From the IMG/VR virus record IMGVR_UViG_2778261457_000006, positions 1 through 24,776 of that record: DNA of 24,776 nt. One strand, given 5' to 3'. Positions 1-24,776 of the stretch are shown piece after piece; positions within the stretch are counted from its first letter, which is position 1; the number at the start of each line of letters is the position of its first letter. Origin of the DNA: a virus (lineage: Duplodnaviria > Heunggongvirae > Uroviricota > Caudoviricetes). Under the pieces are notes generated by a model that saw nothing but the letters and a program-made list of their open reading frames with translations, was not told the origin of the DNA and made no database searches. The translations under genes and the position numbers were made by a program.

Positions 1-174
1 ATGTATCGAGGGAATAATACACTTAAATCACTGATTGCCTTGTTTAGTGATATATCAAGAGATGAGTTAGCCTCAAGAATGACATCAATGCGACAGTATG
101 ATTCAGGTTCGTGTTCTGAATCATGTGAAGCATTTTCATGTCAGCTTGGATTTAATTTTGAGGATGCGGCATGA
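1..174 (+). CDS. ninD: NinD-like small protein (57 aa)
   Basis: ATG at window position 1, in-frame stop TGA 172-174 overlapping the ninE start (ATGA). Translation [42 protein letters not shown]... Position upstream of ninE matches lambda nin order. Below the 60-aa cutoff of the ORF track. The true start could lie upstream of the window. Confidence 0.5.
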
Positions 175-353
175 GACGACAGCGACGAAGTATCACCGAC
201 ATAATCTGCGAAAACTGCAAATACCTTCCAACGAAACGCTCCAGAAATAAACGCAAGCCAATCCCAAAAGAATCTGACGTAAAAATCTTCAATTACACGG
301 CTCACCTGTGGGATATCCGGTGGCTAAGACATCGCGCGAGGAAAACAAGGTGA
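171..353 (+). CDS. ninE: NinE protein (60 aa)
   Basis: ORF track 171..353; translation [23 protein letters not shown]... matches recalled lambda NinE almost residue for residue. Confidence 0.8.
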
Positions 354-523
354 TTGACCCAAATCGAAGTTACGAACAAGAAAGCGTCGAGCGGGCTTTA
401 ACGTGCGCTAACTGCGGTCAGAAGCTGCATGTGCTGGAAGTTCACGTGTGTGAGCACTGCTGCGCAGAACTGATGAGCGATCCGAATAGCTCAATGTACG
501 AGGAAGAAGACGATGGTGATTAG
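350..523 (+). CDS. ninF: NinF protein (about 57 aa), probable GTG start overlapping ninE stop
   Basis: Translation [57 protein letters not shown] matches recalled lambda NinF (CxxC...CxxC). GTG 350-352 overlaps TGA 351-353 of ninE. The ORF track's upstream ATG at 308 lies inside ninE and is less likely. Confidence 0.65.
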
Positions 524-875
524 CCGATACGGACAAATAACGTTTAAACATTTTCAAGACAATCCAACATGGGCTGCTGCGGCTGGATATGACTTTAATT
601 ATTTTGATTGTCTGTCAGTCGCATGTATTGCAACTACCAATGTTGCTAACAACATAATCGATGAATTCTTGGATTTTCCAGACTATCAGGTCAGAGAGTT
701 GCCTGCATTTTTTGTGAAAGTATCTGCTGCTACAGCTCTGTTATTTATTTTGTTATTCGCATATCCATTGCTTGCCGTATTTGTTTATGTGAGATGCAAA
801 CACTCACAAAAGAAATACAGCGGAGAGCATACCGATATTACCAGCCAAAATATGCGTGTGTGGTTGAGGAGATGA
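513..875 (+). CDS. hypothetical protein (120 aa) with C-terminal hydrophobic helix, AT-rich; not recognised
   Basis: ORF 513..875, ATG overlapping the ninF stop. Hydrophobic segment AATALLFILLFAYPLLAVFVYV followed by a basic tail. Visibly lower GC than the flanking nin genes. Occupies the position where lambda has ninG. Confidence 0.55.
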   Translation: MVISRYGQITFKHFQDNPTWAAAAGYDFNYFDCLSVACIATTNVANNIIDEFLDFPDYQVRELPAFFVKVSAATALLFILLFAYPLLAVFVYVRCKHSQKKYSGEHTDITSQNMRVWLRR

Positions 876-897
876 CAAGAGAAATGGGGGAGACGTC

Positions 898-1187
898 ATG
901 CTAACCTACGCAAAGAAGCACGCGGCAGAGAATGCCAGGTTCGTATTTACGGCATATGCAATGGCAATCCTGAAACTACAGTTCTGGCACATTACCGGAT
1001 GGCTGGAATTTGCGGAACGGGAATGAAACCTGACGACCTGATCGGCGCATGGGCTTGTAGCGCGTGTCAAGATGAAATCGACCGACGCACCCATAATCTC
1101 GACAACAAAGACGCCAGGCTTTACCACCTCGAAGGCGTGATCAGGACGCAGTCGATATTGCTGAAGGAGGGGACGATTAAGTCATGA
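898..1187 (+). pseudogene. ybcO: YbcO-like DUF1364 Cys-rich protein with apparent 1-nt frameshift after the start codon
   Basis: Frame-0 translation from about 900 reads ANLRKEARGRECQVRIYGICNGNPETTVLAHYRMAGICGTGMKPDDLIGAWACSACQDEIDRRTHNLD..., matching recalled DLP12 YbcO, but has no ATG/GTG/TTG before codon 999. The only RBS-served start (GGGGGAG 886-892, ATG 898) is in the +1 frame and terminates after 42 codons. Restoring one base after ATG (atgGctaac) would give MANLRKEARGREC... Confidence 0.6.
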
Positions 1188-1546
1188 GCGAATATCAGTT
1201 TGTGCTTCCATACCCGCCGTCGGTGAACACCTACTGGCGAAGACGGGGAAGCCAATACTACATCAGCGATAAAGGCCAGAAATACCGAAAAGACGTTCAG
1301 CAAATCATCCGCCAACTCAAGTTAGACATTTTCACCAAATCACGACTCCGCATCAAAGTCATCGCAGACGTTCCAGACTCCCGCCGCCGCGACCTCGATA
1401 ACATCCTGAAAGGTTTACTCGATTCCCTTATCCACGCCGGATTTGCGGAAGACGACGAGCAATTCGATGACATTCGCGTAATTCGTGGTGTGAAAGTACC
1501 AGGCGGAAGGCTTGGAATAAAAATCACCGAACTGGAGAACGTATGA
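1184..1546 (+). CDS. rusA: Holliday junction resolvase RusA (120 aa)
   Basis: ORF 1184..1546; translation shares hallmark motifs with recalled E. coli RusA (PPSVNTYW, RRRDLDN, GGRL..ITE). ATGA overlaps with the upstream and downstream genes. Confidence 0.9.
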   Translation: MSEYQFVLPYPPSVNTYWRRRGSQYYISDKGQKYRKDVQQIIRQLKLDIFTKSRLRIKVIADVPDSRRRDLDNILKGLLDSLIHAGFAEDDEQFDDIRVIRGVKVPGGRLGIKITELENV

Positions 1547-1731
1547 ACGCCACAATTCAAACGATACCAGAGCTTCTTATCCAGACACGAGGCAATCAGA
1601 CCGAAGTGGCGAGGATGCTTTCCTGCGCAAGAGGAACAGTGCTCAAGTACAACCGAGACAGCAAAGGCGAGCGTCACGTAATAGTTAACGGCGTCCTGAT
1701 GGTCAAACAGGGCAAAAGGGGAAGGCCATGA
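1543..1731 (+). CDS. ninH: NinH-like small HTH protein (62 aa)
   Basis: Translation ...TIPELLIQTRGNQTEVARMLSCARGTVLKYNRDSKGERHVIVNGVLMV... matches recalled lambda NinH (GNQTEVARRLKCSRGTVRKY). Confidence 0.8.
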   Translation: MNATIQTIPELLIQTRGNQTEVARMLSCARGTVLKYNRDSKGERHVIVNGVLMVKQGKRGRP

Positions 1732-2351
1732 GACTCGAAAGCGTAGCTAAATTTCATTCGCCAAAAAGCCCGATGATGAGCGACTCACCACGGGCTACGG
1801 CTTCTGACTCTCTTTCCGGTACTGATGTGATGGCTGCTATGGGGATGGCGCAATCACAAGCCGGATTCGGAATGGCTGCATTCTGCGGTAAGCATGAACT
1901 CAGCCAGAACGACAAACAAAAGGCTATCAACTATCTGATGCAATTTGCACACAAGGTATCGGGGAAATACCGTGGCGTGGCAAAGCTCGAAGGAAATACT
2001 AAGGCAAAGGTGCTGCAAGTGCTCGCAACATTCGCTTATGCGGATTATTGCCGTAGTGCCGCGACGCCGGGCGCAAGATGCAGAGATTGCCACGGTACAG
2101 GCCGTGCGGTTGATATCGCCAAAACAGAGCAGTGGGGGAGAGTTGTCGAGAAAGAGTGCGGAAGATGCAAAGGCGTCGGCTATTCCAGGATGCCAGCAAG
2201 CGCCGCATATCGCGCTGTAACGATGCTAATCCCAAACCTTACCCAACCCACCTGGTCACGCACTGTTAAGCCGCTGTATGACGCTCTGGTGGTGCAATGC
2301 CACAAGGAAGAGTCAATTGCAGACAACATTTTGAATGCGGTCACACGTTAG
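1728..2351 (+). CDS. Q: late gene antiterminator Q (207 aa), lambda type
   Basis: Full-length translation MRLESVAKFHSPKSPMMSDSPRATASDSL...CRDCHGTGRAVD...CGRCKGVGY... matches recalled lambda Q (zinc-finger Cys motifs, same length). Confidence 0.93.
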   Translation: MRLESVAKFHSPKSPMMSDSPRATASDSLSGTDVMAAMGMAQSQAGFGMAAFCGKHELSQNDKQKAINYLMQFAHKVSGKYRGVAKLEGNTKAKVLQVLATFAYADYCRSAATPGARCRDCHGTGRAVDIAKTEQWGRVVEKECGRCKGVGYSRMPASAAYRAVTMLIPNLTQPTWSRTVKPLYDALVVQCHKEESIADNILNAVTR

Positions 2352-2393
2352 CAGCATGATTGCCACGGATGGCAACATATTAACGGCATGATA

Positions 2394-2430
2394 TTGACTT
2401 TTTGAATAAAGTTGGGTAAATTTGACTCAA
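2394..2430 (+). promoter_or_regulatory. late promoter pR' (-35 TTGACT 2394-2399, 17-bp spacer, -10 TAAATT 2417-2422) with overlapping qut region
   Basis: Sigma70 hexamers read directly from the sequence with 17-bp spacing, about 45 bp after the Q stop. Matches the recalled lambda pR' sequence ttgact...gggtaaatttgactcaacgatggg. Confidence 0.75.
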
Positions 2431-2622
2431 CGATGGGTTAATTCGCTCGTTGTGGTAGTGAGATGAAAAGAGGCGGCGCTTACTACCGATTCCGCCTAGT
2501 TGGTCACTTCGACGTATCGTCTGGAACTCCAACCATCGCAGGCTGAGAGGTCTGTAAAATGCAATCCCGAAACAGTTCGCAGGTAATAGTTAGAGCCTGC
2601 ATAACGGTTTCGGGATTTTTTA
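2429..2622 (+). ncRNA. pR' leader transcript (lambda 6S RNA equivalent, about 194 nt) ending at tR'
   Basis: The distance from the predicted start (about 2429) to the end of the tR' U-tract (about 2621) equals the known length of the lambda 6S RNA. Ends are inferred, not measured. Confidence 0.5.
2564..2621 (+). terminator. tR' rho-independent terminator
   Basis: Inverted repeat atcccgaaac (2564-2573) / gtttcgggat (2607-2616) enclosing an inner cgcagg/cctgc hairpin, followed by TTTTTT (2616-2621). Confidence 0.7.
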
Positions 2623-2625
2623 TTT

Positions 2626-2700
2626 GGGTCAGTCGTATAAAGGTCATTACGGAAGGCTGTTAACCTTCTTATCGTGGTTCGAGTCCACGCTGTCCCGCCA
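2626..2700 (+). tRNA. tRNA-like gene, predicted anticodon GTT (Asn), slightly degenerate
   Basis: Hand-folded cloverleaf: acceptor gggtcag/ctgtccc (6 of 7 pairs, one T-T), perfect anticodon stem gaagg/ccttc with loop ctGTTaa, perfect T-stem cgtgg/ccacg with T-loop ttcgagt, discriminator g and encoded CCA 2698-2700. D-stem has only 3 pairs. Confidence 0.55.
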
Positions 2701-2705
2701 AATAT

Positions 2706-2781
2706 GCTGGTTTAGCTCCAATGGTAGAGCAGTCGCCTTGTAAGCGAATGGGTAGCGGTTCAAGTCCGTTAACCAGCACCA
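2706..2781 (+). tRNA. tRNA-Thr (anticodon TGT)
   Basis: Hand-folded cloverleaf: perfect 7-bp acceptor gctggtt/aaccagc, D-stem gctc/gagc with GG in the D-loop, anticodon loop ctTGTaa (U33, A37), T-arm agcgg-ttcaagt-ccgtt, discriminator a and encoded CCA 2779-2781. Confidence 0.75.
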
Positions 2782-3023
2782 TAACTGAGCCGTAGCCACT
2801 GGCTATCCTGAACTCATCAGTGATAGTTATGCTGCAGCCTTCTACACATGACTTTCGTGAAAGCGGGCGGCAAGAGGTTGCGCTAACAACCTCCTGCCGT
2901 TTTGCCCGTGCATATCGGTCACGAACAAATCTGATTACTAAACACAGTAGCCTGGATTTGTTCTATCAGTAATCGACCTTATTCCTAATTAAATAGAGCA
3001 AATCCCCTTATTGGGGGTAAGAC

Positions 3024-3347
3024 ATGAAGATGCCAGAAAAACATGACCTGTTAGCCGCCATTCTCGCGGCAAAGGAACAAGGCATCGGGGCAATCCTTGC
3101 GTTTGCAATGGCGTACCTTCGCGGCAGATATAATGGCGGTGCGTTTACAAAAACAGTAATCGACGCAACGATGTGCGCCATTATCGCCTGGTTCATTCGT
3201 GACCTTCTCGACTTCGCCGGACTAAGTAGCAATCTCGCTTATATAACGAGCGTGTTCATCGGCTACATCGGTACTGACTCGATTGGTTCGCTTATCAAAC
3301 GCTTCGCTGCTAAAAAAGCCGGAGTAGAAGATGGTGGAAATCAATAA
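3024..3347 (+). CDS. S: holin S (107 aa) with dual-start motif Met1-Lys2-Met3
   Basis: Translation [34 protein letters not shown]... matches recalled lambda S107/S105. ATG AAG ATG dual start with an upstream cccc..gggg hairpin (sdi-like) at about 3003-3016. Confidence 0.93.
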
Positions 3348-3807
3348 TCAACGTAAGGCGTTCCTCGATATGCTGGCGTGGTCAGAGGGAACTGATAATG
3401 GACGGCAGAAAACCAGAAATCATGGTTATGACGTCATTGTAGGCGGAGAGCTATTCACTGATTACTCCGATCACCCTCGCAAACTTGTCACGCTAAACCC
3501 AAAACTCAAATCAACAGCTGCAGGTCGTTACCAGCTTCTTTCCCGTTGGTGGGATGCCTACCGCAAGCAGCTTGGCCTGAAAGACTTCTCTCCCAAAAGC
3601 CAGGACGCTGTTGCGCTGCAGCAGATTAAGGAGCGTGGCGCTTTACCGATGATTGATCGTGGTGATATTCGTCAGGCTATCGACCGTTGCAGCAATATCT
3701 GGGCTTCATTGCCGGGAGCTGGTTATGGTCAGTTCGAGCATAAGGCCGACAGTCTGATTTCAAAATTCAAAGAAGCAGGCGGAACGGTCAGAGAGATTGA
3801 GGTATGA
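3331..3807 (+). CDS. R: endolysin R (lytic transglycosylase, 158 aa)
   Basis: Translation [49 protein letters not shown]... matches recalled lambda R. Overlaps the S end as in lambda. Confidence 0.93.
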
Positions 3808-4262
3808 GCAGAGTAACCGCGATTATCTCCGCTCTGGTTATCTGCATCATCGTTTGCCTGTCATGGGCTGTTAATCATTACCGTGATAATGCCATCGCCT
3901 ACAAAGAACAGCGTGATAAAAAAGTCAGTGAGCTGAAGCAGGCGACCGCCACCATCTCTGACATGCAGCAGCGTCAGCGTGATGTTGCAGAACTTGACGC
4001 CAGATACACAAAGGAGCTTGCTGATGCTAACGCGACTATCGAAAGTCTCCGTGCTGATGTTTCTGCTGGTCGTAAGCGCCTGCAAGTCGCCGCCACCTGT
4101 GCAAAGTCAACGACCGGAGCCAGCGGCATGGGCGATGGAGAAAGCCCAAGACTTACAGCAGATGCTGAACTCAATTATTACCGTCTCCGAAGTGGAATCG
4201 ACAGGATAACCGCGCAGGTTAACTACTTGCAGGAATACATCAGGACTCAGTGCCTGAAATAA
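3804..4262 (+). CDS. Rz: spanin inner-membrane subunit Rz (152 aa)
   Basis: N-terminus [31 protein letters not shown]... matches recalled lambda Rz (N-terminal TM helix, then coiled coil). Central and C-terminal parts diverge from lambda. Confidence 0.88.
4024..4209 (+). CDS. Rz1: spanin outer-membrane lipoprotein Rz1 (about 61 aa), embedded in Rz in the +1 frame
   Basis: +1-frame ORF inside Rz. AAGGAG (4011-4016) 7 nt before ATG 4024. Signal peptide [20 protein letters not shown] with lipobox VSAC, then Pro-rich mature region [14 protein letters not shown]. The ORF track's 3979 start is probably too far upstream. Confidence 0.7.
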
Positions 4263-4294
4263 TTTTTTTTGCAAATCACAAAGTCCATTTAATG

Positions 4295-4318
4295 AGCCTC
4301 GCGATGCGGGGCTTTTTT
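4295..4318 (+). terminator. rho-independent terminator downstream of Rz
   Basis: Stem agcctcg/cggggct (7 bp with one G-U), 5-nt loop, then TTTTTT 4313-4318. Confidence 0.6.
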
Positions 4319-4465
4319 ATGTCCGCAGTAAACGCGCTTCACACGCGCGACTTATGAACACAGAGCCTTTCAGGATGACCCTTGAGGATGCCGGTTTGGT
4401 AATCGGTGCCTTTCTGTGGGCCGGAATCCTGTGTGACAAGGTTCATCACTAAAAGGTAATCACCG

Positions 4466-5008
4466 ATGAATTATCCAACTATCGTTGACGGCATTGATTT
4501 CAAAGAACTGGTTTTTATTACCAACAATGACCCTGTCACCGATTCATTTATGGTGGCGAAAGCATTTCGTAAGCGACATGACAACGTTGTGCGTGATGTA
4601 GAAAGAACTATCGCTGCTTGTCCTGAAGAGTTTGATACAAAACTCAATTTTGAGGTTTGCTATAAAAACAATGAGTTACAGAATGGTAAGCCACAAAAAT
4701 TCTATCGGCTACGTAAGGATGGGTTGATGCTTTTGGTTATGTCCTACACCAAAAAAGAAGCAATGCGTATCAAAATTGCTTACATCAACGCATTCAACTG
4801 GATGTACGCCATGCTTCAGGTTGGTCATCGTCAATTTGAAGAAGAGAGAAATGCCGTAATGCTGGAGTACATGAAAGAGAAGGATGTTGCCAGCATGTCA
4901 GGCCGCCTGCTTAATCGCTGGGGAAAAATTAAGAAGCCTCAGCTACTGGCGAGAATTGAACGCCTTGAACAGCACGGGCAAACCGTAATCCCCGGACTCA
5001 CCAATTAA
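4466..5008 (+). CDS. rha: Rha-family phage regulatory protein (180 aa)
   Basis: N-terminal ...ELVFITNNDPVTDSFMVAKAFRKRHDNVVRDVE... is the recalled Rha-family signature (F-KRHDNVLRDI). Confidence 0.75.
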   Translation: MNYPTIVDGIDFKELVFITNNDPVTDSFMVAKAFRKRHDNVVRDVERTIAACPEEFDTKLNFEVCYKNNELQNGKPQKFYRLRKDGLMLLVMSYTKKEAMRIKIAYINAFNWMYAMLQVGHRQFEEERNAVMLEYMKEKDVASMSGRLLNRWGKIKKPQLLARIERLEQHGQTVIPGLTN

Positions 5009-5166
5009 CGGCAGTACCACGAAACAACCCAAGCCAGTAAGTGGGGAAATAACACTGGCAGCCACTGAAAGATGAACCTCCAGCCTTATGGCAAAAAAGA
5101 TTCTTTGTGGTGGCGGACTGATGGAAAGACCTCCTAATCAAGCAACCACTCTACAGGGTCATAATT

Positions 5167-5538
5167 ATGAACGACCAGCAAATCGAAAAAGAAATCGTTG
5201 AGAAAGGCAAAACGGCGCCGCGCGTTACGCCAGACCATATCGAAGGCATTATTGCTCAGGAGGCATATTTCACAGCAGAGGATGGTGCCTTTGGCAAAGC
5301 CATAAAAGCGAAACATACTGGCGGAGAGGTAAACTACCAGCCGCACGAATCACTTTCTCTGCTGACGTTCTGCGTCCTGGTGCTGCGCAACGGCTTCACC
5401 GTCACCGGAGAGAGTGCCTGTGCAAGTCCGGAAAATTTTGATGCAGAAATTGGTCGGAAGATTGCCCGGCAGAATGCTGTAAACAAAATCTGGATGCTCG
5501 AAGGTTACTTGCTGAAGCAGAAGCTAAGCGAACAGTAG
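5167..5538 (+). CDS. Gp49-like protein (phage N4 gp49 / Sf6 gp66 family, 123 aa), function unknown
   Basis: Translation contains ...LLTFCVLVLRNGFTVTGESACASPENFDAEIGRKIARQNAVNKIWMLEGYLLKQ..., recalled as characteristic of this family, which often sits upstream of terS. Confidence 0.6.
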   Translation: MNDQQIEKEIVEKGKTAPRVTPDHIEGIIAQEAYFTAEDGAFGKAIKAKHTGGEVNYQPHESLSLLTFCVLVLRNGFTVTGESACASPENFDAEIGRKIARQNAVNKIWMLEGYLLKQKLSEQ

Positions 5539-5641
5539 TTATTACAAAAGCCATTCCCTACAGAGTGGCTTTGATAATGGCTTATACCCTACACGGGATA
5601 ACTTAACTGATATCCCTTTTAACGGATAAACGGAGCCAACA

Positions 5642-5884
5642 ATGGCAGAGATTATTCCCATGACTGAAGAACAGAAATTCAAGTTAGAAATTTACCGACT
5701 GCTATCTAAGAACAATTCAGCGGCAGAGGAAGCTTTTGCATTCATTGGTGCTGACCAGCTGAAACTGGAATTGTTCAAGTTGCACTACAACGATGGTGGT
5801 GCAAATCCAGACTTCACATCTCGCACTATCGAAGCGGTGCGTAAATCGAAGGAAGCGTTAGACCTGTTCACTACCGGAGCATGA
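5642..5884 (+). CDS. hypothetical protein (80 aa)
   Basis: ORF with GGAG about 7 nt upstream of the ATG; no family recognised. Confidence 0.45.
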   Translation: MAEIIPMTEEQKFKLEIYRLLSKNNSAAEEAFAFIGADQLKLELFKLHYNDGGANPDFTSRTIEAVRKSKEALDLFTTGA

Positions 5885-5913
5885 TGCTCAACCTGAAATA
5901 ACAACTAAGTGAG

Positions 5914-6408
5914 ATGAATATGGCAGCACCAAAGGGCAACCGATTTTGGGAGGCCCGCAGTAGTCATGGGCGAAACCCTAAATTCGAATCGCCTGAGGCG
6001 CTGTGGGCTGCTTGTTGTGAATACTTCGAGTGGGTGGAAACTAACCCGCTATGGGAGATGAAGGCGTTCTCGTATCAGGGTGAAGTGATACAAGAGCCTA
6101 TCGCCAAGATGCGAGCGATGACCATCACCGGACTCACTCTGTTCATTGATGTGACGCTTGAAACATGGCGCACATATCGCCTGCGAGAAGATTTATCTGA
6201 AGTCGTTACGCGAGCAGAGCAGGTCATCTACGACCAGAAATTCTCTGGCGCAGCCGCTGACCTTCTCAACGCTAATATCATCGCCCGTGATTTGGGCCTC
6301 AAAGAGCAGTCGCAAGTTGAAGACGTGACACCTGATAAGGGAGATCGCGATAAGCGACGCTCTCGTATCAAGGAGCTATTCAACCGTGGAACTGGACGCG
6401 ATTCTTGA
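5914..6408 (+). CDS. terminase small subunit (P22 gp3-like, 164 aa; alternative start at 5920)
   Basis: Translation ...[46 protein letters not shown]... matches recalled P22 gp3. 3' end overlaps terL. Confidence 0.88.
6188..6209 (+). other. candidate P22-type pac site (AAGATTTATCTGAAGTCGTTAC) inside terS
   Basis: The sequence gaagatttatctgaagtcgttacgcg lies near codon 92 of terS and matches my recollection of the P22 pac site, which lies inside gene 3. Recalled from memory, not verified. Confidence 0.5.
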
Positions 6409-7885
6409 TAACTTGAGCGACGAAGAGCAAATCGAATTGCTCGAGCTACTCGAAGAAGAAGAGAACTACCGTAACACACACCTGCTATATGAATTTACGC
6501 CATACAGCAAACAGCGTGAGTTCATCGACGCCGGGCATGACTATCCAGAGCGCTGTTTTATGGCTGGTAACCAGCTTGGTAAGTCATTTACTGGTGCTGC
6601 TGAAGTCGCGTTTCACCTTACCGGGCGTTATCCGGGCACAAAAGGCTATCCTGCTGATGGTAAATATGGCGGTGAGTGGAAAGGTAAGCGTTTTTATGAG
6701 CCTGTTGTCTTTTGGATTGGTGGCGAGACAAACGAGACTGTAACCAAAACGACTCAACGCATCCTGTGTGGTCGTATCGAAGAGAATGGTGAGCCAGGCT
6801 ACGGTTCCATACCGAAAGAAGACATCATTAGCTGGAAGAAGTCTCCTTTCTTTCCGAACCTTGTTGATCATCTTCTGGTTAAGCATCACACGGCTGATGG
6901 CGTTGAAGATGGCATTTCAATCTGCTACTTCAAGCCATACTCGCAAGGCCGTGCTCGCTGGCAGGGTGATACAATCCATGGCGTGTGGTTTGACGAAGAA
7001 CCACCATACAGCATTTATGGCGAAGGCCTTACCCGTACCAACAAATACGGGCAATTCTCAATTCTGACGTTTACCCCGCTGATGGGGATGTCTGACGTTG
7101 TTACCAAGTTCCTGAAGAATCCCAGCAAGTCGCAGAAAGTGGTCAACATGACCATCTACGACGCTGAGCACTACACCGACGAGCAAAAAGAGCAAATCAT
7201 CGCATCCTATCCCGAGCATGAGAGAGAGGCGCGTGCTCGCGGTATTCCTACGATGGGTAGCGGTCGAATCTTCCAGATACCGGAAGAGACGATTAAGTGT
7301 CAGCCGTTCGAGTGTCCGGATCACTTCTACGTAATTGGCGGGATGGATTTCGGATGGGATCACCCACAGGCGCAGGTTCAGCTTTGGTGGGATAAGGACG
7401 CAGACATAATCTACCTTTCACGCGTGTGGAAGGCGAAAGAAAAGACAGCCGTTCAGGCGTGGGGAGCCGTTAAACCATGGGCGCATAAAGTGCCAACCGC
7501 ATGGCCCCATGACGGAAACCAGCACGAGAAGGGCGGCGGTGAGCAGCTCAAAGGGCAGTATGCGGACGCTGGATTTATGATGTTGCAGGAGCATGCGACA
7601 TGGCCTGATGGCGGCAATGCTGTTGAGCCTGGAATCACTGAATTGCGCGACATGATGCTAGATGGTCGCTTCAAGGTATTCAACACCTGTGAACCATTCT
7701 TTGAGGAATTCCGCCTCTATCACCGTGATGAAAACGGGAAGATCGTCAAGCTTAACGACGACGTTCTCTCAGCCGTTCGCTATGCATACATGATGCGCCG
7801 CTTCGCCAAAATGATGCGCGACATCAAAAAACCAAAAGAGAAAAAGATACCAGCCCCAATCAGGCCCATCGCACGGAGAACTTAA
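6386..7885 (+). CDS. terminase large subunit (P22 gp2-like, 499 aa)
   Basis: Full-length match to recalled P22 gp2 ([37 protein letters not shown]...). Walker A-like GNQLGKS. Confidence 0.93.
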
Positions 7886-10051
7886 ATGGCCGACGAAAAC
7901 AGACTCAATTCCATTCTGTGTAAGTTTGACGCGGACTGGATGGCGAGCGATGAAGCCAGAACCGAGGCGACAAATGACCTGTATTTTAGCCGAGTGTCGC
8001 AATGGGATGACTGGCTATCAAACTACACCACCCTGCAATATCGCGGACAATTCGATGTTGTTCGCCCGGTGGTCAGGAAGCTGGTCGCAGAGATGCGCCG
8101 GAACCCTATCGACGTTCTCTTCCGACCCAAAGACGGCGCTAATCCTGATGCAGCCGATGTGTTGATGGGGATGTATCGTACTGATATGCGCCATAATACG
8201 GCAAAAATTGCCGTTAACGTTGGCGTTCGTGAGCAGATAGAGTCAGGCGTTGGTGCATGGCGTCTGGTCACGCAGTACGAAGACAACGATCCAACAAGCA
8301 ACAATCAGGTAATCCGACGCCTGCCAATCCATGAAGCCTGCTCACACGTCATATGGGACGCCAACAGCAAGCAGATGGATAAGAGCGACGCTAAGCACTG
8401 CACGGTGATTAACGCCTTGTCACGCAATGGCTGGAAAGAGTTCGCAGAGGATTACGGTATTGATCCGGATACCTTGCCATCTTTCCAGAATCCGAACGAC
8501 ACATGGCTGTTTCCGTGGGTATCGAATGATGTCGTCTACGTCGCTGAGTATTACGAGGTAGAAGAGAAGAAGGAGAAAGTCTTCATCTACCGCGACCCGC
8601 TGACAGGTGAGCCGGTCAGCTATTACCAGCAGGATATCAAAGACGTCATCGACGACCTGGCTAATCGTGGATTCATTAAGGTAGCAGAGCGTAAGGTCAA
8701 GCGTCGGCGTGTGTATAAGTCGATCATCACCTGCACGCAGATACTGAAAGACCGCGAGAAGATAGCTGGAGAGCATATCCCAATCGTTCCTGTGTACGGC
8801 GAATGGTCATTCGCTGGTGACAAGGAGTGCTACGAGGGCGTGGTAAGGCTGACGAAAGACGGTCAACGCCTTCGTAACATGATCATGTCGTTCAACGCCG
8901 ATATTGTTGCTCGTTCACCGAAGAAGAAACCTACCTTCTTCCCTGAGCAAATCGAAGGCTACGAATACATGTACGGTGGAAATGATGACTATCCGTACTA
9001 TCTGCAGAACAGGACCGATGAAAACGGTAACGACCTGCCGATTGGTCCAATCTCCTACATGGAAAACCCTGAAGTGCCGCAAGCCAACGCTTACATGCTT
9101 GAGGCTGCCACCAACGCAGTGAAAGAGGTGGCTAGTCTTGGCGTGGATGCGCAGGCGGCAAACTCTCAGGTCGCTTTCGATACCGTCAATCAACTGAACA
9201 TGCGGGCAGATCTTGAGACATACGTGTTTCAGGATAACCTGGCTACCGCAATGCGACGTGATGGCGAGATTTATGCCTCAATGGTCAACGATATTTATGA
9301 CGTTCCTCGTCATGTAACGCTGACACTTGAAGATGGAAGCGAGAAAGACGTTCAACTCTATGCGCAAGTTGTAGATTACCAGTCTGGCAATGTGGTCACA
9401 CTCAACGATATTCGCGGTCGCTATGAGTGCTATACAGACGTTGGACCATCCTTCCAGAGCATGAAGGAACAGAACCGCGCAGAGATTCAGGAATTGCTCA
9501 CCAAGGTTCCGCAAGGTACTCCAGAGTTCCAGATGCTGATGCTGCAATACTTCACGCTCCTTGACGGTAAAGGCGTCGAGATGATGCGAGAGTACGCGAA
9601 CAAGCAACTGGTGATGATGGGGCTGAAGAAACCAGAAACACCTGAAGAGATGGAGATGGTACAACAGGCGCAACAGCAGCCGCAGCAGCCATCAGCAGAG
9701 CAAATTCAGGCGCAGGGTATCCTTCTGCAAGGCCAGGCTGAATTGCTCAAGGCAGAGAACCAACAAGCGCAGATTCAGGTTGAAGCCGCCAAGGTTGAAG
9801 CCCAAAACCAACTCAACGCCGCGAAGATTGCAGAAATCTTCAACAATATGGACCTCGACAAGCAGGCAGAACTGCGTGAGTACCTCAAGCTCGTAGGTCA
9901 ATTCCAGCAACAGCGCAGCAAAGATGCTCGTGCTAACGCTGAGCTGCTTCTTAAAGATGCAGACCAGACTCATTCACAACGCATGGATTTCGCGAATCTT
10001 ATGCGTCAAGTTCAAATCCCCTCCGGCGGAGTAGCCGAGACACCTCAATAA
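7886..10051 (+). CDS. portal protein (P22 gp1-like, 721 aa)
   Basis: Full-length match to recalled P22 portal (..[32 protein letters not shown].., C-terminal Gln-rich barrel region). Confidence 0.93.
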
Positions 10052-10064
10052 GAGAGAGTTAATC

Positions 10065-10976
10065 ATGGACCAAACCACCGACATTCAGGCTTCTGAAGAG
10101 TTAACCCTGCCCGGCAATCATGCAGCGGCATCTGCTGATGGCTTAGTTGTCGATAATGCCAACGACAACGCAGGTCAGGAAGAAGGCTTCGAGATTGTCC
10201 TGAAAGACGATGAGAAACCAAAACAAGACCCGGCAACTAATGCTGAATTTGCCCGTCGCCGCATCGAACGCAAACGCCAGCGTGAGCTTGAGCAGCAGAT
10301 GGAAGCGGTTAAGCGAGGGGAGTTGCCGGAGCACCTGCGGGTGAACCCTGAGTTACCAAAACAACCAGACCCTAACGATTATCTTTCCGAAGATGCACTG
10401 GCTAAGTACGACTATGACCAGAGCCGCGCACTGGCTGCCTTCCAGCAGGCAAACAGTGAATGGCAGATCAAGGCTATGGACGCACGAAGCCAGGCTGTCG
10501 CCGAGCAGGGTCGCAAAACTCAGGAGTTCACCCAGCAATCAGCGCAATACGTCGAGGCAGCCCGTAAGCACTACGACGCAGCGGAAAAGCTCAATATCCC
10601 TGACTATCAGGAGAAAGAGGATACATTCATGCAACTGGTGCCGCCAGCAGTCGGTGCCGACATCATGCGCCTCTTCCCGGAGAAATCCGCCGCTCTCATG
10701 TATCACCTTGGTGCTAATCCTGAGAAAACACGCCAGTTGCTGGCGATGGACGGGCAATCCGCGCTGATTGAACTCACTCGACTGTCAGAACGTTTAACTC
10801 TCAAGCCTAGAGCCAAACCTGTTTCAGAAGCCCCGCTACCTGATGAACCCATTCAGGGACACGCTGTTGCTGCAAATATCTCTGCGATTGAAAAGCAGAT
10901 GGAAGCGGCAGCAAACAAAGGGGATGTAGAGACATATCGCAAGCTCAAGGCGCAACTGAATAAAGGAATTCGATAA
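10065..10976 (+). CDS. scaffolding protein (P22 gp8-like, 303 aa)
   Basis: Match to recalled P22 gp8 (..[29 protein letters not shown].., C-terminal ..[13 protein letters not shown]..). Confidence 0.9.
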
Positions 10977-12271
10977 TGGCATTAAATGAAGGTCAACTGG
11001 TCACGTATGCTCTGGATGAAATCATCGAAACCGTCCAGAACCTGACGCCAATGGCGTCCAAAGTGACAAAATACACCCCTCCGGCAGAATCCATGCAACG
11101 TTCAAGCAACACCGTGTGGATGCCTGTTGAGCAGGAAGCGCCAACTCAGACTGGCTGGGATTTAACTGGCAAAGCAACCGGGATTCTGGAACTCTCCGTG
11201 AAATGCAACATGGGCGATCCGGATAACGATTTCTTCGAGCTTCGTGCAGATGACCTGCGTGATGAGCGTTCTTACCGTCGCCGCATCCAGGCATCCGCCA
11301 AAAAATTGGCGAATAACATTGAGTCAGCAATTGCCAAACAGGCAACCGAAATGGGCTCACTTGTTGTTCACGATACCCGCGCAATTGGTCCATCTACTGG
11401 CCTGTCTGGCTGGGATTTTGTGTCTGATGCAGAGCGACTGATGTTCTCCCGCGAACTCAACCGCGACATGGGAATCAGTTACTTCCTGAACCCTGACGAT
11501 TACCGCAAAGCAGGCCGCAACCTGGTAGATGGTGACATCTTTGGGCGCGTTCCTGAAGAAGCGTATCGTAACGGTACTATTCAGCGTCAGATTGCTGGCT
11601 TTGATGAAATTCTTCGCTCACCGAAACTTCCGGCAGTTACCAAGTCAACCGCTACTGGTGTAACTGTTTCTGGTGCGCAGAAGTTTAAGCCGCAGGCATA
11701 CACCCTTGATACCGATGGTAACAAAGAGAACGTCGACAACCGTGTTGCAACGGTGACCGTATCCTCAACCACCGGATTTAAGCGCGGCGACAAAATCAGC
11801 TTCACTGGTGTGAAATTCCTGTCTCAGATGGCGAAGAACGTGCTGACTGATGATGCTACTTTCTCAATCACCCGTGTGATCGATGGTACTCACATAGAAA
11901 TCACGCCGAAGCCGATTGCGCTTGATGACGCTTCACTGACAAAAGAAGAGAAGGCTTACGCTAACGTAAACACCTCTCTTGCTGATACCACTCCGGTAAA
12001 CGTTCTGAACGTGGCAACAACCACCGCTAACGTGTTCTGGGCTGATGACTCAATCCGTCTGCTGTCTCAGCCGATCCCGGTAACCCATGAACTGTTTGCT
12101 GGCATGAAAACGTCTTCCTTCAGCATTCCTGGTATTGGTGTTAACGGCATCTTCGCAACGCAGGGAGATATCAACACCCTGTCTGGTAAGTGCCGTATTG
12201 CTGTGTGGTATTCAGCATGTGCTGTACGACCAGAGGCAATTGGTGTTGGTCTGCCTAACCAGACTGCGTGA
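10976..12271 (+). CDS. major coat protein (P22 gp5-like, 431 aa)
   Basis: Match to recalled P22 coat protein (MALNEGQ..., ..[11 protein letters not shown].., ..GTIQRQ.AGFD.., C-terminal ..[13 protein letters not shown]). Confidence 0.93.
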
Positions 12272-12279
12272 TAACCAGA

Positions 12280-12301
12280 GGGAGCTTCGGCTCCCTTTTT
12301 T
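12280..12301 (+). terminator. rho-independent terminator after the coat gene (GC stem with UUCG tetraloop)
   Basis: gggagc-ttcg-gctccc followed by TTTTTT, 9 nt after the coat stop codon. Confidence 0.75.
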
Positions 12302-12315
12302 ATCTGGAGACAAGC

Positions 12316-12594
12316 ATGACACACATGATCTTTCGTCATGGCGACATGAAGAAGTGGAAAGGCGTTGGCTACGACTTTGAAATCGTGAAAGCCGAAGAGC
12401 TTCAGGAATATCTGGATGCTGGCTGGTTTTCACATCCTGATGACCTTTTGAAGGATGTTGCAGAGCCAGAGCAAGAGCCAGAGCCAGAGCCAGAGCCAGA
12501 GCAAGAGCCAGAGCCAGAGCAAGAAGAAAAACAGCGTAAAAAGCCTGGTCGAAAACCTAAGGCGGCAGCAGATGAACCTGACAACGAAGGGTGA
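12316..12594 (+). CDS. small hypothetical protein (92 aa) with acidic (EP/EQ)n repeat linker and basic C-terminus
   Basis: GGAGA (12306-12310) then ATG 12316. Translation [92 protein letters not shown]. Its 3' end overlaps the gp4 start by 23 nt. Not recognised. Confidence 0.5.
12463..12522 (+). repeat. tandem hexanucleotide repeat, 10 units of GAGCCA/GAGCAA
   Basis: Directly visible 60-bp array gagcca gagcaa gagcca gagcca gagcca gagcca gagcaa gagcca gagcca gagcaa. It produces repetitive artefact ORFs in the other frames and on the opposite strand. Confidence 0.9.
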
Positions 12595-13072
12595 TTTAGT
12601 TCTTGCGGCATTACGTAAGCTCGGTGTGGCATCAAATGCCACGTTAACCGATGTCGAACCGCAGTCTATGGAAGACGGCGTCAACGACCTTGAAATGATG
12701 ATGGCTGAATGGCTTGGCGGTGATGCGTCACCAGGTATCAACGTTGGCTACATTTTCGCTGATGCAGATGTCGCTCCAGATCCGGGCGATGAGCACGGTT
12801 TATCAAATAACGCTATCAATGCCGTCATTTTCAACCTTGCCTGCCGCATTGCTCCGGATTATGCGCTGGAAGCGTCTACAAAACTTATAACCACTGCCAG
12901 ATACGGGAAAGAGCGACTCGTCAAACTGTCTGCAATGGACAGAGCAAAAGCCGCTAAATGTAAGTCCGGTTATCCAAACCGTATGCCTGTTGGTAGCGGT
13001 AATCAGTTGGCGAAGTGGAACGGTTGGAATTACTTCCAGCGAAAGGAACCTTGCGATAACGGGAGCGAATAA
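12572..13072 (+). CDS. head completion / tail accessory factor (P22 gp4-like, 166 aa)
   Basis: Translation [41 protein letters not shown]... matches recalled P22 gp4. The ORF track's start at 12455 lies in the repeat and is likely not the real start. Confidence 0.85.
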
Positions 13073-14490
13073 TGCCGATTCAGCAACTTCCGCTCATGAA
13101 AGGTGTCGGCAAAGACTTCCGAAATGCCGACTATATCGACTATCTGCCAGTGAATATGCTGGCTACACCCAAAGAAATCCTGAACAGCAGCGGATATCTT
13201 CGCTCATTCCCTGGCATTACCAAACGTTCTGATGTGAACGGTATATCGCGCGGTGTCGAGTACAACATGGCGCAGAATGCTGTTTATCGTGTGTGTGGCG
13301 GCAAGCTCTACAAAGGCGAAAGCGAAGTCGGTGATGTCGCCGGAAGTGGTCGTGTATCAATGGCGCATGGCCGGACATCACAGGCTGTAGGCGTTAATGG
13401 TCAACTGGTTGAGTATCGCTATGATGGCACGGTTAAAACCGTCTCAAACTGGCCTACAGACAGCGGATTCACACAGTACGAGTTAGGTTCGGTCCGTGAC
13501 ATTACGCGTTTACGTGGGCGTTATGCGTGGTCAAAAGACGGTACTGATTCATGGTTTATCACTGACCTTGAAGACGAATCGCACCCTGACCGCTACAGCG
13601 CACAATATCGTGCCGAGTCTCAGCCGGACGGCATCATCGGTATCGGGACATGGCGAGACTTCATCGTCTGCTTTGGTTCATCGACTATTGAATATTTCTC
13701 CCTTACTGGCGCAACCACCGTTGGTGCTGCTTTGTATGTCGCGCAGCCATCACTGATGGTGCAAAAAGGCATCGCCGGAACTTACTGCAAAACGCCATTC
13801 GCTGATTCTTATGCGTTCATCAGCAATCCGGCAACAGGTGCGCCGTCTGTATACATCATCGGTTCCGGTCAGGTATCACCAATCGCCAGCGCGAGCATTG
13901 AGAAAATTCTCCGCTCCTACACTGCTGATGAACTGGCTGATGGCGTGATGGAATCGCTGCGGTTTGATGCGCATGAGTTGCTGATTATCCATCTTCCGCG
14001 CCATGTTCTGGTGTACGACGCATCTTCAAGCGCCAATGGTCCGCAATGGTGTGTGCTGAAAACAGGCCTGTATGACGATGTGTACCGCGCTATCGACTTC
14101 ATTTACGAAGGCAACCAAATAACGTGCGGCGATAAGCTTGAATCGATAACAGGGAAACTGCAGTTCGATATCAGCAGCCAGTACGACAAGCAACAGGAAC
14201 ATCTTCTGTTTACTCCGCTGTTCAAAGCGGATAACGCCAGAGTGTTCGACCTTGAGGTTGAATCGTCAACTGGCGTTGCTCAGTATGCTGACCGCCTGTT
14301 CCTCTCTGCAACCACTGACGGCATAAATTACGGTCGTGAGCAGATGATTGAGCAGAATGAACCGTTCGTTTATGACAAACGTGTTTTGTGGAAGCGAGTC
14401 GGGCGTATCAGGAAAAATGTCGGCTTCAAATTGCGCGTTATCACGAAGTCACCTGTCACTCTGTCTGGCGCTCAGATAAGGATTGAGTAA
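13072..14490 (+). CDS. tail accessory factor (P22 gp10-like, 472 aa)
   Basis: Full-length match to recalled P22 gp10 ([46 protein letters not shown]...). Confidence 0.9.
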
Positions 14491-15338
14491 TGGCGGATTC
14501 GAATCTCAATGTGCCGGTAATCATTCAGGCTACACGGCTCGACACATCAGTCCTTCCACGCAATATCTTCTCGCAGTCGTATCTGCTTTACGTTATCGCA
14601 CAGAGCACTGATGTTGGTAACGTGGCTAACAAGGCCAACGAGGCCGGACAGGGCGCTTATGATGCACAGGTCAGGAACGATGAGCAGGATGTGATTCTCG
14701 CTGACCATGAGCAGCGAATTTCTGCTGCGGAAGCAACGCTTGTTAATCATGAGGAGCGAATCAGCCAGGCAGAATCAACTCTTCAGGAACATGAAACGCG
14801 AATCGCTCAGAATGAAAGCGATATTGCGTCGCTTGATACCAGAGTTCAGTCGCTGGAGTCGCAGGTTTCAGACCATGAATCGCGCATCGATTCTCTGGAG
14901 TATGCCACTACTCGCAAGAAGTCAGAGGTTGTTTACTCTGGCGTATCAGTAACCATCCCGACAGCGCCGACCAACCTTGTTAGCCTGCTGAAAACGCTCA
15001 CGCCGTCATCCGGCTCGTTGGCACCATTCTTCGACACCGTTAACAACAAGATGGTTGTGTTCAACGAGAACAAAACCTTGTTCTTCAAGCTGTCGATCGT
15101 CGGGACGTGGCCCAGCGGAACCGCCAACAGGTCAATGCAGCTAACCTTTTCCGGCTCTGTTCCTGACACACTGGTAAGCAGTCGCAACTCGGCGACAACG
15201 ACCGATAACATCCTGTTAGCTACGTTCTTCAGCGTGGATAAAGACGGCTTTCTTGCCACAAATGGCAGTACGTTAACCATTCAGTCGAATGGTGCGGCGT
15301 TTACTGCCACAACCATCAAGATAATCGCGGAGCAGTGA
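14490..15338 (+). CDS. tail needle (gp26 family; 282 aa, Sf6 gp9-type with C-terminal knob)
   Basis: N-terminus [31 protein letters not shown] matches the gp26 hub-insertion domain. Central repeats DHEQRIS..NHEERIS..EHETRIA..DHESRID indicate a coiled coil. Length and C-terminal beta-rich domain fit the recalled Sf6 needle (282 aa) rather than P22 gp26 (233 aa). Confidence 0.85.
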
Positions 15339-15793
15339 TGATTCAGTTCAAACCAACGCGAAACATCGACCTGATCGAAGCAGTCGGAAATCACCCTGAC
15401 ATTATCGCCGGGAGCAACAACGGTGATGGATACGACTACAAACCTGATTGCCGTTACTTTGAGGTGAACGTGCACGGGCAGTTCGGCGGCATTGTTTACT
15501 ATCAGGAGATTCAGCCGCTGACATTCGATTGCCACGCCATGTACCTGCCAGAGATTCGCGGCTTCAGCAAGGAAATTGGGCTGGCGTTCTGGCGATACAT
15601 TCTGACTAACACCACCGTTCAGTGCGTCACATCGTTCGCCGCACGCAAATTCCGCCACGGTCAGATGTACTGCGCAATGATTGGCCTTAAGCGTGTCGGA
15701 ACCATCAAGAAATACTTTAAAGGCGTGGATGACGTGACTTTTTACAGCGCCACACGCGAAGAACTAATCGACTTCCTGAATCACGGGAGATAG
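15335..15793 (+). CDS. gp14-like virion assembly/ejection-associated protein (152 aa)
   Basis: Position between the needle and gp7 matches P22 gene 14. Called mainly by synteny. Confidence 0.6.
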
Positions 15794-15795
15794 CC

Positions 15796-16488
15796 ATGTT
15801 ATATGCATTTAAGCTGGGCAGAAAACTGCGCGGCGAGGAACCTTATTGCCCTGAAAAGGGTGGGAAAGGTGGCAGTTCTGATAAAAGCGCAAAGTATGCC
15901 GCAGAAGCTCAGAAGTATGCAGCAGACCTGCAAAATCAGCAGTGGCAGACGATCATGAAAAACCTTGCTCCGTTCACGCCTCTTGCGGAGCAGTATGTTA
16001 ACCAGTTGCAGAATCTTTCCAGTTTAGAAGGTCAGGGGCAGGCACTTAATCAGTATTACAACTCTCAGCAGTATAAAGACCTTGCAGGTCAGGCGCGTTA
16101 CCAGAGTCTTGCTGCTGCGGAGGCGACGGGTGGACTTGGTTCGACAGCCACAAGCAATCAACTGGCTACGATCGCGCCGACTCTCGGTCAGTCTTGGTTA
16201 TCAAACCAGATGAGCAATTACAACAATCTGGCAAACGTTGGGCTTGGTGCTCTGCAAGGTCAGGCAAACGCCGGGCAGACGTACGCCAACAACATGAGCA
16301 GCATTGCACAGCAAAGCGCAGCTCTTGCCGCTGCTAATGCCAACAAACCATCAAGTCTTCAGACAGCAATTAGTGGCGGAACGTCTGGTGCGATTGCCGG
16401 TGCAGGTCTTGCCAGCCTTTTGGGAACATCAACGCCTTGGGGCGCTGGCATTGGTGCTGGTATCGGATTGCTTGGCTCGTTGTTTTAA
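15796..16488 (+). CDS. ejection protein (P22 gp7-like, 230 aa)
   Basis: Translation MLYAFKLGRKLRGEEPYCPEKGGKGGSSDKSAKYAAEAQKYAADLQ... matches recalled P22 gp7. Confidence 0.85.
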   Translation: MLYAFKLGRKLRGEEPYCPEKGGKGGSSDKSAKYAAEAQKYAADLQNQQWQTIMKNLAPFTPLAEQYVNQLQNLSSLEGQGQALNQYYNSQQYKDLAGQARYQSLAAAEATGGLGSTATSNQLATIAPTLGQSWLSNQMSNYNNLANVGLGALQGQANAGQTYANNMSSIAQQSAALAAANANKPSSLQTAISGGTSGAIAGAGLASLLGTSTPWGAGIGAGIGLLGSLF

Positions 16489-16497
16489 GGGGTAATC

Positions 16498-17886
16498 ATG
16501 GCTACTTGGCAAGGAACAAACGGCGGATTGTTGGCTGGTATCGGCGGCGTCAACTCAAACGCTCCGAGCGTAAATGACATCGGCAATACGCTTCAGCTTA
16601 TCAGGCAGAACAATGATATTGAGCGTTCAGGCGCTAACAATGTTGGGCTGACTGCTTTGCAAGGCCTTTCAGGTATTGCGGGGGTGTTTCAGCAGGAAAA
16701 GCAGGCTCAGCGGCAGAAAGAATTTCAGCAGGCATACGCTAATGCTTATGCGTCTGGTGATCGCGGTGCTTTGCGTCAGTTGGCTACTCAATATCCAGAC
16801 CAGATTGAATCTGTTCGCAAAGGCATGGGATTCATTGATGAAGACCAGCGCAATTCTATCGGCACCTTAGCGGCTGGCGCACGCCTTGCTGCCTCGTCTC
16901 CAGAAGCAATGCAATCATGGCTGCAAAGCAACGCCAAGGAACTGACTCGCGTCGGTGTTGACCCTAACAACGTTGCTCAGATGTATCAGCAGAATCCTTC
17001 AGGGTTTGGTGAGTTTGTTGATCACCTTGGGATGGCTGCTCTCGGTCCGATTGACTACTTCAATGTTCAGGACAAGATGGCTGGTCGTGAGATTGACCGA
17101 GGCAGGCTGGCAGAGACAATCCGCAGCAATCAGGCTGGCGAGGCGCTAACAGCACGAGGCCAGAACATCACGATGCGCGGTCAGGACTTATCTGCTTCTA
17201 CTGCGCGACGCGGGCAGGATTTGGCAATGCAGCGAGCGTCAACAAGAGGAACCGCTGGGAATGATGAGCGTACAGTTCAGTTATCAGATGGCAGAACTGT
17301 AACGGTAGGCGGGAAACTTCACGGCGCTGGGGCTAATGCGTTCTACGAAGGCATCGACAACGAGGGGAATATGGTTCGCGTTCCTGCCAGTTCAATCGCA
17401 GCGCCTGCAACATCGTCTTCATCAGCACAAAACTATGCCATGAAGAAGGATATCGACGCGATCGCAAATGCAGACGCTTCTGCTCTCGATTTCATGACAG
17501 GAATGACAGGCGGTGCAGGTAATCCAGCAATTGGTGCTGATGTTCGCAGCCGATTAACAGGAAAAGAGCAGCGCCAGTTATATAACTCAGCACAACGTAT
17601 TCAGGGCAGAATGCAGAATCAGGGTGTGGCGGCAGCAAGGGACATGGGTGCCAGTGGTATTAACACCGTTGCAGAAGCGAAGATGTATTTTCAGGGGATG
17701 CCGCAGGTTGACTATTCAAGCCCGGAGGCTATGCAGCAGTCGATTCGTGAGATTCAGGAATACACCAACAATTACAACCAACAATATAACGTTAATGTTG
17801 GTAAATCTCAGCGGCAGCAATCTCAACCTGCACAGGTATCACAGCCAGCAGCCAGCAGTAACTTTTCTTCACTATGGGGTGATTAA
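16498..17886 (+). CDS. ejection protein (P22 gp20-like, 462 aa)
   Basis: Size, Gly/Ala/Gln-rich composition and synteny match P22 gp20. Confidence 0.8.
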
Positions 17887-19883
17887 TGGCTAAAGCATGG
17901 AAAGATGTTATCGCCTCTCCACAGTATCAGGCGTTAGCACCAGAACAAAAAGCGCAGGCTCAGGAGCAATACTTCAATGAAGTCGTTGCCCCGCAAGCCG
18001 GAGAAAATGCAGAGCAGGCTAAGCAAGCTTTCTATGCTGCCTATCCATTGCCATCTGTGCAGCCAGTGGAGACACAGCAACCAGTAGCACAGCAACAACC
18101 ACAGCAAAGTGGATTTATGTCTGATCTTGGTGAAGCAGTAAAAGAGACTGGTCGCGGACTGGTGCAGGCTGGCGTGAACGTGGCAAACATACCTGCATCA
18201 GTTGCCGATGCTGTAACAAGCGCTGCGGCTTGGGCTGGCGGTAAACTCGGTATTGGCGATGGTACATATCAACCAGCACCACGAGTAACAACGCAGGGAT
18301 TAGAGCAGGACTTTGGCCTTCAGCAAGGCGCGCTGACTCCACAAACGACAGAGGGAAGGGTATTTGCTGAAGCATTGCCTTACCTCACTCCTGCTGGCGT
18401 TGAGAGAGCGTCAGCACAGGCACCAACACTTGCTGGTCGAATTGCTCAGGGGGCAACTCGCCTTCTCGCTGAAAACACAGTTGGATCACTTGCTGCAAAT
18501 AGTGAGAAAGATGATGCGGAAGCACTCGCCACCGATTTAGGCGTTGGTGTGCTGGCTGGCGGTGCTATTAACGCTGCCGGACGTGGATTAGGTGCTGCTT
18601 ATCGTGGCGTTCGTGGTGCTATTGCGCCAGAAGCGCAGCAGGCTATCAGATTTGCAGAGCGTGAAGGAGTTCCTCTGCACACCACAGACCTGTTACAACC
18701 CACTTCCCGCGTCGGGAAAATGGCGCAGACGACAGCGGAAAATATCCCCCTGGCTGGCACAAGCGGAATGAGAGCAACGCAACAGGAAGCGAGAAGCCAG
18801 TTGGTGCAGAGATTTGCTGATAAATTCGGTGAGTATGATCCAGCTGTTGTTATTGACAGCCTTAAAGCGAAAACATCAGGAATTCGTCGTGCTGCAGGTA
18901 ATCGACTGGAGCAGGTTCAGAATGCTATGGCAGGAGTAAACATTCAGCCTGCACGAGCAATTCAGCAGATTGATACAGAAATATCTAACCTGCAGAAGCT
19001 TGGTAAGGTCGCTGATAACGAGACTATTTCAAAACTTCAGTCCTATCGTGATGAGCTTGTTCGCAATGCTGGTCCTGATGGTCCGGTCAATCTGGATTTG
19101 AAGCAATTAAGCGATCTGCGCAGCCAGTTCAGAATGGACGTGAAGGGTGAGCGACCAGTGTTACCAAACCGTTCCGATGCTGCCATTCAGCGCGTTTACA
19201 AGGCAATGACCGACGATATCAATGGTGCCATTGGTCAGAATCTTGGCAACGATACTCTCCGTAAATATCAGCAGGCCAATGCCGTCTACGCTGACGAAGC
19301 AGCAAAACTAAAGAATACCAGGCTGAAGAATGTTCTCATGAAAGGCGATCTGACGCCGGAAGTTGTCAACAACATGCTATTCAGCAAGAACAAATCGGAA
19401 ATTAAGACTCTGTATAACTCAGTTGGTCGTGTTGGCAGGGCGCAAATGCGCAATGGCATCATTGGAAAGGCGATGGAGAAATCAGGTGGTTCCCCTGACC
19501 AGTTCCTTCGGCAGCTTAACATCCTGCAAAACCAGACTGGCATCACATTTAAAGGTCAGGAAGCCGCTTATCTGAAAGGATTGAAAAACTACCTGCAATC
19601 CACGCAGCAGGCTGCAAAAGCGGCAGTAACAACACCAACAGGGCAGCAAACCATCCCGTTCATTATCGGGTATGGGACGGCAATGAACCCGGCGACAACT
19701 GGCGCAGCGGTAAGCTACGGACTTCTTACTCGCGCCTATGAGAGCGAGCTATTCAGAAATGCAATGCTCCGAATGGCAAACACCCCACGCGGATCAACAG
19801 CCTTTGAGAAAGCAATGCAGCAGGCACAAAAGGCAATTAACGCTCTGACGCAGGGGGCTAAGTCTGATGCGTTGTCAGAATAG
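17886..19883 (+). CDS. ejection protein (P22 gp16-like, 665 aa)
   Basis: Size and synteny (last gene of the ejection-protein block) match P22 gp16. Confidence 0.8.
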   Translation: MAKAWKDVIASPQYQALAPEQKAQAQEQYFNEVVAPQAGENAEQAKQAFYAAYPLPSVQPVETQQPVAQQQPQQSGFMSDLGEAVKETGRGLVQAGVNVANIPASVADAVTSAAAWAGGKLGIGDGTYQPAPRVTTQGLEQDFGLQQGALTPQTTEGRVFAEALPYLTPAGVERASAQAPTLAGRIAQGATRLLAENTVGSLAANSEKDDAEALATDLGVGVLAGGAINAAGRGLGAAYRGVRGAIAPEAQQAIRFAEREGVPLHTTDLLQPTSRVGKMAQTTAENIPLAGTSGMRATQQEARSQLVQRFADKFGEYDPAVVIDSLKAKTSGIRRAAGNRLEQVQNAMAGVNIQPARAIQQIDTEISNLQKLGKVADNETISKLQSYRDELVRNAGPDGPVNLDLKQLSDLRSQFRMDVKGERPVLPNRSDAAIQRVYKAMTDDINGAIGQNLGNDTLRKYQQANAVYADEAAKLKNTRLKNVLMKGDLTPEVVNNMLFSKNKSEIKTLYNSVGRVGRAQMRNGIIGKAMEKSGGSPDQFLRQLNILQNQTGITFKGQEAAYLKGLKNYLQSTQQAAKAAVTTPTGQQTIPFIIGYGTAMNPATTGAAVSYGLLTRAYESELFRNAMLRMANTPRGSTAFEKAMQQAQKAINALTQGAKSDALSE

Positions 19884-19972
19884 CTTTGCAAACACCAGGA
19901 AAGTGCAAAAACCAAATATGTAGAATGCAATGTTCATCATATCTTTTTGCATAAATCCTCCGTAATGGATGG

Positions 19973-20233
19973 TTAGTTGCTGTCTTTTTTATATAGCTCC
20001 TTGAGCGTATCAAAGACAATTTTCTTAACCATATCAGATTGTTGTTCTGCCATACGCTCTGCATCGTCAATGTAAACTGATGCAGAGCTTTGTTTATCCA
20101 ATGATTCTTCAATCGCTGCAATTATCTCTGAGTTCAGCGACCTGTTATTCATCTTCGCGCGCTGCTTAATTTTCGCGTGGAGTTCATGCGGAAGTCTCAA
20201 GTGAAACTGCGCCTCGTCGTATTTGCTGTACAT
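19973..20233 (-). CDS. mnt: Mnt-like ribbon-helix-helix repressor (about 86 aa; upstream alternative start at 20266)
   Basis: Minus-strand translation MYSKYDEAQFHLRLPHELHAKIKQRAKMNNRSLNSEIIAAIEESLDK...YIDDAERMAEQQSDMVKKIVFDTLKELYKKDSN aligns with recalled P22 Mnt along its length. GAGG lies 8 nt upstream of the internal ATG. Confidence 0.8.
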   Translation of the reverse strand: MYSKYDEAQFHLRLPHELHAKIKQRAKMNNRSLNSEIIAAIEESLDKQSSASVYIDDAERMAEQQSDMVKKIVFDTLKELYKKDSN

Positions 20234-20306
20234 CCTTGATGCCTCACCAGTTGGGTGGAATGGCATCGTAACCTACTGGATAAATACTCAATAGTACCAT
20301 TTCGGT

Positions 20307-20329
20307 ATGCAATCACATCATGGTTGCAT
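20307..20329. promoter_or_regulatory. 23-bp palindrome ATGCAATCACATCATGGTTGCAT in the mnt-tailspike divergent intergenic region (candidate operator)
   Basis: 6-bp perfect inverted arms atgcaa/ttgcat separated by 11 bp, between the two divergent start codons. Function is inferred. Confidence 0.35.
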
Positions 20330-20354
20330 CATATCATTCGTCTGGAGCAATGAA

Positions 20355-22286
20355 ATGTCAGATATCACCGCAAATGTTGTAGTGAGCATGCCTTCGCAAC
20401 TCTTCACTATGGCGCGTTCTTTTAAAGCCGTAGCCAATGGCAAAATTTATATCGGTAAAATTGACACTGACCCGGTAAACCCTGAAAACCAGATTCAGGT
20501 TTATGTGGAGAACGAAGACGGCTCTCACGTTCCTGTTTCGCAACCAATAATCATTAACGCTGCTGGTTATCCGGTATATAACGGACAGATTGCCAAGTTC
20601 GTAACTGTGCAAGGCCATTCTATGGCTGTTTATGATGCGTACGGGGCGCAGCAGTTCTATTTTCCGAATGTTCTGAAGTACGACCCGGATCAGTTCACAA
20701 ATCGCCTAGCCGATGTTTATGGCTCAACGCTGGTTGGAGGAGCGTATTTTTCTGATATAAGAACTTATTCTGAGAAATCAAAAAAAATATATTGCCTTGG
20801 GAGGTCAGGGTTATTTGATGGCGGAGAAGGATGGTTTTATTTAGATGATACAGACACTACGAGCGATGATGATGATGGAATCATTTTGGTTGGGGCTTCC
20901 GGTAGGAGATGGAAGAGGGTAATAGAAGGGAGCTACAAACCCGAATGGTGGGGAGCAGATCCTACTGACACCGTTGATTGCCATGCAGCATTTACAAAAT
21001 GCATCGCTGCTGCACGGGGTAAAGAAATTAGTTTAAGTGGTAAATATAAATTTTCAAAACCACTTGTTATTGACTTTAATGATGAGGCGAGCCTGAAAAT
21101 AACAGGTACTGGCTCTTATAATCATATGGCAAATGCCAAAACTAAAAACCTTTGCTATTTAAATTTTGATTCTATACCGCAAAATTCGCGTGCCATTACT
21201 TTTAAGGGAGTAAGAGGTCTGGTTTTAGAAGATTTTCATGTATCGCATCGTGCCGGTGGTAGTTCGCTTTCAGTCGCTTTATGGCTTACTAAAATAGATG
21301 ATTTTAGATTAACTGGTCTTACTGTGGATTCCGATACTGGACCTGGGGGGCAAGGTATCCGCTTTGGGGAATCTAATGGCACAGACTGTGCTTTCATGGG
21401 GAATATCTCTCATTGCAAAGTGTGGATGCATGGAGGTGGCCCTTCTTTCTGTGTGCAACCGGCATGTACTTCATTGCTGTTTGAAAACTGTTATGGCATT
21501 GGTGGTTATTTCTATTTCCAAAATTGTATCTATTGCTCTATGAACACTTGTGCAAGTGAAGGAAGTGAAGTTTCTGGGTATGGCTATATACTGCATTCTG
21601 TTGAAGGGTTTACTGCTATCAACTGCGCAGGGGAAGGAAATAAGTTAGGTGTTTTTTATCTATCTACAGGGTGTTCTCAAGTAGTTCTTACCTCCCCATA
21701 TGGCGCAGGGAATGGAAATCTTACTGGAGACATAGATGGAGCCCTGGTTAAGTTGGATGGCACATCCGGTGCCAATAGTAATATTTTGATAGAAAACCCA
21801 GTATCACATTCGCAGGTAGGTAATGTGACATCTGATATTAATGCTGTAGGCGTCAATGGGCACACAGAAATAACTAATGTGTATTCAGAAAAACTAACAA
21901 AAGGAATAGCTGGTTCTGATTCCTGGATTCAGAACTATTTAACAATTACAGGAGATTTGAGTTGTCGCGACTTTATACCTGGGATCCCTGGTTGGACAGC
22001 TCCAGGAGGTGCGTTAATTGAAGGAAAATTTACAAGAAATAATAAGATTGTATCTTTTTCGGTTAAAGTGTCGCCAACAAACTATCTTTCATGTGAACAT
22101 GGTCTATCAAAAACGACACTTCCGTCATTTGGAGGGCTGTTATATGGAGGTGCAGCACAGGTTTCGAATACTGCTGGTACGAACTATGGATCTGCGATGA
22201 TCGATACTAACGGTGTGGTTTGGATGCCAAACATAACCAGTACGTCAAATGCAATACTCATAAGTGGGTCTGTGTTAACAAACTAA
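20355..22286 (+). CDS. tailspike protein: P22-type N-terminal head-binding domain fused to a different beta-helix-like receptor-binding/depolymerase domain (643 aa)
   Basis: TGGAG 7 nt before ATG 20355. The first ~115 aa ([13 protein letters not shown]...[63 protein letters not shown]) match recalled P22 gp9. The remainder is unrelated to P22, AT-rich and Cys-rich. Confidence 0.88.
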
Positions 22287-22315
22287 TAAATTGATTTGAT
22301 GGGGCATGGATGGGG

Positions 22316-22374
22316 CAAAAATTAGCGCAAAACAACTCAAAATCATCACAGGTTAAGATTCGTCTTGCGCTAAT
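22316..22374 (-). terminator. candidate terminator for int (10-bp inverted repeat with long loop, then U-run on the minus strand)
   Basis: attagcgcaa (22321-22330) / ttgcgctaat (22365-22374), followed on the minus strand by TTTTT (plus 22316-22320). The 34-nt loop makes it weak. Confidence 0.3.
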
Positions 22375-22377
22375 GAT

Positions 22378-23532
22378 TCATGCTTTTCCGTCAATGAAAT
22401 CAGCCCACCACTGCATCATTTCTCTGCGCTTATCCAGATACTGAGCATGGTTGTAAATCCCGCGCACAGATCCACCGTTGGCATGCGCCAGTTGAACCTC
22501 AATCGCGTCAGCAGGCCATTCGTGCTCGTTCATAATCGTGCTGAATTCATGCCTGAATCCGTGTCCGCTTTCCAGACCCTCATATCCGATTTGTTTGATC
22601 ACAAGTAGTACAGCGTTCTCGCAAATTGGCTTCTTCTTATCGTTGCGCCCGGCAAAAACATACTCTGATACTGGTTTAGTGATTGAGCTTAGCGTAGTGA
22701 GAAGTTCAACCACCTGGTCTGACATCGGGACCACATGAATTTTGCGTCCCTTCATCACACTGGCGTCGATGGTGATAATCCTGTTTTCAAAATCGACGTT
22801 CTTCCATTGCATGGAGCGAAGCTCTTTCGTTCTTAGGGCTGTGTAGCGTAAAACTTTGGTCGCAATGAGCGATACGATACTTCCTGAAAATGTTGCCAGT
22901 GCTTTGTTGAATGCAGGGATCTGGTCTGCTGGAAGAAACGGGAAGTTCTTCTTGCGGTATCCTTTCATGGCGTCTGCAAGGTCAGGTGCCGGGTTATATT
23001 TAGCCCTTCCGGTGACAATAGCGTAACGGAAAACCTCGCCGCATCTTCTGCGGGCTTTGTTGGCTCGTTCCATTGCACCGCGATCTTCAAATCTGCGGAT
23101 TACTTCCAGCAGTTGCATCGGCTCAATATCCTGAATCTCAAGACCGCCGATGATGGGTAAAATGTCGTCATCAAACATTTTGGCAAGCTCAGTTGCATAG
23201 CCTACTGACCATACTTGCTTCTTGTGCTCGTACCATTCCTTGTAAATTGCACTAAAGGAATTGTTGTTAGACGAAGCCTTTTTCGCTTTTACCGGATCGA
23301 TGCCAACCGAGATGTCTTTCCTCGCGGTCCATGCTTTATCTCTTGCCTCCTGCAAAGTCATTAGCGGATATTTTCCTACGGTCAGGATTTTCTCCTTACC
23401 GTCAATCTTGTAGCGAAGCTGCCATACCTTTTTCCCTGACACAGGGACATAAAGGTACAGGCCATTACCATCGAGTAGGCGGTATGGTTTTTCTTTCGGC
23501 TTTGCTGCTTCAATCTGCTTAACGGTGAGCAT
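22378..23532 (-). CDS. int: tyrosine integrase, P4 family (about 384 aa from ATG 23532; ORF extends to GTG 23568)
   Basis: N-terminus MLTVKQIEAAKPKEKPYRLLDGNGLYLYVPVSGKKVWQLRYKIDGKEK is the P4-type arm-binding domain. C-terminal ..GHGFRHEF.. and ..LAHANGGSVRGIYNHAQY.. carry the catalytic His/Arg/Tyr region. Resembles my recollection of E. coli K-12 IntS next to argW. Confidence 0.9.
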   Translation of the reverse strand: MLTVKQIEAAKPKEKPYRLLDGNGLYLYVPVSGKKVWQLRYKIDGKEKILTVGKYPLMTLQEARDKAWTARKDISVGIDPVKAKKASSNNNSFSAIYKEWYEHKKQVWSVGYATELAKMFDDDILPIIGGLEIQDIEPMQLLEVIRRFEDRGAMERANKARRRCGEVFRYAIVTGRAKYNPAPDLADAMKGYRKKNFPFLPADQIPAFNKALATFSGSIVSLIATKVLRYTALRTKELRSMQWKNVDFENRIITIDASVMKGRKIHVVPMSDQVVELLTTLSSITKPVSEYVFAGRNDKKKPICENAVLLVIKQIGYEGLESGHGFRHEFSTIMNEHEWPADAIEVQLAHANGGSVRGIYNHAQYLDKRREMMQWWADFIDGKA

Positions 23533-23693
23533 GGGTAAAAATCCGGTGGGTAAAATTATTTTATCCACTTTTTACCCGTCATGGAGTGCGGCTGTCAACG
23601 ATCTGACGCGAACCATTACGAACTGTGAATCTGCGGAAGGCTTGATATTCAGGGAATTTTGCGGACTGGTACGGATGGGAGCGAACTGATAAA

Positions 23694-23768
23694 TGGTGTC
23701 CCCTGCAGGAATCGAACCTGCAATTAGCCCTTAGGAGGGGCTCGTTATATCCATTTAACTAAGAGGAC
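23694..23768 (-). tRNA. argW: tRNA-Arg (anticodon CCT), host argW
   Basis: Reverse complement GTCCTCTTAGTTAAATGGATATAACGAGCCCCTCCTAAGGGCTAATTGCAGGTTCGATTCCTGCAGGGGACACCA folds as a canonical cloverleaf with anticodon loop CTCCTAA. Matches recalled E. coli argW. Confidence 0.9.
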
Positions 23769-23843
23769 AATGCGGCATGAGTATACCCGCTAATGGACTG
23801 CGGGGTAAGTACGCTGCCGCTCGATTGCTTAAACCCTCGCCAT

Positions 23844-24776
23844 TTATGCTGGGTTTTTATCATTTTTCTTAATGTTTTCCGCACGTTCTGCTTTTTGGCG
23901 TGCTTCTGCTTTACGCTTGTTGCTCATGTCGTTACGAATCTGTGCATGACTCATTAACGCGAAGATAAAGGTGCCGCCGCAGATGTTCCCCGCTAAAGTA
24001 GGTAGTGCGAAGGGCCAGATGAAATCGCTCCAGTGCAGCGTGCCGTTAAACACCAGATAGAGGATTTCAACAGAACCGACAACGATGTGGGTGGTGTCAC
24101 CCAGTGCAATAAGCCAGGTCATCAATATAATCACCACAATCTTTGCCGCACCCGCAGCAGGAAACATCCAAACCATAGTGGCGATCAGCCAGCCGGAAAT
24201 GATCGCGTTGGCAAACATCTCGCTGGGGGTGTTCTTCATCACATCCATGCCGATTTTGACAAATGCATCGCGAGTTTCTTCATTGAAGATAGGCATATAT
24301 TCAAATGCCCATGCAGCAATACCTGTCCCGAGAATATTACCCAGCAGCACGACGCCCCATAATCGCATAAGTAAGCCGACGTTGCTCATTGTCGGTTTTT
24401 GCATGACGGGTAGTACCGCAGTCACGGTGTTTTCGGTAAATAATTGCTGGCGGGCCATAATGACGATAATAAAACCAAAGGTATAACCGAGATTCTCCAG
24501 TAAGAAGCTGCCTGGCACTCCTTCCAGTTCGACATGAAATATCCCTTTTGCCAGTAGCGAAGCGCCCATCGACAGACCCGCCGCAATGGCTGACCACAGT
24601 AGCGCCATTGCGTCGCGTTCCAGCTCTTTTTCACCATCCTGGCGGATATGCTCATGAATTGCCATCGCCCGGGAGGGGAGTCGATCTTCATCTATTTCTA
24701 TTTTTTTGCCGCGCTCTTTTTCTTCGCTCTCAACTTCAATTTCGTCGCTGTGTTGATCAATTTTGTCGTTGTCCAT
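23844..24776 (-). CDS. yfdC: inner membrane protein YfdC (formate/nitrite transporter family, 310 aa), host gene
   Basis: Minus-strand ORF ending exactly at the window edge; polytopic membrane protein. Matches recalled E. coli YfdC, which neighbours argW in K-12. Confidence 0.85.
   Translation of the reverse strand: MDNDKIDQHSDEIEVESEEKERGKKIEIDEDRLPSRAMAIHEHIRQDGEKELERDAMALLWSAIAAGLSMGASLLAKGIFHVELEGVPGSFLLENLGYTFGFIIVIMARQQLFTENTVTAVLPVMQKPTMSNVGLLMRLWGVVLLGNILGTGIAAWAFEYMPIFNEETRDAFVKIGMDVMKNTPSEMFANAIISGWLIATMVWMFPAAGAAKIVVIILMTWLIALGDTTHIVVGSVEILYLVFNGTLHWSDFIWPFALPTLAGNICGGTFIFALMSHAQIRNDMSNKRKAEARQKAERAENIKKNDKNPA

What the first reader, a model, noticed from the sequence alone, without database searches (positions are those of the whole stretch)
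876..1187. ybcO-like DUF1364 gene is disrupted by a 1-nt frameshift immediately after its start codon
The conserved Cys-rich reading frame (RKEARGRECQVRIYGICNGNPETTV...CSACQDEIDRRTH) has no canonical start codon upstream of codon 999, while the only RBS-served ATG (898) is in the +1 frame and terminates after 42 codons. This looks like loss of one base right after ATG (atgGctaac). It is either a recent inactivating mutation in a nin-region gene, a sequencing/assembly error in a short run, or expression of only a truncated product from ATG 999.
Basis: partly seen in the sequence, partly recalled or inferred. Interest (0 to 1): 0.45.

Follow-up and report, generated by a model that had tools for sequence, protein, structure and literature searches.

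The report
Frameshifted ybcO nuclease gene in prophage
A small predicted nuclease gene in the non-essential "nin" region of a P22-like E. coli prophage has really lost one base just after its start codon; the same dead allele circulates in at least two dozen other assemblies, so it is an ordinary inherited pseudogene and not a sequencing error.

Summary
The window reads cATGCTAACC at 897-906. Every relative aligned reads cATGGCTAACC. One G of the GG at 900/901 is missing, so the Shine-Dalgarno-served ATG at 898 is out of frame with the YbcO/DUF1364 frame (Pfam PF07102, E=3e-43).

- In relatives the gene overlaps an upstream 130-aa orphan gene by 8 nt (ATGGCTAA). The deletion therefore also removes that gene's stop and puts both genes in one frame.
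- A second lesion lies 25 nt upstream. TGC has become TGA at 873-875, which truncates the upstream protein to 120 aa and prevents a 224-aa fusion.
- Both lesions occur together in all 18 related loci I checked by sequence, out of 24 contigs that encode the truncated upstream protein. The fetched loci come from independent isolates and gut metagenomes and show at least five nin-region gene arrangements. Neither single-lesion genotype turned up.

This rules out a sequencing error. It shows a circulating null allele, not a private recent mutation.

No recoding signal is present. Any product from downstream starts (ATT 945, ATG 999, ATG 1023) lacks zinc ligands and, except from ATT 945, the catalytic His. 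Other ybcO copies carry different N-terminal lesions. Verdict: ordinary decay of a dispensable prophage gene, of low interest. The paired lesions may be a two-step compensatory event.

The parts
513..875 (+). Upstream orphan gene (phrog_2638, no Pfam family), truncated here to 120 aa. Relatives encode 130 aa ending ...RRCQEKWGRRHG.
   Evidence: ORF. Relatives annotated at 130 aa, overlapping DUF1364 by 8 nt. PHROG hit E=3e-55. Translations compared.
873..875 (+). Nonsense codon TGA. All relatives have TGC (Cys121), so this is a C-to-A change at 875.
   Evidence: Alignments. Difference list. The TGA variant was absent from viral contigs but present in all 18 lesion-bearing loci.
886..892 (+). 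Shine-Dalgarno-like GGGGGAG, 5 nt upstream of ATG 898.
   Evidence: Sequence.
898..900 (+). Original ybcO start codon, now one base out of frame with the gene body.
900..901 (+). Site of the 1-nt deletion (GG to G). In relatives the sequence is ATGGCTAA, which is the ybcO start overlapping the upstream gene's TAA stop.
   Evidence: Relatives are 1 nt longer across the region.
898..1026 (+). 42-aa out-of-frame ORF read from the displaced ATG (MLTYAKKHAAENARF...).
   Evidence: The exact peptide is encoded on 18 contigs read.
876..1187 (+). Body of the ybcO/DUF1364 pseudogene. It lies in the same frame as the upstream gene and has no internal stop.
   Evidence: Pfam PF07102 E=3.1e-43. PDB 3g27 YbcO E=3.5e-40 for the intact relative. 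Continuous translation ...VWLRR*QEKWGRRHANLRKEARGREC....
945..947 (+). ATT codon (Ile17), at which the 80-aa DUF1364 product on record for NCBI assemblies of this allele starts.
   Evidence: product at locus 1933..2175, which is window 945..1187.
1023..1187 (+). 54-aa C-terminal fragment ORF. Its ATG (Met43) overlaps the stop of the 42-aa ORF as ATGA, and its own stop overlaps the rusA ATG as ATGA.
   Evidence: Gene calls. ATGA at 1023, 1184, 1543 and 1728. The exact 54-aa peptide is on 9 contigs.
1068..1070 (+). Codon 58 is CAA (Gln), where 116 of 117 intact copies have His (CSACH motif).
1184..1546 (+). Downstream rusA (Holliday-junction resolvase), intact at 120 aa.

Best explanation
This is a genuine, inherited null allele of a ybcO-type gene. 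The gene encodes a DUF1364 protein, a predicted His-Me-finger (HNH-like) nuclease with a treble-clef zinc finger. It lies in the dispensable nin region of a P22-like prophage integrated at argW of an Escherichia chromosome. One G was lost from the 8-nt overlap ATGGCTAA that joins the upstream orphan gene to ybcO. That single event has two effects. It puts the SD-served ATG out of frame with ybcO, so ribosomes starting there make an unrelated 42-aa peptide. It also removes the upstream gene's stop from its frame, so the two genes would be read as one 224-aa fusion. A second change, TGC to TGA at 873-875, ends the upstream protein 10 residues short of its normal length and keeps the genes apart. 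No full-length YbcO can be made from a canonical start. Fragments from ATT 945, ATG 999 or ATG 1023 lack Cys13, or Cys13 and Cys21, and the last two also lack the catalytic His32. The chain of ATGA stop/start overlaps at 1023, 1184, 1543 and 1728 survives. I infer, without having shown it, that ribosome flow into rusA, ninH and Q is largely kept. That would help explain why the allele is tolerated and has spread. Shown: both lesions, the frame relations, recurrence in many assemblies, and family membership. Inferred: loss of function, preserved coupling, and the order of the two mutations.
For: Deletion and nonsense codon against relatives. Relatives annotated as a 130-aa gene overlapping a 96-aa DUF1364 gene by 8 nt, followed by rusA, ninH and Q, each overlapping by 4 nt. 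Family: Pfam PF07102, PDB 3g27, PHROG 131 'HNH endonuclease'. Predicted nuclease with a catalytic His on the beta-hairpin: PMC4999995 and PMC5714182. Real and not an error: the exact 120-aa and 42-aa products are in the protein collection. Contigs encoding them were read from independent SRR/DRR/ERR runs, ENA gut metagenomes and four NCBI assemblies (18 for the 42-aa product, 24 for the 120-aa product). All 18 fetched loci carry both lesions. Neighbouring genes differ among the loci (NinB variants, PAPS reductase, Dam, HNH_3, NinX, plus an HNH_3 gene inserted before rusA in some). L126/L139 carry the lesions with a different 3' half. The rest of the prophage looks intact on a coarse check: terminase, portal, coat, tailspike and integrase are all long ORFs, with 95% identity over 72% of the window to phage IME10. 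Host flank is yfdC plus tRNA-Arg(cct) at 99.8% to E. coli. Established knowledge, from memory: lambda nin5 deletion mutants lacking this region are viable.
Against: No expression data exist, so 'null' is an inference from sequence. The frame-0 body has no further stop or indel in any lesion-bearing copy. That fits a young pseudogene but would also fit continued use. Against the nearest intact relative the body has 4 synonymous and 4 non-synonymous changes, too few to show relaxed selection. The allele was not found in 5,426 complete E. coli genomes, GTDB representative genomes, IMG/VR or JGI metagenomes, so it is rare.
Confidence: 0.85

Rival explanations
1. The missing G is a sequencing or assembly error in this one record, and the gene is really intact.
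For: The deletion lies in a GG dinucleotide. The exact deleted 22-mer is absent from GTDB representative genomes, IMG/VR and JGI metagenome contigs, and from complete E. coli genomes.
Against: All 18 related loci fetched carry the identical deletion together with the linked C-to-A substitution. They come from contigs of unrelated sequencing projects and assemblers. A substitution is not a homopolymer-type error. No other large gene in the 24.8-kb window is broken.
Confidence: 0.02
2. The gene is still expressed by recoding. Three routes are possible: a -1 slip of ribosomes from the ATG-898 frame at GCA_AAG (912-915), giving MLTYAK-EARGREC...; read-through of UGA-C at 873-876, giving an upstream-YbcO fusion; or initiation at ATT 945.
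For: A_AAG is the most shift-prone tetramer in E. coli (PMC4066793). A -1 slip there would restore everything from Lys6 onward, as read directly from the sequence. The upstream gene and ybcO share one frame across the TGA. The frame-0 body is intact in all copies. An 80-aa ATT-initiated product is on record for the NCBI assemblies.
Against: Tetramers without a downstream stimulator shift at about 0.15%, barely above background (PMC4066793). No stimulatory structure follows the site (z=+0.2). There is no SECIS-like hairpin after the UGA (z=+0.4). The same CGCAAAGAAG is present in intact relatives, so it was not selected for slippage. Intact in-frame ATG copies outnumber this allele by far. ATT 945 has no good SD, and its product lacks Cys13. 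Gln replaces the near-invariant His58.
Confidence: 0.05
3. The two lesions are not independent decay but a two-step event. The deletion came first and fused the upstream membrane-type protein to the nuclease. The TGA was then selected because it restored a near-native upstream protein (120 instead of 130 aa) or removed a harmful fusion.
For: Both lesions are always together in the 18 loci checked. Neither the 224-aa fusion, nor the intact 130-aa protein of this haplotype, nor the intact-start 96-aa YbcO of this haplotype is in the 15-billion-protein collection. Only 3 substitutions separate window 513-1069 from its nearest relative, and one of them is this stop. Only 0.76% of possible substitutions in the upstream gene give a stop in its last 10 codons.
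Against: The probability estimate is post hoc. The opposite order (TGA first, then the deletion) gives the same end state and cannot be excluded. Nothing is known about the function or selective value of the upstream gene. Absence of intermediates could simply reflect sparse sampling of a rare lineage.
Confidence: 0.3

Closest known systems
YbcO of the E. coli K-12 DLP12 prophage (PDB 3G27; Pfam PF07102, DUF1364/YbcO)
   Same: The intact nearest relative of the window's gene aligns with it over residues 1-95, E=3.5e-40. The protein length (96 aa), the Cys13/Cys21/Cys54/Cys57 pattern and the LAH histidine are the same. The gene sits directly upstream of rusA in both.
   Different: The window's copy has lost its in-frame start through a 1-nt deletion. 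It also carries Gln at position 58, where 116 of 117 intact copies have His. The function of YbcO itself is only predicted to be a nuclease (PMC4999995, PMC5714182). No biochemical study of it turned up in the one literature search made.
NinG (Rap) of phage lambda and relatives
   Same: It occupies the same slot in the nin region. In ST131 prophages the same upstream orphan gene is joined to ninG through the identical GTCATGGCTAA overlap. Both are proposed recombination nucleases (PMC5714182).
   Different: It is a different protein family and size (about 200 aa). It is an alternative module at this position, not a homologue shown here.
Other N-terminal null alleles of ybcO-like genes in Escherichia prophages
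   Same: The gene and module are the same, and the disruption falls within the first ~15 codons while the 3' part and rusA are retained. Examples are Q14 amber in two upstream contexts (L146, L152, L156), a 28-nt deletion (L148), a 2-nt deletion (L150), ATG to ATT (L135), and the same missing G in another upstream context (L134). PHROG 7109 is a 62-aa family matching only residues 35-95.
   Different: These are different mutations arising independently. None of them has the paired nonsense codon in the upstream gene.
Programmed -1 frameshift genes (dnaX, IS911/IS3 transposases)
   Same: An A_AAG slippery tetramer lies in the ATG-898 frame, upstream of the needed frame change.
   Different: There is no heptamer, no stimulatory structure, and no conservation of the shifted arrangement. 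It does not qualify.

Membership tests
YbcO / DUF1364 (Pfam PF07102) | Profile match above Pfam's gathering score | tested here: met
   146.2 bits against a 29.9 cut-off, profile positions 2-91 of 92, on the frame-0 translation of 876-1184.
YbcO / DUF1364 (Pfam PF07102) | Four Cys of the treble-clef zinc site (C13, C21, C54, C57) and the hairpin His (His32, LAH) proposed as catalytic | tested here: met
   All are present in the conceptual translation RECQVRIYGICNG...LAHYR...CSAC. Their roles are taken from PMC4999995. The assignment of individual residues is my reading of the alignment.
YbcO / DUF1364 (Pfam PF07102) | His58 directly after CxxC (CSACH), near-invariant in the family | tested here: not met
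   The window has Gln (CAA). 116 of 117 intact copies have His, and one intact copy (L108) also has Gln.
YbcO / DUF1364 (Pfam PF07102) | Complete ORF of ~96 codons opened by an in-frame start codon | tested here: not met
   There is no ATG, GTG or TTG in frame between 876 and 999. The ATG at 898 is displaced by the 1-nt deletion. It is therefore a pseudogene of the family and not a functional member.
YbcO / DUF1364 (Pfam PF07102) | Synteny: directly upstream of rusA in a lambdoid nin region | tested here: met
   The order is ninE, ninF, orphan, ybcO, rusA, ninH, Q in the window and in relatives. The association is noted in PMC5714182.
YbcO / DUF1364 (Pfam PF07102) | Nuclease activity | not testable with these tools
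   It is only predicted, even for intact members.
Programmed -1 ribosomal frameshift site | Slippery X_XXZ_ZZN heptamer, or an efficient tetramer with a flanking stimulator | tested here: not met
   Only the tetramer A_AAG is present at 912-915. The downstream fold is no better than shuffles (z=+0.21). Tetramers alone shift at about 0.15% (PMC4066793).
Programmed -1 ribosomal frameshift site | The shifted arrangement is conserved among homologues | tested here: not met
   117 of 119 copies that contain the intact 23-mer in viral contigs open a 96-aa ORF. The shifted allele is a rare lineage.
Bacterial selenocysteine (UGA replacing a Cys codon) | SECIS stem-loop immediately 3' of the UGA | tested here: not met
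   For 873-935 the MFE is -8.6 kcal/mol, z=+0.37, and 127 of 200 shuffles fold as well.

The most novel reading that the evidence does not exclude
The locus records a two-step adaptive repair and not passive decay. Loss of one G in the ATGGCTAA overlap fused an orphan membrane-type protein to the nuclease. A nonsense codon 25 nt upstream was then selected to restore a near-native upstream protein. The dead ybcO body is retained because its chance ATGA restart at Met43 keeps ribosomes flowing into rusA. This would imply that the uncharacterised 130-aa gene (phrog_2638), and not ybcO, is the part under selection in lysogens.
Probability: 0.25. Interest if true: 0.35.

Novelty: already known. Interest (0 to 1): 0.15.

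Why it matters
It matters little beyond correct annotation. The locus should be labelled a frameshifted DUF1364/ybcO pseudogene. The 80-aa ATT-initiated or 54/62-aa products that gene callers emit should not be treated as proteins. The case shows that one base lost in a stop/start overlap hits two genes at once. It also shows that a rare null allele can be carried across several phage mosaics. If the paired nonsense codon is compensatory, that hints that the neighbouring orphan gene is useful to the prophage or host.

Tried and rejected
(1) Exact scans for the deleted 22- and 30-mers in GTDB genomes, IMG/VR and JGI metagenomes, and megablast against complete E. coli genomes, all found no identical allele. 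Taken alone this suggested a private mutation or an error. The exact-protein look-up and contig retrieval overturned that.

(2) SECIS reading of the TGC-to-TGA change: no hairpin.

(3) -1 slippage at A_AAG: no stimulator, and the literature efficiency is about background.

(4) ATG 999 as a working start: it has no SD and is buried in a hairpin.

(5) His58Gln as proof of prior inactivation: weakened, because one intact-start copy (L108) has the same CAA codon.

(6) dN/dS against the nearest relative: only 8 differences (4 synonymous, 4 non-synonymous), which is uninformative.

(7) Look-up of the hypothetical intermediates (224-aa fusion, intact 130-aa protein, intact 96-aa protein of this haplotype): none on record, so the order of events stays open.

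(8) The 47-55-aa proteins clustered with the 42-aa peptide are spurious third-frame ORFs of intact genes, not further frameshift alleles. The 70-aa proteins clustered with the 54-aa fragment are unrelated sequences.

(9) The promoter/terminator scan of 1-3100 found nothing above shuffle expectation.

Full report
**Observation**

The window carries an SD-like GGGGGAG at 886-892 and an ATG at 898. The frame opened by that ATG stops after 42 codons at 1024-1026. Its first canonical start codon is ATG 999. Translating 876-1184 matches Pfam PF07102 (YbcO, 'putative nuclease') over profile positions 2-91 of 92, with E=3.1e-43. Homology therefore reaches the displaced ATG.

The closest relatives are E. 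coli APEC20/16, E2348/69 and two copies in Klebsiella phage phiKp_30. All read CATGGCTAACCTACGC where the window reads CAT-GCTAACCTACGC. They are also one base longer across the region. The intact 23-mer occurs in at least 120 IMG/VR contigs. In 117 of 119 of those copies it opens a 96-aa ORF. The observation and the inferred lost base are confirmed.

In relatives the DUF1364 gene (96 aa) overlaps an upstream 130-aa hypothetical gene by 8 nt, ATGGCTAA. The same upstream gene and the same junction also precede ninG in ST131 prophages.

The lost G lies inside that overlap, so it damages both genes. The ybcO ATG leaves the ybcO frame, and the upstream gene's TAA leaves the upstream frame. After the deletion the upstream gene (which starts at 513) and the ybcO body are in the same frame. 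The continuous translation is ...VWLRR*QEKWGRRHANLRKEARGRECQ....

The asterisk marks a second lesion. TGA at 873-875 stands where every relative has TGC. It cuts the upstream protein to 120 aa and is the only thing preventing a 224-aa fusion. Between window 513 and 1069 there are only three substitutions against APEC20/16, and this is one of them. Only 0.76% of possible substitutions in that gene would create a stop in its last ten codons.

**Real mutation or error?**

The deleted allele is absent from several collections:
- 5,426 complete E. coli genomes;
- GTDB representative genomes;
- IMG/VR;
- JGI metagenome contigs.

The TGA variant is also absent from IMG/VR. However, the exact 120-aa truncated protein and the exact 42-aa out-of-frame peptide are both in the large protein collection, each on about 10 contigs. 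Reading the contigs gave 18 that encode the 42-aa peptide and 24 that encode the 120-aa protein. They come from unrelated SRR, DRR and ERR runs, from ENA human-gut metagenomes, and from four NCBI assemblies (GCA_019839805.1, GCA_048025155.1, GCA_020168615.1, GCA_025439975.1).

All 18 loci fetched carry both lesions and the CAA codon at position 58. This excludes a sequencing artefact.

The flanking genes differ among these loci. There are two DnaB-type replication modules, several NinB variants, PAPS reductase or Dam, NinX, and HNH_3 homing-endonuclease insertions, one of them between ybcO and rusA. L126 and L139 combine the lesions with a different 3' half of ybcO. Window-equivalent positions 345-1048 show no mismatch in any of the first nine loci compared, as far as each reaches.

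The allele is therefore young in substitutions, yet it is found in several nin-region gene arrangements. Neither single-lesion intermediate nor the intact ancestor proteins of this haplotype are on record.

**Consequences for expression**

Ribosomes loading at the SD and ATG 898 make MLTYAKKHAAENARF... and stop at UGA 1024-1026. That stop overlaps ATG 1023 (Met43 of YbcO) as ATGA. Gene callers accordingly emit a 54-aa C-terminal fragment. Its own stop overlaps the rusA ATG as ATGA, followed by the ninH and Q overlaps. I infer that translational coupling into rusA may survive. This has not been tested.

ATG 999 has no SD and lies in a hairpin (z=-2.2). The gene calls on record for the NCBI assemblies include an 80-aa product that starts at ATT 945.

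All of these products lack Cys13. The 62-aa and 54-aa ones also lack Cys21 and the hairpin His32, which is proposed as the catalytic residue (PMC4999995).

Recoding routes have no support:
- No structure follows the A_AAG at 912-915 (z=+0.2) or the UGA (z=+0.4).
- Tetramer motifs alone shift at about background, roughly 0.15% (PMC4066793).

**Family and context**

The intact relative matches E. coli YbcO of known structure (3G27) at E=3.5e-40, and PHROG 131 'HNH endonuclease'. DUF1364 is classed as a His-Me finger and treble-clef domain. It is predicted to be a recombination nuclease and typically sits next to rusA and Q (PMC4999995; PMC5714182).

The window is a P22-like prophage:
- It is 95% identical to phage IME10 over 72% of its length.
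- It has long, apparently intact ORFs for terminase, portal, coat, tailspike and integrase.
- It is integrated at tRNA-Arg(cct) next to yfdC, and that flank is 99.8% identical to E. coli.

The nin region is dispensable in lambda (nin5 deletions; established knowledge, from memory).

**Is such decay unusual?**

No. Other ybcO-like copies carry unrelated N-terminal lesions:
- Gln14 amber in two upstream contexts (L146, L152, L156);
- a 28-nt deletion (L148);
- a 2-nt deletion (L150);
- Glu7 ochre (L154);
- ATG to ATT (L135);
- the same missing G in a different upstream context (L134);
- an extra G in the G5 run of the upstream gene, giving a 171-aa product (L145).

PHROG 7109 is a 62-aa family matching only residues 35-95. 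In E2348/69 the adjacent rusA has an internal stop.

**Verdict**

This is a real, inherited and moderately widespread frameshift null allele of a known, dispensable prophage gene. It is paired with a nonsense codon that separates it from the upstream gene it would otherwise be fused to. Confidence is 0.85. The pairing may be compensatory (about 0.3), which would be a neat but minor piece of micro-evolution. Interest is low.

Noticed in passing
window 513-905; L001 1514-1906; L124 574-966: The upstream 130-aa orphan gene (phrog_2638, no Pfam hit, with a hydrophobic stretch LPAFFVKVSAATALLFILLFAYPLLAVFVYV) is joined through the identical 8-nt ATGGCTAA overlap to ybcO in some prophages and to ninG in others. 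The start/stop overlap appears to act as a module-exchange junction. Many phage matches to the window begin exactly at 900.
   Followed up: partly
window 2626-2700 and 2706-2781: There are two phage-borne tRNA genes, tRNA-Asn(gtt) and tRNA-Thr(tgt), between Q and the holin gene. Some lesion-bearing relatives have a shorter Q-holin spacer (434 nt against 673 nt) and may lack them.
   Followed up: no
window 22378-24776: This is the prophage right end. It holds the integrase (396 aa, minus strand), tRNA-Arg(cct) at 23694-23768 (argW by my reading, as the attachment site), and host yfdC at 23844-24776, which is 99.8% identical to E. coli.
   Followed up: partly
L127 3287-3811; L140/L141 2172-2696: A 174-aa HNH_3 (homing-endonuclease-type) gene is inserted exactly between the ybcO stop and rusA in some copies of the same lesion-bearing module. 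This breaks the ATGA overlap there.
   Followed up: no
L146, L152, L156 (codon 14 of ybcO): A second circulating null allele, CAG to TAG at Gln14, is found behind two different upstream modules. Gene calls on record give it an 80-aa or 62-aa product.
   Followed up: partly
L145 around 1440-1500: The G5 run in the SD region (window 886-890) is G6 in one assembly. This frameshifts the upstream gene into a 171-aa product that overlaps ybcO, so this short run is also mutable.
   Followed up: no
L003 (Klebsiella phage phiKp_30) 1899-1930 and 2844-2875: The first ~30 nt of ybcO are present twice, flanking an inserted 236-aa DNA-binding-protein gene. This looks like a footprint of module insertion at the same junction.
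   Followed up: no
L002 (E2348/69) 2186-2548: In this related prophage rusA is annotated as a pseudogene with an internal stop, while ybcO is intact. Decay has hit a different gene of the same module.
   Followed up: no
protein clusters: The 90%-identity cluster that holds the 54-aa YbcO fragment also lists very abundant 70-aa proteins (MSDYLKWYLCYRW...) with no visible similarity to it. This is probably a clustering artefact in the database.
   Followed up: no

Follow-up and report, generated by a model that had tools for sequence, protein, structure and literature searches.

A tRNA-Asn(GUU)-tRNA-Thr(UGU) cassette of the phage 21 type behind the late leader terminator of a P22-like prophage

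Background

Two tandem tRNA genes, a tRNA-Asn(GUU) followed by a tRNA-Thr(UGU), are encoded on the plus strand at the late leader of the prophage that occupies the 24,776 nt of DNA analysed here (the window, meaning this whole stretch). In our best explanation, they are two functional phage tRNA genes and form the tRNA-Asn(GUU)-tRNA-Thr(UGU) cassette of the phage 21/Sf6/HK446 type; we put the probability of this explanation as a whole at roughly 0.6. The best-evidenced role of the tRNA-Thr, judging from published work on a tRNA of identical sequence, would be to replace the host tRNA-Thr(UGU) that is destroyed by the Old protein of phage P2, a role that goes beyond simple codon supplementation. 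In this paper, we present the evidence for the two genes and their setting, compare them with the equivalent site of related phages, and weigh the functions that might be assigned to them.

Results

The two tRNA genes and their identity elements

ARAGORN places the tRNA-Asn(GUU) at 2626-2700 and the tRNA-Thr(UGU) at 2706-2781 of the plus strand, exactly where a preliminary description of this DNA, made from the letters, had noted two tRNA-like sequences. Both are indeed tRNA genes, as the Rfam model RF00005, whose gathering score is 29, gives them 55.3 bits (Asn) and 61.5 bits (Thr); the E-values over the whole window are 1.3e-09 and 2.7e-11, respectively. Both are identical to genes of other phages (phage 21 and HK446 in the case of the tRNA-Thr). 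The only other ARAGORN call in the window is a host tRNA-Arg(CCU) on the minus strand at 23694-23768, and a tRNA-Lys(UUU) was not found by ARAGORN in the whole window.

The tRNA-Asn gene is 75 nt and the tRNA-Thr gene 76 nt in length, and they are separated by the 5-nt spacer AATAT (2701-2705, plus strand). Each encodes its own 3' CCA, which follows G73 in the tRNA-Asn and A73 in the tRNA-Thr. According to the alignments and the sequence, the nucleotides involved in conserved tertiary contacts (U8, G18G19, U33, G53-U54-U55-C56 and A58) are present in both tRNAs, as is a T-loop region of the form GGUUCRAGUCC. The Rfam alignment also contains the two irregularities for which the first gene had been called slightly degenerate, namely a U4.U69 mismatch in the acceptor stem and a D stem of 3 bp, in which U13.U22 is unpaired; in addition, the variable loop of the tRNA-Asn, as read from the sequence, has 4 nt. 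In E. coli, the asparaginyl-tRNA synthetase recognizes G34, U35, U36 and G73, and the threonyl-tRNA synthetase recognizes G1-C72, C2-G71, G35 and U36. The sequences of the two phage tRNAs contain these sets completely.

Position of the cassette in the prophage

A P22-like prophage (Lederbergvirus type) is represented in the window by its right half; over the whole window, its closest phages are IME10, HZ41 and their relatives. A gene for a late antiterminator of the lambda Q type is located at 1728-2351 on the plus strand (Pfam PF03589, Antiterm, E 1.3e-57), and its homologue is annotated as Q in Kapi1. It is followed on the same strand by the late promoter PR' (TTGACT-17-TAAATT, 2394-2422), which lies in a stretch nearly identical to the PR' leader of lambda, and by the intrinsic terminator tR' (2563-2621), which ends the 6S leader RNA, consists of a hairpin and a run of six T, and is identical to that of lambda through the T-run. 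The hairpin (2563-2617) was found by folding (dG -26.9 kcal/mol, z -5.9), as a simple terminator scan missed it owing to its long interrupted stem. The T-run occupies 2616-2621 and the tRNA-Asn gene begins 4 nt past it; hence the two genes do stand directly behind the U-tract of tR', as the preliminary description had it.

The first late protein gene past the cassette is the holin gene S (3024-3347, plus strand), which was taken from the list of open reading frames and is annotated as a holin in HK446, Kapi1 and Sf6. The holin, endolysin and spanin genes that start from 3024 are followed by P22-type head and tail genes, and the tailspike of the prophage has the head-binding domain. The cassette stands at the head of a transcript of more than 20 kb. 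Past the spanin genes and ahead of the gene for the small terminase, three small genes (4466-5884) form accessory cargo within the late operon; they encode a Rha/ORF11CD3 regulatory protein (4466-5008), a protein of the N4 gp49/Sf6 gp66 family (5167-5538) and a DUF2560 protein (5642-5884).

A further hairpin, conserved in lambda, is located between the tRNA-Thr gene and S at 2863-2909 (dG -27.2 kcal/mol, z -3.3) and has a GUUUUG tail. It could halt unmodified polymerase that has passed tR', in which case leak-through would yield the tRNAs but no lysis proteins. One position of its stem varies among the phages (A, G or T) in an uncompensated manner.

The right junction between prophage and host spans 22378-24776 of the window. 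It comprises the integrase gene intS (22378-23568, minus strand), a 17-bp att core of the Kapi1 type, AATGGTGTCCCCTGCAG (23692-23708), the argW gene, and the host formate/nitrite-transporter gene yfdC (23844-24776, minus strand). The argW gene encodes the tRNA-Arg(CCU) mentioned above; it is intact (ARAGORN; 63.4 bits with Rfam), the att core restoring its 3' end, which is also what the authors of the Kapi1 study reported for their phage (PMC8787464).

Comparison with lambda, the Stx phages and other carriers of the cassette

Lambda and the window are nearly identical as far as the T-run of tR', and the near-identity resumes at AACTGAGCCGTAGCC (about 2783 of the window) and extends to S. The slot between these two stretches is filled in lambda by an unrelated segment of about 160 nt; thus the cassette has not been inserted but represents a clean exchange of modules. 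ARAGORN finds no tRNA in this segment of about 160 nt, and its alignment is at random level, so that we rejected the idea that it might be a diverged tRNA. The statement that lambda lacks tRNA genes at this site is thus confirmed by both alignment and ARAGORN, and the fold of the two genes is not spurious, as it would have been if this stretch of the window had turned out to be the tRNA-free sequence of lambda. Equally correct was the statement that Stx phages carry a different set of tRNA genes at the equivalent site, which in 933W is ileZ-argN-argO. As in the window, the tRNA genes of 933W and the Stx phages are found within the PR' leader region, past Q and ahead of the first late genes; however, they differ in their specificities (Ile, Arg and Arg), in having a putative promoter of their own, pT, and extra terminators, and they show no sequence relationship to the cassette.

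All 156 nt of the cassette are matched (100% identity) in HK446, Kapi1, mEp506, HF4s, 720R6 and Bas106; in phage 21, Sf6, SfI, BTP1 and several Salmonella phages the identity is 99.4%, with a single difference that falls in the spacer. The spacer reads AATAT in the window, AACAT in phage 21, Sf6 and BTP1, and GACAT in Oslo, while the two tRNAs themselves (75 + 76 nt) show no difference at all from those of phage 21, Sf6, Kapi1 and BTP1. Around the cassette, 651 nt of HK446, mEp506 and Kapi1 match the window at 97.8-98.6% identity, and the same lambda-type leader and holin are present; Kapi1 also integrates at argW, like the prophage of the window. In Bas106, on the other hand, the match to the window begins only at the cassette. 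The pair of phage 21 (OL657228, 39591-39746) takes the same place past the late leader terminator and before the lysis genes, and apart from the one base in the spacer (T in the window against C) it is the same pair. However, phage 21 combines it with a 21-type Q, QBE and terminator and with the S21 pinholin; in the window, Q, PR', tR' and S are all of the lambda type. Sf6 and BTP1, P22-like phages of Shigella and Salmonella, respectively, carry the identical tRNAs behind a 21-type Q and terminator, and the holin module of BTP1 is unlike that of the window. The cassette may thus follow a Q/terminator unit of either the lambda or the 21 type, and precede lambda S, the S21 pinholin or P22-type holins.

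Annotation of these genes has a considerable history. Both are annotated in Sf6, where the record remarks that they are 'similar to phage 21', and both are annotated directly after the late terminator in the 2022 genome of phage 21; the Kapi1 and BTP1 records likewise list a tRNA-Asn and a tRNA-Thr; the paper on phage L mentions tRNA genes at this location in some P22-like phages, with Asn and Thr in Sf6 (PMC8022706). Furthermore, the cassette is present with PGAP annotation in 369 of 5,426 complete E. coli genomes. From these phage records and genome annotations it follows that the cassette is long known, annotated and widely shared, and that the observation is correct but not new. The HK446 records (NC_019714.1/JQ086372.1, 35097-35252) are without tRNA annotation despite their 100% identical cassette, which explains why a 2026 preprint describes this phage as encoding a 'single' tRNA, that for Thr, and overlooked the Asn gene (10.64898/2026.07.10.737580).

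Conservation of the two genes

The tRNA-Asn is invariant in seven sources (the window, phage 21, Sf6, Kapi1, BTP1, JLK-2012 and L), which span E. coli, Shigella and Salmonella. The more diverged Asn copies of the Klebsiella type (Mulock and 2b LV-2017) carry three compensatory double changes, at 6-67 (A-U to G-C), 7-66 (G-C to A-U) and 28-42 (A-U to C-G), and the tRNA-Thr of the Klebsiella copies has compensatory changes at 3-70 and 6-67. The U4.U69 mismatch is kept in 11 of 12 Asn copies, with U.G in Oslo as the exception, and hence is a feature of this molecule rather than damage. In a comparison of six phages with shared flanks, 3 sites segregate in 151 nt of tRNA versus 32 in 240 nt of downstream non-coding DNA (Fisher p = 8e-5), so that diversity in the tRNAs is about 7 times below that of the flanks. 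As to the host tRNAs, with which a comparison had been suggested, the identity is about 58-63% between the phage tRNA-Asn and asnT and about 72% between the tRNA-Thr and thrU; therefore neither gene is a recent host copy or a fragment of attB.

Two relatives have a departing second gene. In phage L/ST64T (locus L007), the tRNA-Asn is identical, and the gene at 381-452 is a variant of 72 nt that carries the annotation tRNA-Leu(UAA) and has kept the acceptor and T arms of the tRNA-Thr with a rearranged D/anticodon region; ARAGORN makes no call on this 72-nt gene, which may have arisen from the Thr gene by degeneration. In JLK-2012 (L020, 581-656), the tRNA-Thr is a hybrid whose first 26 nt are those of the cassette and which has 19 differences from position 27 on; its 27-31 strand is that of host thrU, its 3' strand is so in part, and three pairs of the anticodon stem are left. 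From this pattern, it would seem that a phage Thr gene has recombined with one of the host type. A tRNA-Gly is located next after this tRNA-Thr.

The same order of specificities in unrelated phages

An Asn-then-Thr order is also found in unrelated phages: Asn-Thr in P7/P1 (L011, 1425-1578), Asn-Ser-Thr in the N4-like phage AlfredRasser (L013, 237-486), Asn-Phe-Thr-Arg in Mulock (L008, 301-620) and Asn-Phe-Thr in Tbat2_3 (L019, 401-635). The P1/P7 tandem shares with the window its order, a very short spacer and a temperate coliphage as carrier, but its identity to the cassette is about 58% (Asn) and 82% (Thr), it is expressed from the C1-controlled ban operon, and the P7 tRNA-Thr, unlike that of the window, keeps both CNG motifs (see below) and a 5-bp anticodon stem. 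The recurring order hints at a common selective pressure on both specificities.

Expression

Between 2200 and 3200, PR' at 2394-2422 is the sole sigma-70-like match on the plus strand, and a separate tRNA promoter comparable to pT of 933W was not found on this strand in that interval. Transcription through tR' is thus the obvious route, and Q-dependent expression is to be expected. RNA polymerase that starts at PR' and passes tR' would transcribe the tRNAs at the head of the late transcript, with a massive output once Q acts and probably a low leak-through before; host RNase P and 3' trimming would then free mature tRNAs that end in the encoded CCA. The RNA-seq study of the BTP1 lysogen sets the two tRNA genes apart from five protein-coding genes at TPM>100, and this wording, which comes with no value, implies a high tRNA signal; the late genes of BTP1 are at TPM 10-20 (PMC7067206). 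The signal could stem from tRNA stability, spontaneous induction or leak-through at the terminator, and consequently the claim that the tRNAs can be transcribed only by Q-mediated read-through is not established: the route from PR' through tR' stands, and the 'only' is too strong.

Codon usage of the late genes

Codons were counted in 19 late genes (6,045 codons) and compared with a host baseline of only 42 K-12 genes. ACA is used at 16.7 per 1000 in the late genes, at 5.4 in the 42 K-12 genes and at 10.1 in the late genes of lambda. The late/host ratio of 3.1 ranks fourth among the 61 codons, and ACA is tied for fourth place by absolute excess. The two Asn codons AAC and AAT together reach 53.1 per 1000 in the late genes versus 37.6 in the same host set, with ratios of 1.27 for AAC and 1.67 for AAT, and the coat gene contains 21 AAC versus 2 AAT. 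On this 42-gene baseline, AGG, AGA and TCA stand above ACA in enrichment, and no phage tRNA serves any of them; likewise, ATA, CGA and GGA are strongly enriched in the late genes without a phage tRNA. The over-use of ACA fits a supply role of the tRNA-Thr(UGU), and would also explain the harm to the phage if thrU is lost. The late cargo had been described as AT-rich, which does not hold, since the window has a GC content of 48.9% and the late genes are not markedly AT-rich.

Discussion

The tRNA-Thr as a proposed replacement for the target of P2 Old

Old is the effector of P2-lambda interference, and it has been shown to kill by excising the anticodon arm of the host tRNA-Thr(UGU), the cuts falling at CNG motifs that pair with each other, nt 28-30 and nt 40-42 (Govande et al. 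2025, PMC12445682). The same study found that the tRNA-Thr of phage 21, named tRNAThr21, is resistant to cleavage and protects against P2-OLD; that for resistance the CNG motif has to be altered and the anticodon stem shortened as well; and that tRNAThr21 has the shorter stem, a C28U/G42A change having been tested in thrU (PMC12445682). Through the genome records of phage 21, the tRNA-Thr of the window can be identified with tRNAThr21, and its sequence is identical to the tRNA-Thr of both phage 21 and HK446. Its anticodon stem has 4 bp with G27.A43 unpaired, in the Rfam alignment as well as in the minimum free energy fold, and U28 pairs with A42, so that positions 28-30 and 40-42 read UCG and CGA, versus CUG and CAG in thrU. 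A CNG motif is therefore present at these positions on both strands of thrU and on neither strand of the phage tRNA, which nevertheless retains the UGU anticodon in a loop of the host type (CUUGUAA). By sequence, the tRNA-Thr of the window bears the published features of Old resistance.

Experiments on the identical tRNA agree with this reading. Expressed from a plasmid, it restores the decoding of ACA and the plating of phage (PMC12445682; 10.64898/2026.07.10.737580), and with the HK446 tRNA-Thr(UGU) OLD-sensitive phages plate at near wild-type levels again (bioRxiv 10.64898/2026.07.10.737580). Over-expression of the E. coli tRNA-Thr(UGU) gives no rescue from Old, whereas the phage versions do (PMC12445682; 10.64898/2026.07.10.737580). 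All these rescue data come from plasmid-expressed tRNA rather than from the native position in the late leader. HK446 also encodes Oad2, a protein inhibitor of Old, and the authors doubt that its tRNA is primarily directed against Old (10.64898/2026.07.10.737580).

In the mechanism that we propose, the phage tRNAs would decode like thrU and asnT, as their anticodon loops are those of the host and the identity elements for the synthetases are retained, and their rewritten anticodon stems would leave them uncut by defence tRNases of the Toprim family, that is, P2 Old and, by inference, enzymes like AriB of PARIS. Once the host tRNAs are destroyed, the phage could thus go on translating its ACA-rich late genes, and the added capacity for decoding ACA and Asn codons would be a side benefit of the same tRNAs. 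This function has been demonstrated elsewhere for a tRNA-Thr of identical sequence, and we infer it for the tRNA-Asn. A point against it is timing: expression past tR' may come too late, as Q, whose gene contains 4 ACA codons, needs to be translated first.

The tRNA-Asn and AriB

AriB has been reported to target Lys(UUU), then Thr(UGU), then Asn(GUU), cutting between positions 40 and 41 in the motif U36AAUC|A41, and a change of U39 abolishes the cleavage of tRNA-Lys; the Thr, Asn and Lys tRNA set of T5 rescues from PARIS (PMC12409363). Positions 36-41 read UAAGCG in the phage tRNA-Thr versus UAAUCA in the host, and UAACCU in the phage tRNA-Asn versus UAAUCC in the host, and thus U39 and position 41 are replaced in both phage tRNAs. 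In addition, both CNG motifs of host asnT are absent from the phage tRNA-Asn, while the anticodon stem of the latter is a full 5 bp. On the grounds of these replacements, the tRNA-Asn may be nuclease-resistant and linked to AriB; our literature search found no paper proposing nuclease resistance for phage tRNA-Asn. The loss of the motifs is not universal, since a Klebsiella copy of the Asn gene and the P7 copy of the Thr gene retain CNG. In the Klebsiella lineage (L008, 301-375; L012, 601-675), a C28-G42 pair restores both CNG motifs of the tRNA-Asn, and in E. coli, Shigella and Salmonella an A28-U42 pair removes them, a split that could reflect host-specific nuclease pressure.

We tentatively suggest, and consider possible but somewhat short of an even chance, that the tRNA-Asn is a second nuclease-resistant replacement, that the pair would form a minimal counter-defence module of temperate enterobacterial phages against Toprim tRNases that rival elements of the P2/P4 type encode (Old and PARIS-like AriB variants) and that hit Thr(UGU) and Asn(GUU), and that leak-through past tR' from PR', a constitutive promoter, would preload the cell with the tRNAs before Q acts. 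Among the hints for such a module we count the loss of CNG and U39 in the tRNA-Asn of the E. coli, Salmonella and Shigella copies and the pairing of Asn with Thr in P7/P1, N4-like phages and T5. The main target of AriB, tRNA-Lys(UUU), has no phage counterpart in the window, and therefore the pair alone should not defeat EcB185 PARIS; phage 21 likewise has only 2 tRNA genes genome-wide (PMC9119081). The nuclease-resistant tRNAs of virulent phages resemble those discussed here in that they retain the anticodon of the host but have changes in the stem close to where Toprim enzymes cut, and in that their Thr(UGU) versions rescue from Old; however, virulent phages have large tRNA arrays, whereas the temperate phage of the window has a minimal two-gene set in the late leader, without Lys. 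A relevance of HepS is not obvious, as a 2026 paper showed that its main substrate is Thr(GGU) and its trigger the tail tip of siphoviruses, whereas the prophage here is a podovirus.

Alternative explanations

The suspicion that the first gene is a decaying pseudo-tRNA or a relic of an att site arose from its acceptor mismatch, its 3-bp D stem and its short variable loop. We regard this as highly improbable, and the preliminary description, which had raised it, is not supported on this point: seven phages have the identical gene, the Klebsiella copies preserve pairing through three compensatory double changes, the U.U mismatch is itself conserved in all but one of the copies compared, diversity is several-fold lower than in the flanks, the wording of the BTP1 study implies that both tRNA genes are transcribed (PMC7067206), and the low identity to asnT speaks against a fragment of the host attB. 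Hardly any more credible is the suggestion, made in the 2026 preprint for HK446, that the tRNAs, as an adaptation to a temperate lifestyle, replace a host tRNA gene damaged by integration. The prophage does integrate into a tRNA gene, but argW is intact and specifies Arg(CCU) rather than Asn or Thr, and on these two grounds we reject such a compensation. A search on the integration of satellites into phage tRNA genes (PMC10111431) found nothing relevant.

The cassette might also serve as punctuation in RNA processing, with RNase P/RNase E signals through which the tR' leader would be cut off and the late mRNA would receive its 5' end and its stability. Its start 4 nt past the T-run, its place at the head of the long late transcript and its recurrence with several lysis modules and two types of Q would all suit this idea, which we nevertheless consider improbable, as lambda and P22 do without the cassette (PMC8022706), as a processing signal would not need strictly conserved anticodon loops, identity elements and CCA, and as the Asn-Thr tandem recurs in P7 and an N4-like phage in other transcriptional contexts. 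More serious, though in our judgement still rather unlikely, is pure codon supplementation, according to which the tRNAs raise the decoding of codons over-used in the late genes, with no evasion of defence. The threefold excess of ACA, the elevated Asn codons and the single-copy state of the host thrU gene are in its favour, and the authors of the phage L study argued likewise for AAC in the coat gene (PMC8022706), where AAC predominates here as well. However, the still more enriched AGG, AGA and TCA have no phage tRNA, and a host copy would suffice for supply, whereas it is specifically in the anticodon stem that the phage tRNAs depart from the host ones; in addition, over-expressed E. coli tRNA-Thr(UGU) fails against Old where the phage versions rescue. 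AAC, moreover, is a preferred host codon and is served by four host genes. In the light of the enriched codons without a tRNA and the ratio of only 1.27 for AAC, we regard codon supply not as the principal explanation but as a secondary benefit that is compatible with it. The codon supplementation suggested in the preliminary description, for which ACA and AAC frequencies were to be compared, thus keeps its basis in the over-use of ACA, with AAC only slightly raised, and the best-evidenced role of the identical tRNA-Thr is the one against Old rather than simple supplementation.

Conclusion

As a discovery, the cassette carries little weight, since dozens of phage records and E. coli genomes by the hundred have it annotated and since the function of its tRNA-Thr has been tested and published. 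What remains of value is the pointer given by the companion tRNA-Asn, in which the loss of the CNG and UAAU motifs should, as a hypothesis drawn from the sequence, confer resistance of the Old or AriB type. In this reading, temperate phages would carry the same kind of tRNA counter-defence as virulent phages of the T4 and T5 type, in a minimal form and at a fixed regulatory position.

Follow-up and report, generated by a model that had tools for sequence, protein, structure and literature searches.

The window analyzed here is the whole stretch of 24,776 nucleotides of the virus record IMGVR_UViG_2778261457_000006. It contains a lysis cassette in the order S-R-Rz, in which Rz is the last unit and is followed by a terminator-like element. 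The cassette is opened by the holin gene S, which has the dual start MKM of lambda S107/S105, and the stop end of the endolysin gene R overlaps the start of Rz by 4 nt. A further gene, Rz1, is embedded wholly within Rz and, as (4024-3804) mod 3 equals 1, is read in the +1 frame. A sequence-only reading of this DNA had placed an embedded Rz1 with its own AAGGAG ribosome-binding site at this position, and the coordinates (4024-4209), the frame offset of 1, and the 7-nt spacing all agreed with that placement. The features of the locus are listed below.

3024..3347, + strand: holin S, 107 aa; Pfam PF05106 at 2.4e-30; 99.1% nucleotide identity with lambda S
3331..3807, + strand: endolysin R, 158 aa; 94.8% nucleotide identity with lambda R and 96.4% with the HK97 endolysin
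3804..4262, + strand: Rz, i-spanin (inner-membrane spanin subunit), 152 aa, from ATG to TAA; Pfam PF03245, phrog_13
3813..3875, + strand: N-terminal transmembrane segment of Rz, residues ~4-24, by Kyte-Doolittle hydropathy
3890..4073, + strand: middle segment of Rz (proximal helix), between the identity steps against lambda, from the three-segment fit
4011..4016, + strand: AAGGAG ribosome-binding site of Rz1, 7 nt before the ATG at 4024, read from the sequence
4024..4209, + strand: Rz1, o-spanin (outer-membrane lipoprotein spanin subunit), 61 aa, TAA stop; Pfam PF06085, phrog_3198
4072..4083, + strand: lipobox of Rz1, V17-S18-A19-C20, with the Cys20 codon at 4081-4083; PS51257-type pattern
4098..4100, + strand: Cys99 codon of Rz, aligned with lambda Rz C99; close to where the first helix gives way to the linker
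4251..4253, + strand: Cys150 codon of Rz, aligned with lambda Rz C152; near the C-terminus
about 4294..4324, + strand: intrinsic-terminator-like hairpin and T-run; 9-bp stem with 6 GC pairs, then TTTTTT

The counterparts of R are labelled endolysin in the records of lambda, mEp235, and HK97, and R itself gave no Pfam or NCBIfam match at E<=0.01. For Rz, Rz1, and R, the NCBIfam search gave nothing meaningful, as the coiled-coil and PspB models that came up were noise below the threshold. In the mEp235 record, a rho-independent terminator is annotated at the matching place 3' of Rz. The rest of the window consists of a P22-like virion module, which is ~95% identical to coliphage IME10, and the window is closed by an integrase gene and a tRNA-Arg. 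Given S and R as neighbors and the P22-like surroundings, Rz/Rz1 is very probably the spanin unit of a lambda-type lysis cassette (S, R, Rz/Rz1) in a P22-like prophage. Three minus-strand ORFs that overlap the region (3861-4085, 3974-4174, and 4107-4274) were dismissed as by-products of the coding strand.

Rz matched Pfam PF03245 (Phage_lysis) over residues 29-150 at 1.2e-40, with 139.1 bits against a cut-off of 25.4, and phrog_13 ("Rz-like spanin") over its full length at 2.7e-79. A single hydrophobic stretch was found in the protein, for which the best 19-residue Kyte-Doolittle window reached 2.63 (residues 4-23 and 5-23). By analogy with lambda, from which the orientation is taken, Rz would be a type II inner-membrane protein with its N-terminus inside and its C-terminus outside. 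Single-sequence AlphaFold2 models, which had low pTM for both Rz and Rz1 (0.33-0.39), predicted two helices for Rz, at residues 2-104 and 119-151, which are connected by a linker (105-118) whose pLDDT stayed below 50. Every i-spanin feature that was looked for was found in Rz, namely the profile, one transmembrane segment, the predicted two-helix periplasmic part, the position in the cassette, and both periplasmic cysteines, whose lambda counterparts (C99 and C152) serve in disulfides of the Rz homodimer.

The length of the embedded frame says little about whether it is a gene. Among 5000 shuffles of the Rz codon order, 990 (20%) had an alternative frame with an ATG-initiated ORF of 61 aa or longer, and ORF length was rejected as evidence for Rz1, as long alternative-frame ORFs are common in such shuffles. 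Rz1 is also left unannotated by public gene callers and in several phage records (mEp235, HK97), and both observations could be expected if the +1-frame ORF were a chance open frame with no gene in it. Its match to Pfam PF06085 at 2.2e-20, however, reached 72.5 bits against a cut-off of 27.9, which shows the embedded ORF to be real, and phrog_3198 ("Rz-like spanin") was matched at 4.1e-29. While long frames were common in the shuffles, a lipoprotein signal arose in only 18 of 5000 (0.36%). In the alignment, the ribosome-binding site of Rz1 with its spacing, the start codon, and the lipobox were kept in lambda, mEp235, HK97, Sf6, and P22 despite ~50% nucleotide divergence between allele types. 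In lambda, Rz1 is an experimentally established gene (PMC6139136). The probability that the frame is open by chance is thereby reduced to practically nil.

Two other in-frame starts of Rz1 occur in the window, a GTG at 3979 and an ATG at 3982. An upstream start is absent in mEp235, HK97, and Sf6, and P22 has only a different one, so the ATG at 4024 is the credible start of Rz1 because the upstream starts have no counterpart in the relatives.

A lipoprotein signal with a VSAC lipobox had been read from the sequence beforehand, and this was confirmed. Rz1 passes the PROSITE PS51257-type lipoprotein rule, as does lambda Rz1, with R4 and K7 in the n-region and Cys20 at the lipobox. The h-region is hydrophobic with a mean Kyte-Doolittle value of 2.76, and the lipoprotein call was based on this hydropathy together with the pattern rule. 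Mature Rz1 is predicted to begin with Cys20, which would be acylated. Lipoproteins sorted to the outer membrane have no Asp at position +2, and since the residue at +2 after Cys20 is Lys, Rz1 should sort to the outer membrane.

Mature Rz1 contains 5 Pro in 42 residues, all of them inside the first 14, and has no second Cys. Residues 34-59 of Rz1 were predicted to be helical by single-sequence AlphaFold2. In contrast, lambda Rz1 in its mature form is unstructured, contains 10 Pro in 41 residues, and carries C29 as a second Cys. The proline-rich mature part described in the sequence-only reading thus holds only in part, as mature Rz1 is modestly rich in Pro and what follows its first 14 residues is predicted helical.

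The window and lambda share the S, R, Rz/Rz1 cassette, the architecture, the Rz1 start context, and Rz Cys99 together with the C-terminal Cys. Residues 1-31 of Rz are identical to lambda Rz, including the transmembrane segment, as expected from the lambda-like N-terminus noticed earlier. Full-length identity to lambda, with which the idea of a breakpoint would be incompatible, was not seen. Whole Rz was 62% identical to lambda, and Rz1 41% in a gapped local alignment. Distal Rz was identical in 44 of 94 positions and Rz1 in 24 of 63, and the BLASTP alignment of Rz1 held 22 identities in 54 positions with gaps.

At the nucleotide level, the mismatch against lambda was 3.3% over 3024-3889, 23.9% over 3890-4073, and 53.8% over 4074-4262, where the first of these segments extends from S through R to ~86 nt into Rz. 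The segments were obtained from a three-segment maximum-likelihood fit with breakpoints at 3890 and 4074. The log-likelihood against lambda was -363 with three segments, -381 with two, and -511 with one. The best single split gave a chi-square of 306, while the maximum under permutation was 20 (n=300). A single break at 4031 from the two-segment max-chi-square procedure was replaced, since the three-segment fit was better and agreed with the block table described below. Judged from these alignments, the mosaic joints lie inside Rz, with at least two steps against lambda (~3890 and ~4074). A recombination breakpoint inside the spanin genes had been suggested previously, and while a joint was confirmed, there are at least two steps rather than one, with a third module, found also in cdtI and SPN9CC, in the middle.

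The relationships of Rz were further resolved in a segment-by-segment identity table that spans eight phages. Nucleotides 1-90 of Rz, which encode the transmembrane helix, were 94-98% identical to lambda, HK97, Sf6, mEp235, cdtI, and SPN9CC, followed by P22 with 76% and POCJ13 with 57%. This part goes along with the lambda-type R gene, and the transmembrane segment of P22 differs because it is preceded by a different endolysin gene. Nucleotides 91-180 were 99% identical to cdtI, 94% to mEp235, 93% to SPN9CC, and 79% to lambda, and only 62-64% to HK97, Sf6, and P22, all of which lack 21 nt here. In contrast, nucleotides 181-459 were 85-100% identical by block to HK97, Sf6, P22, mEp235, and POCJ13 and 43-77% identical to lambda, cdtI, and SPN9CC.

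The two phages that share the middle segment differ in what follows it. cdtI and SPN9CC have the same N-terminal and middle segments as the window, where their proteins are identical in 32 of 32 and 27 of 28 residues. The distal half and Rz1 of cdtI are however of the lambda type, and those of SPN9CC are of a third type, which shows that the distal block moves between phages as a whole. Alignments to other phages by megablast ended inside Rz at nucleotides 224, 230, 270, 280, and 297 and began at 35, 69, 146, 151, and 155. In the GenBank record of Sf6, from whose annotation this point is taken, a feature "bsq7; boundary sequence" covers Rz nucleotides 70-117, and the first joint (~3890) falls within it. 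From these relationships, Rz is a mosaic in which at least three segments can be exchanged.

Gradual divergence by point mutation, faster distally and with no recombination, was weighed as a different explanation of the distance from lambda. Both proteins are detectably homologous to lambda over their whole length, and a gradient of constraint could in principle contribute. The mismatch, however, changes in steps and not smoothly, as the likelihoods of the fits above reflect, and in S and R next to it the identity to lambda is 95-99%. The segment relationships are also discordant, as the middle segment matches one phage with a lambda-type and one with a third-type distal half, while the distal part matches HK97, Sf6, and P22, and such discordance requires segment exchange and does not arise from gradual divergence. 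The authors of the Sf6 record had annotated a boundary sequence at the same spot. Gradual divergence is considered very unlikely, and the segment exchange described above is preferred. Spanins are not discussed in an account of co-transfer in lambdoid phages (PMC9836094).

The distal half of Rz differs from lambda because the gene carries the well-known P22/HK97 version. Distal Rz (residues 61-152) was identical to P22, Sf6, HK97, and mEp235 in 88-90 of 92 residues. Rz1 was identical to mEp235 in 61 of 61 residues, followed closely by Sf6, HK97, and P22 with 60, 59, and 58 of 61, respectively, and the DNA of the Rz1 region was 97-100% identical to this P22/Sf6/HK97/mEp235 allele. The alignment to lambda, P22, and Sf6 that had been proposed earlier thus identified the distal allele, and the unlikeness of distal Rz and Rz1 to lambda noted at that time was confirmed, while it does not represent new divergence. 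The lipobox of Sf6 Rz1 reads VNAC.

The closest comparison is mEp235 (NC_019708, F851_gp58), whose Rz, likewise 459 nt long, shares 96.3% nucleotide identity with that of the window, and in which the embedded Rz1, identical throughout, is unannotated. The three segments of mEp235 Rz were identical in 32 of 32, 25 of 28, and 90 of 92 residues, with few substitutions in the middle segment. mEp235 also has lambda-type S and R upstream and a terminator downstream. While mEp235 is an HK97-like siphovirus (Hendrixvirinae) with KilA-N downstream, the window is a P22-like prophage with Rha downstream. P22 (gene 15/Rz1), Sf6 (gp63/gp64), and HK97 (gp72) have the same embedded +1-frame layout, ribosome-binding site, start, and lipobox position as the window. 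Their Rz proteins are 145 aa long compared to 152 aa in the window, as the middle segment is shorter by 7 residues (21 nt).

Kongari et al. (2018) placed mEp235, HK97, P22, Sf6, and lambda in one Rz i-spanin family with 83 members (PMC6139136). The matching o-spanins split mainly into the HK97 (32 members, including P22, Sf6, and mEp235), lambda (28), and HK620 (14) families, where the lambda family includes lambda, 21, 933W, cdtI, and others (PMC6139136). The Rz1 of the window and that of lambda are homologous, yet they fall into separate published o-spanin families (PMC6139136). Each feature of the HK97 o-spanin family that was looked for in the sequence was found in Rz1, namely the profile, the lipobox, the residue at +2, the embedding, and the clustering. 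In contrast, Rz1 had no close match to the lambda o-spanin family, including its PPPPPAWIMQPPPDW core and Cys29. The HK97 o-spanin is reported to be ~47% helical, unlike lambda Rz1 (PMC6139136), and the helix predicted at residues 34-59 of the window's Rz1 agrees with this. By sequence identity, the distal half is therefore assigned to the common P22/Sf6/HK97/mEp235 allele and to the HK97 o-spanin family, which is an already known system with a known intragenic boundary.

The allele is also frequent in public data. A protein identical to Rz is encoded on at least 15 public contigs, and 219 contigs encode an identical Rz1. A match to the Rz gene occurred in 4803 of 5426 complete E. coli genomes, of which 1773 covered at least 80% of the query.

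Since Rz and Rz1 interact through their C-termini, the sequence-only reading had expected the two to co-vary. Rz1 and about codons 74-135 of Rz are one stretch of DNA, and the C-terminal tail of Rz lies within the next 53 nt. The coding part of mature Rz1 begins 3' of both joints against lambda (~3890 and ~4074). As the C-terminal parts are thus encoded on one DNA block, recombination 5' of this block swaps both together, and the nesting, which physically links the interacting C-terminal domains, ensures that module exchange never splits a cognate pair. HK97-type distal Rz was found with HK97-type Rz1 and lambda-type with lambda-type (cdtI), while SPN9CC has its own pair. The expected pairing of types was therefore observed throughout, but it follows automatically from nesting in the same DNA and needs no separate co-evolution.

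This bears on whether the pair might be a new, separately co-evolved spanin variant with compensatory change in the C-termini of Rz and Rz1. Such a variant could be suspected from the strong unlikeness of both distal Rz and Rz1 to lambda and from a mature Rz1 that lacks lambda C29 and in which a predicted C-terminal helix replaces the proline-rich coil. The allele is not new, however, as seen from its identity to mEp235 Rz1 and near-identity to those of P22 and Sf6, and from the contigs that carry the exact proteins. An HK97 family of o-spanins with helical character has been on record since 2018 (PMC6139136), and the pairing of types follows from shared DNA and not from independent compensatory events. 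A new co-evolved variant is therefore extremely improbable, and the known P22/HK97 allele is retained as the identity of the pair. Ancient co-evolution between the allele families is possible, but would not be specific to the window.

The mechanism of the pair is presumed to be the same as in lambda, and the following outline draws on the lambda prototype as summarized in PMC6139136. Rz would be anchored in the inner membrane via its N-terminal helix and would extend into the periplasm with two helices, the first of them long, that are joined by a flexible linker. Rz1, with initiation at its own ribosome-binding site, would be read in the +1 frame within Rz, exported, lipid-modified at Cys20, and probably sorted to the outer membrane. 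The C-terminal parts of Rz and Rz1 would then bind each other across the periplasm, by analogy with lambda. After the action of holin and endolysin, the spanin complex is expected to disrupt or fuse the outer membrane and so complete lysis.

The stabilization of the complex may differ from lambda in its details. The presumed role of Cys150 of Rz, the equivalent of lambda C152, is taken from Berry et al. (summarized in PMC6139136). Lambda has three disulfides, one of them formed by Rz1 C29, and either this one or that of Rz C152 is sufficient (PMC6139136). As an equivalent of C29 is absent from the window's Rz1 and either disulfide is enough in lambda, the allele presumably relies on Cys150 of Rz.

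The locus has little importance beyond its correct annotation, being a textbook lambdoid lysis cassette with the P22/HK97 spanin allele, and intragenic mosaic joints in Rz are normal among lambdoid phages. The embedded Rz1 should be annotated, because automatic callers and several reference records omit it. A more speculative proposal, which is possible but rather doubtful, concerns an island of the form TACAC-AAGGAG-N7-ATGCTAA at 4004-4030, which is kept in all allele types. This island might serve as a preferred point of homologous crossover, together with a bsq7-type boundary at ~3890, so that the block of Rz1 plus the Rz C-terminus would be swapped. HK97-type Rz1 might also dock by its C-terminal helix and not by a proline-rich coil, with the complex relying on the Rz Cys150 disulfide alone. 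The crossover island and the helix docking would both go only a modest step beyond what has been published.

Across six alleles of the HK97 type, the overlap of Rz and Rz1 was the least variable part, with 7% variable columns compared to 18-52% elsewhere. This low variability is consistent with dual-coding constraint, although a recent spread of the allele could also contribute to it.

Nested o-spanin genes are systematically under-annotated. The embedded Rz1 is unannotated in the reference records of mEp235 and HK97, and automatic gene calls omit it on each of four public contigs encoding an identical Rz. The +1 frame is also open 5' of Rz1 (3979-4023, + strand), reaching as far as GTG 3979 or ATG 3982, and a start at either of these codons would give an Rz1 product of 75-76 aa. 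P22 has a different extension of the Rz1 frame, one of 70 aa, while mEp235 and HK97 are without an ATG start 5' of the conserved Rz1 start. The upstream extension in the window is probably untranslated. The lipobox V-S-A-C occurs in every HK97-type allele (the form of distal Rz and Rz1 found in P22, Sf6, HK97, and mEp235) except Sf6. There, the lipobox of Rz1 (7443-7628 of the Sf6 record) reads V-N-A-C, with Asn at -2, and the strict residue class of PROSITE PS51257 is not satisfied by it.

The spanin genes are flanked by the following features.

Features around the spanin genes
1728-2351, Q antiterminator gene
2626-2700, + strand, tRNA-Asn(GTT), between the Q antiterminator gene and holin
2706-2781, + strand, tRNA-Thr(TGT), between the Q antiterminator gene and holin
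3331-3807, + strand, R endolysin, ~95% DNA identity to lambda R
4294-4324, + strand, intrinsic-terminator-like hairpin, GAGCCTCGCGATGCGGGGCTT followed by a T-run, a short way 3' of Rz and within the late operon
4466-5008, + strand, Rha-family regulator with an ORF11CD3 domain at its C-terminus, between the lysis genes and terminase

A tRNA-Asn/tRNA-Thr pair also lies at the equivalent position of the Sf6 record, where it is labelled “similar to phage 21”. The R endolysin had zero Pfam-A or NCBIfam matches at E<=0.01, although E. coli genome annotations name it as a GH24 or RrrD lysozyme; the missing match seems to reflect limited sensitivity of the profiles rather than a biological oddity. At the site matching the hairpin 3' of Rz, a rho-independent terminator is annotated in mEp235. 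The hairpin in the window is presumably read through by Q-modified polymerase.

In other prophages with an identical Rz protein, the Rha-family regulator is replaced by a KilA-N gene, and in some of them the type of terminase differs as well. The slot between the lysis genes and terminase is therefore a variable “moron”-like region. Beyond it, the window continues with the virion module and the genes that follow.

Features of the virion module and right end
5914-22286, + strand, P22-like module for packaging, head, and tailspike, with ~95% identity to coliphage IME10
22378-23568, - strand, integrase gene, after the virion module
23694-23768, - strand, tRNA-Arg(CCT) gene, after the integrase gene

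The tRNA-Arg(CCT) gene is probably the attachment site of the prophage, and the ORF at 23844-24776 probably represents host DNA.

Follow-up and report, generated by a model that had tools for sequence, protein, structure and literature searches.

The stretch of DNA between the lysis and packaging genes of P22-like phages raises the question of whether its small genes form one system or merely share a site, and what each of them does. We addressed this question for the window, a 24,776-nucleotide stretch of viral (Caudoviricetes) DNA in which three open reading frames are placed between Rz, the spanin gene, and terS. A sequence-only reading had described these frames as an accessory cluster within a slot that is variable among P22/Sf6-like phages. 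The answer that explains the observations best, and that we consider likely as a whole, is that the interval consists of three independent positions and not of one system. The features are listed below in the order in which they occur.

3804-4262, on the strand of the three genes: Rz, the upstream flank (Phage_lysis, 139 bits).
4263-4465, plus strand: Rz-rha spacer, with a terminator-like hairpin and a P22F counterpart.
4466-5008, plus strand: Rha-family regulator of 180 aa, pI 9.3 (Pfam, NCBIfam, PHROG 518); cargo position 1.
5000-5133, no strand assigned: CE1, a conserved 134-bp block with sharp ends, between cargo positions 1 and 2.
5134-5545, plus strand: Acb4 cassette, a block present or absent between CE1 and the DUF2560 leader; cargo position 2.
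5167-5538, plus strand: Acb4-family protein of 123 aa (PF13876, 'Gp49/Sf6 gene 66'), at cargo position 2.
5546-5641, plus strand: CE2, the DUF2560 leader, with two hairpins and a Shine-Dalgarno sequence.
5642-5884, plus strand: DUF2560 protein of 80 aa, pI 5.1 (PF10834; P22 Orf80, Sf6 gp67, HK620 HkbM).
5914-6408: terS, the downstream flank (GP3_package, 113.5 bits).

All three frames lie on the plus strand, at the coordinates and between the flanks that the sequence-only reading had given. The setting is that of a late operon, with holin, endolysin and Rz encoded upstream in the same orientation, and the element that hosts it is a P22-like (IME10-like) E. coli prophage. In RefSeq, E. coli prophages that match it are annotated with these three gene names. 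Judged by profile scores, the family assignments of all three proteins are far beyond chance: Rha reached 82.8 bits against Phage_pRha (PF09669; cut-off 29.9), the Gp49-like protein 119.5 bits against Phage_gp49_66 (PF13876; cut-off 27, profile positions 1-82 of 82), and the third protein, in a P22-like context upstream of terS, 126.3 bits against Pfam DUF2560 (cut-off 25). The first two calls had already been made from the sequence and held up. None of the three proteins matched the defence-system models of PADLOC. The spacer between Rz and rha carries a terminator-like hairpin at 4294-4314 (terminator scan; 9 bp, 6 of them G-C, followed by TTTTAT), at a position equivalent to that of an annotated terminator in mEpX1, and positions 4354-4460 are the counterpart of the P22 RNA 'P22F', the sequence and position of which were reported in PMC13397905. 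A 32-aa frame at 4354-4452 had no family match and is not kept open in relatives. The Rz-terS interval is, in these respects, a locus of mostly known kind.

To see how the interval varies, we compared 72 related prophages whose terS genes are 95-100% identical. The interval varied in length between 576 and 2598 bp, and also in its occupants, which bears out the description of a variable cargo slot. All 72 loci had DUF2560, 24 had a Rha-family gene and 15 had Acb4; Rha and Acb4 occurred together in 6 loci as compared to 5 expected if they were independent. Because of this universal presence of the one gene and independent patchiness of the others, positions 1 and 2 are cargo and position 3 is core. 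The accessory cluster of the sequence-only reading therefore survives in part: Rha and the Gp49-like protein are swappable, the 80-aa frame is not, and the three do not travel as one cluster. Nor did the interval turn out to be an invariable site filled by three core packaging proteins. Its other occupants were KilA-N proteins with or without ORF11CD3, and Tad2-like, DUF551, Dec-like and hkbN-like proteins. The limits of position 2 could be read directly from coverage across the loci, which dropped from 0.88 to 0.19 at 5125-5150 and came back up at 5525-5550; at 'empty' sites, CE1 is joined straight to the DUF2560 leader. In P22 and BTP1, position 2 is occupied by orf25 and pid. The pid moron locus of P22, in which orf25-pid lies between rha and orf80, thus has the same CE1-orf80 cargo position as Acb4, but pid has a weak promoter of its own, is read leftward and targets the dgo operon of the host, whereas the Acb4 gene of the window is read rightward. 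Conserved non-coding blocks keep the three positions apart, and in the explanation that we favor, cargo would be exchanged there by recombination.

The DUF2560 gene at position 3 belongs to the core of P22-like phages and is not cargo. Beyond the surveyed prophages it was found in 171 phage records, essentially all of them P22-like, and P22 Orf80, HK620 HkbM and Sf6 gp67 are members of the same family at the same site upstream of terS, with 77-79% identity and no notable difference from the protein of the window. The protein has four predicted helices (AF2 pLDDT 80). A profile search of 1.84 billion representative proteins returned ~72 clusters of small stand-alone relatives and no fusion partners; two longer relatives from this search proved to be frameshift or chimeric products. 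The remote-homology and structure searches, which were informative for the Gp49-like protein (see below), yielded no informative relative or structural neighbor for DUF2560, and the PDB profile search was empty. We picture DUF2560 as a small acidic helical adaptor that would be made late and linked to the head and packaging module of the P22 type, not to a particular host defense; any role for it, the adaptor included, is one that we infer.

The alternative that survives best is that DUF2560 is an undescribed counter-defense protein instead of an accessory of assembly or packaging, a reading that we hold to be rather unlikely. Its small size, acidity and helical make-up would suit such a protein, as would its place in a slot that gathers the sponges Acb4 and Tad2-like; set against this, typical counter-defense cargo is patchy, and DUF2560 is universal. 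Also in favor of the counter-defense reading, the record lists no structural or virion role, and orf80 is apparently dispensable in P22 in the laboratory. The restriction of the gene to P22-like phages points the other way: HK97-like phages have remnants of 28 aa, and such a 28-aa stub is what is left in siphoviral lambdoids that do have CE1 and Acb4. The lack of fusion partners and of any PADLOC or PHROG function also speaks against counter-defense. A kinship to Sequestin (PF21825) was considered and rejected, as there was no Pfam match at E 0.1 or better and hhalign gave a probability of 0.04 against Sequestins A-C.

The non-coding blocks on either side of position 2 are themselves strongly conserved. 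CE1 was present in ~88% of 80 loci at 94% identity, regardless of the flanking genes, with a nearly invariant core at 5026-5133, and it was found in 163 phage records at 90-99% identity. Its pi of 0.011 compares with 0.093 and 0.117 at the third codon positions of terS and DUF2560, respectively, which means that CE1 is about tenfold less diverse than synonymous sites nearby. Together with the 3' end of rha (~4943-5146, plus strand), CE1 is the counterpart of the P22 RNA 'P22G', a published small RNA of 204 nt that aligns with positions 4943-5146 of the window. P22G is known only as a reported read pile-up; the conservation across 163 phages was measured in the present analysis. As a structured RNA, CE1 gave non-significant MFE z-scores (+0.57 and -0.54), its variation being too small for a covariation test, and it had no Rfam match; the sole match in the region, asX2, was sub-threshold (E 0.057). 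STnc6030 of BTP1, which was considered as an RNA of the CE1/Rha region, is located elsewhere.

A minus-strand frame in CE1, MSFHQ...AVNW (43-48 aa), is unlikely to be a real gene. It is open in most loci, and several CE1 polymorphisms fall on its third codon positions; these are, however, also third positions of a plus-strand frame. In the window a C at 5131 removes its ATG, P22, phiKp_30 and others have frameshifts in it, and it has neither conserved upstream signals nor a PHROG match. The plus-strand frames starting at 5072 and 5088 were rejected as well, one because the polymorphism at 5082 is radical, the other because its continuation is variable.

CE2 (pi 0.016) has two hairpins, the first formed by 5547-5553 with 5566-5572 and the second by 5595-5600 with 5611-5616, the latter followed by TTTT, and a Shine-Dalgarno GGAG at 5632-5635. 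For hairpin 1, all 7 of 7 pairs were kept in 83% of 30 distinct contexts, as compared to 3.7% for shuffled arms, and the stem exists in at least four alleles with changes on both sides. It is conceivable, if doubtful, that the scaffold of CE1 (the P22G region), the hairpin leader at 5546-5641 and DUF2560 constitutes a functional module, so far undescribed, of P22-like phages and related lambdoids. Equally tentative is the form that such a module might take, namely a late regulatory RNA and a small protein that serve counter-defense or the control of packaging. The alternative is that the scaffold is a mere recombination linker beside a dispensable frame.

For the Gp49-like protein at position 2, the statement that its family has no known function is outdated. 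According to two groups, PF13876 is the Acb4 family of cyclic-dinucleotide sponges, as was shown in 2024-25, and the homologue table of the Acb4 paper includes Sf6 gene 66. The protein of the window is 79% identical to Sf6 gp66, 50% to N4 gp49 and 26% to SPO1 Acb4. Its sole meaningful sequence match in the PDB was Acb4 (9e4w; E 0.006, and 6e-5 with a profile). The AF2 model of the 123-aa protein (pLDDT 82.7) has helices at 3-12 and 22-27, a strand at 29-36, an insert, strands at 66-73 and 78-84, and a helix at 93-122. It thereby has the dsRBD-like fold described in the Acb4 paper, in which N-terminal helices are followed by three antiparallel strands and C-terminal helices. The top 13 Foldseek matches in the PDB were all 9e4w chains (probability 0.95-0.99), followed by dsRBDs; the TM-scores were modest (0.42-0.51) because a monomer model was compared with a chain out of a tetramer.

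Sequence comparison with Acb4 of Bacillus phage SPO1, which is likewise small and phage-encoded, revealed both retained and replaced ligand contacts. The motif ENFDAEIGR (89-97) matches ENFNDEIGR (60-68) of SPO1 Acb4, so that Pfam family, order of fold elements and ENFxxEIGR are shared with SPO1 Acb4 and the wider PF13876 family, including N4 gp49 and Sf6 gp66. Of the SPO1 contact residues, F48, F62 and I66 are retained (F77, F91 and I95 in the protein of the window), while N63, a backbone contact, is replaced by D, and K36, E49, V56, Y57, T70 and K81 by L65, T78, C85, A86, I99 and M110. As three of the ~10 SPO1 ligand contacts are conserved, the ligand specificity is not readable from sequence. 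The protein of the window further differs from SPO1 Acb4 in an extra N-terminal helix, in a hypervariable insert of 24 residues (aa 41-64, nt 5287-5358) that separates strand beta1 from beta2 and replaces the SPO1 turn bearing K36, in the replacement of guanine and phosphate contacts, and in the presence of an RKIAR motif. Moreover, its gene is a late-operon gene of a temperate phage, and its function is a predicted one.

Most likely, this protein is a cyclic-dinucleotide sponge with anti-CBASS activity. It would assemble into a homotetramer, with pockets where protomers meet, and sequester the cyclic-dinucleotide alarm signals of host CBASS (of the cGAMP, cUA or cAA type), upon which the CBASS effector would stay off and phage assembly could be completed; tetramer formation, ligand binding and the anti-CBASS effect are presumed from the family. 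Expression from the late operon would be late for a counter-defense gene, and this counts against the Acb4 reading. Tested Acb4 homologues of Gram-negative hosts also bind cAA, and the specificity of such homologues is known to differ. We considered whether the enterobacterial clade of the family might instead bind double-stranded or structured RNA, for example for the concealment of defense-triggering phage RNA, or another ligand, in place of acting as a sponge. The dsRBD-like nature of the Acb4 fold would permit this, and RKIAR (97-101), which SPO1 Acb4 lacks, lies where dsRNA-binding dsRBDs have [KR]-x(1,3)-[KR], a motif kept in some phage dsRBDs; the replaced guanine-specific and phosphate-contact residues fit the same idea. 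We nevertheless judge it improbable, since 3'3'-cGAMP was bound by 8 of 8 diverse PF13876 homologues tested, a set that may not include this enterobacterial clade, since N4 gp49, which has a core of the Gram-negative type, is reported to be a functional Acb4, and since both ENFxxEIGR and the residues of the adenine pocket are conserved.

Position 1 holds Rha, which comprises a Phage_pRha DNA-binding domain (aa 25-113, nt 4538-4804) and an ORF11CD3 domain (aa 125-176, nt 4838-4993; 91.1 bits); the protein also scored 87.8 bits against TIGR02681 (cut-off 45.95). The rha region has a GC content of 0.43, as compared to ~0.50 in its surroundings. Among the related loci, rha alleles of 91, 59, 47 and 36% identity were found, and the 3' part of the gene, which codes for ORF11CD3, is common to more loci than the 5' part. 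ORF11CD3 is also joined to KilA-N in other occupants of the slot, so that the C-terminal domain of the window's Rha is one that it shares with KilA-N proteins found there. By its domain content, Rha is a two-domain regulator with a swappable partner domain and a member of the Bro network, and it would act at position 1 as a dispensable regulator drawn from this network of domain-shuffling regulators. The link to growth in particular hosts that had been proposed for the family is borne out by the literature: the Rha proteins of phi80 and P22 (orf201) block lytic growth in IHF-defective hosts. The window's Rha resembles these two in its pRha domain and its late-operon site after the lysis genes, and differs from P22 Rha in length (180 versus 201 aa). 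Diverged alleles number at least four, this one included, and the IHF-dependent phenotype, which is established for phi80 and P22 orf201 only, might apply to it by analogy. A search for literature on Rha as a trigger or inhibitor of defense found nothing.

Could the three genes nonetheless be one functional unit, in which Rha regulates a two-protein counter-defense or exclusion module of the Gp49-like protein and DUF2560? They do lie side by side on one strand, in this order, in phiKp_30 and in 17 E. coli genomes; those 17 are the ones with the full triad among 5426 complete E. coli genomes, and pieces of it occur in 2809. The independent assortment described above makes such a unit very improbable, as its components are not co-inherited. 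Each gene is also bounded by its own recombination joints, a Stx2a phage has Rha and Acb4 without DUF2560, and Sf6 has Acb4 and DUF2560 without Rha.

Least credible of all is an anti-CRISPR role of the Gp49-like protein, suggested by the label on its homologues in phage Huey (Huey_CDS0066), Mimir124, FKP10 and some other records, because this label is a product of automated annotation, because no solved anti-CRISPR was among the PDB sequence or fold matches, and because the Huey record also gives it to a Tad2-like protein, which suggests a generic anti-defense label.

The annotation 'Gp49 family protein', found in thousands of prophages of E. coli, Shigella, Salmonella and Klebsiella, can thus be corrected to that of a protein that is very probably an anti-CBASS sponge. 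The correction is relevant to predicting whether a temperate phage can overcome signaling-based immunity, and whether it would set off sponge-sensing systems such as Panoptes. Signal sponges (Acb4, Tad2-like) collect in the P22-like Rz-terS interval, the uncharacterized occupants of which therefore make up a short list of testable candidates, among them an N-terminal domain that the Tad2-like proteins and a 95-aa protein have in common. The interval is comparable to the anti-signaling hot spot of N4-like phages (Ab09 gp57-61), a fixed slot that gathers Acb4, Tad2 and related inhibitors. In the P22-like slot, Acb4 and Tad2-like proteins are found in different phages, with both in phage Huey. 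The Ab09 hot spot belongs to another phage group and has other neighbors, while the slot of the window lies in a late operon and, in P22-like phages, also holds regulators and a decoration protein.

The three ORFs that the sequence-only reading had placed between Rz and terS were recovered at the coordinates claimed for them, all on the plus strand and with family matches far above the curated cut-offs. The genes of the region and the tRNA genes of the window are:

2626-2700, plus strand, tRNA-Asn, late leader, same as in Sf6
2706-2781, plus strand, tRNA-Thr, late leader, same as in Sf6
3024-3347, plus strand, lambda-type holin, upstream of the three ORFs
3331-3807, plus strand, endolysin, upstream of the three ORFs
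3804-4262, plus strand, spanin Rz with embedded Rz1, upstream of the three ORFs
4466-5008, plus strand, Rha, 180 aa
5167-5538, plus strand, Gp49-like protein of the anti-CBASS 4 (Acb4) family, 123 aa
5642-5884, plus strand, DUF2560 protein, 80 aa
5914-6408, terS (GP3_package match), downstream of the three ORFs, as are terL and the portal gene
23694-23768, minus strand, tRNA-Arg(CCT), near the far end of the window

The window derives from an IME10-like P22-like phage (Lederbergvirus), with 72% of its length matching at ∼95% identity, and the tRNA-Arg(CCT) gene is probably the prophage attachment site. Directly 3' of Rz lies a good terminator-like hairpin (4294-4314). The stretch just 5' of rha (4354-4460) is the counterpart of the reported P22 RNA 'P22F'; a 32-aa ORF within it is not conserved as an ORF.

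For comparison of the Rz-to-terS interval, 80 viral contigs were retrieved that carry a terS with 95-100% identity to that of the window; 72 of them contained the whole interval. Its length ranged from 576 to 2598 bp (median 1645 bp) and its occupants differed, which bears out the earlier description of a variable cargo slot. That description had included the 80-aa ORF, and this part did not hold: DUF2560 was present in 72/72 loci, in two clades of 75-100% and 43% identity. Acb4 was found in 15 loci, an hkbN-like 64-aa gene in 32, and Rha-family genes, as four alleles, in 24. Rha and Acb4 shared 6 loci, where chance alone would give 5. Further occupants were KilA-N proteins, a longer pRha protein, Tad2-like (PF11195), DUF551 and T5orf172 proteins, a trypsin-like protease, a Dec-like decoration protein and several unknowns. 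In the related phage Huey a Tad2-like gene adjoins the Acb4 gene, and in P22 and BTP1 the Acb4 position is taken by orf25 and the leftward pid moron. An Stx2a-converting phage carries Rha and Acb4 together without DUF2560 (94% DNA identity). Among 5426 complete E. coli genomes, 2809 contained pieces of the interval and just 17 the full triad. From these presence counts and alternative occupants we conclude that the sites of Rha (position 1) and Acb4 (position 2) are cargo, that the DUF2560 position is core, and that the triad is one combination of many.

The Gp49-like protein had been described as belonging to a family without known function. This needs revision, since PF13876 (Phage_gp49_66) has been equated with the characterised Acb4 family by two groups, and the only meaningful PDB match of the protein was 9e4w, 'anti-CBASS 4 (Acb4)', with an E-value of 0.006 in a plain sequence search that improved to 6e-5 with a profile of close homologues. 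Acb4 of the Bacillus phage SPO1 (96 aa) is a pinwheel tetramer to which four 3'3'-cGAMP molecules bind; other CBASS signals are bound too, though c-di-GMP is not, and the protein rescued a T4 mutant attacked by a CBASS operon. Binding of cGAMP was seen for all homologues tested (8/8), with additional c-di-AMP binding by those whose phages infect Gram-negative hosts. The homologue table of the Acb4 paper includes many near-identical enterobacterial proteins as well as Sf6 gene 66, whose product shares 79% identity with the window protein. The Pfam family also takes its name from N4 gp49, which reportedly works as an Acb4 and sets off the Panoptes system.

An AlphaFold2 model of the Acb4-like protein (27 homologues, pLDDT 82.7) showed the order of elements expected of Acb4, and in a Foldseek search of the PDB its best 13 matches were 9e4w chains (probability 0.95-0.99). 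These were followed by double-stranded-RNA-binding domains, a resemblance also described by the Acb4 authors. In the alignment, ENFDAEIGR (89-97) matches ENFNDEIGR of SPO1 Acb4. The stacking and adenine-pocket residues of SPO1 (F48, F62, I66) are conserved in the window protein; those specific for guanine (K36, E49) or contacting phosphate (Y57, T70, K81) are replaced. On alignment and model we therefore file the window protein as an Acb4-family member and assign it no ligand preference. Residues 41-64 (5287-5358) are hypervariable in sequence and length, in contrast to the N-terminus and core on either side, which hardly vary; in one homologue the segment is missing altogether. In the model this insert takes the place of the beta1-beta2 turn that bears the guanine-contacting K36 in SPO1; it would border the base pocket and could tune specificity. 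The long C-terminal helix starts with RKIAR (aa 97-101, 5455-5469), which fits the [KR]-x(1,3)-[KR] motif that RNA-binding domains of the same fold need and that SPO1 Acb4 has lost; for this reason the window protein could conceivably bind RNA.

In Rha, a Phage_pRha domain (aa 25-113) is followed by an ORF11CD3 domain (aa 125-176); the two are components of the 'Bro network', a set of phage DNA-binding proteins that swap domains. P22 has rha at the same place, and P22 orf201 and phi80 Rha harm lytic growth in hosts without IHF. No solved structure was found among Rha relatives. The 3' part of rha, coding for ORF11CD3 (4838-5008), is common to 2-3 times more loci than the 5' part, and some KilA-N proteins of the slot end in the same domain, which points to domain swapping in place.

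DUF2560 corresponds to P22 Orf80, HK620 HkbM and Sf6 gp67. It is a small family, with 74 clusters at 90% identity and ∼72 representatives in a search of 1.84 billion proteins; its members are stand-alone proteins of ∼80 aa. It occurred in 171 phage records, essentially all of P22-like phages of Salmonella, Escherichia, Shigella, Klebsiella and Proteus, and HK97-like siphoviruses retain a 28-codon stub. The model is a four-helix protein (pLDDT 80); structural and profile searches gave no functional lead, and a literature search for its function found no paper. A P22 'delta orf25-orf80' mutant still forms plaques and lysogens. Since DUF2560 is universal in, and confined to, the P22-type module, we tentatively prefer a function linked to the P22-type head and packaging module to one in counter-defence, which seems unlikely.

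Plotting the number of loci aligned at each window position revealed conserved non-coding blocks with sharp bounds. The first, CE1 (5000-5133), was present in ∼88% of loci at 94% identity, irrespective of the flanking genes, with a nearly invariant core (5026-5133). Its nucleotide diversity was 0.011, compared with 0.093 for terS and 0.117 for DUF2560 at third codon positions in the same loci, which makes CE1 ∼10 fold less diverse than nearby synonymous sites. CE1 was found at 90-99% identity in 163 phage records, among them those of P22, ST64T, Sf6, BTP1, epsilon34 and some siphoviral lambdoids. Together with the rha 3' end (4943-5146) it matches the 204-nt P22 RNA 'P22G', reported in 2026 with no known function (PMC13397905). 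Neither significant predicted structure nor an Rfam match was found for CE1. A minus-strand ORF fills CE1 and is open in most copies; it is unlikely to be a gene, its ATG being absent in the window and its frame shifted in P22 and others. CE1 is a candidate functional RNA element, functional DNA element or recombination linker. The Acb4 cassette (5134-5545) sits between CE1 and the DUF2560 leader (5546-5641), which are joined directly at 'empty' sites. In the leader, 5547-5553 pairs with 5566-5572 to give a 7-bp hairpin that is kept across at least four stem alleles with both arms changed; all 7 pairs form in 83% of contexts, versus 3.7% for shuffled arms. A second leader hairpin lies at 5595-5616, with TTTT after it; loci either have this block or lack it as a whole.

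In the mechanism we propose, late transcription after induction or infection would read past the hairpin behind Rz, where we assume, by analogy with Sf6 and mEpX1, that a Q-type antiterminator allows read-through, and Rha, the Acb4-like protein and DUF2560 would be expressed ahead of the structural genes. Judged by its family, the Acb4-like protein most likely assembles into tetramers that sequester cyclic dinucleotides; those made by the host CBASS enzyme would be soaked up, leaving the effector untriggered. The patchy distribution of Acb4 (15/72 loci) would fit a cost-benefit balance, as sponges can be sensed by Panoptes. Rha would act as a dispensable DNA-binding regulator, and DUF2560 as a late adaptor, dispensable and universally kept. 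The cargo nature of the interval (pid, Dec), the Acb4 family and sponge-collecting hot spots are already described. The Acb4-like protein belongs to a known family, with a predicted sponge function, and the locus that holds it is of a known kind. We found no prior description of the quantitative slot picture, the universal DUF2560, the strong CE1 conservation, the leader pairing kept despite sequence change, or the hypervariable insert and KR-type motif of this Acb4-like clade.

Acb4-family and Tad2-like proteins in PQ850609.1 (Huey), PQ310662.1 and PP974338.1 carry the automated label 'anti-CRISPR protein'; the present analysis found no support for it, so it looks like a generic anti-defence transfer. 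The Tad2-like proteins of the slot (Tad2-like and related ORFs: locus L060, 222-743; L001, 1935-2435, Huey_CDS0064; L027, 694-981) bear an extra N-terminal domain of ∼75 aa, which also exists alone as a 95-aa protein; PHROG 9467 joins it to a C-terminus that resembles Acb4. It is a candidate sponge domain by the same fusion argument that led to Sequestin. Finally, a 134-aa protein between DUF2560 and terS in L073 and 14 other loci, like Dec of phage L, aligns with the N-terminal portion of PHROG 3018 'head decoration protein', so that the third cargo position, between DUF2560 and terS, can hold a structural accessory gene.

Follow-up and report, generated by a model that had tools for sequence, protein, structure and literature searches.

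The terminase gene terS of a P22-like prophage carries, at the position and in the orientation that it has in P22, a 22-bp stretch (GAAGATTTATCTGAAGTCGTTA) which is, base for base, a true copy of the already well-known pac site of P22. The window analysed here, a stretch of viral DNA of 24,776 nucleotides, is to judge from its sequence the late half of a Lederbergvirus (P22-like) prophage integrated at the tRNA-Arg gene argW of Escherichia coli or a close relative. Much the best explanation of the locus, and one that we consider highly probable, is that this is the terS gene of an argW Lederbergvirus prophage with a true P22 pac, whose packaging mechanism can be read across from P22. What is found is a textbook P22 pac, accompanied by the terminase that belongs to it, in a coliphage related to P22, a combination that is already known and in which nothing departs from known biology.

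An earlier note on this DNA had quoted a 26-mer (GAAGATTTATCTGAAGTCGTTACGCG) as the P22 pac site. This string has a single exact occurrence in the window (6187-6212, plus strand), within the open reading frame 5914-6408, and none of 100 dinucleotide-preserving shuffles contained a match, even when up to three mismatches were allowed. Its first 22 bases are indeed those of the published site, but the last four (CGCG) lie outside it. The P22 reference comes from a feature note in GenBank and from three later papers in which pac is quoted; the pac site and the gp3/gp2 terminase of P22 are credited to Wu et al. (2002), as relayed by PMC4837284, PMC8022706 and GenBank FJ000341. In FJ000341 (phage g341c), nt 268-289 of gene 3 are marked as a putative pac, 2 nt different from ‘pacP22 (gaagatttatctgaagtcgtta)’. 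The site of UAB_Phi20 is given in PMC4837284 as GAAGACTTATCTGAGGTCGTTA, ‘two bases’ off P22, which implies the same gaagatttatctgaagtcgtta for P22. The native P22 pac with which the experiments of PMC11260489 were made is written in its Table 1 as [GAG]AAGATTTATCTGAAGTC[GTT], and a 12-bp consensus, AAGATTTATCTG, is reported in PMC11226127. In P22-pac-wobble, pac is altered at wobble positions (GAG AGGACTTGTCGGAAGTC).

The comparison with published P22 pac that the note had proposed as a check was made, and all 22 bases are identical; the place in the gene corresponds to that in P22, and so does the orientation. Counted from an ATG at 5920, position 6187 is nt 268 of terS (6187-5920+1), and the site occupies nt 268-289 of the coding strand, where its codons specify residues E90-D-L-S-E-V-V-(T) of TerS. 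An annotated pac feature of epsilon34 occupies the same nt 268-289 as the site in g341c and in the window. Positions 6185-6204 read GAGAAGATTTATCTGAAGTC and agree throughout, GAG flank included, with the native pac entry in that Table 1, and the pac nucleotides scored as important (within GAG-AAGATTTATCTGAAGTC) are all present. Extended to 6185-6208 (GAGAAGATTTATCTGAAGTCGTTA), the window fits all four source versions (FJ000341, PMC4837284, PMC11260489 and PMC11226127). The 17-nt core is moreover the only match in the window, on either strand, to the pseudo-pac regular expression of PMC11226127, and no second or inverted pac-like site was found on either strand of the window at up to three mismatches to the 17-mer.

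The borders of the ‘22 bp’ vary by source, being nt 268-289 in FJ000341 and PMC4837284 and nt 265-286 in PMC9611059, which quotes a 22-mer oligonucleotide (AGAGAAGATTTATCTGAAGTCG) in a frame offset by 3 bp; the pac mark in the phage L record covers nt 264-268 only. In the frame of PMC9611059 the window agrees at 21/22 bases, the sole mismatch being the outermost one, 6184 (A->C), 3 bp upstream of the 268-289 22-mer. This change is synonymous (AGA->CGA), and C is the commoner state: of 83 aligned loci, made up of 80 IMG/VR relatives, two P22 records and JEP4, 69 have it. It is also one of two synonymous positions, with 6219 A->G, at which the window differs from P22 across the predicted cleavage zone. 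Two deposited P22-type genome records, LC730322.1 (P22) and MN161573.1, have as their base 1 nt 265 of gene 3 (AGAGAAGATTT...), so that the 22-bp pac begins 3 bp further on, and these circles were presumably opened at pac by their depositors.

Table 1. Features of the window, in order of position
Feature	Position	Strand	Evidence
tRNA-Asn(GTT), phage-borne	2626-2700		
tRNA-Thr(TGT), phage-borne	2706-2781		
S holin	3024-3347	+	106/107 aa identical to lambda; Pfam
R endolysin	3331-3807	+	155/158 aa identical to lambda; PDB 1AM7, E 7e-105; Pfam
Rz	3804-4262	+	129/152 aa vs P22 gene 15, 94/153 vs lambda Rz; Pfam
Candidate embedded Rz1	inside +1-frame ORF 3979-4209	+	lipobox-like LLVVSAC
Rha-family gene	4466-5008	+	Pfam
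N4 gp49/Sf6 gp66-family gene (PF13876), 123 aa	5167-5538	+	Pfam
DUF2560/P22 ORF80 homologue	5642-5884	+	Pfam
P22 block, 95-100% nt identity (terS and TerL ATPase domain)	~5840-7300	+	sliding-window identity, blastn segments
terS (P22 gene 3 homologue), 162 aa	5920-6408	+	Pfam GP3_package (PF16677), E 6e-33
Central terS segment including pac (~aa 39-102), P22-type	6035-6225	+	sliding identity, alignment
Predicted series-initiation cleavage zone (from P22), ~120 bp centred on pac	6140-6260		PMC11226127, PMC11260489
pac site, 22 bp	6187-6208	+	22/22 vs pacP22 (GenBank FJ000341)
pac core, 17 nt (AAGATTTATCTGAAGTC)	6188-6204	+	same as native P22 pac, Table 1 of PMC11260489
12-bp consensus inside the core (AAGATTTATCTG)	6188-6199	+	same as PMC11226127
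terL (P22 gene 2 homologue), 499 aa	6386-7885	+	Pfam Terminase_6N and Terminase_6C (PF03237, PF17289)
Portal (P22 gene 1 homologue)	7886-10051	+	Pfam P22_portal, E 3.5e-162
intS-type integrase, intact	22378-23568	-	Pfam integrase
tRNA-Arg(CCT)	23694-23768	-	ARAGORN, Rfam
Host yfdC	23844-24776	-	Pfam Form_Nir_trans

The start of terS had previously been placed at 5914, where an in-frame ATG does open the longest reading frame (164 aa). The true start, however, is likely to be the ATG at 5920, since P22 gp3 is annotated from the corresponding codon, the crystallised gp3 begins with the residue that it encodes, and a GAG lies 6 nt upstream. Nucleotide identity of the gene to P22 gene 3 is 98.2%, and its product matches the crystallised gp3 (PDB 3P9A) at 161/162 residues (E 4.7e-108), the sole difference being A41T. 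Residues 140-162, the C-terminal tail through which TerS binds TerL (PMC9611059), are identical to those of P22. The terS gene of Escherichia phage JEP4 is 100% identical in nucleotides, pac and the T41 codon included, and JEP4 has been plaque-purified and propagated on E. coli (PMC8425383); the exact combination of this TerS (T41) with this pac therefore exists in a viable phage. Purified P22 TerS has never been seen to bind a pac oligonucleotide specifically in vitro (PMC9611059), so that even in P22 the case for pac recognition is a genetic one. Around terS, promoter-like and terminator-like sites were no commoner than in shuffles, and the antisense ORFs inside terS (e.g. 6228-6479, minus strand) have nothing that indicates a gene.

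The exact 22-mer stands at the same offset in all 80 of the closest IMG/VR relatives of terS. At megablast level terS matched 113 phage records, mostly of Salmonella phages, and the P22-type central terS segment is present in 128/5426 complete E. coli genomes. Phages L, g341c, epsilon34 and UPF_BP1 depart from P22 pac at two wobble positions and SE16 at one, and the sites of Emek, IME10 and a Proteus phage are further from P22 than these. In the foremost alternative, the 22-mer is a mere passenger, conserved as coding sequence for E90-T97 (the gene as a whole being 98% identical to gene 3), within a cryptic or defective prophage in which no packaging starts at pac. Among 67 distinct P22-type terS sequences, third positions vary at 2/7 sites inside pac as against 62/155 outside it (Fisher p = 0.70, on too few sites), and with no detectable excess of synonymous conservation in pac the comparative data give no independent support for the site. 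Many E. coli prophages are defective, and this one could be as well, because only its late half falls within the window, with neither early genes nor immunity region nor second attachment site in view. Yet every late-gene ORF from holin through tailspike is intact and of the expected length, the integrase is intact, and the identical terS allele occurs in a propagating phage, JEP4. Even in a defective prophage, moreover, a superinfecting phage with P22 specificity would still be able to use the site as a substrate. Taken with these points, the passenger reading appears improbable, and a terS gene with a true P22 pac is preferred.

The match of terS and terL to P22 gp3 and gp2 was confirmed for the second gene too, although with more divergence than in TerS. 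The 5' end of terL overlaps the 3' end of terS by 23 nt, and TerL is identical to gp2 at 460/497 residues (93%). Only 2 differences fall within residues 1-316, with one substitution in the TerS-binding region (residues 1-58), and the ATPase domain is ~99% identical to that of gp2. Most of the 37 differences lie in the C-terminal nuclease domain, which matches PDB 4DKW with E 5.8e-127. The portal, which is the headful sensor in P22-type packaging, agrees with P22 gp1 at 565/725 residues and the coat with its P22 counterpart at 316/431. Headful size and cut pattern may differ from those of P22, since the TerL nuclease domain, portal and coat have diverged.

This divergence gives rise to a second alternative, in which the site is present but terminase specificity or cut pattern has shifted, through A41T or through divergence of the TerL nuclease domain or portal, and is no longer interchangeable with that of P22. 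T41 is rare, being found in 1 of the 80 close IMG/VR relatives (the others have A41), the C-terminal domain of TerL holds most of its differences from gp2, and the divergent allele of IME10 demonstrates that the central terS segment changes between lineages. On the other hand, only one of the 162 residues is altered, and conservatively; the phage's own pac is intact, and any phage has to recognise the site from which it packages; and JEP4 has the same combination of T41 and pac. Furthermore, it is TerS, and not the nuclease domain, to which pac specificity is attributed in the P22 system (PMC9611059). A shift of this kind is accordingly rated as very unlikely.

Upstream of terS the window has a more composite character. 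Nucleotide identity to lambda at the level of 93.6% spans 2783-4073 and stops inside Rz, which is a lambda/P22 hybrid with a 3' part ~85% identical in nucleotides to P22 gene 15. The interval between Rz and terS (4466-5884) has partial nucleotide similarity to P22 ORF201 and ORF80, with no similar DNA in P22 at the position of the N4 gp49/Sf6 gp66-family gene (5167-5538). The earlier note had described a lambda-type lysis cassette joined to a P22-type packaging module between Rz and terS. Lambda-like S and R genes and a P22-type packaging module are present, but the placing of the joint is imprecise: lambda identity ends at 4073 within a gene whose 3' part is P22-like, three genes intervene between Rz and terS, and the block of at least 95% identity to P22 begins only at ~5840 and ends at ~7300, inside terL. 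As Rz is hybrid, three genes intervene and P22 itself has a lambda-like holin and Rz, no single lambda/P22 joint can be drawn. Further upstream, the Q antiterminator region (2342-2623) matches the lambda DNA that follows Q at 98.6% identity, and the phage tRNA pair lies between it and the lambda-like holin region, a place where lambda has no tRNA. Lambda-type cohesive-end packaging, with the pac-like string irrelevant, might be suspected from the near identity of S and R to lambda, but deserves almost no credence, being contradicted by the gene content (a GP3_package and Terminase_6N/6C terminase and a P22-type portal by Pfam, these being the window's only terminase-family matches, with no Nu1/gpA-type lambda terminase), by the end of lambda homology at 4073 and by the pac-type submolar restriction fragments, and lack of cos ends, of the module relatives UAB_Phi20 (PMC4837284) and L (PMC8022706).

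Downstream of the terminase genes, the window contains a P22-type virion set of intact ORFs identified by Pfam: portal, scaffold, coat, gp4, gp10, needle, gp14, gp7, gp20, gp16 and a tailspike with a head-binding domain. These are in P22 order and collinear with P22 and IME10 by blastn. Just upstream of the tailspike gene lies a gene for an Arc/Mnt-type ribbon-helix-helix repressor (97 aa, 19973-20266, minus strand). No ant, arc or sieA is visible between gene 16 and the tailspike, from which it follows that the immI region is reduced relative to P22. Over most of its length the window has ~95-97% nucleotide identity with phage IME10 and with argW prophages, among them the one in E. coli W, whose annotation has the same integrase/tRNA-Arg/yfdC arrangement; the host flank there continues in the order yfdC, mlaA, fadL. 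The integrase sits at the tailspike end beside argW, and both the late operon and pac point into the host flank. Read in the plus direction, pac is followed by the late genes, ~17.6 kb of prophage in all, and then by yfdC and beyond. Rfam, at gathering threshold over the whole window, returned three tRNAs and no other family.

Outside ~5840-7300, nucleotide identity to P22 falls to ~65-88%, which suggests that the packaging-initiation segment, to go by its sequence, was recently exchanged between Salmonella and E. coli phages. The comparison with IME10, the closest coliphage overall, points to a smaller unit of variation. Against IME10, identity drops to ~60% in a patch of ~190 bp (6035-6225) and is 93-100% nearly everywhere else. 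The IME10 sequence at the place of pac is GAAGGTTTTTCTGACGTCACAT, with 7/22 differences from pacP22, although it still fits the degenerate pseudo-pac pattern of PMC11226127. Because pac and the surrounding protein segment diverge together in this patch, site and segment vary together between lineages, and the window has the P22 allele. It can be proposed that pac and residues ~39-102 of TerS form one co-transferred specificity cassette, swapped by recombination within coliphage modules that are otherwise 95-100% identical. P22 specificity would hence be shared across genera, with IME10-type phages carrying another allele. We put forward this idea tentatively and give it slightly less than an even chance. 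Domain-level horizontal exchange of terS in P22-like phages was reportedly described by Leavitt and co-workers in 2013. Were the cassette to be real, it would be mostly confirmatory, and in-situ packaging would mobilise the yfdC-mlaA-fadL side of argW.

The identity of site, proteins and arrangement is observed; all activity is extrapolated from P22. Series-initiation cuts of P22 fall within ~120 bp around pac (PMC11226127, PMC11260489), and packaging proceeds along whichever strand carries pac as AAGATTTATCTG (PMC11226127). P22 pac needs hardly any flanking sequence to function and drives directional transfer of downstream markers (PMC11260489), and wild-type P22 excises late and performs lateral transduction (PMC8575938). 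From this behaviour (PMC11260489, PMC11226127, PMC8575938), P22-specific headful packaging and the potential for generalized transduction may be expected on good grounds. After induction or infection, a ring of TerS, attached by its C-terminal tail to TerL, would recognise pac on concatemeric or still-integrated DNA, and TerL would cut within ~120 bp around the site. DNA would then be pumped into the procapsid in the plus direction (terS, terL, portal and onwards as far as the tailspike) until the head is full, as sensed by the portal, whereupon a cut without sequence preference would end the round and the next would begin. Virion DNA would be circularly permuted and terminally redundant, packaging specificity would be interchangeable with that of P22, and pac-like host sequences would seed generalized transduction. 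Packaging that began before excision would carry intS-argW-yfdC and host DNA beyond (the yfdC-mlaA-fadL flank), and the prophage in the window is probably capable of such lateral transduction.

The value of the site is largely one of annotation, in that the argW prophage can be described as a predicted pac-type headful packager of P22 specificity. Permuted virion DNA, generalized transduction from P22-like pseudo-pac sites and directional (lateral) transduction past yfdC are the corresponding predictions. These are relevant to the risk of gene transfer, for example where a phage cocktail includes JEP4 or another relative. The presence of a P22 pac in a coliphage terS opens no new biological question.

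Compared with known systems, the window shares with P22 the same 22-bp site at nt 268-289 of gene 3 in the same orientation, the terS/terL overlap and the gene order ORF80-3-2-1-8-5. Unlike P22, it has T41 in TerS, the synonymous change at 6184 and the lambda R endolysin instead of gp19, and its identity to P22 is 73-82% in the TerL nuclease domain, portal and coat. Whereas P22 integrates at thrW, the prophage of the window is integrated at argW of an E. coli host, with its integrase at the tailspike end. JEP4 (MT740315; Lederbergvirus, from chicken faeces) has an identical terS but is a free, propagated phage, in contrast to the integrated prophage described here. IME10 and the argW prophage of E. 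coli W have in common with the window the integration site and the lambda-type S and R genes, although the E. coli W locus is without the exact 22-mer. In L, ST64T, epsilon34, g341c and UAB_Phi20, pac, annotated or published as P22-like, is GAAGACTTATCTGAGGTCGTTA at the same position in the gene, with two wobble differences from P22 where the window has none; digests of these phages contain submolar fragments of the pac type, and the virion DNA of L (PMC8022706) and UAB_Phi20 (PMC4837284) is circularly permuted and terminally redundant.

Follow-up and report, generated by a model that had tools for sequence, protein, structure and literature searches.

The late region of phage P22 holds, between the gene 5 stem-loop and gene 4, a short reading frame, orf69 (NC_002371, positions 6135-6344; NP_059631), which overlaps gene 4 by 17 nt and whose product, MKIAIYKPGGSIMVWGVMAQMKVIDSSELPEYVKDGWLDHPSKLLPVEADDVKPRKGRKPKAVSDADKD, matches phrog_1175 with an E value of 4.5e-31. 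Longer relatives occupy the same slot in other P22-like phages, as ε34 gene 6, ST64T orf-186 and L orf186. In the description of the ε34 gene 6 family the P22 homologue is internally deleted, of unknown role and non-essential in P22, the last point being taken from Eppler et al. 1991, who had already noted the family (Villafane et al. 2008, PMC2629481), and phage L orf186 is listed as 'function unknown' (PMC8022706), which is also the annotation of PHROG 1175. This gene, kept universally where the coat and adaptor genes meet in a phage group that is among the best studied, belongs to a family that has been known but uncharacterised since the P22 late region was sequenced; our literature searches found no paper on the 'WDGH domain' that the longer relatives carry, and for 'orf69' together with P22 they returned unrelated ORF69s only.

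The member studied here lies in a stretch of 24,776 nt of virus DNA (IMG/VR record IMGVR_UViG_2778261457_000006; hereafter the window), which forms one end of an E. coli prophage of the P22-like (Lederbergvirus) kind. Its genes run in the order lysis genes, terminase, portal, scaffold, coat, gp4, gp10, gp26, gp14, ejection proteins and tailspike, and beyond the tailspike an integrase-like ORF adjoins tRNA-Arg(CCT). A sequence-only reading of the window had drawn attention to a 92-codon ORF, served by its own ribosome-binding site, between the coat gene terminator and gp4, and all of these elements are in place (Table 1). The same reading gave no equivalent in P22, which was mistaken, orf69 being found in the same slot. 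The window ORF is virtually certain to be the short form, of E. coli type, in the P22 orf69 / ε34 gene 6 / L orf186 family, and it is a gene of the late operon.

Table 1. Features at the junction of the coat gene and gp4 (positions in the window)
Feature	Position	Strand	Remarks
Coat gene	10976-12271	+	ends just 5' of the hairpin
Intrinsic terminator-like hairpin with UUCG loop, and T-run	12277-12304	+	directly 3' of the coat gene stop
Shine-Dalgarno GGAG	12306-12309	+	6 nt 5' of the ATG of the ORF; read from the sequence
Short ORF	12316-12594	+	ATG at 12316, stop ends at 12594; 92 aa; member of P22 orf69 / PHROG 1175, short form lacking WDGH
N-terminal folded module, aa 1-48	12316-12459	+	predicted (AF2): beta-hairpin, helix, invariant G-W..H-P motif, short helix
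Acidic spacer repeat	12463-12522	+	ten in-frame hexamers: 7 GAGCCA (Glu-Pro) and 3 GAGCAA (Glu-Gln)
GAAGAA after the repeat	12523-12528	+	read from the sequence
C-terminal tail	12529-12591	+	starts with a basic patch of Lys/Arg/Pro; the residues after it come from DNA that is also the ribosome-binding site and beginning of gp4
TAAGGCGG, likely gp4 Shine-Dalgarno	12558-12565	+	inside the P-K-A-A codons
gp4 homologue, head-tail adaptor, 166 aa	12572-13072	+	ATG at 12572; shares its first 23 nt with the ORF (+1 frame)

A modular gene family behind the coat terminator

Searched against protein families, the ORF as a whole falls into phrog_1175 (E 3.5e-32, residues 1-90 aligning to profile positions 1-72), and phrog_3769 is matched by its first 51 residues only; Pfam, NCBIfam and PADLOC scans gave compositional matches (procyclin, TonB) or nothing. 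A large protein collection yielded 321 homologues of the window protein, and none of the loci examined has its Glu-Pro frame interrupted; neither an absence of homologous ORFs in related phages nor a loss of the frame, which had been named as grounds for giving up the gene, was found. Related loci come from Shigella, Citrobacter, Kluyvera, Buttiauxella, Yersinia and Rahnella, in each case with a coat gene of P22 type on one side and a homologue of gp4 on the other. We examined this slot in P22, ST64T and 90 related loci, and the window ORF lies squarely in it. The order of coat gene, hairpin, small ORF and overlapping gp4 is common to the P22, ST64T, Citrobacter, Buttiauxella, Yersinia and Rahnella loci; the hairpin, which in the window reads AGAGGGAGC-TTCG-GCTCCCTTT at 12277-12298 (9-bp stem with 5 GC pairs, TTCG loop, followed by the T-run), is annotated after the coat gene in the P22, Sf6 and HK620 records as well. 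The locus is carried by 217 of 5426 complete E. coli genomes (~4%), and the type seen in the window occurs in the sequenced phages IME10, APC_JM3.2, Dewey, Louie, Bas106 and HZ41, the APC_JM3.2 record already annotating the repeat region described below.

P22 orf69 shares with the window ORF the slot, the PHROG (1175), the N-terminal module with its invariant G, G, GW and HP residues, and the basic tail (KPRKGRKPKA in P22, KKPGRKPKA in the window). It differs in lacking the hexamer repeat, its linker being just PVEADDV, in its length of 69 aa, in an identity of about 35% and in an overlap with gp4 of 17 nt instead of 23 nt. The longer relatives, that is, ε34 gene 6, ST64T orf-186, L orf186 and the E. 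coli proteins named 'WDGH domain-containing protein' (PHROG 3769), have the same slot, a homologous N-module and the same tail, and many also have an (EP)n linker before the tail, but they carry a WDGH domain (PF25311) of about 100 aa between N-module and linker which the window ORF does not have, PF25311 finding no match in it even at E values up to 10. Their layout, also found in other Enterobacterales, is N-module, disordered acidic segment, WDGH, and (EP)n or short linker with tail. Since the long forms share the N-module and the tail, and some of them (P0187, P0190 and P0193) even have an N-module of the window's subtype, the window ORF is the short, WDGH-less form of one modular family. 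P22 orf69, ε34 gene 6 / L orf186 and hundreds of E. coli 'hypothetical proteins' are thereby brought together as combinations of an N-module, an optional WDGH domain, an optional (EP)n spacer and a basic tail. A further search that started from P0134, the small homologue that diverges most, brought in 2 proteins only.

The slot is filled differently in Sf6 (gene 6) and HK620 (hkbT), whose small genes of PHROG 3251 also follow the coat terminator, end in a KRGRK tail, overlap the gp4 homologue and contain the TAAGGCGG Shine-Dalgarno sequence, but whose N-terminal part shows no detectable homology to that of the window ORF (hhalign 2%) and contains no repeat. Inclusion of Sf6 gene 6 in the family is unsupported at this hhalign value, the 80 loci fetched being too alike to give a better profile. 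Within the family, N-modules with an identity of only about 32% to each other, with or without WDGH, stand between near-identical coat and gp4 genes. This cassette-like behaviour fits an accessory gene better than a co-evolving component of the assembly machinery.

Protein anatomy and the hexanucleotide repeat

The earlier description of the product, with a domain at its N-terminus, an acidic linker and a basic C-terminus, agrees with the translated tail and with a confident AF2 prediction for the N-module. The predicted architecture is an acidic, independently folded module of 48 aa, a disordered or extended (Glu-Pro)n spacer and a short basic Lys/Arg/Pro tail. Residues 1-40 reach a pLDDT of 86-93, and the module is modelled as a beta-hairpin (2-14, 17-25), a helix (26-34), the G36-W37 and H40-P41 pairs and a short helix (41-48), alignments showing G9, G16, G36, W37, H40 and P41 to be invariant. 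The spacer is predicted to be disordered or extended (pLDDT about 48), and linker and tail together are modelled with low confidence (about 50). A model of the long form, built on an alignment of 45 sequences, contains the same N-module as a separate unit, with disordered segments tethering the WDGH domain. No solved structure was found to resemble the N-module or the WDGH domain, and a PDB sequence search with the N-module profile gave nothing significant, its best matches, ETS factors at E 0.1, being taken as chance. The protein has a net charge of -13 and a pI of 4.54, with -4 on the N-module, -12 on the linker and +7 on the tail patch.

The window ORF has both the conserved N-module residues and the basic G-R/P-K-P-K tail that characterise the family. 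The tail is nearly invariant in the E. coli type, and the codons for G-R-K(-P-K) differ synonymously among the window, P22, Citrobacter and Sf6, which argues that the tail is constrained as a peptide; AAGGCGG, the probable gp4 Shine-Dalgarno sequence beside these codons, is invariant at the DNA level. The Pfam AT-hook model (PF02178) did not match the window tail, K-K-P-G-R-K-P-K, which lacks the R-G-R-P core. A canonical RGRP core is present in some homologues only (P0134, P0175, P0188), many others end in PGPKPK with no Arg, and the PGRKP of the window is best called AT-hook-like only.

Across six genera the N-terminal 48 codons give dN/dS values of 0.05-0.34, with a dS of about 1-2 that is near or beyond saturation, which points to strong purifying selection on the N-terminal amino-acid sequence. 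These low values across genera mark the window ORF as a genuine gene.

The count of ten GAGCCA/GAGCAA units in the spacer, already given in the sequence-only reading, is exact, and Tandem Repeats Finder (TRF) reports a period of 6, 10.7 copies and a score of 107; the window contains the 60-nt pattern a single time, and none of 100 shuffled sequences contains it. The supposition that the linker might lengthen or shorten among isolates by in-frame hexamer steps was well founded. The lengths of the homologous proteins run from 74 to 98 aa, changing by two residues at a time between invariant flanks, and in all of the 88 loci whose linker DNA could be delimited, to which the linker statistics refer, the linker is a multiple of 6 nt, of 18-180 nt including the terminal GAAGAA, or 2-29 units. 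Over all relatives the repeat number runs from 0 to 29, against 10 in the window; one protein cluster has a single unit, and P22 and a Citrobacter prophage have none. GAGCCA accounts for 535 of the 685 units in the 88 loci, the others being single-base derivatives (GAGCAA, GAGACA, GATCCA, GAACCA, GAGCTA) that encode EQ, ET, DP or EL. Fifteen groups of loci with identical flanks of 168 nt and 170 nt differ in linker length, with 2-3 alleles each, and the changes must therefore be both recent and frequent. As a control, the repeat-free Sf6-type gene of the same slot measured 183 nt in 80 of 80 loci fetched, these loci being 98-100% identical to each other.

The aligned loci thus show that the (GAGCCA)n tract gains and loses whole units, evidently through replication slippage, and that isolates vary widely in spacer length; the frame is never broken, because the units gained or lost are of 6 nt. 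We regard the locus as a tidy instance of repeat polymorphism and not as a new kind of system. Its alleles form a clean natural series of spacer lengths that could be used in tether-length experiments. Identity, architecture and slippage mechanism of the window ORF, taken together, can be stated with high confidence. New here are the joining of short, EP-linker and WDGH forms in one modular family, figures for the extent of the repeat polymorphism, a set of annotation corrections and two weak functional leads.

Possible functions and alternative readings

As to function, we tentatively propose that the window protein is a late accessory protein with a bridging role, like that of λ gpFI, around DNA packaging or head completion. 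It would be a non-essential factor made together with the head proteins, whose basic tail would hold nucleic acid while its N-module contacts a protein partner, thus bridging the DNA and the packaging or head-completion machinery. The (EP)n spacer would act as a passive extended tether, and its length would be free to drift because it serves as a tether only. Ribosomes that end the ORF 23 nt inside gp4 would probably contribute to the translation of gp4.

Several observations on the family run counter to a role in assembly. The body of the gene swaps like a cassette, as a co-evolving assembly factor should not; WDGH, the domain carried by the long forms, occurs elsewhere in fusion with a Tad2-like anti-defence domain, which suggests a role of another kind; orf69 of P22 has been reported as non-essential; and the tail is not a Pfam AT-hook and ends without Arg, as PGPKPK, in many homologues.

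A somewhat unlikely alternative takes the slot for a host-interaction or anti-defence cassette in which WDGH is the effector and N-module, spacer and tail are its chassis, by which the protein may be directed to DNA or even be taken into the capsid and co-injected; the window ORF would then be an effector-less version keeping some chassis function. Head gene clusters that are otherwise near-identical may have WDGH or lack it, and this mosaic structure of the gene, the hypervariable linker and the reported dispensability of the gene in the laboratory (PMC2629481) would all suit such a cassette. WDGH is moreover widespread in unrelated phages and, in P0242, is fused to a Tad2-like domain of the anti-Thoeris type (PF11195) and to crAss001_48 (PF21825). 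Such a fusion is guilt by association only, however, PADLOC found no match, and the window ORF has no WDGH at all and yet its N-module is under strong purifying selection; expression from the late operon would also come too late for the evasion of defences unless the protein were packaged. If the link between WDGH and anti-defence is true, the slot would be an accessory hot spot inside a structural operon. It is tempting to speculate further that the slot is a 'delivery chassis', made of the N-module, an adjustable spacer and a DNA-gripping tail, which enters the capsid on the DNA and is co-injected, with WDGH as the cargo of the long forms; the repeat-bearing short form would then be a cargo-less chassis whose reach is tuned by slippage, but we consider this version very doubtful.

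It is unlikely that the protein is a nonspecific DNA or RNA binder, made of an endonuclease-like module and an AT-hook-like tail, that coats or condenses replicated DNA or binds late mRNA with no specific assembly partner. This reading takes its strength from the tail, whose basic character is conserved in all lineages, and from a full-database phmmer search with the N-module, which beyond the small ORFs matched GIY-YIG/HNH homing endonucleases with E values of 3e-7 to 1e-3, summed over 4-6 repeats. These enzymes have 4-6 copies of a module of the form ...K.I..EELQ.YLD.GW..G in their C-terminal region, together with NUMOD3 motifs, and in I-TevI-type enzymes the C-terminal region is the DNA-binding part. 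Comparison of the N-module with the endonuclease repeat module by hhalign gave a probability of 96.4%, but over 21 columns only, and the part that the module plays in the endonucleases themselves is putative. The window ORF contains no match to a GIY-YIG or HNH catalytic domain. Given that the N-module is acidic and the match weak, the likeness does not make it a DNA binder, and DNA binding by an orf69-type N-module appears doubtful; the pI of the whole protein (4.5) and the failure of the Pfam AT-hook model to match likewise speak against a nonspecific binder.

The ORF might also act mainly in cis, restarting ribosomes after the coat hairpin and delivering them to gp4, with the peptide itself of little consequence, which we judge quite improbable as its main role. 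The sequence-only reading had noted the overlap with gp4 and taken it to imply coupled translation. The overlap is indeed conserved in relatives, with 23 nt shared by the two genes in the E. coli type, 17 nt in P22 among others and 26 nt in the non-homologous Sf6 gene 6, and is compatible with coupled translation. A strong ribosome-binding site directly after the hairpin, an ORF whose end, in nearly every lineage, overlaps with the start of gp4 by 17-26 nt and the occupation of the slot by Sf6 gene 6 (phrog_3251) with the same kind of overlap are what a ribosome-delivering ORF would lead one to expect. Against it, amino-acid constraint is strong on the N-module (dN/dS about 0.1) and on the tail, and gp4, whose RefSeq name is 'packaged DNA stabilization gp4 family protein', has a conserved Shine-Dalgarno sequence of its own, TAAGGCGG, kept 6-7 nt 5' of its ATG in the window, P22, ST64T, Sf6 and HK620. 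Folding of the RNA around the gp4 start revealed no occluding structure (z = 0.23), Rfam had no match in the region, and in a Kluyvera locus (L092) the small ORF stops 3 nt before gp4, with no overlap. A contribution in cis may nonetheless coexist with a function of the protein.

It is very improbable that the repeat makes the gene a contingency locus, phase- or antigen-variable, in which changes in repeat number are selected for switching or tuning a phenotype and are not neutral. Repeat number is extremely variable and differs among close relatives, including the 15 groups with identical flanks, as such a locus requires; but a slippage-driven on/off frame shift was not seen in any of the 88 linkers, all of which are in frame. 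A unit of six bases cannot toggle the frame, and slippage therefore cannot turn the gene off, which excludes a phase-variation switch. All numbers from 0 to 29 units are found in otherwise intact genes, which suggests weak constraint, and the window protein has neither a signal peptide nor a surface location.

Finally, that the ORF is no gene of its own and the region encodes an N-terminal extension of gp4 in the Ser-Gln frame from the ATG at 12455 is hardly conceivable: that frame is open in the window and the extension is annotated in some GenBank records (IME10, Dewey, Louie), but the stop-free hexamer repeat is open in all three frames anyway, the ATG at 12455 has no Shine-Dalgarno sequence at a usable distance, gp4 homologues begin with M-x3-4-K-G-D-L-V, and the extension is stopped or lacks its ATG in 14 of 99 loci, being broken in P22, the ST64T-like long forms, most loci of other genera and the E. 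coli-type locus L081, where a GAGCTA unit creates a TAG. The three records, which omit the small gene and extend gp4 across the repeat, need correction, as does the RefSeq label of the 29-unit allele as a pseudogene.

Comparison with Glu-Pro proteins and λ gpFI

The Glu-Pro/Lys-Pro rod of TonB and the (EP) repeats of trypanosome procyclin have the same dipeptide chemistry as the spacer, with acidic EP dipeptides leading into basic K/P residues as in the window protein, and from them the EP run would be expected to form an extended spacer of the polyproline-II type. The likeness is a physical analogy only: the matches are weak, driven by composition and far below the family cut-offs, the best TonB score being 14.4 bits against a cut-off of 315 and confined to the EP/K-P stretch. 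Unlike TonB, the window ORF has no membrane anchor, no signal peptide and no TonB C-terminal domain.

A possible functional parallel is gpFI of phage λ, a DNA packaging chaperone for which a bridging role between capsid and terminase-DNA complex has been reported, its requirement being bypassable (PMC13595911). Homology between the two was considered and rejected, the hhalign probability being 0.1% and gpFI belonging to phrog_92, which the window ORF does not match; a likeness of fold to the gpFI C-terminal domain (2LSM) was not found either, the N-module having no PDB fold match. gpFI has no basic tail and no repeat, and its function has been shown experimentally whereas the role of the window ORF is a predicted one. 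The two genes nevertheless stand in equivalent slots, the order in λ being E (the major capsid gene), UUCG hairpin, ribosome-binding site, FI and FII (the head-tail adaptor gene), and the UUCG-loop hairpin after gene E is visible in the λ sequence. Both products are small and acidic, gpFI with 132 aa, a pI of 4.55, a net charge of -12 and an acidic middle segment, the window protein with a pI of 4.54 and a net charge of -13, and both consist of modules joined by an acidic flexible segment. If a part in packaging or head completion is borne out for the window protein, orf69 would supply P22 with an accessory factor that has been missing.

Conflicting annotation of the small ORF and gp4

The public annotations of the locus comprising the small orf69-family ORF and gp4 are in conflict among the IME10, Dewey, Louie and ECONIH6 records. 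The small ORF is missing from the annotations of IME10, Dewey and Louie, the annotated gp4 of these three phages being endowed instead with a Ser-Gln N-terminal extension that runs through the hexamer repeat. The 29-unit allele of E. coli ECONIH6 is labelled in RefSeq as an incomplete pseudogene, yet its reading frame is intact.

Coordinates of the features discussed
Feature	Sequence	Position	Strand	Remark
gp4/repeat locus	IME10 (L004)	3184-3789		annotation conflict
gp4/repeat locus	Dewey (L002)	3184-3777		annotation conflict
29-unit allele	E. coli ECONIH6 (L006)	1717-1962		RefSeq pseudogene
HNH endonuclease gene	Dewey (L002)	1116-1637	-	
Additional 78-aa ORF	Kluyvera (L092)	2768-3004		
UUCG hairpin and RBS region	window	12277-12315		
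UUCG hairpin and RBS region	phage λ (L102)	1462-1502		
gp26-like tail-needle ORF	window	14490-15338		282 aa
tRNA-Asn(GTT)	window	2626-2700	+	phage-borne
tRNA-Thr(TGT)	window	2706-2781	+	phage-borne
396-aa ORF	window	22378-23568	-	adjoins tRNA-Arg(CCT), right end
tRNA-Arg(CCT)	window	23694-23768	-	right end

Variation in gene content and domain make-up

In the otherwise syntenic phage Dewey an HNH endonuclease gene, on the strand opposite to its neighbours, is inserted between the scaffold and coat genes, and in the Kluyvera locus an additional ORF separates the coat gene from the orf69-like gene, the latter ending 3 nt before gp4 without overlap. At the protein level, an E. coli homologue (P0015) carries a tandem duplication of a 13-residue segment within its N-terminal module. 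The WDGH domain (PF25311) of the long forms of the family also occurs fused to other domains: to crAss001_48 in the proteins P0218, P0224 and P0247, and in a Serratia fonticola protein (P0242) together with a Tad2-like anti-Thoeris domain (PF11195) and a crAss001_48-related domain (PF21825).

tRNA genes and the right end

Two of the tRNA genes (Asn and Thr) are located upstream of the lysis genes. At the right end, the 396-aa reverse-strand ORF is probably the integrase and tRNA-Arg(CCT) the argW attachment site; if so identified, both would mark the prophage boundary.

Comparison with P22, HK620, Sf6 and λ

The gp26-like tail-needle ORF of the window matches in length that of Sf6 (849 nt), whereas the P22 and HK620 needles are shorter, at 233 aa (702 nt). 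The comparison suggests that the window's needle carries an extra C-terminal domain. λ and the P22-like phages are alike in what stands directly 3' of the major capsid gene: a hairpin, rich in GC and capped by a UUCG tetraloop, together with a strong RBS, which in both precede a gene for a small acidic protein.

Follow-up and report, generated by a model that had tools for sequence, protein, structure and literature searches.

A predicted tail needle gene of the Sf6 knob type in the late region of a P22-like Escherichia coli prophage

Introduction

Among the described tail needles are those of phages Sf6 (gp9) and P22 (gp26), both of which have 11 heptads (PMC3741392). The N-terminal helical hairpins of the three chains together make a plug of quasi-sixfold symmetry, which sits in the hexameric tail hub and holds the DNA inside the head (PMC9728967). 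As summarised from cryo-ET in PMC9400499, the needle meets the cell surface and departs once ejection begins. Changes in the tip of the needle alter the kinetics of potassium efflux, i.e., of DNA delivery (PMC3741392).

The Sf6 needle ends in a knob. The study that characterized it in detail recognizes a knob by similarity to residues 140–282 of Sf6 gp9, and those known from P22-like phages diverge by no more than 4.9% (PMC3741392). The residues that contact L-glutamate are, in Sf6 numbering, E146, K200, S248, D250, L255, and K277, and a distal phosphate is bound by the triad S231-R232-N233 (PMC3741392). In that survey of 2013, the knob type was found, among P22-like phages, only in those of Escherichia and Shigella (PMC3741392).

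I consider here the tail needle gene of a P22-like prophage, which an earlier note, made from the sequence alone, had described as encoding a long needle of the Sf6 type with a repetitive coiled coil and an extra C-terminal domain that might influence host range.

Results

The Prophage and Its Late Genes

The window, by which I mean the whole 24,776-nucleotide stretch of DNA that was analysed (from IMG/VR record IMGVR_UViG_2778261457_000006), holds part of a prophage, the late half of a P22-like element within an E. coli chromosome. Its genes run in the order lysis, terminase, portal, scaffold, coat, gene 4, gene 10, needle, gene 14, three ejection proteins, a minus-strand Arc-like gene, tailspike, and integrase, and the segment 10-needle-14-7-20-16-tailspike is ordered as in Sf6 and P22. 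The needle gene lies within this P22-like late operon between two genes recognized by Pfam. Upstream is the gene for the tail hub or head closure protein (13072..14490, plus strand; homologous to P22 gene 10 and Sf6 gene 8; PF11134, 996 bits), whose DNA is 93–98% identical to that of Sf6, IME10, and HK620. Downstream is a homologue of gene 14 (DUF2824; 15338..15793, plus strand; PF11039, E 3e-53), which, following the annotation of Sf6, I take to start with the ATG at 15338. There follow three ejection-protein genes (15796..19883, plus strand), homologues of P22 genes 7, 20, and 16 and collinear with the annotation of Sf6 and P22, and then the tailspike gene (20355..22286, plus strand), with a head-binding domain of the P22/Sf6 type (PF09008, E 2e-67) and an unusual receptor-binding domain.

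The prophage end (22378..24776, minus strand) is marked by a tyrosine integrase gene (22378..23568, minus strand) and, beyond it, a gene for tRNA-Arg(CCU) at 23694..23768. Similarity to phage records stops at about 23708, within the tRNA gene, and past it a host gene of the formate/nitrite transporter family runs off the window. This end resembles argW-yfdC, the site into which elements of the Sf6-like and CPS-53 types insert. The nearest phage to the window overall is IME10 (72% covered, at 95.4% identity), and none of the complete RefSeq E. coli genomes covers more than 86% of the window.

Some other features of the window may be recorded here. Phage-borne genes for tRNA-Asn(GUU) and tRNA-Thr(UGU), 5 nt apart, lie upstream of the lysis genes (2626..2781, plus strand). 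Between coat and gene 4, a small gene (12316..12594, starting with ATG) contains a hexanucleotide array, (CAGAGC)n, of 10.7 copies (12461..12524), which encodes an acidic Glu-Pro/Glu-Gln run. The copy number of the array varies, as there are eight perfect copies in IME10 and no copies in either P22 or Sf6. In an overlapping frame the array gives the ORF of gene 4 a misleading N-terminal extension (SQSKSQ...); the Pfam match of that ORF begins at residue 41. Finally, a minus-strand ORF of 97 amino acids (19973..20266), between the last ejection-protein gene and the tailspike gene, looks like a ribbon-helix-helix protein (Arc/Mnt-like), and its position matches the immI region of P22 and that of an "Arc family DNA-binding protein" in E. 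coli 90-1.

The Needle Gene

The needle gene, homologous to Sf6 gene 9 and P22 gene 26, is an intact ORF (14490..15338, plus strand) that begins with ATG and consists of 282 codons and a stop. Its start codon overlaps the stop codon of the upstream gene in the sequence TAATG (GAGTAATGG), and its TGA shares bases with the start codon of the next gene in GTGATG (CAGTGATGATT). Such overlaps at both ends are the close coupling usual in the late operons of phages.

The DNA of the gene is, over its full length, 97.6% identical to that of phage N7 and 96.8% identical to Sf6 gene 9; the identity to phages Kapi1 and Louie is 96.5%. At the level of protein, 274 of the 282 residues are the same as in Sf6 gp9, leaving eight substitutions. 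The gene is almost certainly an allele of Sf6 gp9, and its product the trimeric tail needle of an E. coli prophage that is P22-like (Lederbergvirus-type) and integrated next to a tRNA-Arg(CCU) gene; I infer its function from homology, and no result obtained here speaks against the identification. The ORF is exactly the one that the earlier note had put forward, and the protein is, as it had said, a 282-residue needle of the Sf6 type; its plug is P22-like, and a heptad coiled coil leads from this to the C-terminal knob.

Minus-strand ORFs in the same region (14547..14750, 14933..15280, and 15281..15658) were judged spurious, as they do not appear in annotated relatives.

Plug and Coiled-Coil Shaft

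The plug, or tail-hub-binding domain, which is conserved in all P22-like needles, occupies approximately residues 1–68 (14490..14693, plus strand). In a search of the PDB, the first 137 to 144 residues matched structures of P22 gp26 (2POH, 3C9I, 4LIN, and 4ZKP; E about 1e-42), and residues 3–64 matched 8EAP_B, the fragment of gp26 seen within the virion in the P22 tail complex (E 1e-26).

Approximately residues 69–139 (14694..14906, plus strand) make up a coiled-coil shaft, as judged from repeats, shuffled sequences, and structure prediction. It is built on a 14-residue (two-heptad) repeat with four motifs of the form [D/N/E]HExRI. These repeats, read in the earlier note as DHEQRIS..NHEERIS..EHETRIA..DHESRID, are indeed present: DHEQRI begins at residue 72, NHEERI at 86, EHETRI at 100, and DHESRI at 128, with all four copies in one heptad register at spacings of 14, 14, and 28 residues. 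When residues 65–140 are compared with themselves at an offset of 14, there are 25 identities, a number attained by none of 5000 shuffles of the residues. The offset of 28 likewise exceeds all shuffles, the score at an offset of 7 was attained by 17 of the 5000, and offsets other than multiples of 7 gave 1 to 6 matches. AlphaFold2, run on the single sequence, predicts a continuous helix from residue 42 to 144, with pLDDT values of 82–94 across residues 61–130. The matches to gp26, the significant periodicity of 7 and 14 residues, and the predicted helix all point to a plug followed by a heptad shaft.

The DNA beneath the motifs forms a family of 23-nt direct repeats, with four copies at 14697, 14739, 14781, and 14865 (spacings of 42, 42, and 84 nt). 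Tandem Repeats Finder, applied to the needle gene, reported just a trivial 9-nt array and not the 42-nt periodicity, because the copies, 65–78% identical to one another, are too diverged. Both the divergence of the copies and their absence from the output of the program argue that the array reflects a two-heptad coiled-coil periodicity that is old and has diverged, and not a recent duplication of DNA. Nor is the motif specific to needles of the Sf6 type, since DHExRI is found also in P22 gp26, at the identical positions 72 and 86.

The C-Terminal Knob

The beta-rich C-terminal domain proposed in the earlier note is real. The protein matches the Pfam family PF16532 (Phage_tail_NK, "Sf6-type phage tail needle knob") over residues 108–282 and over all of the profile (positions 1–175 of 175), with 384 bits as against a gathering cutoff of 27 bits; other Pfam hits to the protein are sub-threshold coiled-coil noise. 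In the search of the PDB, residues 130–282 matched the crystal structures of the Sf6 gp9 knob (3RWN, E 4.6e-90) and of the knob from prophage HS1 (4K6B, E 1.3e-89). The homologues of known structure show the knob itself, residues 140–282 (14907..15335, plus strand), as a TNF-like jellyroll trimer. Of its 143 residues, two are different in Sf6 (1.4%) and one is different in HS1, so that it is plainly similar to the part of Sf6 gp9 by which knobs are recognized (PMC3741392). All nine of the ligand residues named above, six for glutamate and three for phosphate, are kept at the same positions.

The predicted jellyroll fold follows from the identity of about 99% to 3RWN and 4K6B. I took the fold from the crystal structures because the single-sequence AlphaFold2 model is unreliable for the knob: without an alignment, the program gives a C-terminus rich in beta strands, with pLDDT mostly below 50 across residues 141–261.

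An Exchangeable Tip

Sliding-window identity was calculated across the needle region. The flanks (gene 10, gene 14, and gene 7) are 93–99% identical to Sf6, IME10, and HK620 alike, whereas the stretch 14700–15335 has such identity (93–99%) to Sf6 only and lies at about 20–50%, i.e., noise, when compared to IME10, HK620, and P22. BLAST alignments to the last three stop at 14692–14710 (codons 68–74) and start again at 15336. As the flanks are about equally close to Sf6, IME10, and HK620 while the interior is of the Sf6 type alone, codons ~69–282 behave as an exchangeable cassette. The 5' boundary of the cassette falls at about codon 69, within the highly conserved stretch ...NDEQDV(I/E)LADH..., and the 3' boundary is the gene boundary. 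The engineered P22/Sf6 fusion of Leavitt et al. was placed at codon 69, in the same conserved stretch (PMC3741392). The boundary found here is thus one more natural case of the exchange of needle tips already described for P22-like phages.

At the end of gene 10 and in the plug, IME10 is only 65–79% identical to the window (14430..14700 against 15450..15711 of IME10), as compared to 85–99% for HK620 and Sf6. The needle region of IME10 therefore has a different history, one that starts upstream of the tip cassette.

The cassette (14690–15338) is present in 821 of 5426 complete E. coli genomes, and 764 of 825 matching E. coli records are 95–99% identical to it at the level of DNA. E. coli 90-1 has a knob sequence that is 100% identical, to which PGAP has given the name "tail needle knob protein". 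Outside these genomes, Klebsiella phage phiKp_30 (LC768498.2, 13781..14627; recorded host Klebsiella pneumoniae) carries a needle gene of the Sf6 type that is 97.2% identical.

The Tailspike

The tailspike ORF extends over 20307..22286 (plus strand), with a likely true start at the ATG at 20355. Residues 17–129 of the ORF are a standard P22/Sf6 head-binding domain. The receptor-binding part had no megablast match among 50,697 phage records, and with tblastn the sole full-length match to it came from Shigella phage Sd1 (53% identity), in what is annotated as a "tail fiber protein". Strong matches in the PDB were confined to the head-binding domain, with no solved structure found beyond about residue 240. 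The tailspike is a rare receptor-binding module on a common scaffold.

Discussion

A Needle Much like That of Sf6

By its sequence, the needle has in approximately residues 1–68 the conserved helical hairpins that plug the channel of the hexameric hub specified by the gene immediately before it; residues 69 to about 139 form a heptad coiled-coil shaft of the same length as that of P22, and residues 140–282 form the knob, which in the crystals of Sf6 and HS1 is a TNF-like jellyroll trimer with three L-glutamates and a distal phosphate. By extension from work on P22 and Sf6, the needle would retain the packaged DNA, project past the tailspikes so as to be the first to touch the outer membrane, and leave at the onset of ejection; the ejection proteins would follow it out of the virion. 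The tip domain would, on the same grounds, tune the rate at which DNA is delivered and not choose the host.

The gene is an ordinary one that has been thoroughly characterized: solved structures lie one to two residues away, and there is a dedicated functional study. It can be labelled with confidence "tail needle protein, Sf6 type (knob)", and beyond its correct annotation it matters little.

Other Readings of the Gene and Its Knob

The same C-terminal domain might be thought a diverged tip of the P22 type, the beta-helix and helical tip of gp26, and not a knob. There is practically no chance of this. Nothing past the common N-terminal 137 residues favors it: aligned at full length, the needle and P22 gp26 match just over those residues, ungapped and at 58% identity. 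A BLASTP comparison of residues 141–282 to the P22 tip (residues 141–233 of gp26) gave as its best match 29 residues with 15.8 bits and an E value of 0.13, which is at the level of chance; the DNA from 14720 to 15320 is at noise in its identity to P22, HK620, and IME10; and the domain is about 99% identical to two solved knobs. For these reasons I reject a P22-type tip. The knob is therefore absent from P22 gp26, as the earlier note had said, and its residues 141–282 fail to align with the tip of that protein. It is not, as that note had also said, an extra domain: it stands in place of the P22 tip, a knob of 143 residues instead of a tip of 93 (residues 141–233). The swap explains the whole difference of 49 residues in length between the two needles, the ungapped alignment through residue 137 meaning that the shaft in the window is as long as that of P22. 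A different doubt concerns whether the knob-bearing needle still does anything, as the gene might be intact yet functionless, in a decaying prophage that can no longer be induced; many E. coli have small P22-like remnants. More than 100 E. coli genomes have a remnant of a few genes that includes a needle gene of the Sf6 type (PMC3741392), the copy of the knob in E. coli 90-1 that matches exactly belongs to a prophage broken up by IS elements, and, of the 821 E. coli genomes with a match, 232 align to less than 80% of the module. In the window, however, nothing interrupts the late region, which is collinear with Sf6, P22, and IME10 from the lysis genes to the integrase and tRNA-Arg, and IS elements and frameshifts were not seen in the genes examined. 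I consider decay unlikely.

Even in a functional needle of the Sf6 type, the knob might do more than tune delivery. The earlier note had suggested that it influences host range together with the tailspike, in which case it would recognize some component of the envelope, as a secondary receptor, and contribute to the choice of strain. The needle does project beyond the tailspikes and is the first to arrive at the cell surface (PMC3741392, and, so far as its cryo-ET summary goes, PMC9400499); the knob type is confined, among P22-like phages, to those of Escherichia and Shigella, with none in 48 P22-like phages of Salmonella (PMC3741392); and the authors of that survey allow for a specific function of the knob for Sf6 on Shigella (PMC3741392). 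Experiment gives a different answer. P22 carrying codons 69–282 of Sf6 or the HS1 knob has normal titres and infectivity on Salmonella, mutants in the glutamate site are normal, a needle tipped with foldon still gives functional virions (infectivity 0.13 relative to the parent), and a role in host specificity was judged unlikely by the authors (all PMC3741392). All 34 isolates of Sf6 with expanded host range were mutated in the tailspike only (PMC9400499). In addition, the knob hardly varies among hundreds of prophages from many strains while the tailspike does vary, the opposite of what a determinant of specificity would do, and the needle gene that is 97.2% identical comes from a phage recorded on Klebsiella. 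That the knob acts as a host-range determinant is very improbable, and any role of it in host range is unlikely. Prediction of the host range of this prophage should make use of the tailspike, not the needle.

There is perhaps room for something subtler. A near-invariant knob that holds glutamate could have a role in fitness at the Escherichia/Shigella envelope that plaque assays miss, for example in the kinetics of ejection through contact with the envelope. I regard this as quite unlikely, and the sequence adds no pointer to it beyond what the existing literature already discusses. Were it true, the pairing in this prophage of the knob with a rare receptor-binding domain on the tailspike would offer a natural chimera in which to study the role of the knob at the envelope.

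Comparison with Known Needles and Knobs

Sf6 gp9 (NP_958185.1; 3RWN) has the same length, the same three-part architecture, and the same gene neighbors as the needle in the window. The eight substitutions that separate the two, from Sf6 to the window, are conservative: G39S, R92S, D100E, S113A, T131S, A135S, T176S, and S270A. Only T176S and S270A lie in the knob, and the alanine at 270 is the residue found in HS1; the residues by which Sf6 binds glutamate and phosphate are all identical. The resemblance does not extend to the whole phage. The receptor-binding domain of the tailspike differs from that of Sf6, and the genes upstream of gene 10 have no blastn match to Sf6; they match IME10 and, more weakly, P22.

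The knob of HS1 (4K6B) has threonine where the window has S176, and A270 is common to both. The HS1 needle differs in its shaft, which has 16 heptads, while the needle in the window has 11, as do Sf6 and P22. The earlier note had called the needle long. The 282 residues are confirmed, but this is not the longest needle, as those of the HS1 type have 317 residues and 16 heptads (PMC3741392). Needle genes of the HS1 type, 954 nt in length, are found in phages Gally, JEP4, and 720R6, and match the gene in the window in two pieces.

P22 gp26 (2POH, 3C9I) shares the position in the operon and, at 58% identity over residues 1–137, the plug and the shaft. The role of the needle as a plug that retains DNA and a needle that contacts the membrane is presumably the same in the two. 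The tip domain of gp26 (93 residues) is unrelated to the knob of the window (143 residues). The needles of HK620 and IME10 are short, 233 residues, with a tip of the P22 type. HK620, named in the earlier note as a comparator, is thus of the short type, similar to the window over nucleotides 1–224 of the gene only.

Beyond the P22-like group, knobs of the PF16532 type are found in Vi01-like phages of the Ackermannviridae (Cba120, PhaxI), in RB43-like T4-type phages, and in phages of Aeromonas, Vibrio, and Edwardsiella, whose genomes range from about 43 to 350 kb. The glutamate-contacting residues are conserved in knob homologues outside the P22-like group, in which the N-terminal extension may be short or as long as 143 residues (PMC3741392). 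In the phage collection searched here, 291 records matched the knob domain, 11 with at least 95% identity and 280 below 80%. Among the matches listed, those with at least 95% identity are P22-like phages, and those below 80% are 36–57% identical over about 90–100% of residues 140–282. A few close matches in P22-like phages and many distant ones in others fit the view in the literature that P22-like phages acquired the knob in recent times, by horizontal transfer (PMC3741392).

Follow-up and report, generated by a model that had tools for sequence, protein, structure and literature searches.

Gene content of the interval between the gp16 homologue and the tailspike gene

The window, meaning the whole 24,776 nt stretch of DNA analysed here, corresponds to the late half of a P22-like prophage of the Sf6/IME10/Sf101 type, associated with the tRNA-Arg(CCT)/yfdC site. 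Its relevant features are collected in Table 1. Between the gp16 homologue, labelled in related records as a DNA transfer or P22-gp16 family protein, and the tailspike gene, the only credible gene is a minus-strand Mnt-like ORF. The initial annotation had described it as an orphan ribbon-helix-helix (RHH) protein without arc or ant, divergent from the tailspike gene and starting about 120 bp from it. The Pfam, PDB and tblastn results bear this out, and the distance between the probable mnt start (ATG 20233) and the tailspike ATG (20355) is 121 bp. Late transcription must indeed pass antisense through mnt to reach the tailspike gene, as had been pointed out, with the same geometry as in P22.

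Table 1. Features of the mnt cassette and its flanks, in window coordinates.
Feature	Position	Strand	Basis or remark
gp16-homologue DNA ejection protein	17886..19883	+	ORF; final late-operon gene ahead of the mnt cassette
Left ATGCAA-N16-TTGCAT inverted-repeat element	19925..19952		3' of both gp16 and mnt
mnt, 86-aa Mnt-family repressor	19973..20233	-	Pfam and PDB matches; PGAP call; 49% identity to P22 Mnt
mnt Shine-Dalgarno GAGG	20242..20245	-	8 nt 5' of ATG 20233
Predicted Pmnt -10, TACGAT	20265..20270	-	aligns with annotated P22 Pmnt -10 TATCAT
Predicted Pmnt -35, TTGAGT	20286..20291	-	aligns with P22 Pmnt -35 TTGAGA
Predicted Mnt operator GTACCATTTCGGTAT, dyad GTACC-ATTTC-GGTAT	20294..20308		column-for-column alignment with annotated P22 Omnt
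23-bp palindrome ATGCAATCACATCATGGTTGCAT	20307..20329	+	repeat search; 9-bp stem (one U.G pair), 5-nt loop, in tailspike leader
Tailspike Shine-Dalgarno GGAG	20344..20347	+	read from sequence
Tailspike gene, P22-type N-terminal head-binding domain	20355..22286	+	Pfam PF09008 (Head_binding), E=2.2e-67

The 86-aa product is shown by homology to be a genuine Mnt-family repressor, with an N-terminal, Arc-like RHH domain, whose beta-strand reads Q-F-H-L-R-L, and a C-terminal Mnt tetramerisation helix. It matches the Pfam families Arc (PF03869, E=1.1e-14, residues 18-60 of the 97-aa ORF) and Repressor_Mnt (PF11423, E=3.3e-14), as well as the PDB entries 1MNT (E=5e-19) and 1QEY (E=1.7e-8); the last alignment spans residues 56-84, which identifies the tetramerisation helix as a sequence match. 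The third hallmark of the family, an operator dyad beside the gene's own promoter with specificity set by the beta-strand, is indicated by the comparative evidence given below. The longest mechanical ORF begins at ATG 20266 and would encode 97 aa; this codon lies within the predicted Pmnt -10, and the PGAP annotation corresponds to the 86-aa form. Phages L, SE1, Gally, VSe13 and JEP4 share the conserved mnt leader GAGGCATCA, which also recurs in other genera, and on the opposite side of the interval CTGGAGCA is conserved 5' of the tailspike genes of all phages compared.

No trace of the remaining immI genes is apparent. A search for remnants of arc and ant, and for ant nearby, had been suggested, and in the window, which covers the late prophage half, tblastn with P22 Arc gave no match even at E<=10, while the best match to P22 Ant (E=0.30) was scattered within other genes. 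Likewise, no sieA, orf59a, phage L orf62, KilA-type or Rha-type antirepressor was detected in the window by tblastn, and no sar or other Rfam family was found in 19500-20700 at E<=1. The sole Rha-type ORF of the window (4466-5008) lies, as in Sf101, between genes for lysis and packaging and has no operator nearby; among the product names of the complete Sf101 genome, judged by name and not by sequence search, none is called an antirepressor and one is a Rha-like regulator. Insertions of about 600 bp between mnt and tailspike, present in 13 loci, were considered as a hidden antirepressor and rejected, as they encode HNH_3+AP2 homing-endonuclease-like proteins.

The cassette is bracketed by the left inverted-repeat element and by the palindrome. 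The pattern ATGCAA-N8-20-TTGCAT occurs at these two sites only within the window, against an expected 0.10, and none of 100 shuffles reaches two. Interpretation of the pair as a target-site duplication left by insertion of mnt was rejected because Sf6 carries both elements, 38 bp apart, without an intervening mnt.

Candidate operator, promoters and specificity classes

When the loci are aligned on the mnt start, with P22 Omnt taken as annotated in BK000583, the P22 operator position coincides with AGACCACNGTGGTCT in L, SE1 and Gally and with GTACC-N5-GGTAY in the window, VSe13, JEP4 and the Buttiauxella, Serratia and Citrobacter contigs. The Mnt binding site is therefore likely to be GTACCATTTCGGTAT, at the exact Omnt position, and not the 23-bp palindrome. 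This predicted operator is centred at 20301, at roughly position -43 relative to the putative Pmnt start, and the tailspike ATG follows 54 bp 3' of the centre. The comparison of the palindrome with Omnt proposed in the initial annotation accordingly turned out against the palindrome, which occupies a different position.

The identity of the beta-strand is closely coupled to that of the operator. Among the loci sampled (the best 80 per scan), HFNFRM strands occur with GGTCCACNGTGGACC, always adjoining arc, QFNLRL strands with AGACCACNGTGGTCT, and QFHLRL strands, to which the window belongs, with GTACC-N5-GGTAY; no cross-class match was seen. The exact dyad is present in 96 of 108 distinct QFHLRL entries, and ten of the other 12 (13 loci shown) are single-base variants at the same position; the remaining exceptions are L019, whose right arm has decayed, and L029, which is truncated where the contig ends. 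HFNFRM is the strand in each of the 80 arc-bearing loci; 75 of them contain GGTCCACNGTGGAC exactly and five do not, the difference in one of these five being a single-base change. Particularly informative are L233 and L234, which have their C-terminal 60 residues in common with L224-L232 but carry a QFNLRL N-terminus; their operator is AGACCAC instead of GTACC, thus tracking the swapped N-terminus. In the window's class the operator half-sites are fixed and the central 5 bp vary (ATTTC, ATTTA, GTTTC, ATTTT, AATTT, AAAAT, ATTAT). At the level of sequence, this comparison shows that orphan Mnt proteins fall into predicted operator-specificity classes distinct from the ant-controlling P22 class.

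The window and the complete 38.7-kb Sf101 genome each contain a single dyad, and no second copy with up to one mismatch was found in either of them or in 40 kb of an E. coli lysogen. In IMG/VR, the 70 dyad matches without mnt represent unrelated coding or AT-rich sequence. A perfect palindrome flanked by TTGACA in L205 was also considered as an outside operator and set aside, the contig being unrelated and GC-rich, with no recognisable antirepressor.

A cis site found only at mnt's own promoter suggests that the target may lie elsewhere: the orphan Mnt might silence the antirepressor of superinfecting or co-resident phages with the same operator and thereby protect the prophage from induction. 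A precedent exists, as Susskind and Botstein reportedly described P22 prophage Mnt acting in trans on incoming genomes, and KilA- or Bro/Rha-type antirepressor genes do occur beside QFHLRL mnt in Serratia L014, Buttiauxella L019 and phage JEP4. These genes, however, are convergent with mnt and not on the operator side. Furthermore, a mnt-side sample of about 190 loci contains neither a QFHLRL or QFNLRL Mnt nor a GTACC-N5-GGTAY dyad adjoining arc or ant, the 80 arc-side loci have operators of the GGTCCAC type, and neither of the two mnt-like genes of CUS-3, which also carries ant, belongs to the QFHLRL class. The window beta-strand also differs from that of P22 at His6 and Asn8, which we take to be DNA-contacting residues, and cross-repression of a P22-type Pant is therefore unlikely. 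Trans-immunity is thus regarded as improbable.

Both elements of the predicted Pmnt have counterparts in all Mnt classes, the -10 as TAYSAT and the -35 by its TTG. With 15 nt, the spacer falls 2 nt short of that in VSe13, L and P22, and a weak promoter is therefore probable; it matches the consensus at 8 of 12 positions and is absent from the promoter-scan output. The best minus-strand match of the scan is instead CTGACA-17-AATGAT (20361-20333, 9/12), from which mnt could be expressed under negative autoregulation, with Mnt blocking its own synthesis and occluding polymerase at the tailspike start. This match is the best sigma-70-like one of the region, and its -10 is created by an 11-nt segment specific to the window-type leader. 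With this start, both the palindrome and the operator would fall within the mnt leader. Nevertheless, the region contains just two promoter-like matches, within the shuffle expectation of 1.2 +/- 1.1, and the candidate is missing where a leader of the L or VSe13 type serves the same or a similar Mnt. Its -35 simply reflects the conserved start codon region of the tailspike gene, read in reverse complement, and the Pmnt-like elements conserved in all classes are closer to mnt. Autoregulation from this promoter is consequently considered very unlikely.

On the opposite strand, the positions aligned with P22 Pant read ATGGCA and TAAATA or AATACT in the window, with at most 8/12 matches, and were not reported by the scan; the Pant sequence TTGACA-17-TATATT is confined to arc-bearing loci. 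A strong Pant overlapping Pmnt, with Omnt at its start site, as in immI, is thus absent from the window, and promoter scan and alignment leave Mnt with no convincing rightward promoter as a target.

The palindrome in the tailspike leader

The 23-bp palindrome noted in the initial annotation does exist at 20307-20329, but it is imperfect and no rarer than chance. Over the full arms, 8 of 11 positions pair, and the best form has a 5-nt loop between 9-nt arms that contain one mismatch. Inverted repeats of this quality number 27 in the window, compared to 18.6 (range 10-29) in Markov shuffles. The predicted RNA fold is more stable on the plus strand (-9.3 kcal/mol) than on the minus strand (-6.6 kcal/mol).

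The palindrome had been regarded as a possible shared operator of Mnt, controlling both mnt and the tailspike gene. In its favour, the 121-bp region between the two genes contains this inverted repeat, which has 2 bp in common with the predicted operator and is retained in 58 of 75 window-type loci. Against this, it is not at the Omnt position, and its arms (ATGCAATCA) do not resemble the half-sites of any Mnt class. Seven loci with six distinct upstream sequences (L024, L078, L042, L053, L075, L077, L169) lack the palindrome and carry a GC-rich hairpin instead, although their Mnt proteins are 97-99% identical and the GTACC...GGTAT dyad is kept. The right arm, TTGCAT, is part of a tailspike-leader motif in P22, L and Sf6 regardless of mnt. 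Moreover, most substitutions preserve pairing as plus-strand RNA (U.G, G.U) and not the dyad symmetry of the DNA. Taken together with the chance frequency of equally good palindromes, these observations make an operator function of the palindrome most unlikely.

In the other P22-like phages a covarying GC-rich hairpin is present at the same position of the tailspike leader, where a leader hairpin was defined as a stem-loop located about 15-25 nt 5' of the tailspike Shine-Dalgarno whose plus-strand pairing is kept by compensatory changes. For this hairpin, with stems registered by hand, 90.5% of the cells are paired, eight cells show double changes and none of 500 shuffles reaches the score. 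The covariation signal for the AT-rich palindrome is weak: 96.6% of the cells are paired, a percentage attained by 18 of 500 shuffles, and there is a single double change (G-C to U-A in L011). Four variant cells are unpaired (L066, L088 and two in L011). The palindrome probably forms a hairpin in the RNA of late or tailspike transcripts. Its interpretation as an intrinsic terminator was rejected because the weak, A+T-rich stem is followed by CAUAUCAUUCGU, with no U run; no terminator-like site was found in 19700-20500.

Maintenance of mnt, possible role and relation to known systems

The initial annotation had left two options, a remnant of immI or a repressor repurposed for autoregulation or tailspike control. 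That mnt is a functionless leftover of a degraded immI, merely not yet lost, would agree with the disappearance of arc, ant and sar, the decay of Pant and the lack of the whole cassette in Sf6. A few broken copies are also known, namely L089, truncated at 31 aa, and Citrobacter L015, which ends after 4 aa and has a mutated operator, and in the single assay performed, deleting mnt from the mnt-only prophage Gally had no effect on survival in macrophages (PMC9928086). These points are opposed by evidence of strong purifying selection. The dN/dS of the RHH domain is 0.08-0.10 (relative to VSe13 and to Escherichia sp. E1V33, locus L011), and 83 of 85 homologues are intact. In addition, the operator, the Shine-Dalgarno and the Pmnt -10 are retained across Escherichia, Salmonella, Buttiauxella, Serratia and Citrobacter while the flanks diverge, and the N-terminus and operator were exchanged together in L233 and L234. 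All sampled QFNLRL or QFHLRL loci have the mnt-only layout, the module is present in 139 of 5426 complete E. coli genomes (about 2.6%) as well as in IME10 and Sf101, and transcription of mnt in Gally is strong, rising 40-fold inside macrophages (PMC9928086). The gene is not decaying and looks functional by these comparative measures, and a remnant is held to be highly improbable. In view of the low dN/dS, the intact copies and the operator retained across genera, repurposing is the better reading.

We therefore consider it fairly probable that the locus is an intact mnt-only ant moron, consisting of mnt, a Pmnt-like promoter and an operator in front of the tailspike gene, with the palindrome as a separate element. 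Of the P22 immI region, only Mnt with its promoter and operator would be left here, immediately 5' of the tailspike gene. Transcription of mnt would proceed on the minus strand from TTGAGT-15-TACGAT, with a start placed by comparison near 20258. The operator lies about 43 bp upstream of this start, so that bound Mnt, by analogy with P22, should not shut off its own promoter; by the same analogy, it would block transcription initiating at, or moving rightward across, 20294-20308. The traffic blocked in the lysogen could be residual Pant-like initiation or read-through into the tailspike gene, and since no convincing rightward promoter is present, a gate role would rest on read-through. The strong P22 Pant having apparently decayed, no antirepressor circuit would be left for Mnt to control. 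The palindrome may be the local AT-rich version of the P22-like leader hairpin, most likely acting as plus-strand RNA in stability, processing or attenuation.

A broader proposal, advanced as a tentative possibility, is that orphan Mnt cassettes are a stable regulatory module and not antirepressor leftovers, gating, from a site immediately 5' of the tailspike gene, the prophage-state or stress-induced transcription of that gene and of the prophage right end. If true, tailspike and right-end transcription in the lysogen would be under the control of the orphan Mnt. At least two private classes (QFNLRL/AGACCAC and QFHLRL/GTACC) exist that were never found with arc or ant in the samples. In Gally inside macrophages, the tailspike-containing right end is induced 6-40-fold, independently of the structural genes (PMC9928086), and this co-induction with mnt is a hint in the same direction.

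The present re-analysis names a specific 15-bp candidate operator and a candidate promoter for a repressor of debated purpose (PMC8022706) and finds the orphan mnt to be under selection. The question of remnant or new function is thereby reduced to a small set of direct experiments, and the natural pairs of RHH beta-strand and operator can be used to study DNA-recognition specificity.

With respect to known systems, the window shares with P22 immI (mnt - Pmnt/Pant, Oarc, Omnt - arc - sar - ant, between genes 16 and 9) the slot and the orientation of mnt, the protein family with its RHH domain and tetramerisation helix, the aligned operator position beside the Pmnt -35 and the conserved Pmnt -10. 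It differs from P22 by the absence of arc, ant, sar, sieA and orf59a, by the decayed Pant -35 and -10, by its beta-strand and operator (QFHLRL with GTACC-N5-GGTAT, against HFNFRM with GGTCCACGGTGGACC) and by the operator-to-tailspike distance (47 bp, against about 1.3 kb). None of the elements that complete a P22-type immI (arc, ant, sar and a strong Pant) is present. As in L and SE1, mnt is the sole immI gene between the homologues of genes 16 and 9 and is oriented opposite to the late operon.

The orphan-mnt arrangement is ordinary and already in print: a mnt-only ant moron was described for ST64T and ST104 (PMC2629481), and for the orphan mnt of phage L the choice between a new function and a remnant was posed as an open question (PMC8022706; also PMC2629481). 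Like the window, the Salmonella phages ST64T, ST104, L and SE1 and the E. coli prophage Gally carry mnt alone beside the tailspike gene, in the layout mnt-operator-hairpin-tailspike. Their Mnt proteins, 48-60% identical to that of the window, are of the QFNLRL class, whose operator is AGACCACNGTGGTCT. Unlike the window, this group has at least one extra ORF between gp16 and mnt and a GC-rich leader hairpin in place of the AT-rich palindrome, and phage L has an annotated terminator after mnt.

Practically the identical module is carried by IME10 and Sf101, Lederbergvirus phages of E. coli/Shigella, and by the 139 complete E. coli genomes, with 97-98% nucleotide identity from the gp16 end through mnt and the intergenic region to the tailspike start. 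Their operator is identical to that of the window, as is the palindrome, apart from one G/A difference in IME10. No functional description of the IME10/Sf101-type mnt module was found; the mnt region is unannotated in IME10 and mislabelled in Sf101, where the 97-aa form appears as a "partition protein ATPase" or "chromosome segregation ATPase". Finally, the gene 13 - gene 14 junction of Sf6 has the same gp16 3' end and the same TGCAAT...TTGCAT pair before the tailspike gene but no ant moron, with 38 bp where the window has a 354-bp mnt-Pmnt-operator cassette.

The mnt gene and its surroundings

Gene order derived from ORFs, Pfam matches and synteny identifies the window as the late half of a P22-like prophage, and one annotated E. 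coli genome has this layout as well. The small minus-strand ORF matches Pfam Arc (E=1e-14) and Repressor_Mnt (E=3e-14) as well as solved P22 Mnt structures (PDB 1MNT, E=5e-19; 1QEY, the tetramerisation domain, E=2e-8), and its product is 49% identical to P22 Mnt. Upon tblastn of the 24.8-kb window with P22 Arc, Ant, SieA, orf59a and several other antirepressors, nothing besides mnt was recovered, and no Rfam match to sar was found. Together, these matches and negatives confirm the initial annotation of an orphan Mnt, divergent from the tailspike gene.

Features of the window, with the basis of each assignment where available
Feature	Position	Strand	Basis or remark
Antiterminator Q	1728-2351		
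Lysis-gene block	3024-4262		Synteny with annotated relatives
Rha-family ORF	4466-5008		Phage_pRha and ORF11CD3 domains; between lysis genes and small terminase
gp3 packaging protein	5914-6408		
Terminase, portal, scaffold, coat, ejection genes	Large ORFs after gp3		Synteny with annotated relatives
gp16 homologue	17886-19883		
First inverted-repeat element	19925-19952		ATGCAA-N8-20-TTGCAT
mnt	19973-20233	minus	Single small ORF between gp16 homologue and tailspike
Predicted Pmnt	20291-20286, 20270-20265	minus	TTGAGT-15-TACGAT
Predicted Mnt operator	20294-20308		GTACCATTTCGGTAT; aligned with P22 operator
Palindrome (second inverted-repeat element)	20307-20329		ATGCAA-N8-20-TTGCAT
Alternative mnt promoter	20361-20333		CTGACA-17-AATGAT
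Tailspike	20355-22286		Pfam Head_binding, E=2e-67
Integrase	22378-23568	minus	
tRNA-Arg(CCT)	23694-23768		Followed by yfdC

The mechanical ORF start is ATG 20266 (97 aa), which lies inside the predicted promoter -10; the second ATG, 20233, gives 86 aa, the form annotated by PGAP. The leader GAGGCATCA-N-ATG preceding ATG 20233 is kept in phages L, SE1 and Gally, whose genes begin at the corresponding codon. With this start the distance to the tailspike start is 121 bp, in agreement with the approximately 120 bp initially estimated. Mnt homologues are named 'partition protein ATPase' in RefSeq NC_027398 (Sf101, where the label 'chromosome segregation ATPase' is added), NC_011802 (SE1), NC_004348 (ST64T), NC_005841 (ST104) and others, and in PHROG 795; with these labels, the misannotation of an RHH repressor of 83-97 aa has evidently been propagated. 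Sf101 also has a Rha-like gene in the same slot as the Rha-family regulator of the window, near which no Mnt-type operator was found in the window.

Putative operator classes in the DNA preceding mnt

The pre-mnt DNA of P22, epsilon34, L, SE1, Gally, VSe13, JEP4 and the window was aligned with contigs of Pluralibacter, Pectobacterium, Phlomobacter, Buttiauxella, Serratia and Citrobacter. In this alignment each group has its own dyad in exactly the columns of the P22 operator GGTCCACGGTGGACC (annotated in BK000583), and the dyad type tracks the DNA-reading beta-strand of Mnt. No cross-class pair was found over all loci compared.

Mnt beta-strand classes and the aligned operators
Beta-strand	Operator	Source
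HFNFRM	GGTCCACNGTGGACC	P22, epsilon34, Pluralibacter, Pectobacterium
QFNFRM	ATATCACGGTGATAT	Phlomobacter
QFNLRL	AGACCACNGTGGTCT	L, SE1, Gally
QFHLRL	GTACC-N5-GGTA(T/C)	Window and relatives in five genera

The exact dyad is present in 96 of the 108 distinct QFHLRL entries; among the remaining 12 (displayed as 13 loci), 10 show a single-base variant at the same position, one Buttiauxella locus (L019) has a decayed right arm, and in L029 the operator is cut by the contig end. Between invariant arms the five central bases vary among A/T-rich strings, which is the signature of a two-half-site protein target. There is a single GTACC dyad in the window, and likewise a single one in the complete Sf101 genome (38.7 kb).

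A natural swap is provided by loci L233 and L234, whose Mnt shares its C-terminal 60 residues with that of L224-L232, but has the QFNLRL N-terminus; their operator is AGACCACCGTGGTCT and not GTACCATTTTGGTAC. The N-terminal 20 residues differ between the two sets, the operator being exchanged along with them, and the recombination joint of the chimeric proteins lies inside mnt. In established biochemical work, operator specificity is determined by the N-terminal residues of Arc and Mnt (Knight and Sauer 1989; Youderian et al. 1983). Among the best 80 Arc-encoding IMG/VR loci (L302-L381), Mnt is HFNFRM in every case and the P22-type operator is exact in 75, the other five departing from it (the one printed by a single-base change). 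Every sampled mnt-only locus (among L011-L301) is QFNLRL or QFHLRL with its own operator, a clean split from the arc-bearing loci.

Tailspike-leader hairpins and cassette boundaries

The 23-bp palindrome highlighted in the initial annotation is real (9-nt arms ATGCAATCA/TGGTTGCAT, one mismatch, 5-nt loop), and inverted repeats of this quality are as common in the window as expected by chance (27 observed vs 18.6 expected). It is missing, with the operator kept, from six distinct upstream sequences at seven loci (L024, L078, L042, L053, L075, L077, L169), which encode Mnt 97-99% identical to that of the window and carry ACCGTAGCCAYGCTGCGG instead. On these comparisons the palindrome is not tied to Mnt and appears to have been mis-assigned as an Mnt site; the description of the locus itself stands.

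GC-rich hairpins of the ACCGTAGCCAYGCTGCGG type also occur just upstream of P22 gene 9, duplicated around an insert of ~110 bp (3050-3075 and 3160-3185 of locus L005), and likewise in L, SE1, Gally, VSe13, JEP4 and other genera; the same duplication is seen in L042. Their consensus, CCGYAGC...GCTGYGG, lies just upstream of the tailspike Shine-Dalgarno sequence in P22-like phages of several genera (also L008, L219, L007, L004, L006 and others), with compensatory changes. The examined stretch of BK000583 carries no annotation for this hairpin, and no Rfam family covers it. For nine distinct versions of the stem, registered by hand and hence biased towards structure, 90.5% of cells are paired, 8 are double-change cells and 0 of 500 shuffles reach the observed value; every wobble is a G.U pair when read on the tailspike-sense strand.

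The AT-rich palindrome of the window sits at the same place. Its single mismatch is U.G on the plus strand; the pair is U-A in copies of the IME10 type and C-G in L076 and L095. Pairing on the plus strand survives in most variants, with C to U (L057, L083, L095) and A to G (L031), and Escherichia sp. E1V33 (L011) has a G-C to U-A double change. Four variant cells are unpaired (L066, L088, two in L011). The predicted fold is -9.3 kcal/mol for the plus strand vs -6.6 for the minus strand, and for the AT-rich version alone 18 of 500 shuffles reach the observed value, which is weak statistical support. We read the palindrome as a local form of the tailspike-leader hairpin that would act in the late transcript. 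A canonical terminator was rejected, as the scan returned no terminator-like site. Translation from the in-frame ATG at the beginning of the palindrome (20307) would lengthen the tailspike by 16 residues; this start is probably not used, since it is without a Shine-Dalgarno sequence and the extension is missing from other leader types.

The pattern ATGCAA-N8-20-TTGCAT occurs only twice in the window, flanking mnt (0.10 expected; 0 of 100 shuffles reach 2); both elements contain CATCATATC. In Sf6 (L003, 1720-1815) the two elements are merely 38 bp apart with no mnt between, so the mnt-Pmnt-operator cassette (~19953-20306) is a compact unit of 354 bp, inserted or deleted between two leader elements already in place. 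At 13 loci (L012, L020, L039, L041, L043, L044, L051, L052, L055, L077, L080, L086, L094) a 166-169-aa HNH_3+AP2 homing-endonuclease-like gene is inserted on the mnt strand directly after tailspike codon 5 (ATGTCAGATATCACC), a point corresponding to window 20370. Beyond it stands another tailspike start, this one complete, so that a fossil 5-codon start remains beside mnt and marks a module-exchange joint.

Promoters, proposed role and relation to known phages

P22 Pmnt (TTGAGA-17-TATCAT) aligns with a window promoter that is a weak prediction, because its 15-nt spacer is short and the promoter scan did not report it; all Mnt classes keep TAYSAT at the -10 and TTG in the -35. The operator centre (20301) is ~43 bp upstream of the predicted Pmnt start, compared with ~45 bp in P22, which would not be a position from which a repressor blocks Pmnt. 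Classical negative autoregulation would be implied by the alternative CTGACA-17-AATGAT promoter, but this is specific to the window leader type and within chance expectation.

The strong P22 Pant (TTGACA-17-TATATT, plus strand) is retained only where arc is present, and the homologous hexamers are degenerate in all mnt-only phages (ATGGCA and TAAATA or AATACT in the window). The antirepressor promoter has thus decayed, with the repressor, its promoter and its predicted operator kept. Taking this into account, the most economical idea for the target is that bound Mnt would block residual initiation or read-through into the tailspike gene, 47 bp downstream. A role in trans-immunity, in which Mnt would silence ant of superinfecting phages, has its appeal in principle. 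Against it, neither a QFHLRL or QFNLRL Mnt nor a GTACC dyad lies beside arc or ant among ~190 sampled loci, and the window beta-strand differs from that of P22 at two positions (P22 His6 and Asn8), which we take to be DNA-contacting residues.

KilA- or Bro-type antirepressor genes adjoin QFHLRL mnt in Serratia, Buttiauxella and phage JEP4, convergent with mnt and away from the operator. These KilA-N and Bro/Rha-type genes, on the mnt 3' side (L014, 1072-2908; L019, 4272-6735; L006, 2803-5285, respectively), possess their own repressor, and in L019 the genes facing the cassette are tail-fibre-like and belong to a phage that is not P22-like. In CUS-3 (L221, 953-1990) an HFNFRM and a PQVNLRL mnt-like gene stand in tandem, and the annotated 'bsq2 boundary sequence' contains an unannotated Arc-like ORF that lies upstream of ant.

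ORFs are intact in 83 of 85 homologues with the same beta-strand, the RHH domain being almost invariant, with dN/dS of 0.08 against the diverged copy of Salmonella phage VSe13 and 0.10 against that of Escherichia sp. E1V33. In macrophages, RNA-seq of Gally, a mnt-only E. coli prophage, shows mnt up 40-fold and the right end, including the tailspike, up 6-40-fold, many structural genes not being induced; mnt deletion gave no survival phenotype (PMC9928086). Intactness, low dN/dS and the Gally induction make a decaying remnant unlikely, so that of the two options initially offered, repurposing or an immI remnant, the latter is disfavoured. There is also evidence for orphan Mnt cassettes being self-contained modules that are maintained and have specificity classes of their own.

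Phages IME10 and Sf101 have the window module at 97% and 98% identity, unannotated in the former and mislabelled in the latter, and it is found at ≥80% coverage in 139 of 5426 complete E. coli genomes and in dozens of IMG/VR contigs. The analysis yields a concrete, testable map of predicted operator, promoter and hairpin for a locus of an already-known kind. ST64T, ST104 and Para1 retain mnt alone, Sf6 has nothing at that site, and the P22 moron is thought to influence the amount of late transcription reaching the tailspike gene, possibly via Mnt and Arc (PMC2629481); the interpretation as new function or remnant is in print, almost word for word, for phage L (PMC8022706).

Follow-up and report, generated by a model that had tools for sequence, protein, structure and literature searches.

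A probable attL of the IntS/TorI integration module beside the tailspike gene of a P22-like prophage in argW

Genes at the prophage-chromosome boundary

The stretch of DNA analysed here, referred to below as the window, comprises the 24,776 nucleotides of IMG/VR virus record IMGVR_UViG_2778261457_000006 and runs from the late operon of a P22-like phage through an integrase gene into argW and the host gene yfdC. Pfam searches identify a P22-type portal, scaffold and coat, gp4/gp10/gp26, ejection proteins and a head-binding tailspike, that is, the gene set by which a P22-like phage is recognised, and the window aligns with E. coli prophages at 95–97% nucleotide identity over 80–86% of its length. 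All late genes are full length, each as long as its counterpart in the prophage of E. coli W, and the operon is complete from the antiterminator to the tailspike. The tailspike gene, the last of the operon, encodes 643 aa (20355–22286, plus strand, stop codon 22284–22286). The N-terminus of the protein is a P22-type head-binding domain (Pfam Head_binding, E 2e-67), residues 118–642 are 53% identical to the tail fibre of Shigella phage Sd1, and the C-terminal part is the rare, receptor-binding part. The gene starts at 20355 and not at the first ATG of its open reading frame, at 20307. The exact protein that begins at 20355 occurs in one public contig (GCA_002485875.1 / NNVV01000001.1), which begins 90 bp before the window; the translation from 20307 had no exact protein on record.

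Convergent with the tailspike gene lies int (22378–23532, minus strand, start ATG 23532, stop codon 22378–22380), which encodes an IntS-type tyrosine integrase of 384 aa. The protein is 99% identical (378 of 383 residues) to IntS of E. coli K-12, the integrase of the cryptic prophage KplE1 (CPS-53), and the gene is 96–97% identical in nucleotides to int of Sf6, HK620, CUS-3, N7, HF4s, HK633 and IME10 and about 95% identical to int of Dewey, Louie and Kapi1. It belongs to the P4 family of integrases by its three-domain make-up (Arm-DNA-bind_3, or DUF4102, E 2e-25; Phage_int_M, 6e-28; Phage_integrase, 1e-39), by full-length similarity to P4 Int (35% identity over residues 2–381, E 8e-78) and by a core site that precedes int and is flanked by arm repeats; a search of NCBIfam returned the generic integrase model alone, below threshold. 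Among 5426 complete E. coli genomes, 2191 contain an int 3′ end of the present type.

On the other side of int is argW, a tRNA-Arg(CCT) gene located with ARAGORN (23694–23768, minus strand) whose 3′ end is rebuilt by phage DNA, and beyond it yfdC (23844–24776, minus strand), a host gene of the formate/nitrite transporter family (Pfam Form_Nir_trans) and the usual chromosomal neighbour of argW. The order yfdC-argW is common to the window, K-12 and E. coli W. The first-pass annotation had described int as converging on the tailspike over 91 bp and directed away from argW, starting about 160 bp from the argW 3′ end, and this description is accurate; the distance from the ATG is 161 nt. Such an arrangement, in which the tRNA gene is followed by int in the same orientation, was reported for 736 of 1273 tRNA-linked integrases (PMC2951348).

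The attL core and the control region of int

A 16-bp core, CTGCAGGGGACACCAT, lies at 23693–23708 on the minus strand and is made up of the final 15 nt of argW and one further base; this is the crossover region. It matches exactly the 16-nt duplicated core CTGCAGGGGACACCAT reported for KplE1 (PMC2951348) and the cores of attP as annotated in the HK620 and Sf6 records. The int-argW region was aligned with the attL of K-12 and of E. coli W and with the attP of HK620, Sf6, Dewey and N7. All seven sequences agree from the core towards int, with 100% identity in all of them from the −35 box through the ATG and the first 30 codons of int. In the other direction, the three prophages continue into argW and the four phages into the P arm (GGGTAAAATAGCGGGTAAAATA), the break falling exactly at CTGCAGGGGACACCAT. 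Near-identity of the window to the attL of KplE1 in K-12 and to that of E. coli W extends to either side of the core, with a few substitutions relative to KplE1 between the core and the −35 box, and its match to the phage attP sequences is confined to the int side. Agreement of seven sequences on one side and divergence precisely at the core together mean that the window holds an attL, and they bear out the earlier placement of the phage-host junction on the 5′ side of int.

The promoter of int, PintS, occupies 23562–23598 on the minus strand, with a −35 box TTGACA at 23598–23593, a −10 box TAAAAA at 23574–23569 and transcription starts at 23563/23562 (T, A). These starts were placed through identity to the K-12 attL, where they had been mapped by primer extension: in KplE1, intS is driven by its own promoter within attL, with boxes −35 TTGACA and −10 TAaAAa and primer-extension starts at a T and an A just past the −10 box (PMC2951348). 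A promoter scan had proposed the hexamers ATGACG/AATAAT (23582–23555) instead, and these were set aside in favour of the experimentally mapped PintS. The same mapping bears on the start codon of int, which had been called ambiguous between ATG 23532 and GTG 23568. The GTG is in frame and the first start codon of the program-made open reading frame, and would give a protein of 396 aa. It lies, however, at 23568–23566, upstream of the transcription start mapped on identical sequence, and the 12 additional codons would overlap the promoter and the arm sites. Further, both the Pfam arm-binding domain and the alignment with P4 Int begin at residue 2 when the protein is read from the ATG, and the annotations of K-12 IntS, HK620 int and Sf6 gene 16 all start at this ATG. 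Since the mapped start lies downstream of the GTG, we take ATG 23532 as the start codon and give almost no credence to the longer form.

Predicted arm-type (P′) sites for IntS extend over 23533–23577, a stretch that begins right beside the ATG, takes up the 5′ UTR and reaches into the −10 box. They comprise three perfect copies of GGGTAAAA, at 23533–40 and 23548–55 on the plus strand and at 23570–77 on the minus strand, and a degenerate copy, GGATAAAA, at 23559–66 on the minus strand. A fourth perfect copy of GGGTAAAA is found within int (23155–62, plus strand), near a degenerate attP repeat (GGTAAAA) that the HK620 record annotates inside int, and the same record annotates attP repeats on the very bases of the cluster beside the start codon. 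The four copies in the window compare with 0.49 expected, and none of 100 shuffles reached four. For KplE1, the P′ sites have been described as sharing a TAAA motif, with P′1 overlapping the −10 box (PMC2951348), and this literature on identical sequence supports the assignment of the GGGTAAAA motifs in the window as putative IntS arm-type sites, as had been suggested from the sequence alone. The repeats then noticed at 23533–23556 correspond to the first two copies; the inverted third copy at 23570–77 had been overlooked. The alternative identity offered for the motifs, IHF sites, is not retained, as the literature gives them to IntS arm binding. IHF itself is reported to be required for excision in vitro.

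Five putative pentamers for the excisionase TorI, recognised by motif position and from the description of the KplE1 attL, lie in two blocks between 23599 and 23686 on the minus strand. Three adjoin the −35 box (GATCG 23599–603, GTTCG 23609–13 and GTTCG 23619–23, minus strand) and two adjoin the core (GTCCG 23662–66 and GTTCG 23682–86, minus strand), and all five are kept in the seven-sequence alignment. The KplE1 attL likewise carries five TorI sites (GTTCG, GATCG, GTCCG) in two blocks, intS is repressed both by IntS and by TorI, and excision of KplE1 has been demonstrated to depend on these two proteins (PMC2951348). The window thus has int in the orientation of the tRNA gene beside attL, with a promoter overlapping IntS arm-type and TorI sites, which is the organisation that defines the module; the module is kept in HK620, Sf6 and CUS-3, and in it the transcription of int and of the RDF is uncoupled (PMC2951348, Panis et al. 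2010). While the identities and positions of these elements in attL are established here, their function in the present prophage would follow that of the dissected KplE1 attL, to which the region is nearly identical. We propose, from the overlap of the promoter with IntS and TorI sites, that int would be held low by negative autoregulation; in the prophage, int would be expressed solely from PintS, inside attL, and excision would be governed by expression of TorI from the opposite end.

P4 offers a parallel to this arrangement. There, too, the core precedes int, at a distance of about 150 bp, against 161 nt from core to int ATG in the window, and in both cases three arm repeats stand between core and gene, one of them touching the start codon. 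P4 has two more repeats beyond the core and one inside int, and its excisionase gene is remote from int. It differs from the window in an arm repeat of the GGGGGCA type rather than GGGTAAAA, in core, tRNA target and repeat orientations, and in the kind of element that it is.

The interval between tailspike and int

The convergent stop codons of the tailspike gene and int are separated by 91 bp (22287–22377) that hold no conversion gene. Most of this interval is occupied by a hairpin (22316–22374, minus strand) that begins 4 nt past the int stop codon; its stem has 15 bp, and a U-run comes after it on the int strand. Its fold has a minimum free energy of −24.7 kcal/mol (z −4.26), and not one of 200 shuffles folded equally well. 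The HK620 record annotates a terminator at the equivalent place after int, and the hairpin is probably the intrinsic terminator of the int transcript. A simple terminator scan of the 91 bp found nothing, the loop of the hairpin being above the limit of the scan, and it was folding that revealed the structure. With a gap of 91 bp and a U-run on the int strand only, late transcription under Q antitermination might conceivably run antisense through int into attL, a suggestion that we consider unlikely to prove correct. If it did, antisense late transcripts would form a built-in switch of lytic growth that silences int and PintS; such a switch is undescribed for KplE1, which has no late operon, and would probably be equally valid for Dewey, Louie and Kapi1.

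The junction itself is rare. A megablast comparison of the spacer with 5426 complete E. coli genomes matched the prophage of E. coli PK13 and no other; no complete E. coli genome or phage record covers the whole tailspike-int junction, and an exact 51-mer spanning it is absent from the GTDB representative genomes. Homology with the relatives breaks in the last codons of int, at about 22383–22400, which we interpret as a mosaic boundary. Searches of the window by tblastn with TorI/HkaC, GtrA, GtrB, YfdI, Sf6 Oac, the O-antigen modification protein of HK620 and the acyltransferase of E. coli W gave zero matches, in agreement with the earlier statement that xis and genes of the gtr/oac type are lacking from the window.

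In the relatives, the interval between tailspike and int is a variable site for conversion genes (morons), and in the window this slot is empty. It holds oac in Sf6, an O-antigen modification gene in HK620, neuO in CUS-3, gtrABC in HF4s, gtrAB-yfdI in K-12, an acyltransferase gene in E. coli W, a 108-aa open reading frame in N7, and a small open reading frame with an HTH pseudogene in PK13. In Dewey and Louie, both isolated as virions, it is a gap of 239 bp with one doubtful 32-aa open reading frame, and in Kapi1 a gap of 171 bp with a 34-aa remnant of an acyltransferase. Dewey, Louie and Kapi1 are functional phages with a near-empty slot, and an empty slot therefore does not imply a disabling deletion.

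It could be that the ancestor of the present prophage carried an O-antigen conversion gene (of the oac, gtr or acyltransferase type) in the slot of an otherwise normal module, and that this gene was lost or swapped in a harmless loss of a moron. Most relatives have a conversion gene in this place, Kapi1 retains its acyltransferase remnant, and the break in homology within the last codons of int marks a mosaic boundary. Against this, tblastn detects no remnant of such a gene in the 91 bp, and the content of the slot differs in nearly every relative, so that gain is as likely as loss. We regard such a history as a real but minority possibility, and it is compatible with the main explanation given below.

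Module order in relatives and the distal end of the prophage

Phages with P22-like virions differ in the position of the attachment site relative to int and xis. P22 resembles the window in its virion gene set and in having the tailspike as the last late gene, but its order is gene 9, gtrCBA, attP, int, xis, with attP on the 3′ side of int, and this places int and xis together at one end of the prophage. The first-pass annotation had described P22 in this way, with the att site between gene 9 and int and the conversion genes beside att, and the P22 record agrees. The att-int-xis organisation of P22 and lambda is not that of the window, where the core flanks the 5′ end of int and the tblastn search gave no xis homologue. 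The records of HK620 and Sf6 show instead a core upstream of int, with hkaB/gene 17 and hkaC/gene 18 beyond the core, a "prophage excision" promoter for int between core and int, and a cII-dependent promoter, pI, beyond hkaC; in both phages the excision promoter and the attP repeats fall on the bases equivalent to 23532–23578 of the window. TorI was reported in 2012 to be 100% identical to HkaC of HK620 and gp18 of Sf6, and its identity to HkaC was found again here at 100%. The CUS-3 record gives an "attL core" beside int. The paper on Kapi1 also places attP between int and xis, hence the two genes at opposite ends of the prophage. A separate observation concerns the public record of HK633, where attP has been put on the lambda-like side of an integrase of the present type, the same error as arises from reading such a module by the order of P22.

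From these relatives, the order in the free phage would be late operon, tailspike, an optional conversion gene, int in reverse, P′ arm, core, P arm, hkaC/torI (the xis gene, in reverse) and the early-left genes. With xis on the far side of an attP that lies upstream of int, a crossover in the 16-bp core would part the two genes, and integration would leave int with the tailspike at attL, by argW, and xis at the far end, by attR. The distal end of the K-12 and E. coli W elements indeed reads torI, GGGTAAA(A/T)TAGCGGGTAAAATA and the core, with two P-arm GGGTAAA(A/T) sites ahead of the core, this second copy of the core being exact in K-12 and having one mismatch in E. coli W. By analogy, torI and attR of the present prophage would lie at its distal end, beyond the window, and the prophage would be competent for excision.

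The element could alternatively be a degraded remnant that has lost its attR or torI end, with int and attL left as relics as in many cryptic elements at argW. The distal end is outside the window, the attR core of E. coli W has its one mismatch, and CPS-53 of K-12 shows that argW elements do decay. The late operon, however, is complete from antiterminator to tailspike, the integrase is intact, with 99% identity to an enzyme that is active, and even the 10-kb KplE1 remnant of K-12 still excises (PMC2951348). Full-length late genes favour an intact prophage, short of proof, and decay to a remnant seems to us improbable.

Comparison with KplE1 is closest in the integration module and most distant outside it. 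Their integrases are 99% identical, and they have in common the 16-bp core, the boxes of PintS, the sites of arm type, all five TorI pentamers, and the order and orientation of yfdC-argW-int. Of KplE1, however, a remnant of 10 kb is left in which int is followed by gtrAB-yfdI; in the window, a complete P22-like late operon ends in a tailspike gene that abuts int. HK620, Sf6 and CUS-3 share with the window attP upstream of int and the tailspike on the other side, and differ in the conversion gene between tailspike and int and in their receptor-binding domains. The closest likeness at the junction is to Dewey and Louie, isolated from sewage, and Kapi1, which have the same integrase module and a tailspike converging on int over gaps of 171–239 bp; their xis lies across attP, their spacers are unrelated to the 91 bp of the window, and their tailspikes are others.

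These comparisons decide between the two explanations that had been offered for the lack of xis near int. A deletion, on the one hand, might have joined the tailspike to int and taken xis, early genes or both with it, leaving a rearranged prophage that cannot be mobilised. The window does lack xis and conversion genes, and its 91-bp spacer is shorter than that of any relative examined. Yet in every relative with the present integrase, the virion isolates Sf6, HK620, N7, HF4s, Dewey, Louie and Kapi1 among them, attP separates xis from int, and xis never stands on the side of int that faces the late operon; Dewey, Louie and Kapi1 have a like junction with no real gene in the slot; and the window has kept intact all its late genes, int, attL and the terminator hairpin of int. 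The deletion is thus unsupported, and we consider it highly improbable. The P4-like arrangement, on the other hand, in which attP adjoins int and xis is at the far end of the prophage, is the correct one of the two, matching the studied modules of HK620, Sf6, CUS-3, Kapi1 and KplE1 and paralleling that of P4. The layout that had seemed an oddity, and that was to be judged by whether related functional phages share it, is their norm; it is documented for this phage group and was already known.

Taken together, the region is very probably the attL formed when a P22-like phage of the Lederbergvirus type inserted into argW by means of the IntS/TorI module of KplE1 (CPS-53), HK620, Sf6, CUS-3 and Kapi1, and the 91-bp junction an empty moron slot and not a lesion. 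It is properly labelled as the attL of a prophage with the IntS/TorI module, with int read from ATG 23532 and the core at 23693–23708. The lack of xis and of conversion genes near int is no sign of a defective prophage. P22-like virion modules pair with different integration modules, and comparison with P22 only makes a normal layout look odd.

Attachment core and arm-type repeats

A small ORF, hkaB in HK620 and gene 17 in Sf6, straddles the attP core of these phages and is split by integration; its remnant in the window (23652-23714, minus strand) comprises only the C-terminal 21 codons, with 90% identity, fused to argW sequence. There was a fourth copy of the arm-type IntS site motif GGGTAAAA at 23155-23162, inside int and approximately 370 nt from its ATG. 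HK620 has a similar but degenerate repeat (GGTAAAA), annotated as an attP repeat, in a roughly matching place, and in P4 an arm repeat likewise lies inside int. The attR core of the argW prophage of E. coli W (41931-41946 of the locus compared) had one mismatch versus attL, a change of the final T to G, while one site in its P-arm was GGGTAAAT in place of GGGTAAAA, and the csc sucrose genes directly followed this attR.

Late region, immI and tailspike

Position 1 of the window is position 91 of the source contig NNVV01000001.1, i.e. 90 bp from the contig beginning, and the assembly break therefore falls inside the nin region of the prophage, probably caused by repeats common to other lambdoid prophages. 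Two phage-borne tRNA genes, tRNA-Asn(GTT) and tRNA-Thr(TGT), were located at 2626-2781 with a Q-type antiterminator gene (1728-2351) on one side and a holin gene (3024-3347) on the other, and two tRNAs were reported at the equivalent position in the Kapi1 paper. In the immI region, which separates the tailspike from the gp16-like ejection gene, a Mnt/Arc-family repressor gene (19973-20233, minus strand) was the sole gene retained, whereas P22, N7, Kapi1, and PK13 also have arc and ant; immI of E. coli W was equally reduced.

The tailspike (20355-22286) was a chimera of two parts; its true start at 20355 lies 16 codons inside the mechanically called ORF, which opens at 20307. Residues 1 to approximately 128 formed a P22-type head-binding domain with about 90% identity to HK620, CUS-3, and IME10, while the top phage match for residues 118-642 was a tail fibre from Shigella phage Sd1, an unrelated phage, at 53% identity. 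The exact protein occurred in one public contig only.

Distribution of the integration module

In the record of phage HK633 (JQ086377.1), attP is annotated lambda-style, downstream of int, at 3302-3382. This annotation is probably wrong, because the exact argW core CTGCAGGGGACACCAT (4796-4811) and the int-hkaB-hkaC module, the same as in the group to which the window belongs, place the core upstream of int. The same int was also carried by the Stx2 phage VT2phi_272, and its occurrence with hkaB and hkaC in HK633 makes the module common to a siphovirus too.

Follow-up and report, generated by a model that had tools for sequence, protein, structure and literature searches.

The stretch of DNA analyzed here (the window, 24,776 nt) ends, at its high-numbered side, in two host genes. 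The gene yfdC, which belongs to the formate/nitrite transporter family, occupies positions 23844-24776 on the minus strand as a complete ORF of 310 aa, and the first base of its ATG is the last position of the window. The full Pfam domain Form_Nir_trans (PF01226, E 1.1e-48) is present, and the gene is 97.96% identical at the nucleotide level to K-12 b2347. It is separated from the next gene by an intergenic spacer of host DNA (23769-23843, minus strand), which is 75 nt long in both the window and K-12 and agrees at 74 of these 75 positions. The tRNA gene argW then follows at 23694-23768 (minus strand). It was identified by ARAGORN as a tRNA-Arg gene of 75 nt with anticodon CCT (cct at position 34), and the Rfam tRNA family RF00005 matched 23697-23768 with 63.4 bits (E 7.8e-12; gathering score 29). 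All 75 nucleotides are the same as in K-12 argW, the encoded 3' CCA included, and the gene is thus complete, without truncation. An earlier note, made from the sequence alone, had placed a complete tRNA-Arg(CCU) and the complete yfdC gene on the same strand as the integrase gene int, and this holds for all three genes, which lie on the minus strand.

Alignment of positions 22400-24776 with the yfdC-argW-intS region of E. coli K-12 MG1655 gave a single ungapped match of 2377 nt with 96.9% identity. Such a match is far beyond chance; it confirms the flank as yfdC-argW-intS with argW untruncated, and it bears out the proposal that the prophage sits at argW beside yfdC, the locus held by CPS-53 in K-12. 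The K-12 record lets the 'cryptic prophage CPS-53' begin 15 nt before the end of argW and gives the order intS, yfdG/yfdH/yfdI, tail-fibre debris, torI, the 15-nt pawZ and dsdC. Since yfdG, yfdH and yfdI are annotated there as bactoprenol-linked glucose translocase, bactoprenol glucosyl transferase and serotype-specific glucosyl transferase, the statement in the earlier note that argW and int are followed in K-12 by O-antigen modification genes was correct.

The boundary between host and phage DNA was mapped from both sides. From the phage side, the matches to the free phages IME10, Bas106, Dewey and Louie extend across int and end at 23708. From the host side, a search of 5,426 complete E. 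coli genomes showed that genomes lacking a neighbour of the intS type share sequence with the window only from 23692-23694 on. Two of these genomes were looked at in detail. In strain LD91-1, argW is directly followed by the csc sucrose genes, and 23694-24776 is matched at 100%; in BL21-AI, argW is directly followed by dsdC. Both sites are unoccupied attB sites. Since the phage matches stop at 23708 and the empty sites start at 23692-23694, the shared segment is CTGCAGGGGACACCA at 23694-23708 (minus strand), that is, the last 15 nt of argW, and this is the att core. How far identity with the other junction reaches depends on the host flank: to 23693 in K-12 (16 nt) and to 23692 for Kapi1 in strain MP1 (17 nt). 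A flank of the dsdC type adds one base of identity, which leads to the 16-nt core published for KplE1, CTGCAGGGGACACCAT (PMC2951348); for Kapi1 in strain MP1 a core of 17 nt was published (PMC8787464). The pseudo-argW of K-12, pawZ, is 15 nt long, and the attR of E. coli W also holds the core. In phage IME10 the attP reads ...GATAAATGGTGTCCCCTGCAG/ACATCTACTTGAAGCGGCAGGGG... and is followed by a torI-type gene, the layout being P'arm-TGGTGTCCCCTGCAG-P arm-torI. The attL core had been placed before in the 3' end of argW, at about 23694-23720. The location proved right, while the extent of about 27 bp did not, the core being really 15-17 bp long and reaching to 23708. The left boundary of the prophage is thereby fixed to the base, at 23708/23709.

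The attP of such phages itself carries 15 nt of argW, and a short tRNA-like match alone is no proof of a chromosomal site. A free phage genome or an assembly artefact, with the 'host' part borne by the phage, might therefore be considered. However, the window continues with 60 further nucleotides of argW, the spacer and all of yfdC, in a run of 1083 nt that is 100% identical to an unoccupied chromosome, and the phage genomes diverge from it at 23708. The tRNA as a partial, phage-borne copy was rejected because the full 75 nt and yfdC are present, and the free-phage or chimera reading was ruled out by the 1083-nt match to the unoccupied site of LD91-1; we regard it as practically excluded. The window is accordingly read as crossing from a host chromosome into a prophage. 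The argW-yfdC flank has no mismatch against E. coli LD91-1, W or S56, and on its far side the argW site of LD91-1 and W is bordered by csc sucrose-utilisation genes, not by dsdC. This identity suggests that the host of the window belongs to a csc-positive E. coli lineage.

The gene int occupies 22378-23532 on the minus strand and codes for a tyrosine recombinase of 384 aa, which is orthologous to IntS according to its Pfam domains and its identity to IntS. The domains Arm-DNA-bind_3, Phage_int_M and Phage_integrase make it a recombinase of the heterobivalent type (arm-binding, central and catalytic domains). The protein is 98-99% identical to K-12 IntS (98%), E. coli W IntS and the Int of phage IME10, while the gene is 94.7% identical to K-12 intS at the nucleotide level. 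Apart from the last few C-terminal residues, none of the differences from IntS and IME10 Int falls in a catalytic motif. Judged from this protein identity, the product is probably an active integrase. The start was set at the ATG at 23532, because K-12 annotates an ATG and the alignment agrees. The GTG at 23568, which appears in the ORF list and was the source of the start coordinate in the earlier note, was rejected, because the −10 box at 23569-23574 places this codon upstream of the transcription start that was mapped in K-12. At the other end of the gene (22378-22400, minus strand), homology to the int genes of K-12 and IME10 ends 22 nt short of the stop codon, and the last few codons are unlike those of K-12, W and IME10. 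The C-terminus reads ...WWADFIDGKA, as compared with ...WWADW(L/I)DEKV(E/A) in relatives. Since homology stops before the stop codon, there is a mosaic joint within the 3' end of int.

Between argW and the int ATG lies the phage-derived attL arm (23533-23693, minus strand; 161 nt), of which 155 positions (96.3%) agree with K-12 attL and the part 23533-23606 is fully identical. It carries a −35 box TTGACA at 23593-23598 and a −10 box TAAAAA at 23569-23574, these being the positions of the motifs. Copies of GGGTAAAA are found at 23533-23540 (plus strand), 23548-23555 (plus strand) and 23570-23577 (minus strand), the last overlapping the −10 box. In K-12 the boxes of the intS promoter, its transcription start sites and the overlap with IntS and TorI sites have been determined experimentally (PMC2951348): the KplE1 intS promoter (TTGACA/TAAAAA) is within attL, where it overlaps with the arm-type sites of IntS (P'1-P'4) and with the sites of TorI (I1-I5), and IntS and TorI both repress it, binding and repression having been shown for K-12 only (PMC2951348). 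By sequence identity to K-12, the boxes in the window may be taken as the int promoter and the GGGTAAAA repeats as putative arm-type sites. A generic promoter scan made no call at the K-12-type intS promoter, because the −10 box TAAAAA fails the rule of the scan, and gave one other weak site. Among the six sequences compared, the half of the arm at 23533-23584, with the −10 box and the GGGTAAAA repeats, is invariant, and the variable half is 23585-23678. Arm and flank taken together are nearest to E. coli S56 (2 mismatches in the arm, 0 in argW-yfdC). As the KplE1/HK620/Sf6-type module requires, int is transcribed away from argW.

On the other side of int, the body of the prophage is dominated by a P22-type packaging and virion block at 5914-19883 (plus strand). 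It comprises open, full-length ORFs for the small and large terminase (gp3 and gp2), portal, scaffold, coat, gp4, gp10, a tail needle with a knob of the Sf6 type, gp14, gp7, gp20 and gp16, which together with the tailspike form a colinear P22-type set. The Pfam families GP3_package, Terminase_6N/6C, P22_portal, Phage-scaffold, P22_CoatProtein, P22_Tail-4, Phage_stabilise, Phage_tail_NK, DUF2824, P22_gp7, Inj_translocase and Head_binding were found at full length or nearly so, and gp16 was assigned by PHROG 770. The ORFs for terminase, portal, scaffold, coat, gp10, needle, gp7, gp20 and gp16 have the same lengths as in E. coli W and mostly also as in phage IME10. No frameshift or truncation was seen in the virion genes, and the lysis genes are likewise open and full length. 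The block is colinear with that of IME10 (95% nucleotide identity) and with that of P22 (about 82%), and all P22-specific Pfam families are in the window. The intact P22-like morphogenesis region which had been proposed for this integration hotspot is thus borne out in the form of open, full-length genes.

Several further features of the prophage body were observed. A gene for an Arc/Mnt-type repressor (Pfam Arc, Repressor_Mnt) lies at 19973-20266 (minus strand); in the E. coli W prophage this position is likewise taken by a gene of the Arc family. The tail needle gene (14490-15338, plus strand) encodes the Sf6-type C-terminal knob Phage_tail_NK (E 9e-116), as it does in E. coli W and S56. A cassette of tRNA-Asn(GTT) and tRNA-Thr(TGT) at 2626-2781 (plus strand) is flanked by the genes for the Q antiterminator (1728-2351) and the holin (3024-3347); it is 98-99% identical in HK446, mEp506, phiv205-1 and Kapi1 (98% in Kapi1), and neither the E. 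coli W prophage nor IME10 has it. The stretch from the lysis genes to the small terminase gene (4034-5537, plus strand) is unlike the E. coli W prophage; a Rha-like regulator or antirepressor ORF is found at 4466-5008 (plus strand) and an ORF of the N4 gp49 / Sf6 gene 66 family at 5167-5538 (plus strand).

The tailspike gene (20307-22286, plus strand) encodes 659 aa, with a P22-type head-binding domain (Pfam Head_binding at aa 17-129) and a divergent receptor-binding domain. Matches to PDB entries (Sf6 gp14, P22 gp9) are essentially N-terminal only; two weak ones reach further, over aa 148-240 and 23-208 (E~1e-14). No Pfam domain was found in the C-terminal part. A comparison of the receptor-binding part (20706-22286, plus strand; residues about 134-659) with 50,697 phage records gave no close match, the best being a tail fibre of the unrelated Shigella phage Sd1 with 52.8% amino acid identity. 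This part of the protein also has a partial match to PHROG 8280, 'tail spike with colanic acid degradation activity'. An exact-protein look-up gave no identical protein, and the sole near-identical copy found is on one IMG/VR prophage contig. Only 91 nt (22287-22377) separate the stop codon of the tailspike gene from that of int, and no gtr, oac or other O-antigen-modifying module is present between the two genes. In phages of this kind an O-antigen-modifying gene set normally sits between tailspike and int.

The core sequence occurs once in the window, and the second copy lies outside. The first position of the window falls in the nin/Q region; by comparison with E. coli W, some 14 kb more would be needed to reach the distal junction. 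The nearest relative found, IMGVR_UViG_2778261252_000010 (42,179 bp), is 99.03% identical over 20341-24776. One of its ends starts at the yfdC ATG, and the far end has an ORF of 66 aa of the TorI type, GGGTAAAA repeats and the core, past which come GATACCCTTCAAACG... and host DNA of the csc region, including a 289-aa membrane-protein ORF that matches the attR flank of E. coli W. The same arrangement is seen at the distal end of the E. coli W prophage, while the distal end in K-12 is torI-pawZ-dsdC. From these relatives, torI and attR would be expected in the present genome as well. A 61-mer across the tailspike/int junction was absent from species-representative genomes and was found in IMG/VR only in the 99% relative, and an 81-mer with the variants specific to the window had no match in IMG/VR. 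None of the complete RefSeq E. coli genomes contains the whole window, the best covering 86% of it at 95% identity.

The distal end bears on whether the junction might be a fossil, left by an element that has decayed like CPS-53 and can no longer be induced. Cryptic elements are often found at argW, the CPS-53 of K-12 being only 10.2 kb, and the repressor, the replication genes, xis/torI and attR are beyond the window read here. Against such decay, the genes for packaging, head, tail, ejection and lysis as well as int are all open and of full length, both ends are present in the closest relative, a contig of 42 kb, and related phages occur in free form (IME10, HZ41, Bas106, Dewey, Louie and Kapi1). 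A fossil remnant is therefore unlikely.

Taken together, the above results indicate that a P22-like (Lederbergvirus-type) temperate phage is integrated in the 3' end of argW beside yfdC and that the segment is its attL junction, a reading to which we give a probability of about 95%. Its mechanism can be drawn from the literature on the relatives. In these, the C-terminal domains of Int bind core-type sites and the N-terminal domain binds arm-type sites, strand exchange takes place within the identical core of attP and attB, and excision needs the directionality factor TorI (PMC2951348, PMC3509656, PMC8787464). Transfer of the KplE1 mechanism to the window is well founded, given the identities described above, and would give the following picture. 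The phage attP would lie between int and xis/torI and carry a 15-bp copy of the 3' end of argW, and an IntS-type recombinase would exchange strands within the core, between attP and attB. As the last 15 nt of argW come with attP, the tRNA gene would be rebuilt complete and then be followed by phage DNA. Because attP is between int and xis/torI, int and the excisionase gene would come to lie at opposite ends of the prophage; and since int points away from argW, the int promoter would be inside the attL arm. By analogy with KplE1, this promoter is probably repressed by binding of IntS and TorI in the attL arm, and excision would need IntS together with a directionality factor of the TorI type, whose gene would be at the distal end. 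On this reading, int would be autoregulated and the prophage inducible.

The comparison with the nearest relative raises the question of how the junction came to its present form. Only 1 mismatch is found in 20550-23475, against 8 in 23476-23668, so that eight of the nine differences in 20550-23693 sit in 23476-23668. Differences so unevenly spread suggest that a recombination breakpoint lies close to the 5' end of int. A P22-like genome may thus have recombined, within int or the attL arm, with an earlier resident of argW; the attL arm and the flank would then come from that earlier occupant and not from a fresh IntS-mediated integration of this phage. That arm and flank are nearest to S56, whose own P22-like prophage is a different one and has a gtr module, points in the same direction, as does the other mosaic joint at the last codons of int, which are unlike those of K-12, W and IME10. 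However, the same pattern would arise if the relative is the recombinant, or by exchange between phages before integration, and the differences are few. Assembly in place by homologous exchange is thus weakly suggested, and we hold it, as well as the descent of arm and flank from an earlier occupant, to be a tentative possibility. It is compatible with the main explanation and leaves the identity of the segment as an attL junction in argW unchanged.

The prophage combines the standard argW module with a divergent tailspike receptor-binding domain and has no O-antigen-modifying set. Somewhat speculatively, it may therefore recognise an uncharacterised surface glycan and shield its lysogen from superinfection by a route other than O-antigen conversion. 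As a separate matter, the differences in the attL arm may record replacement of a module in place at this hotspot. We put these proposals forward as conceivable and not as probable.

Compared with KplE1/CPS-53, the window has the same site (yfdC-argW), the same orientation and the same core CTGCAGGGGACACCA, and the two agree in IntS (98% at the protein level), in the attL arm (96%), in identical −35 and −10 boxes and in the GGGTAAAA repeats. In contrast, K-12 holds only 10.2 kb, with the gtr-type genes yfdG/H/I and tail-fibre fragments after intS and no virion genes, whereas in the window the 91-nt gap after int is followed by the tailspike gene and the full P22-type block. The same recombination module was described for KplE1, HK620, Sf6, CUS-3 and the prophages of APEC-O1 and UTI89 (PMC2951348), and that of KplE1, HK620, Sf6 and CUS-3 was treated further (PMC3509656). 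In the case of the P22-like phage Kapi1, the site at argW lies between yfdC and dsdC, and after integration int is found beside yfdC and xis at the far end (PMC8787464). Kapi1, HK620, Sf6, CUS-3 and IME10 are alike in that attP is between int and xis/torI and has the same core, that the int of the prophage lies beside yfdC, and that the virion genes are in the P22-type order. IME10 is 95% identical at the nucleotide level over 72% of the window. The window differs from these P22-like phages with the argW module in the receptor-binding domain of the tailspike, in the accessory genes that separate the lysis from the terminase genes, and in having no O-antigen-modifying gene beside int. IME10 differs in addition by a shorter gene-26 product, annotated as similar to P22 gene 26, while the needle of the window has the Sf6-type knob.

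E. coli W holds a complete P22-like prophage at argW, and S56 holds another. Both have the order yfdC-argW-intS-(module)-tailspike-virion genes and an identical flank, and that of E. coli W is 97% identical over 83% of the window. The module between int and tailspike is an acyltransferase gene in E. coli W and a gtrABC-type set in S56, which has, moreover, a different variant of terminase, portal and coat; the tailspikes of both are other than that of the window. Phage P22 itself, which is alike in the morphogenesis genes, has a different integrase and integrates at thrW, and its attP is downstream of int, in a lambda-like manner, and not between int and xis.

Among the 5,426 complete E. coli genomes, the yfdC-argW-intS arrangement is present in 1,686-1,717 (about 31%). 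A P22-like prophage junction at argW is thus ordinary, well documented and already known, in an arrangement that is common. The result serves mainly for correct annotation, since it gives the boundary of the prophage, an intact argW, E. coli as the host and membership in the IntS/TorI recombination group. It adds one more example of the argW-dsdC/csc region as a busy hotspot of integration, and it agrees with, but does not prove, the view that the CPS-53 of K-12 is the stump of such a P22-like phage.
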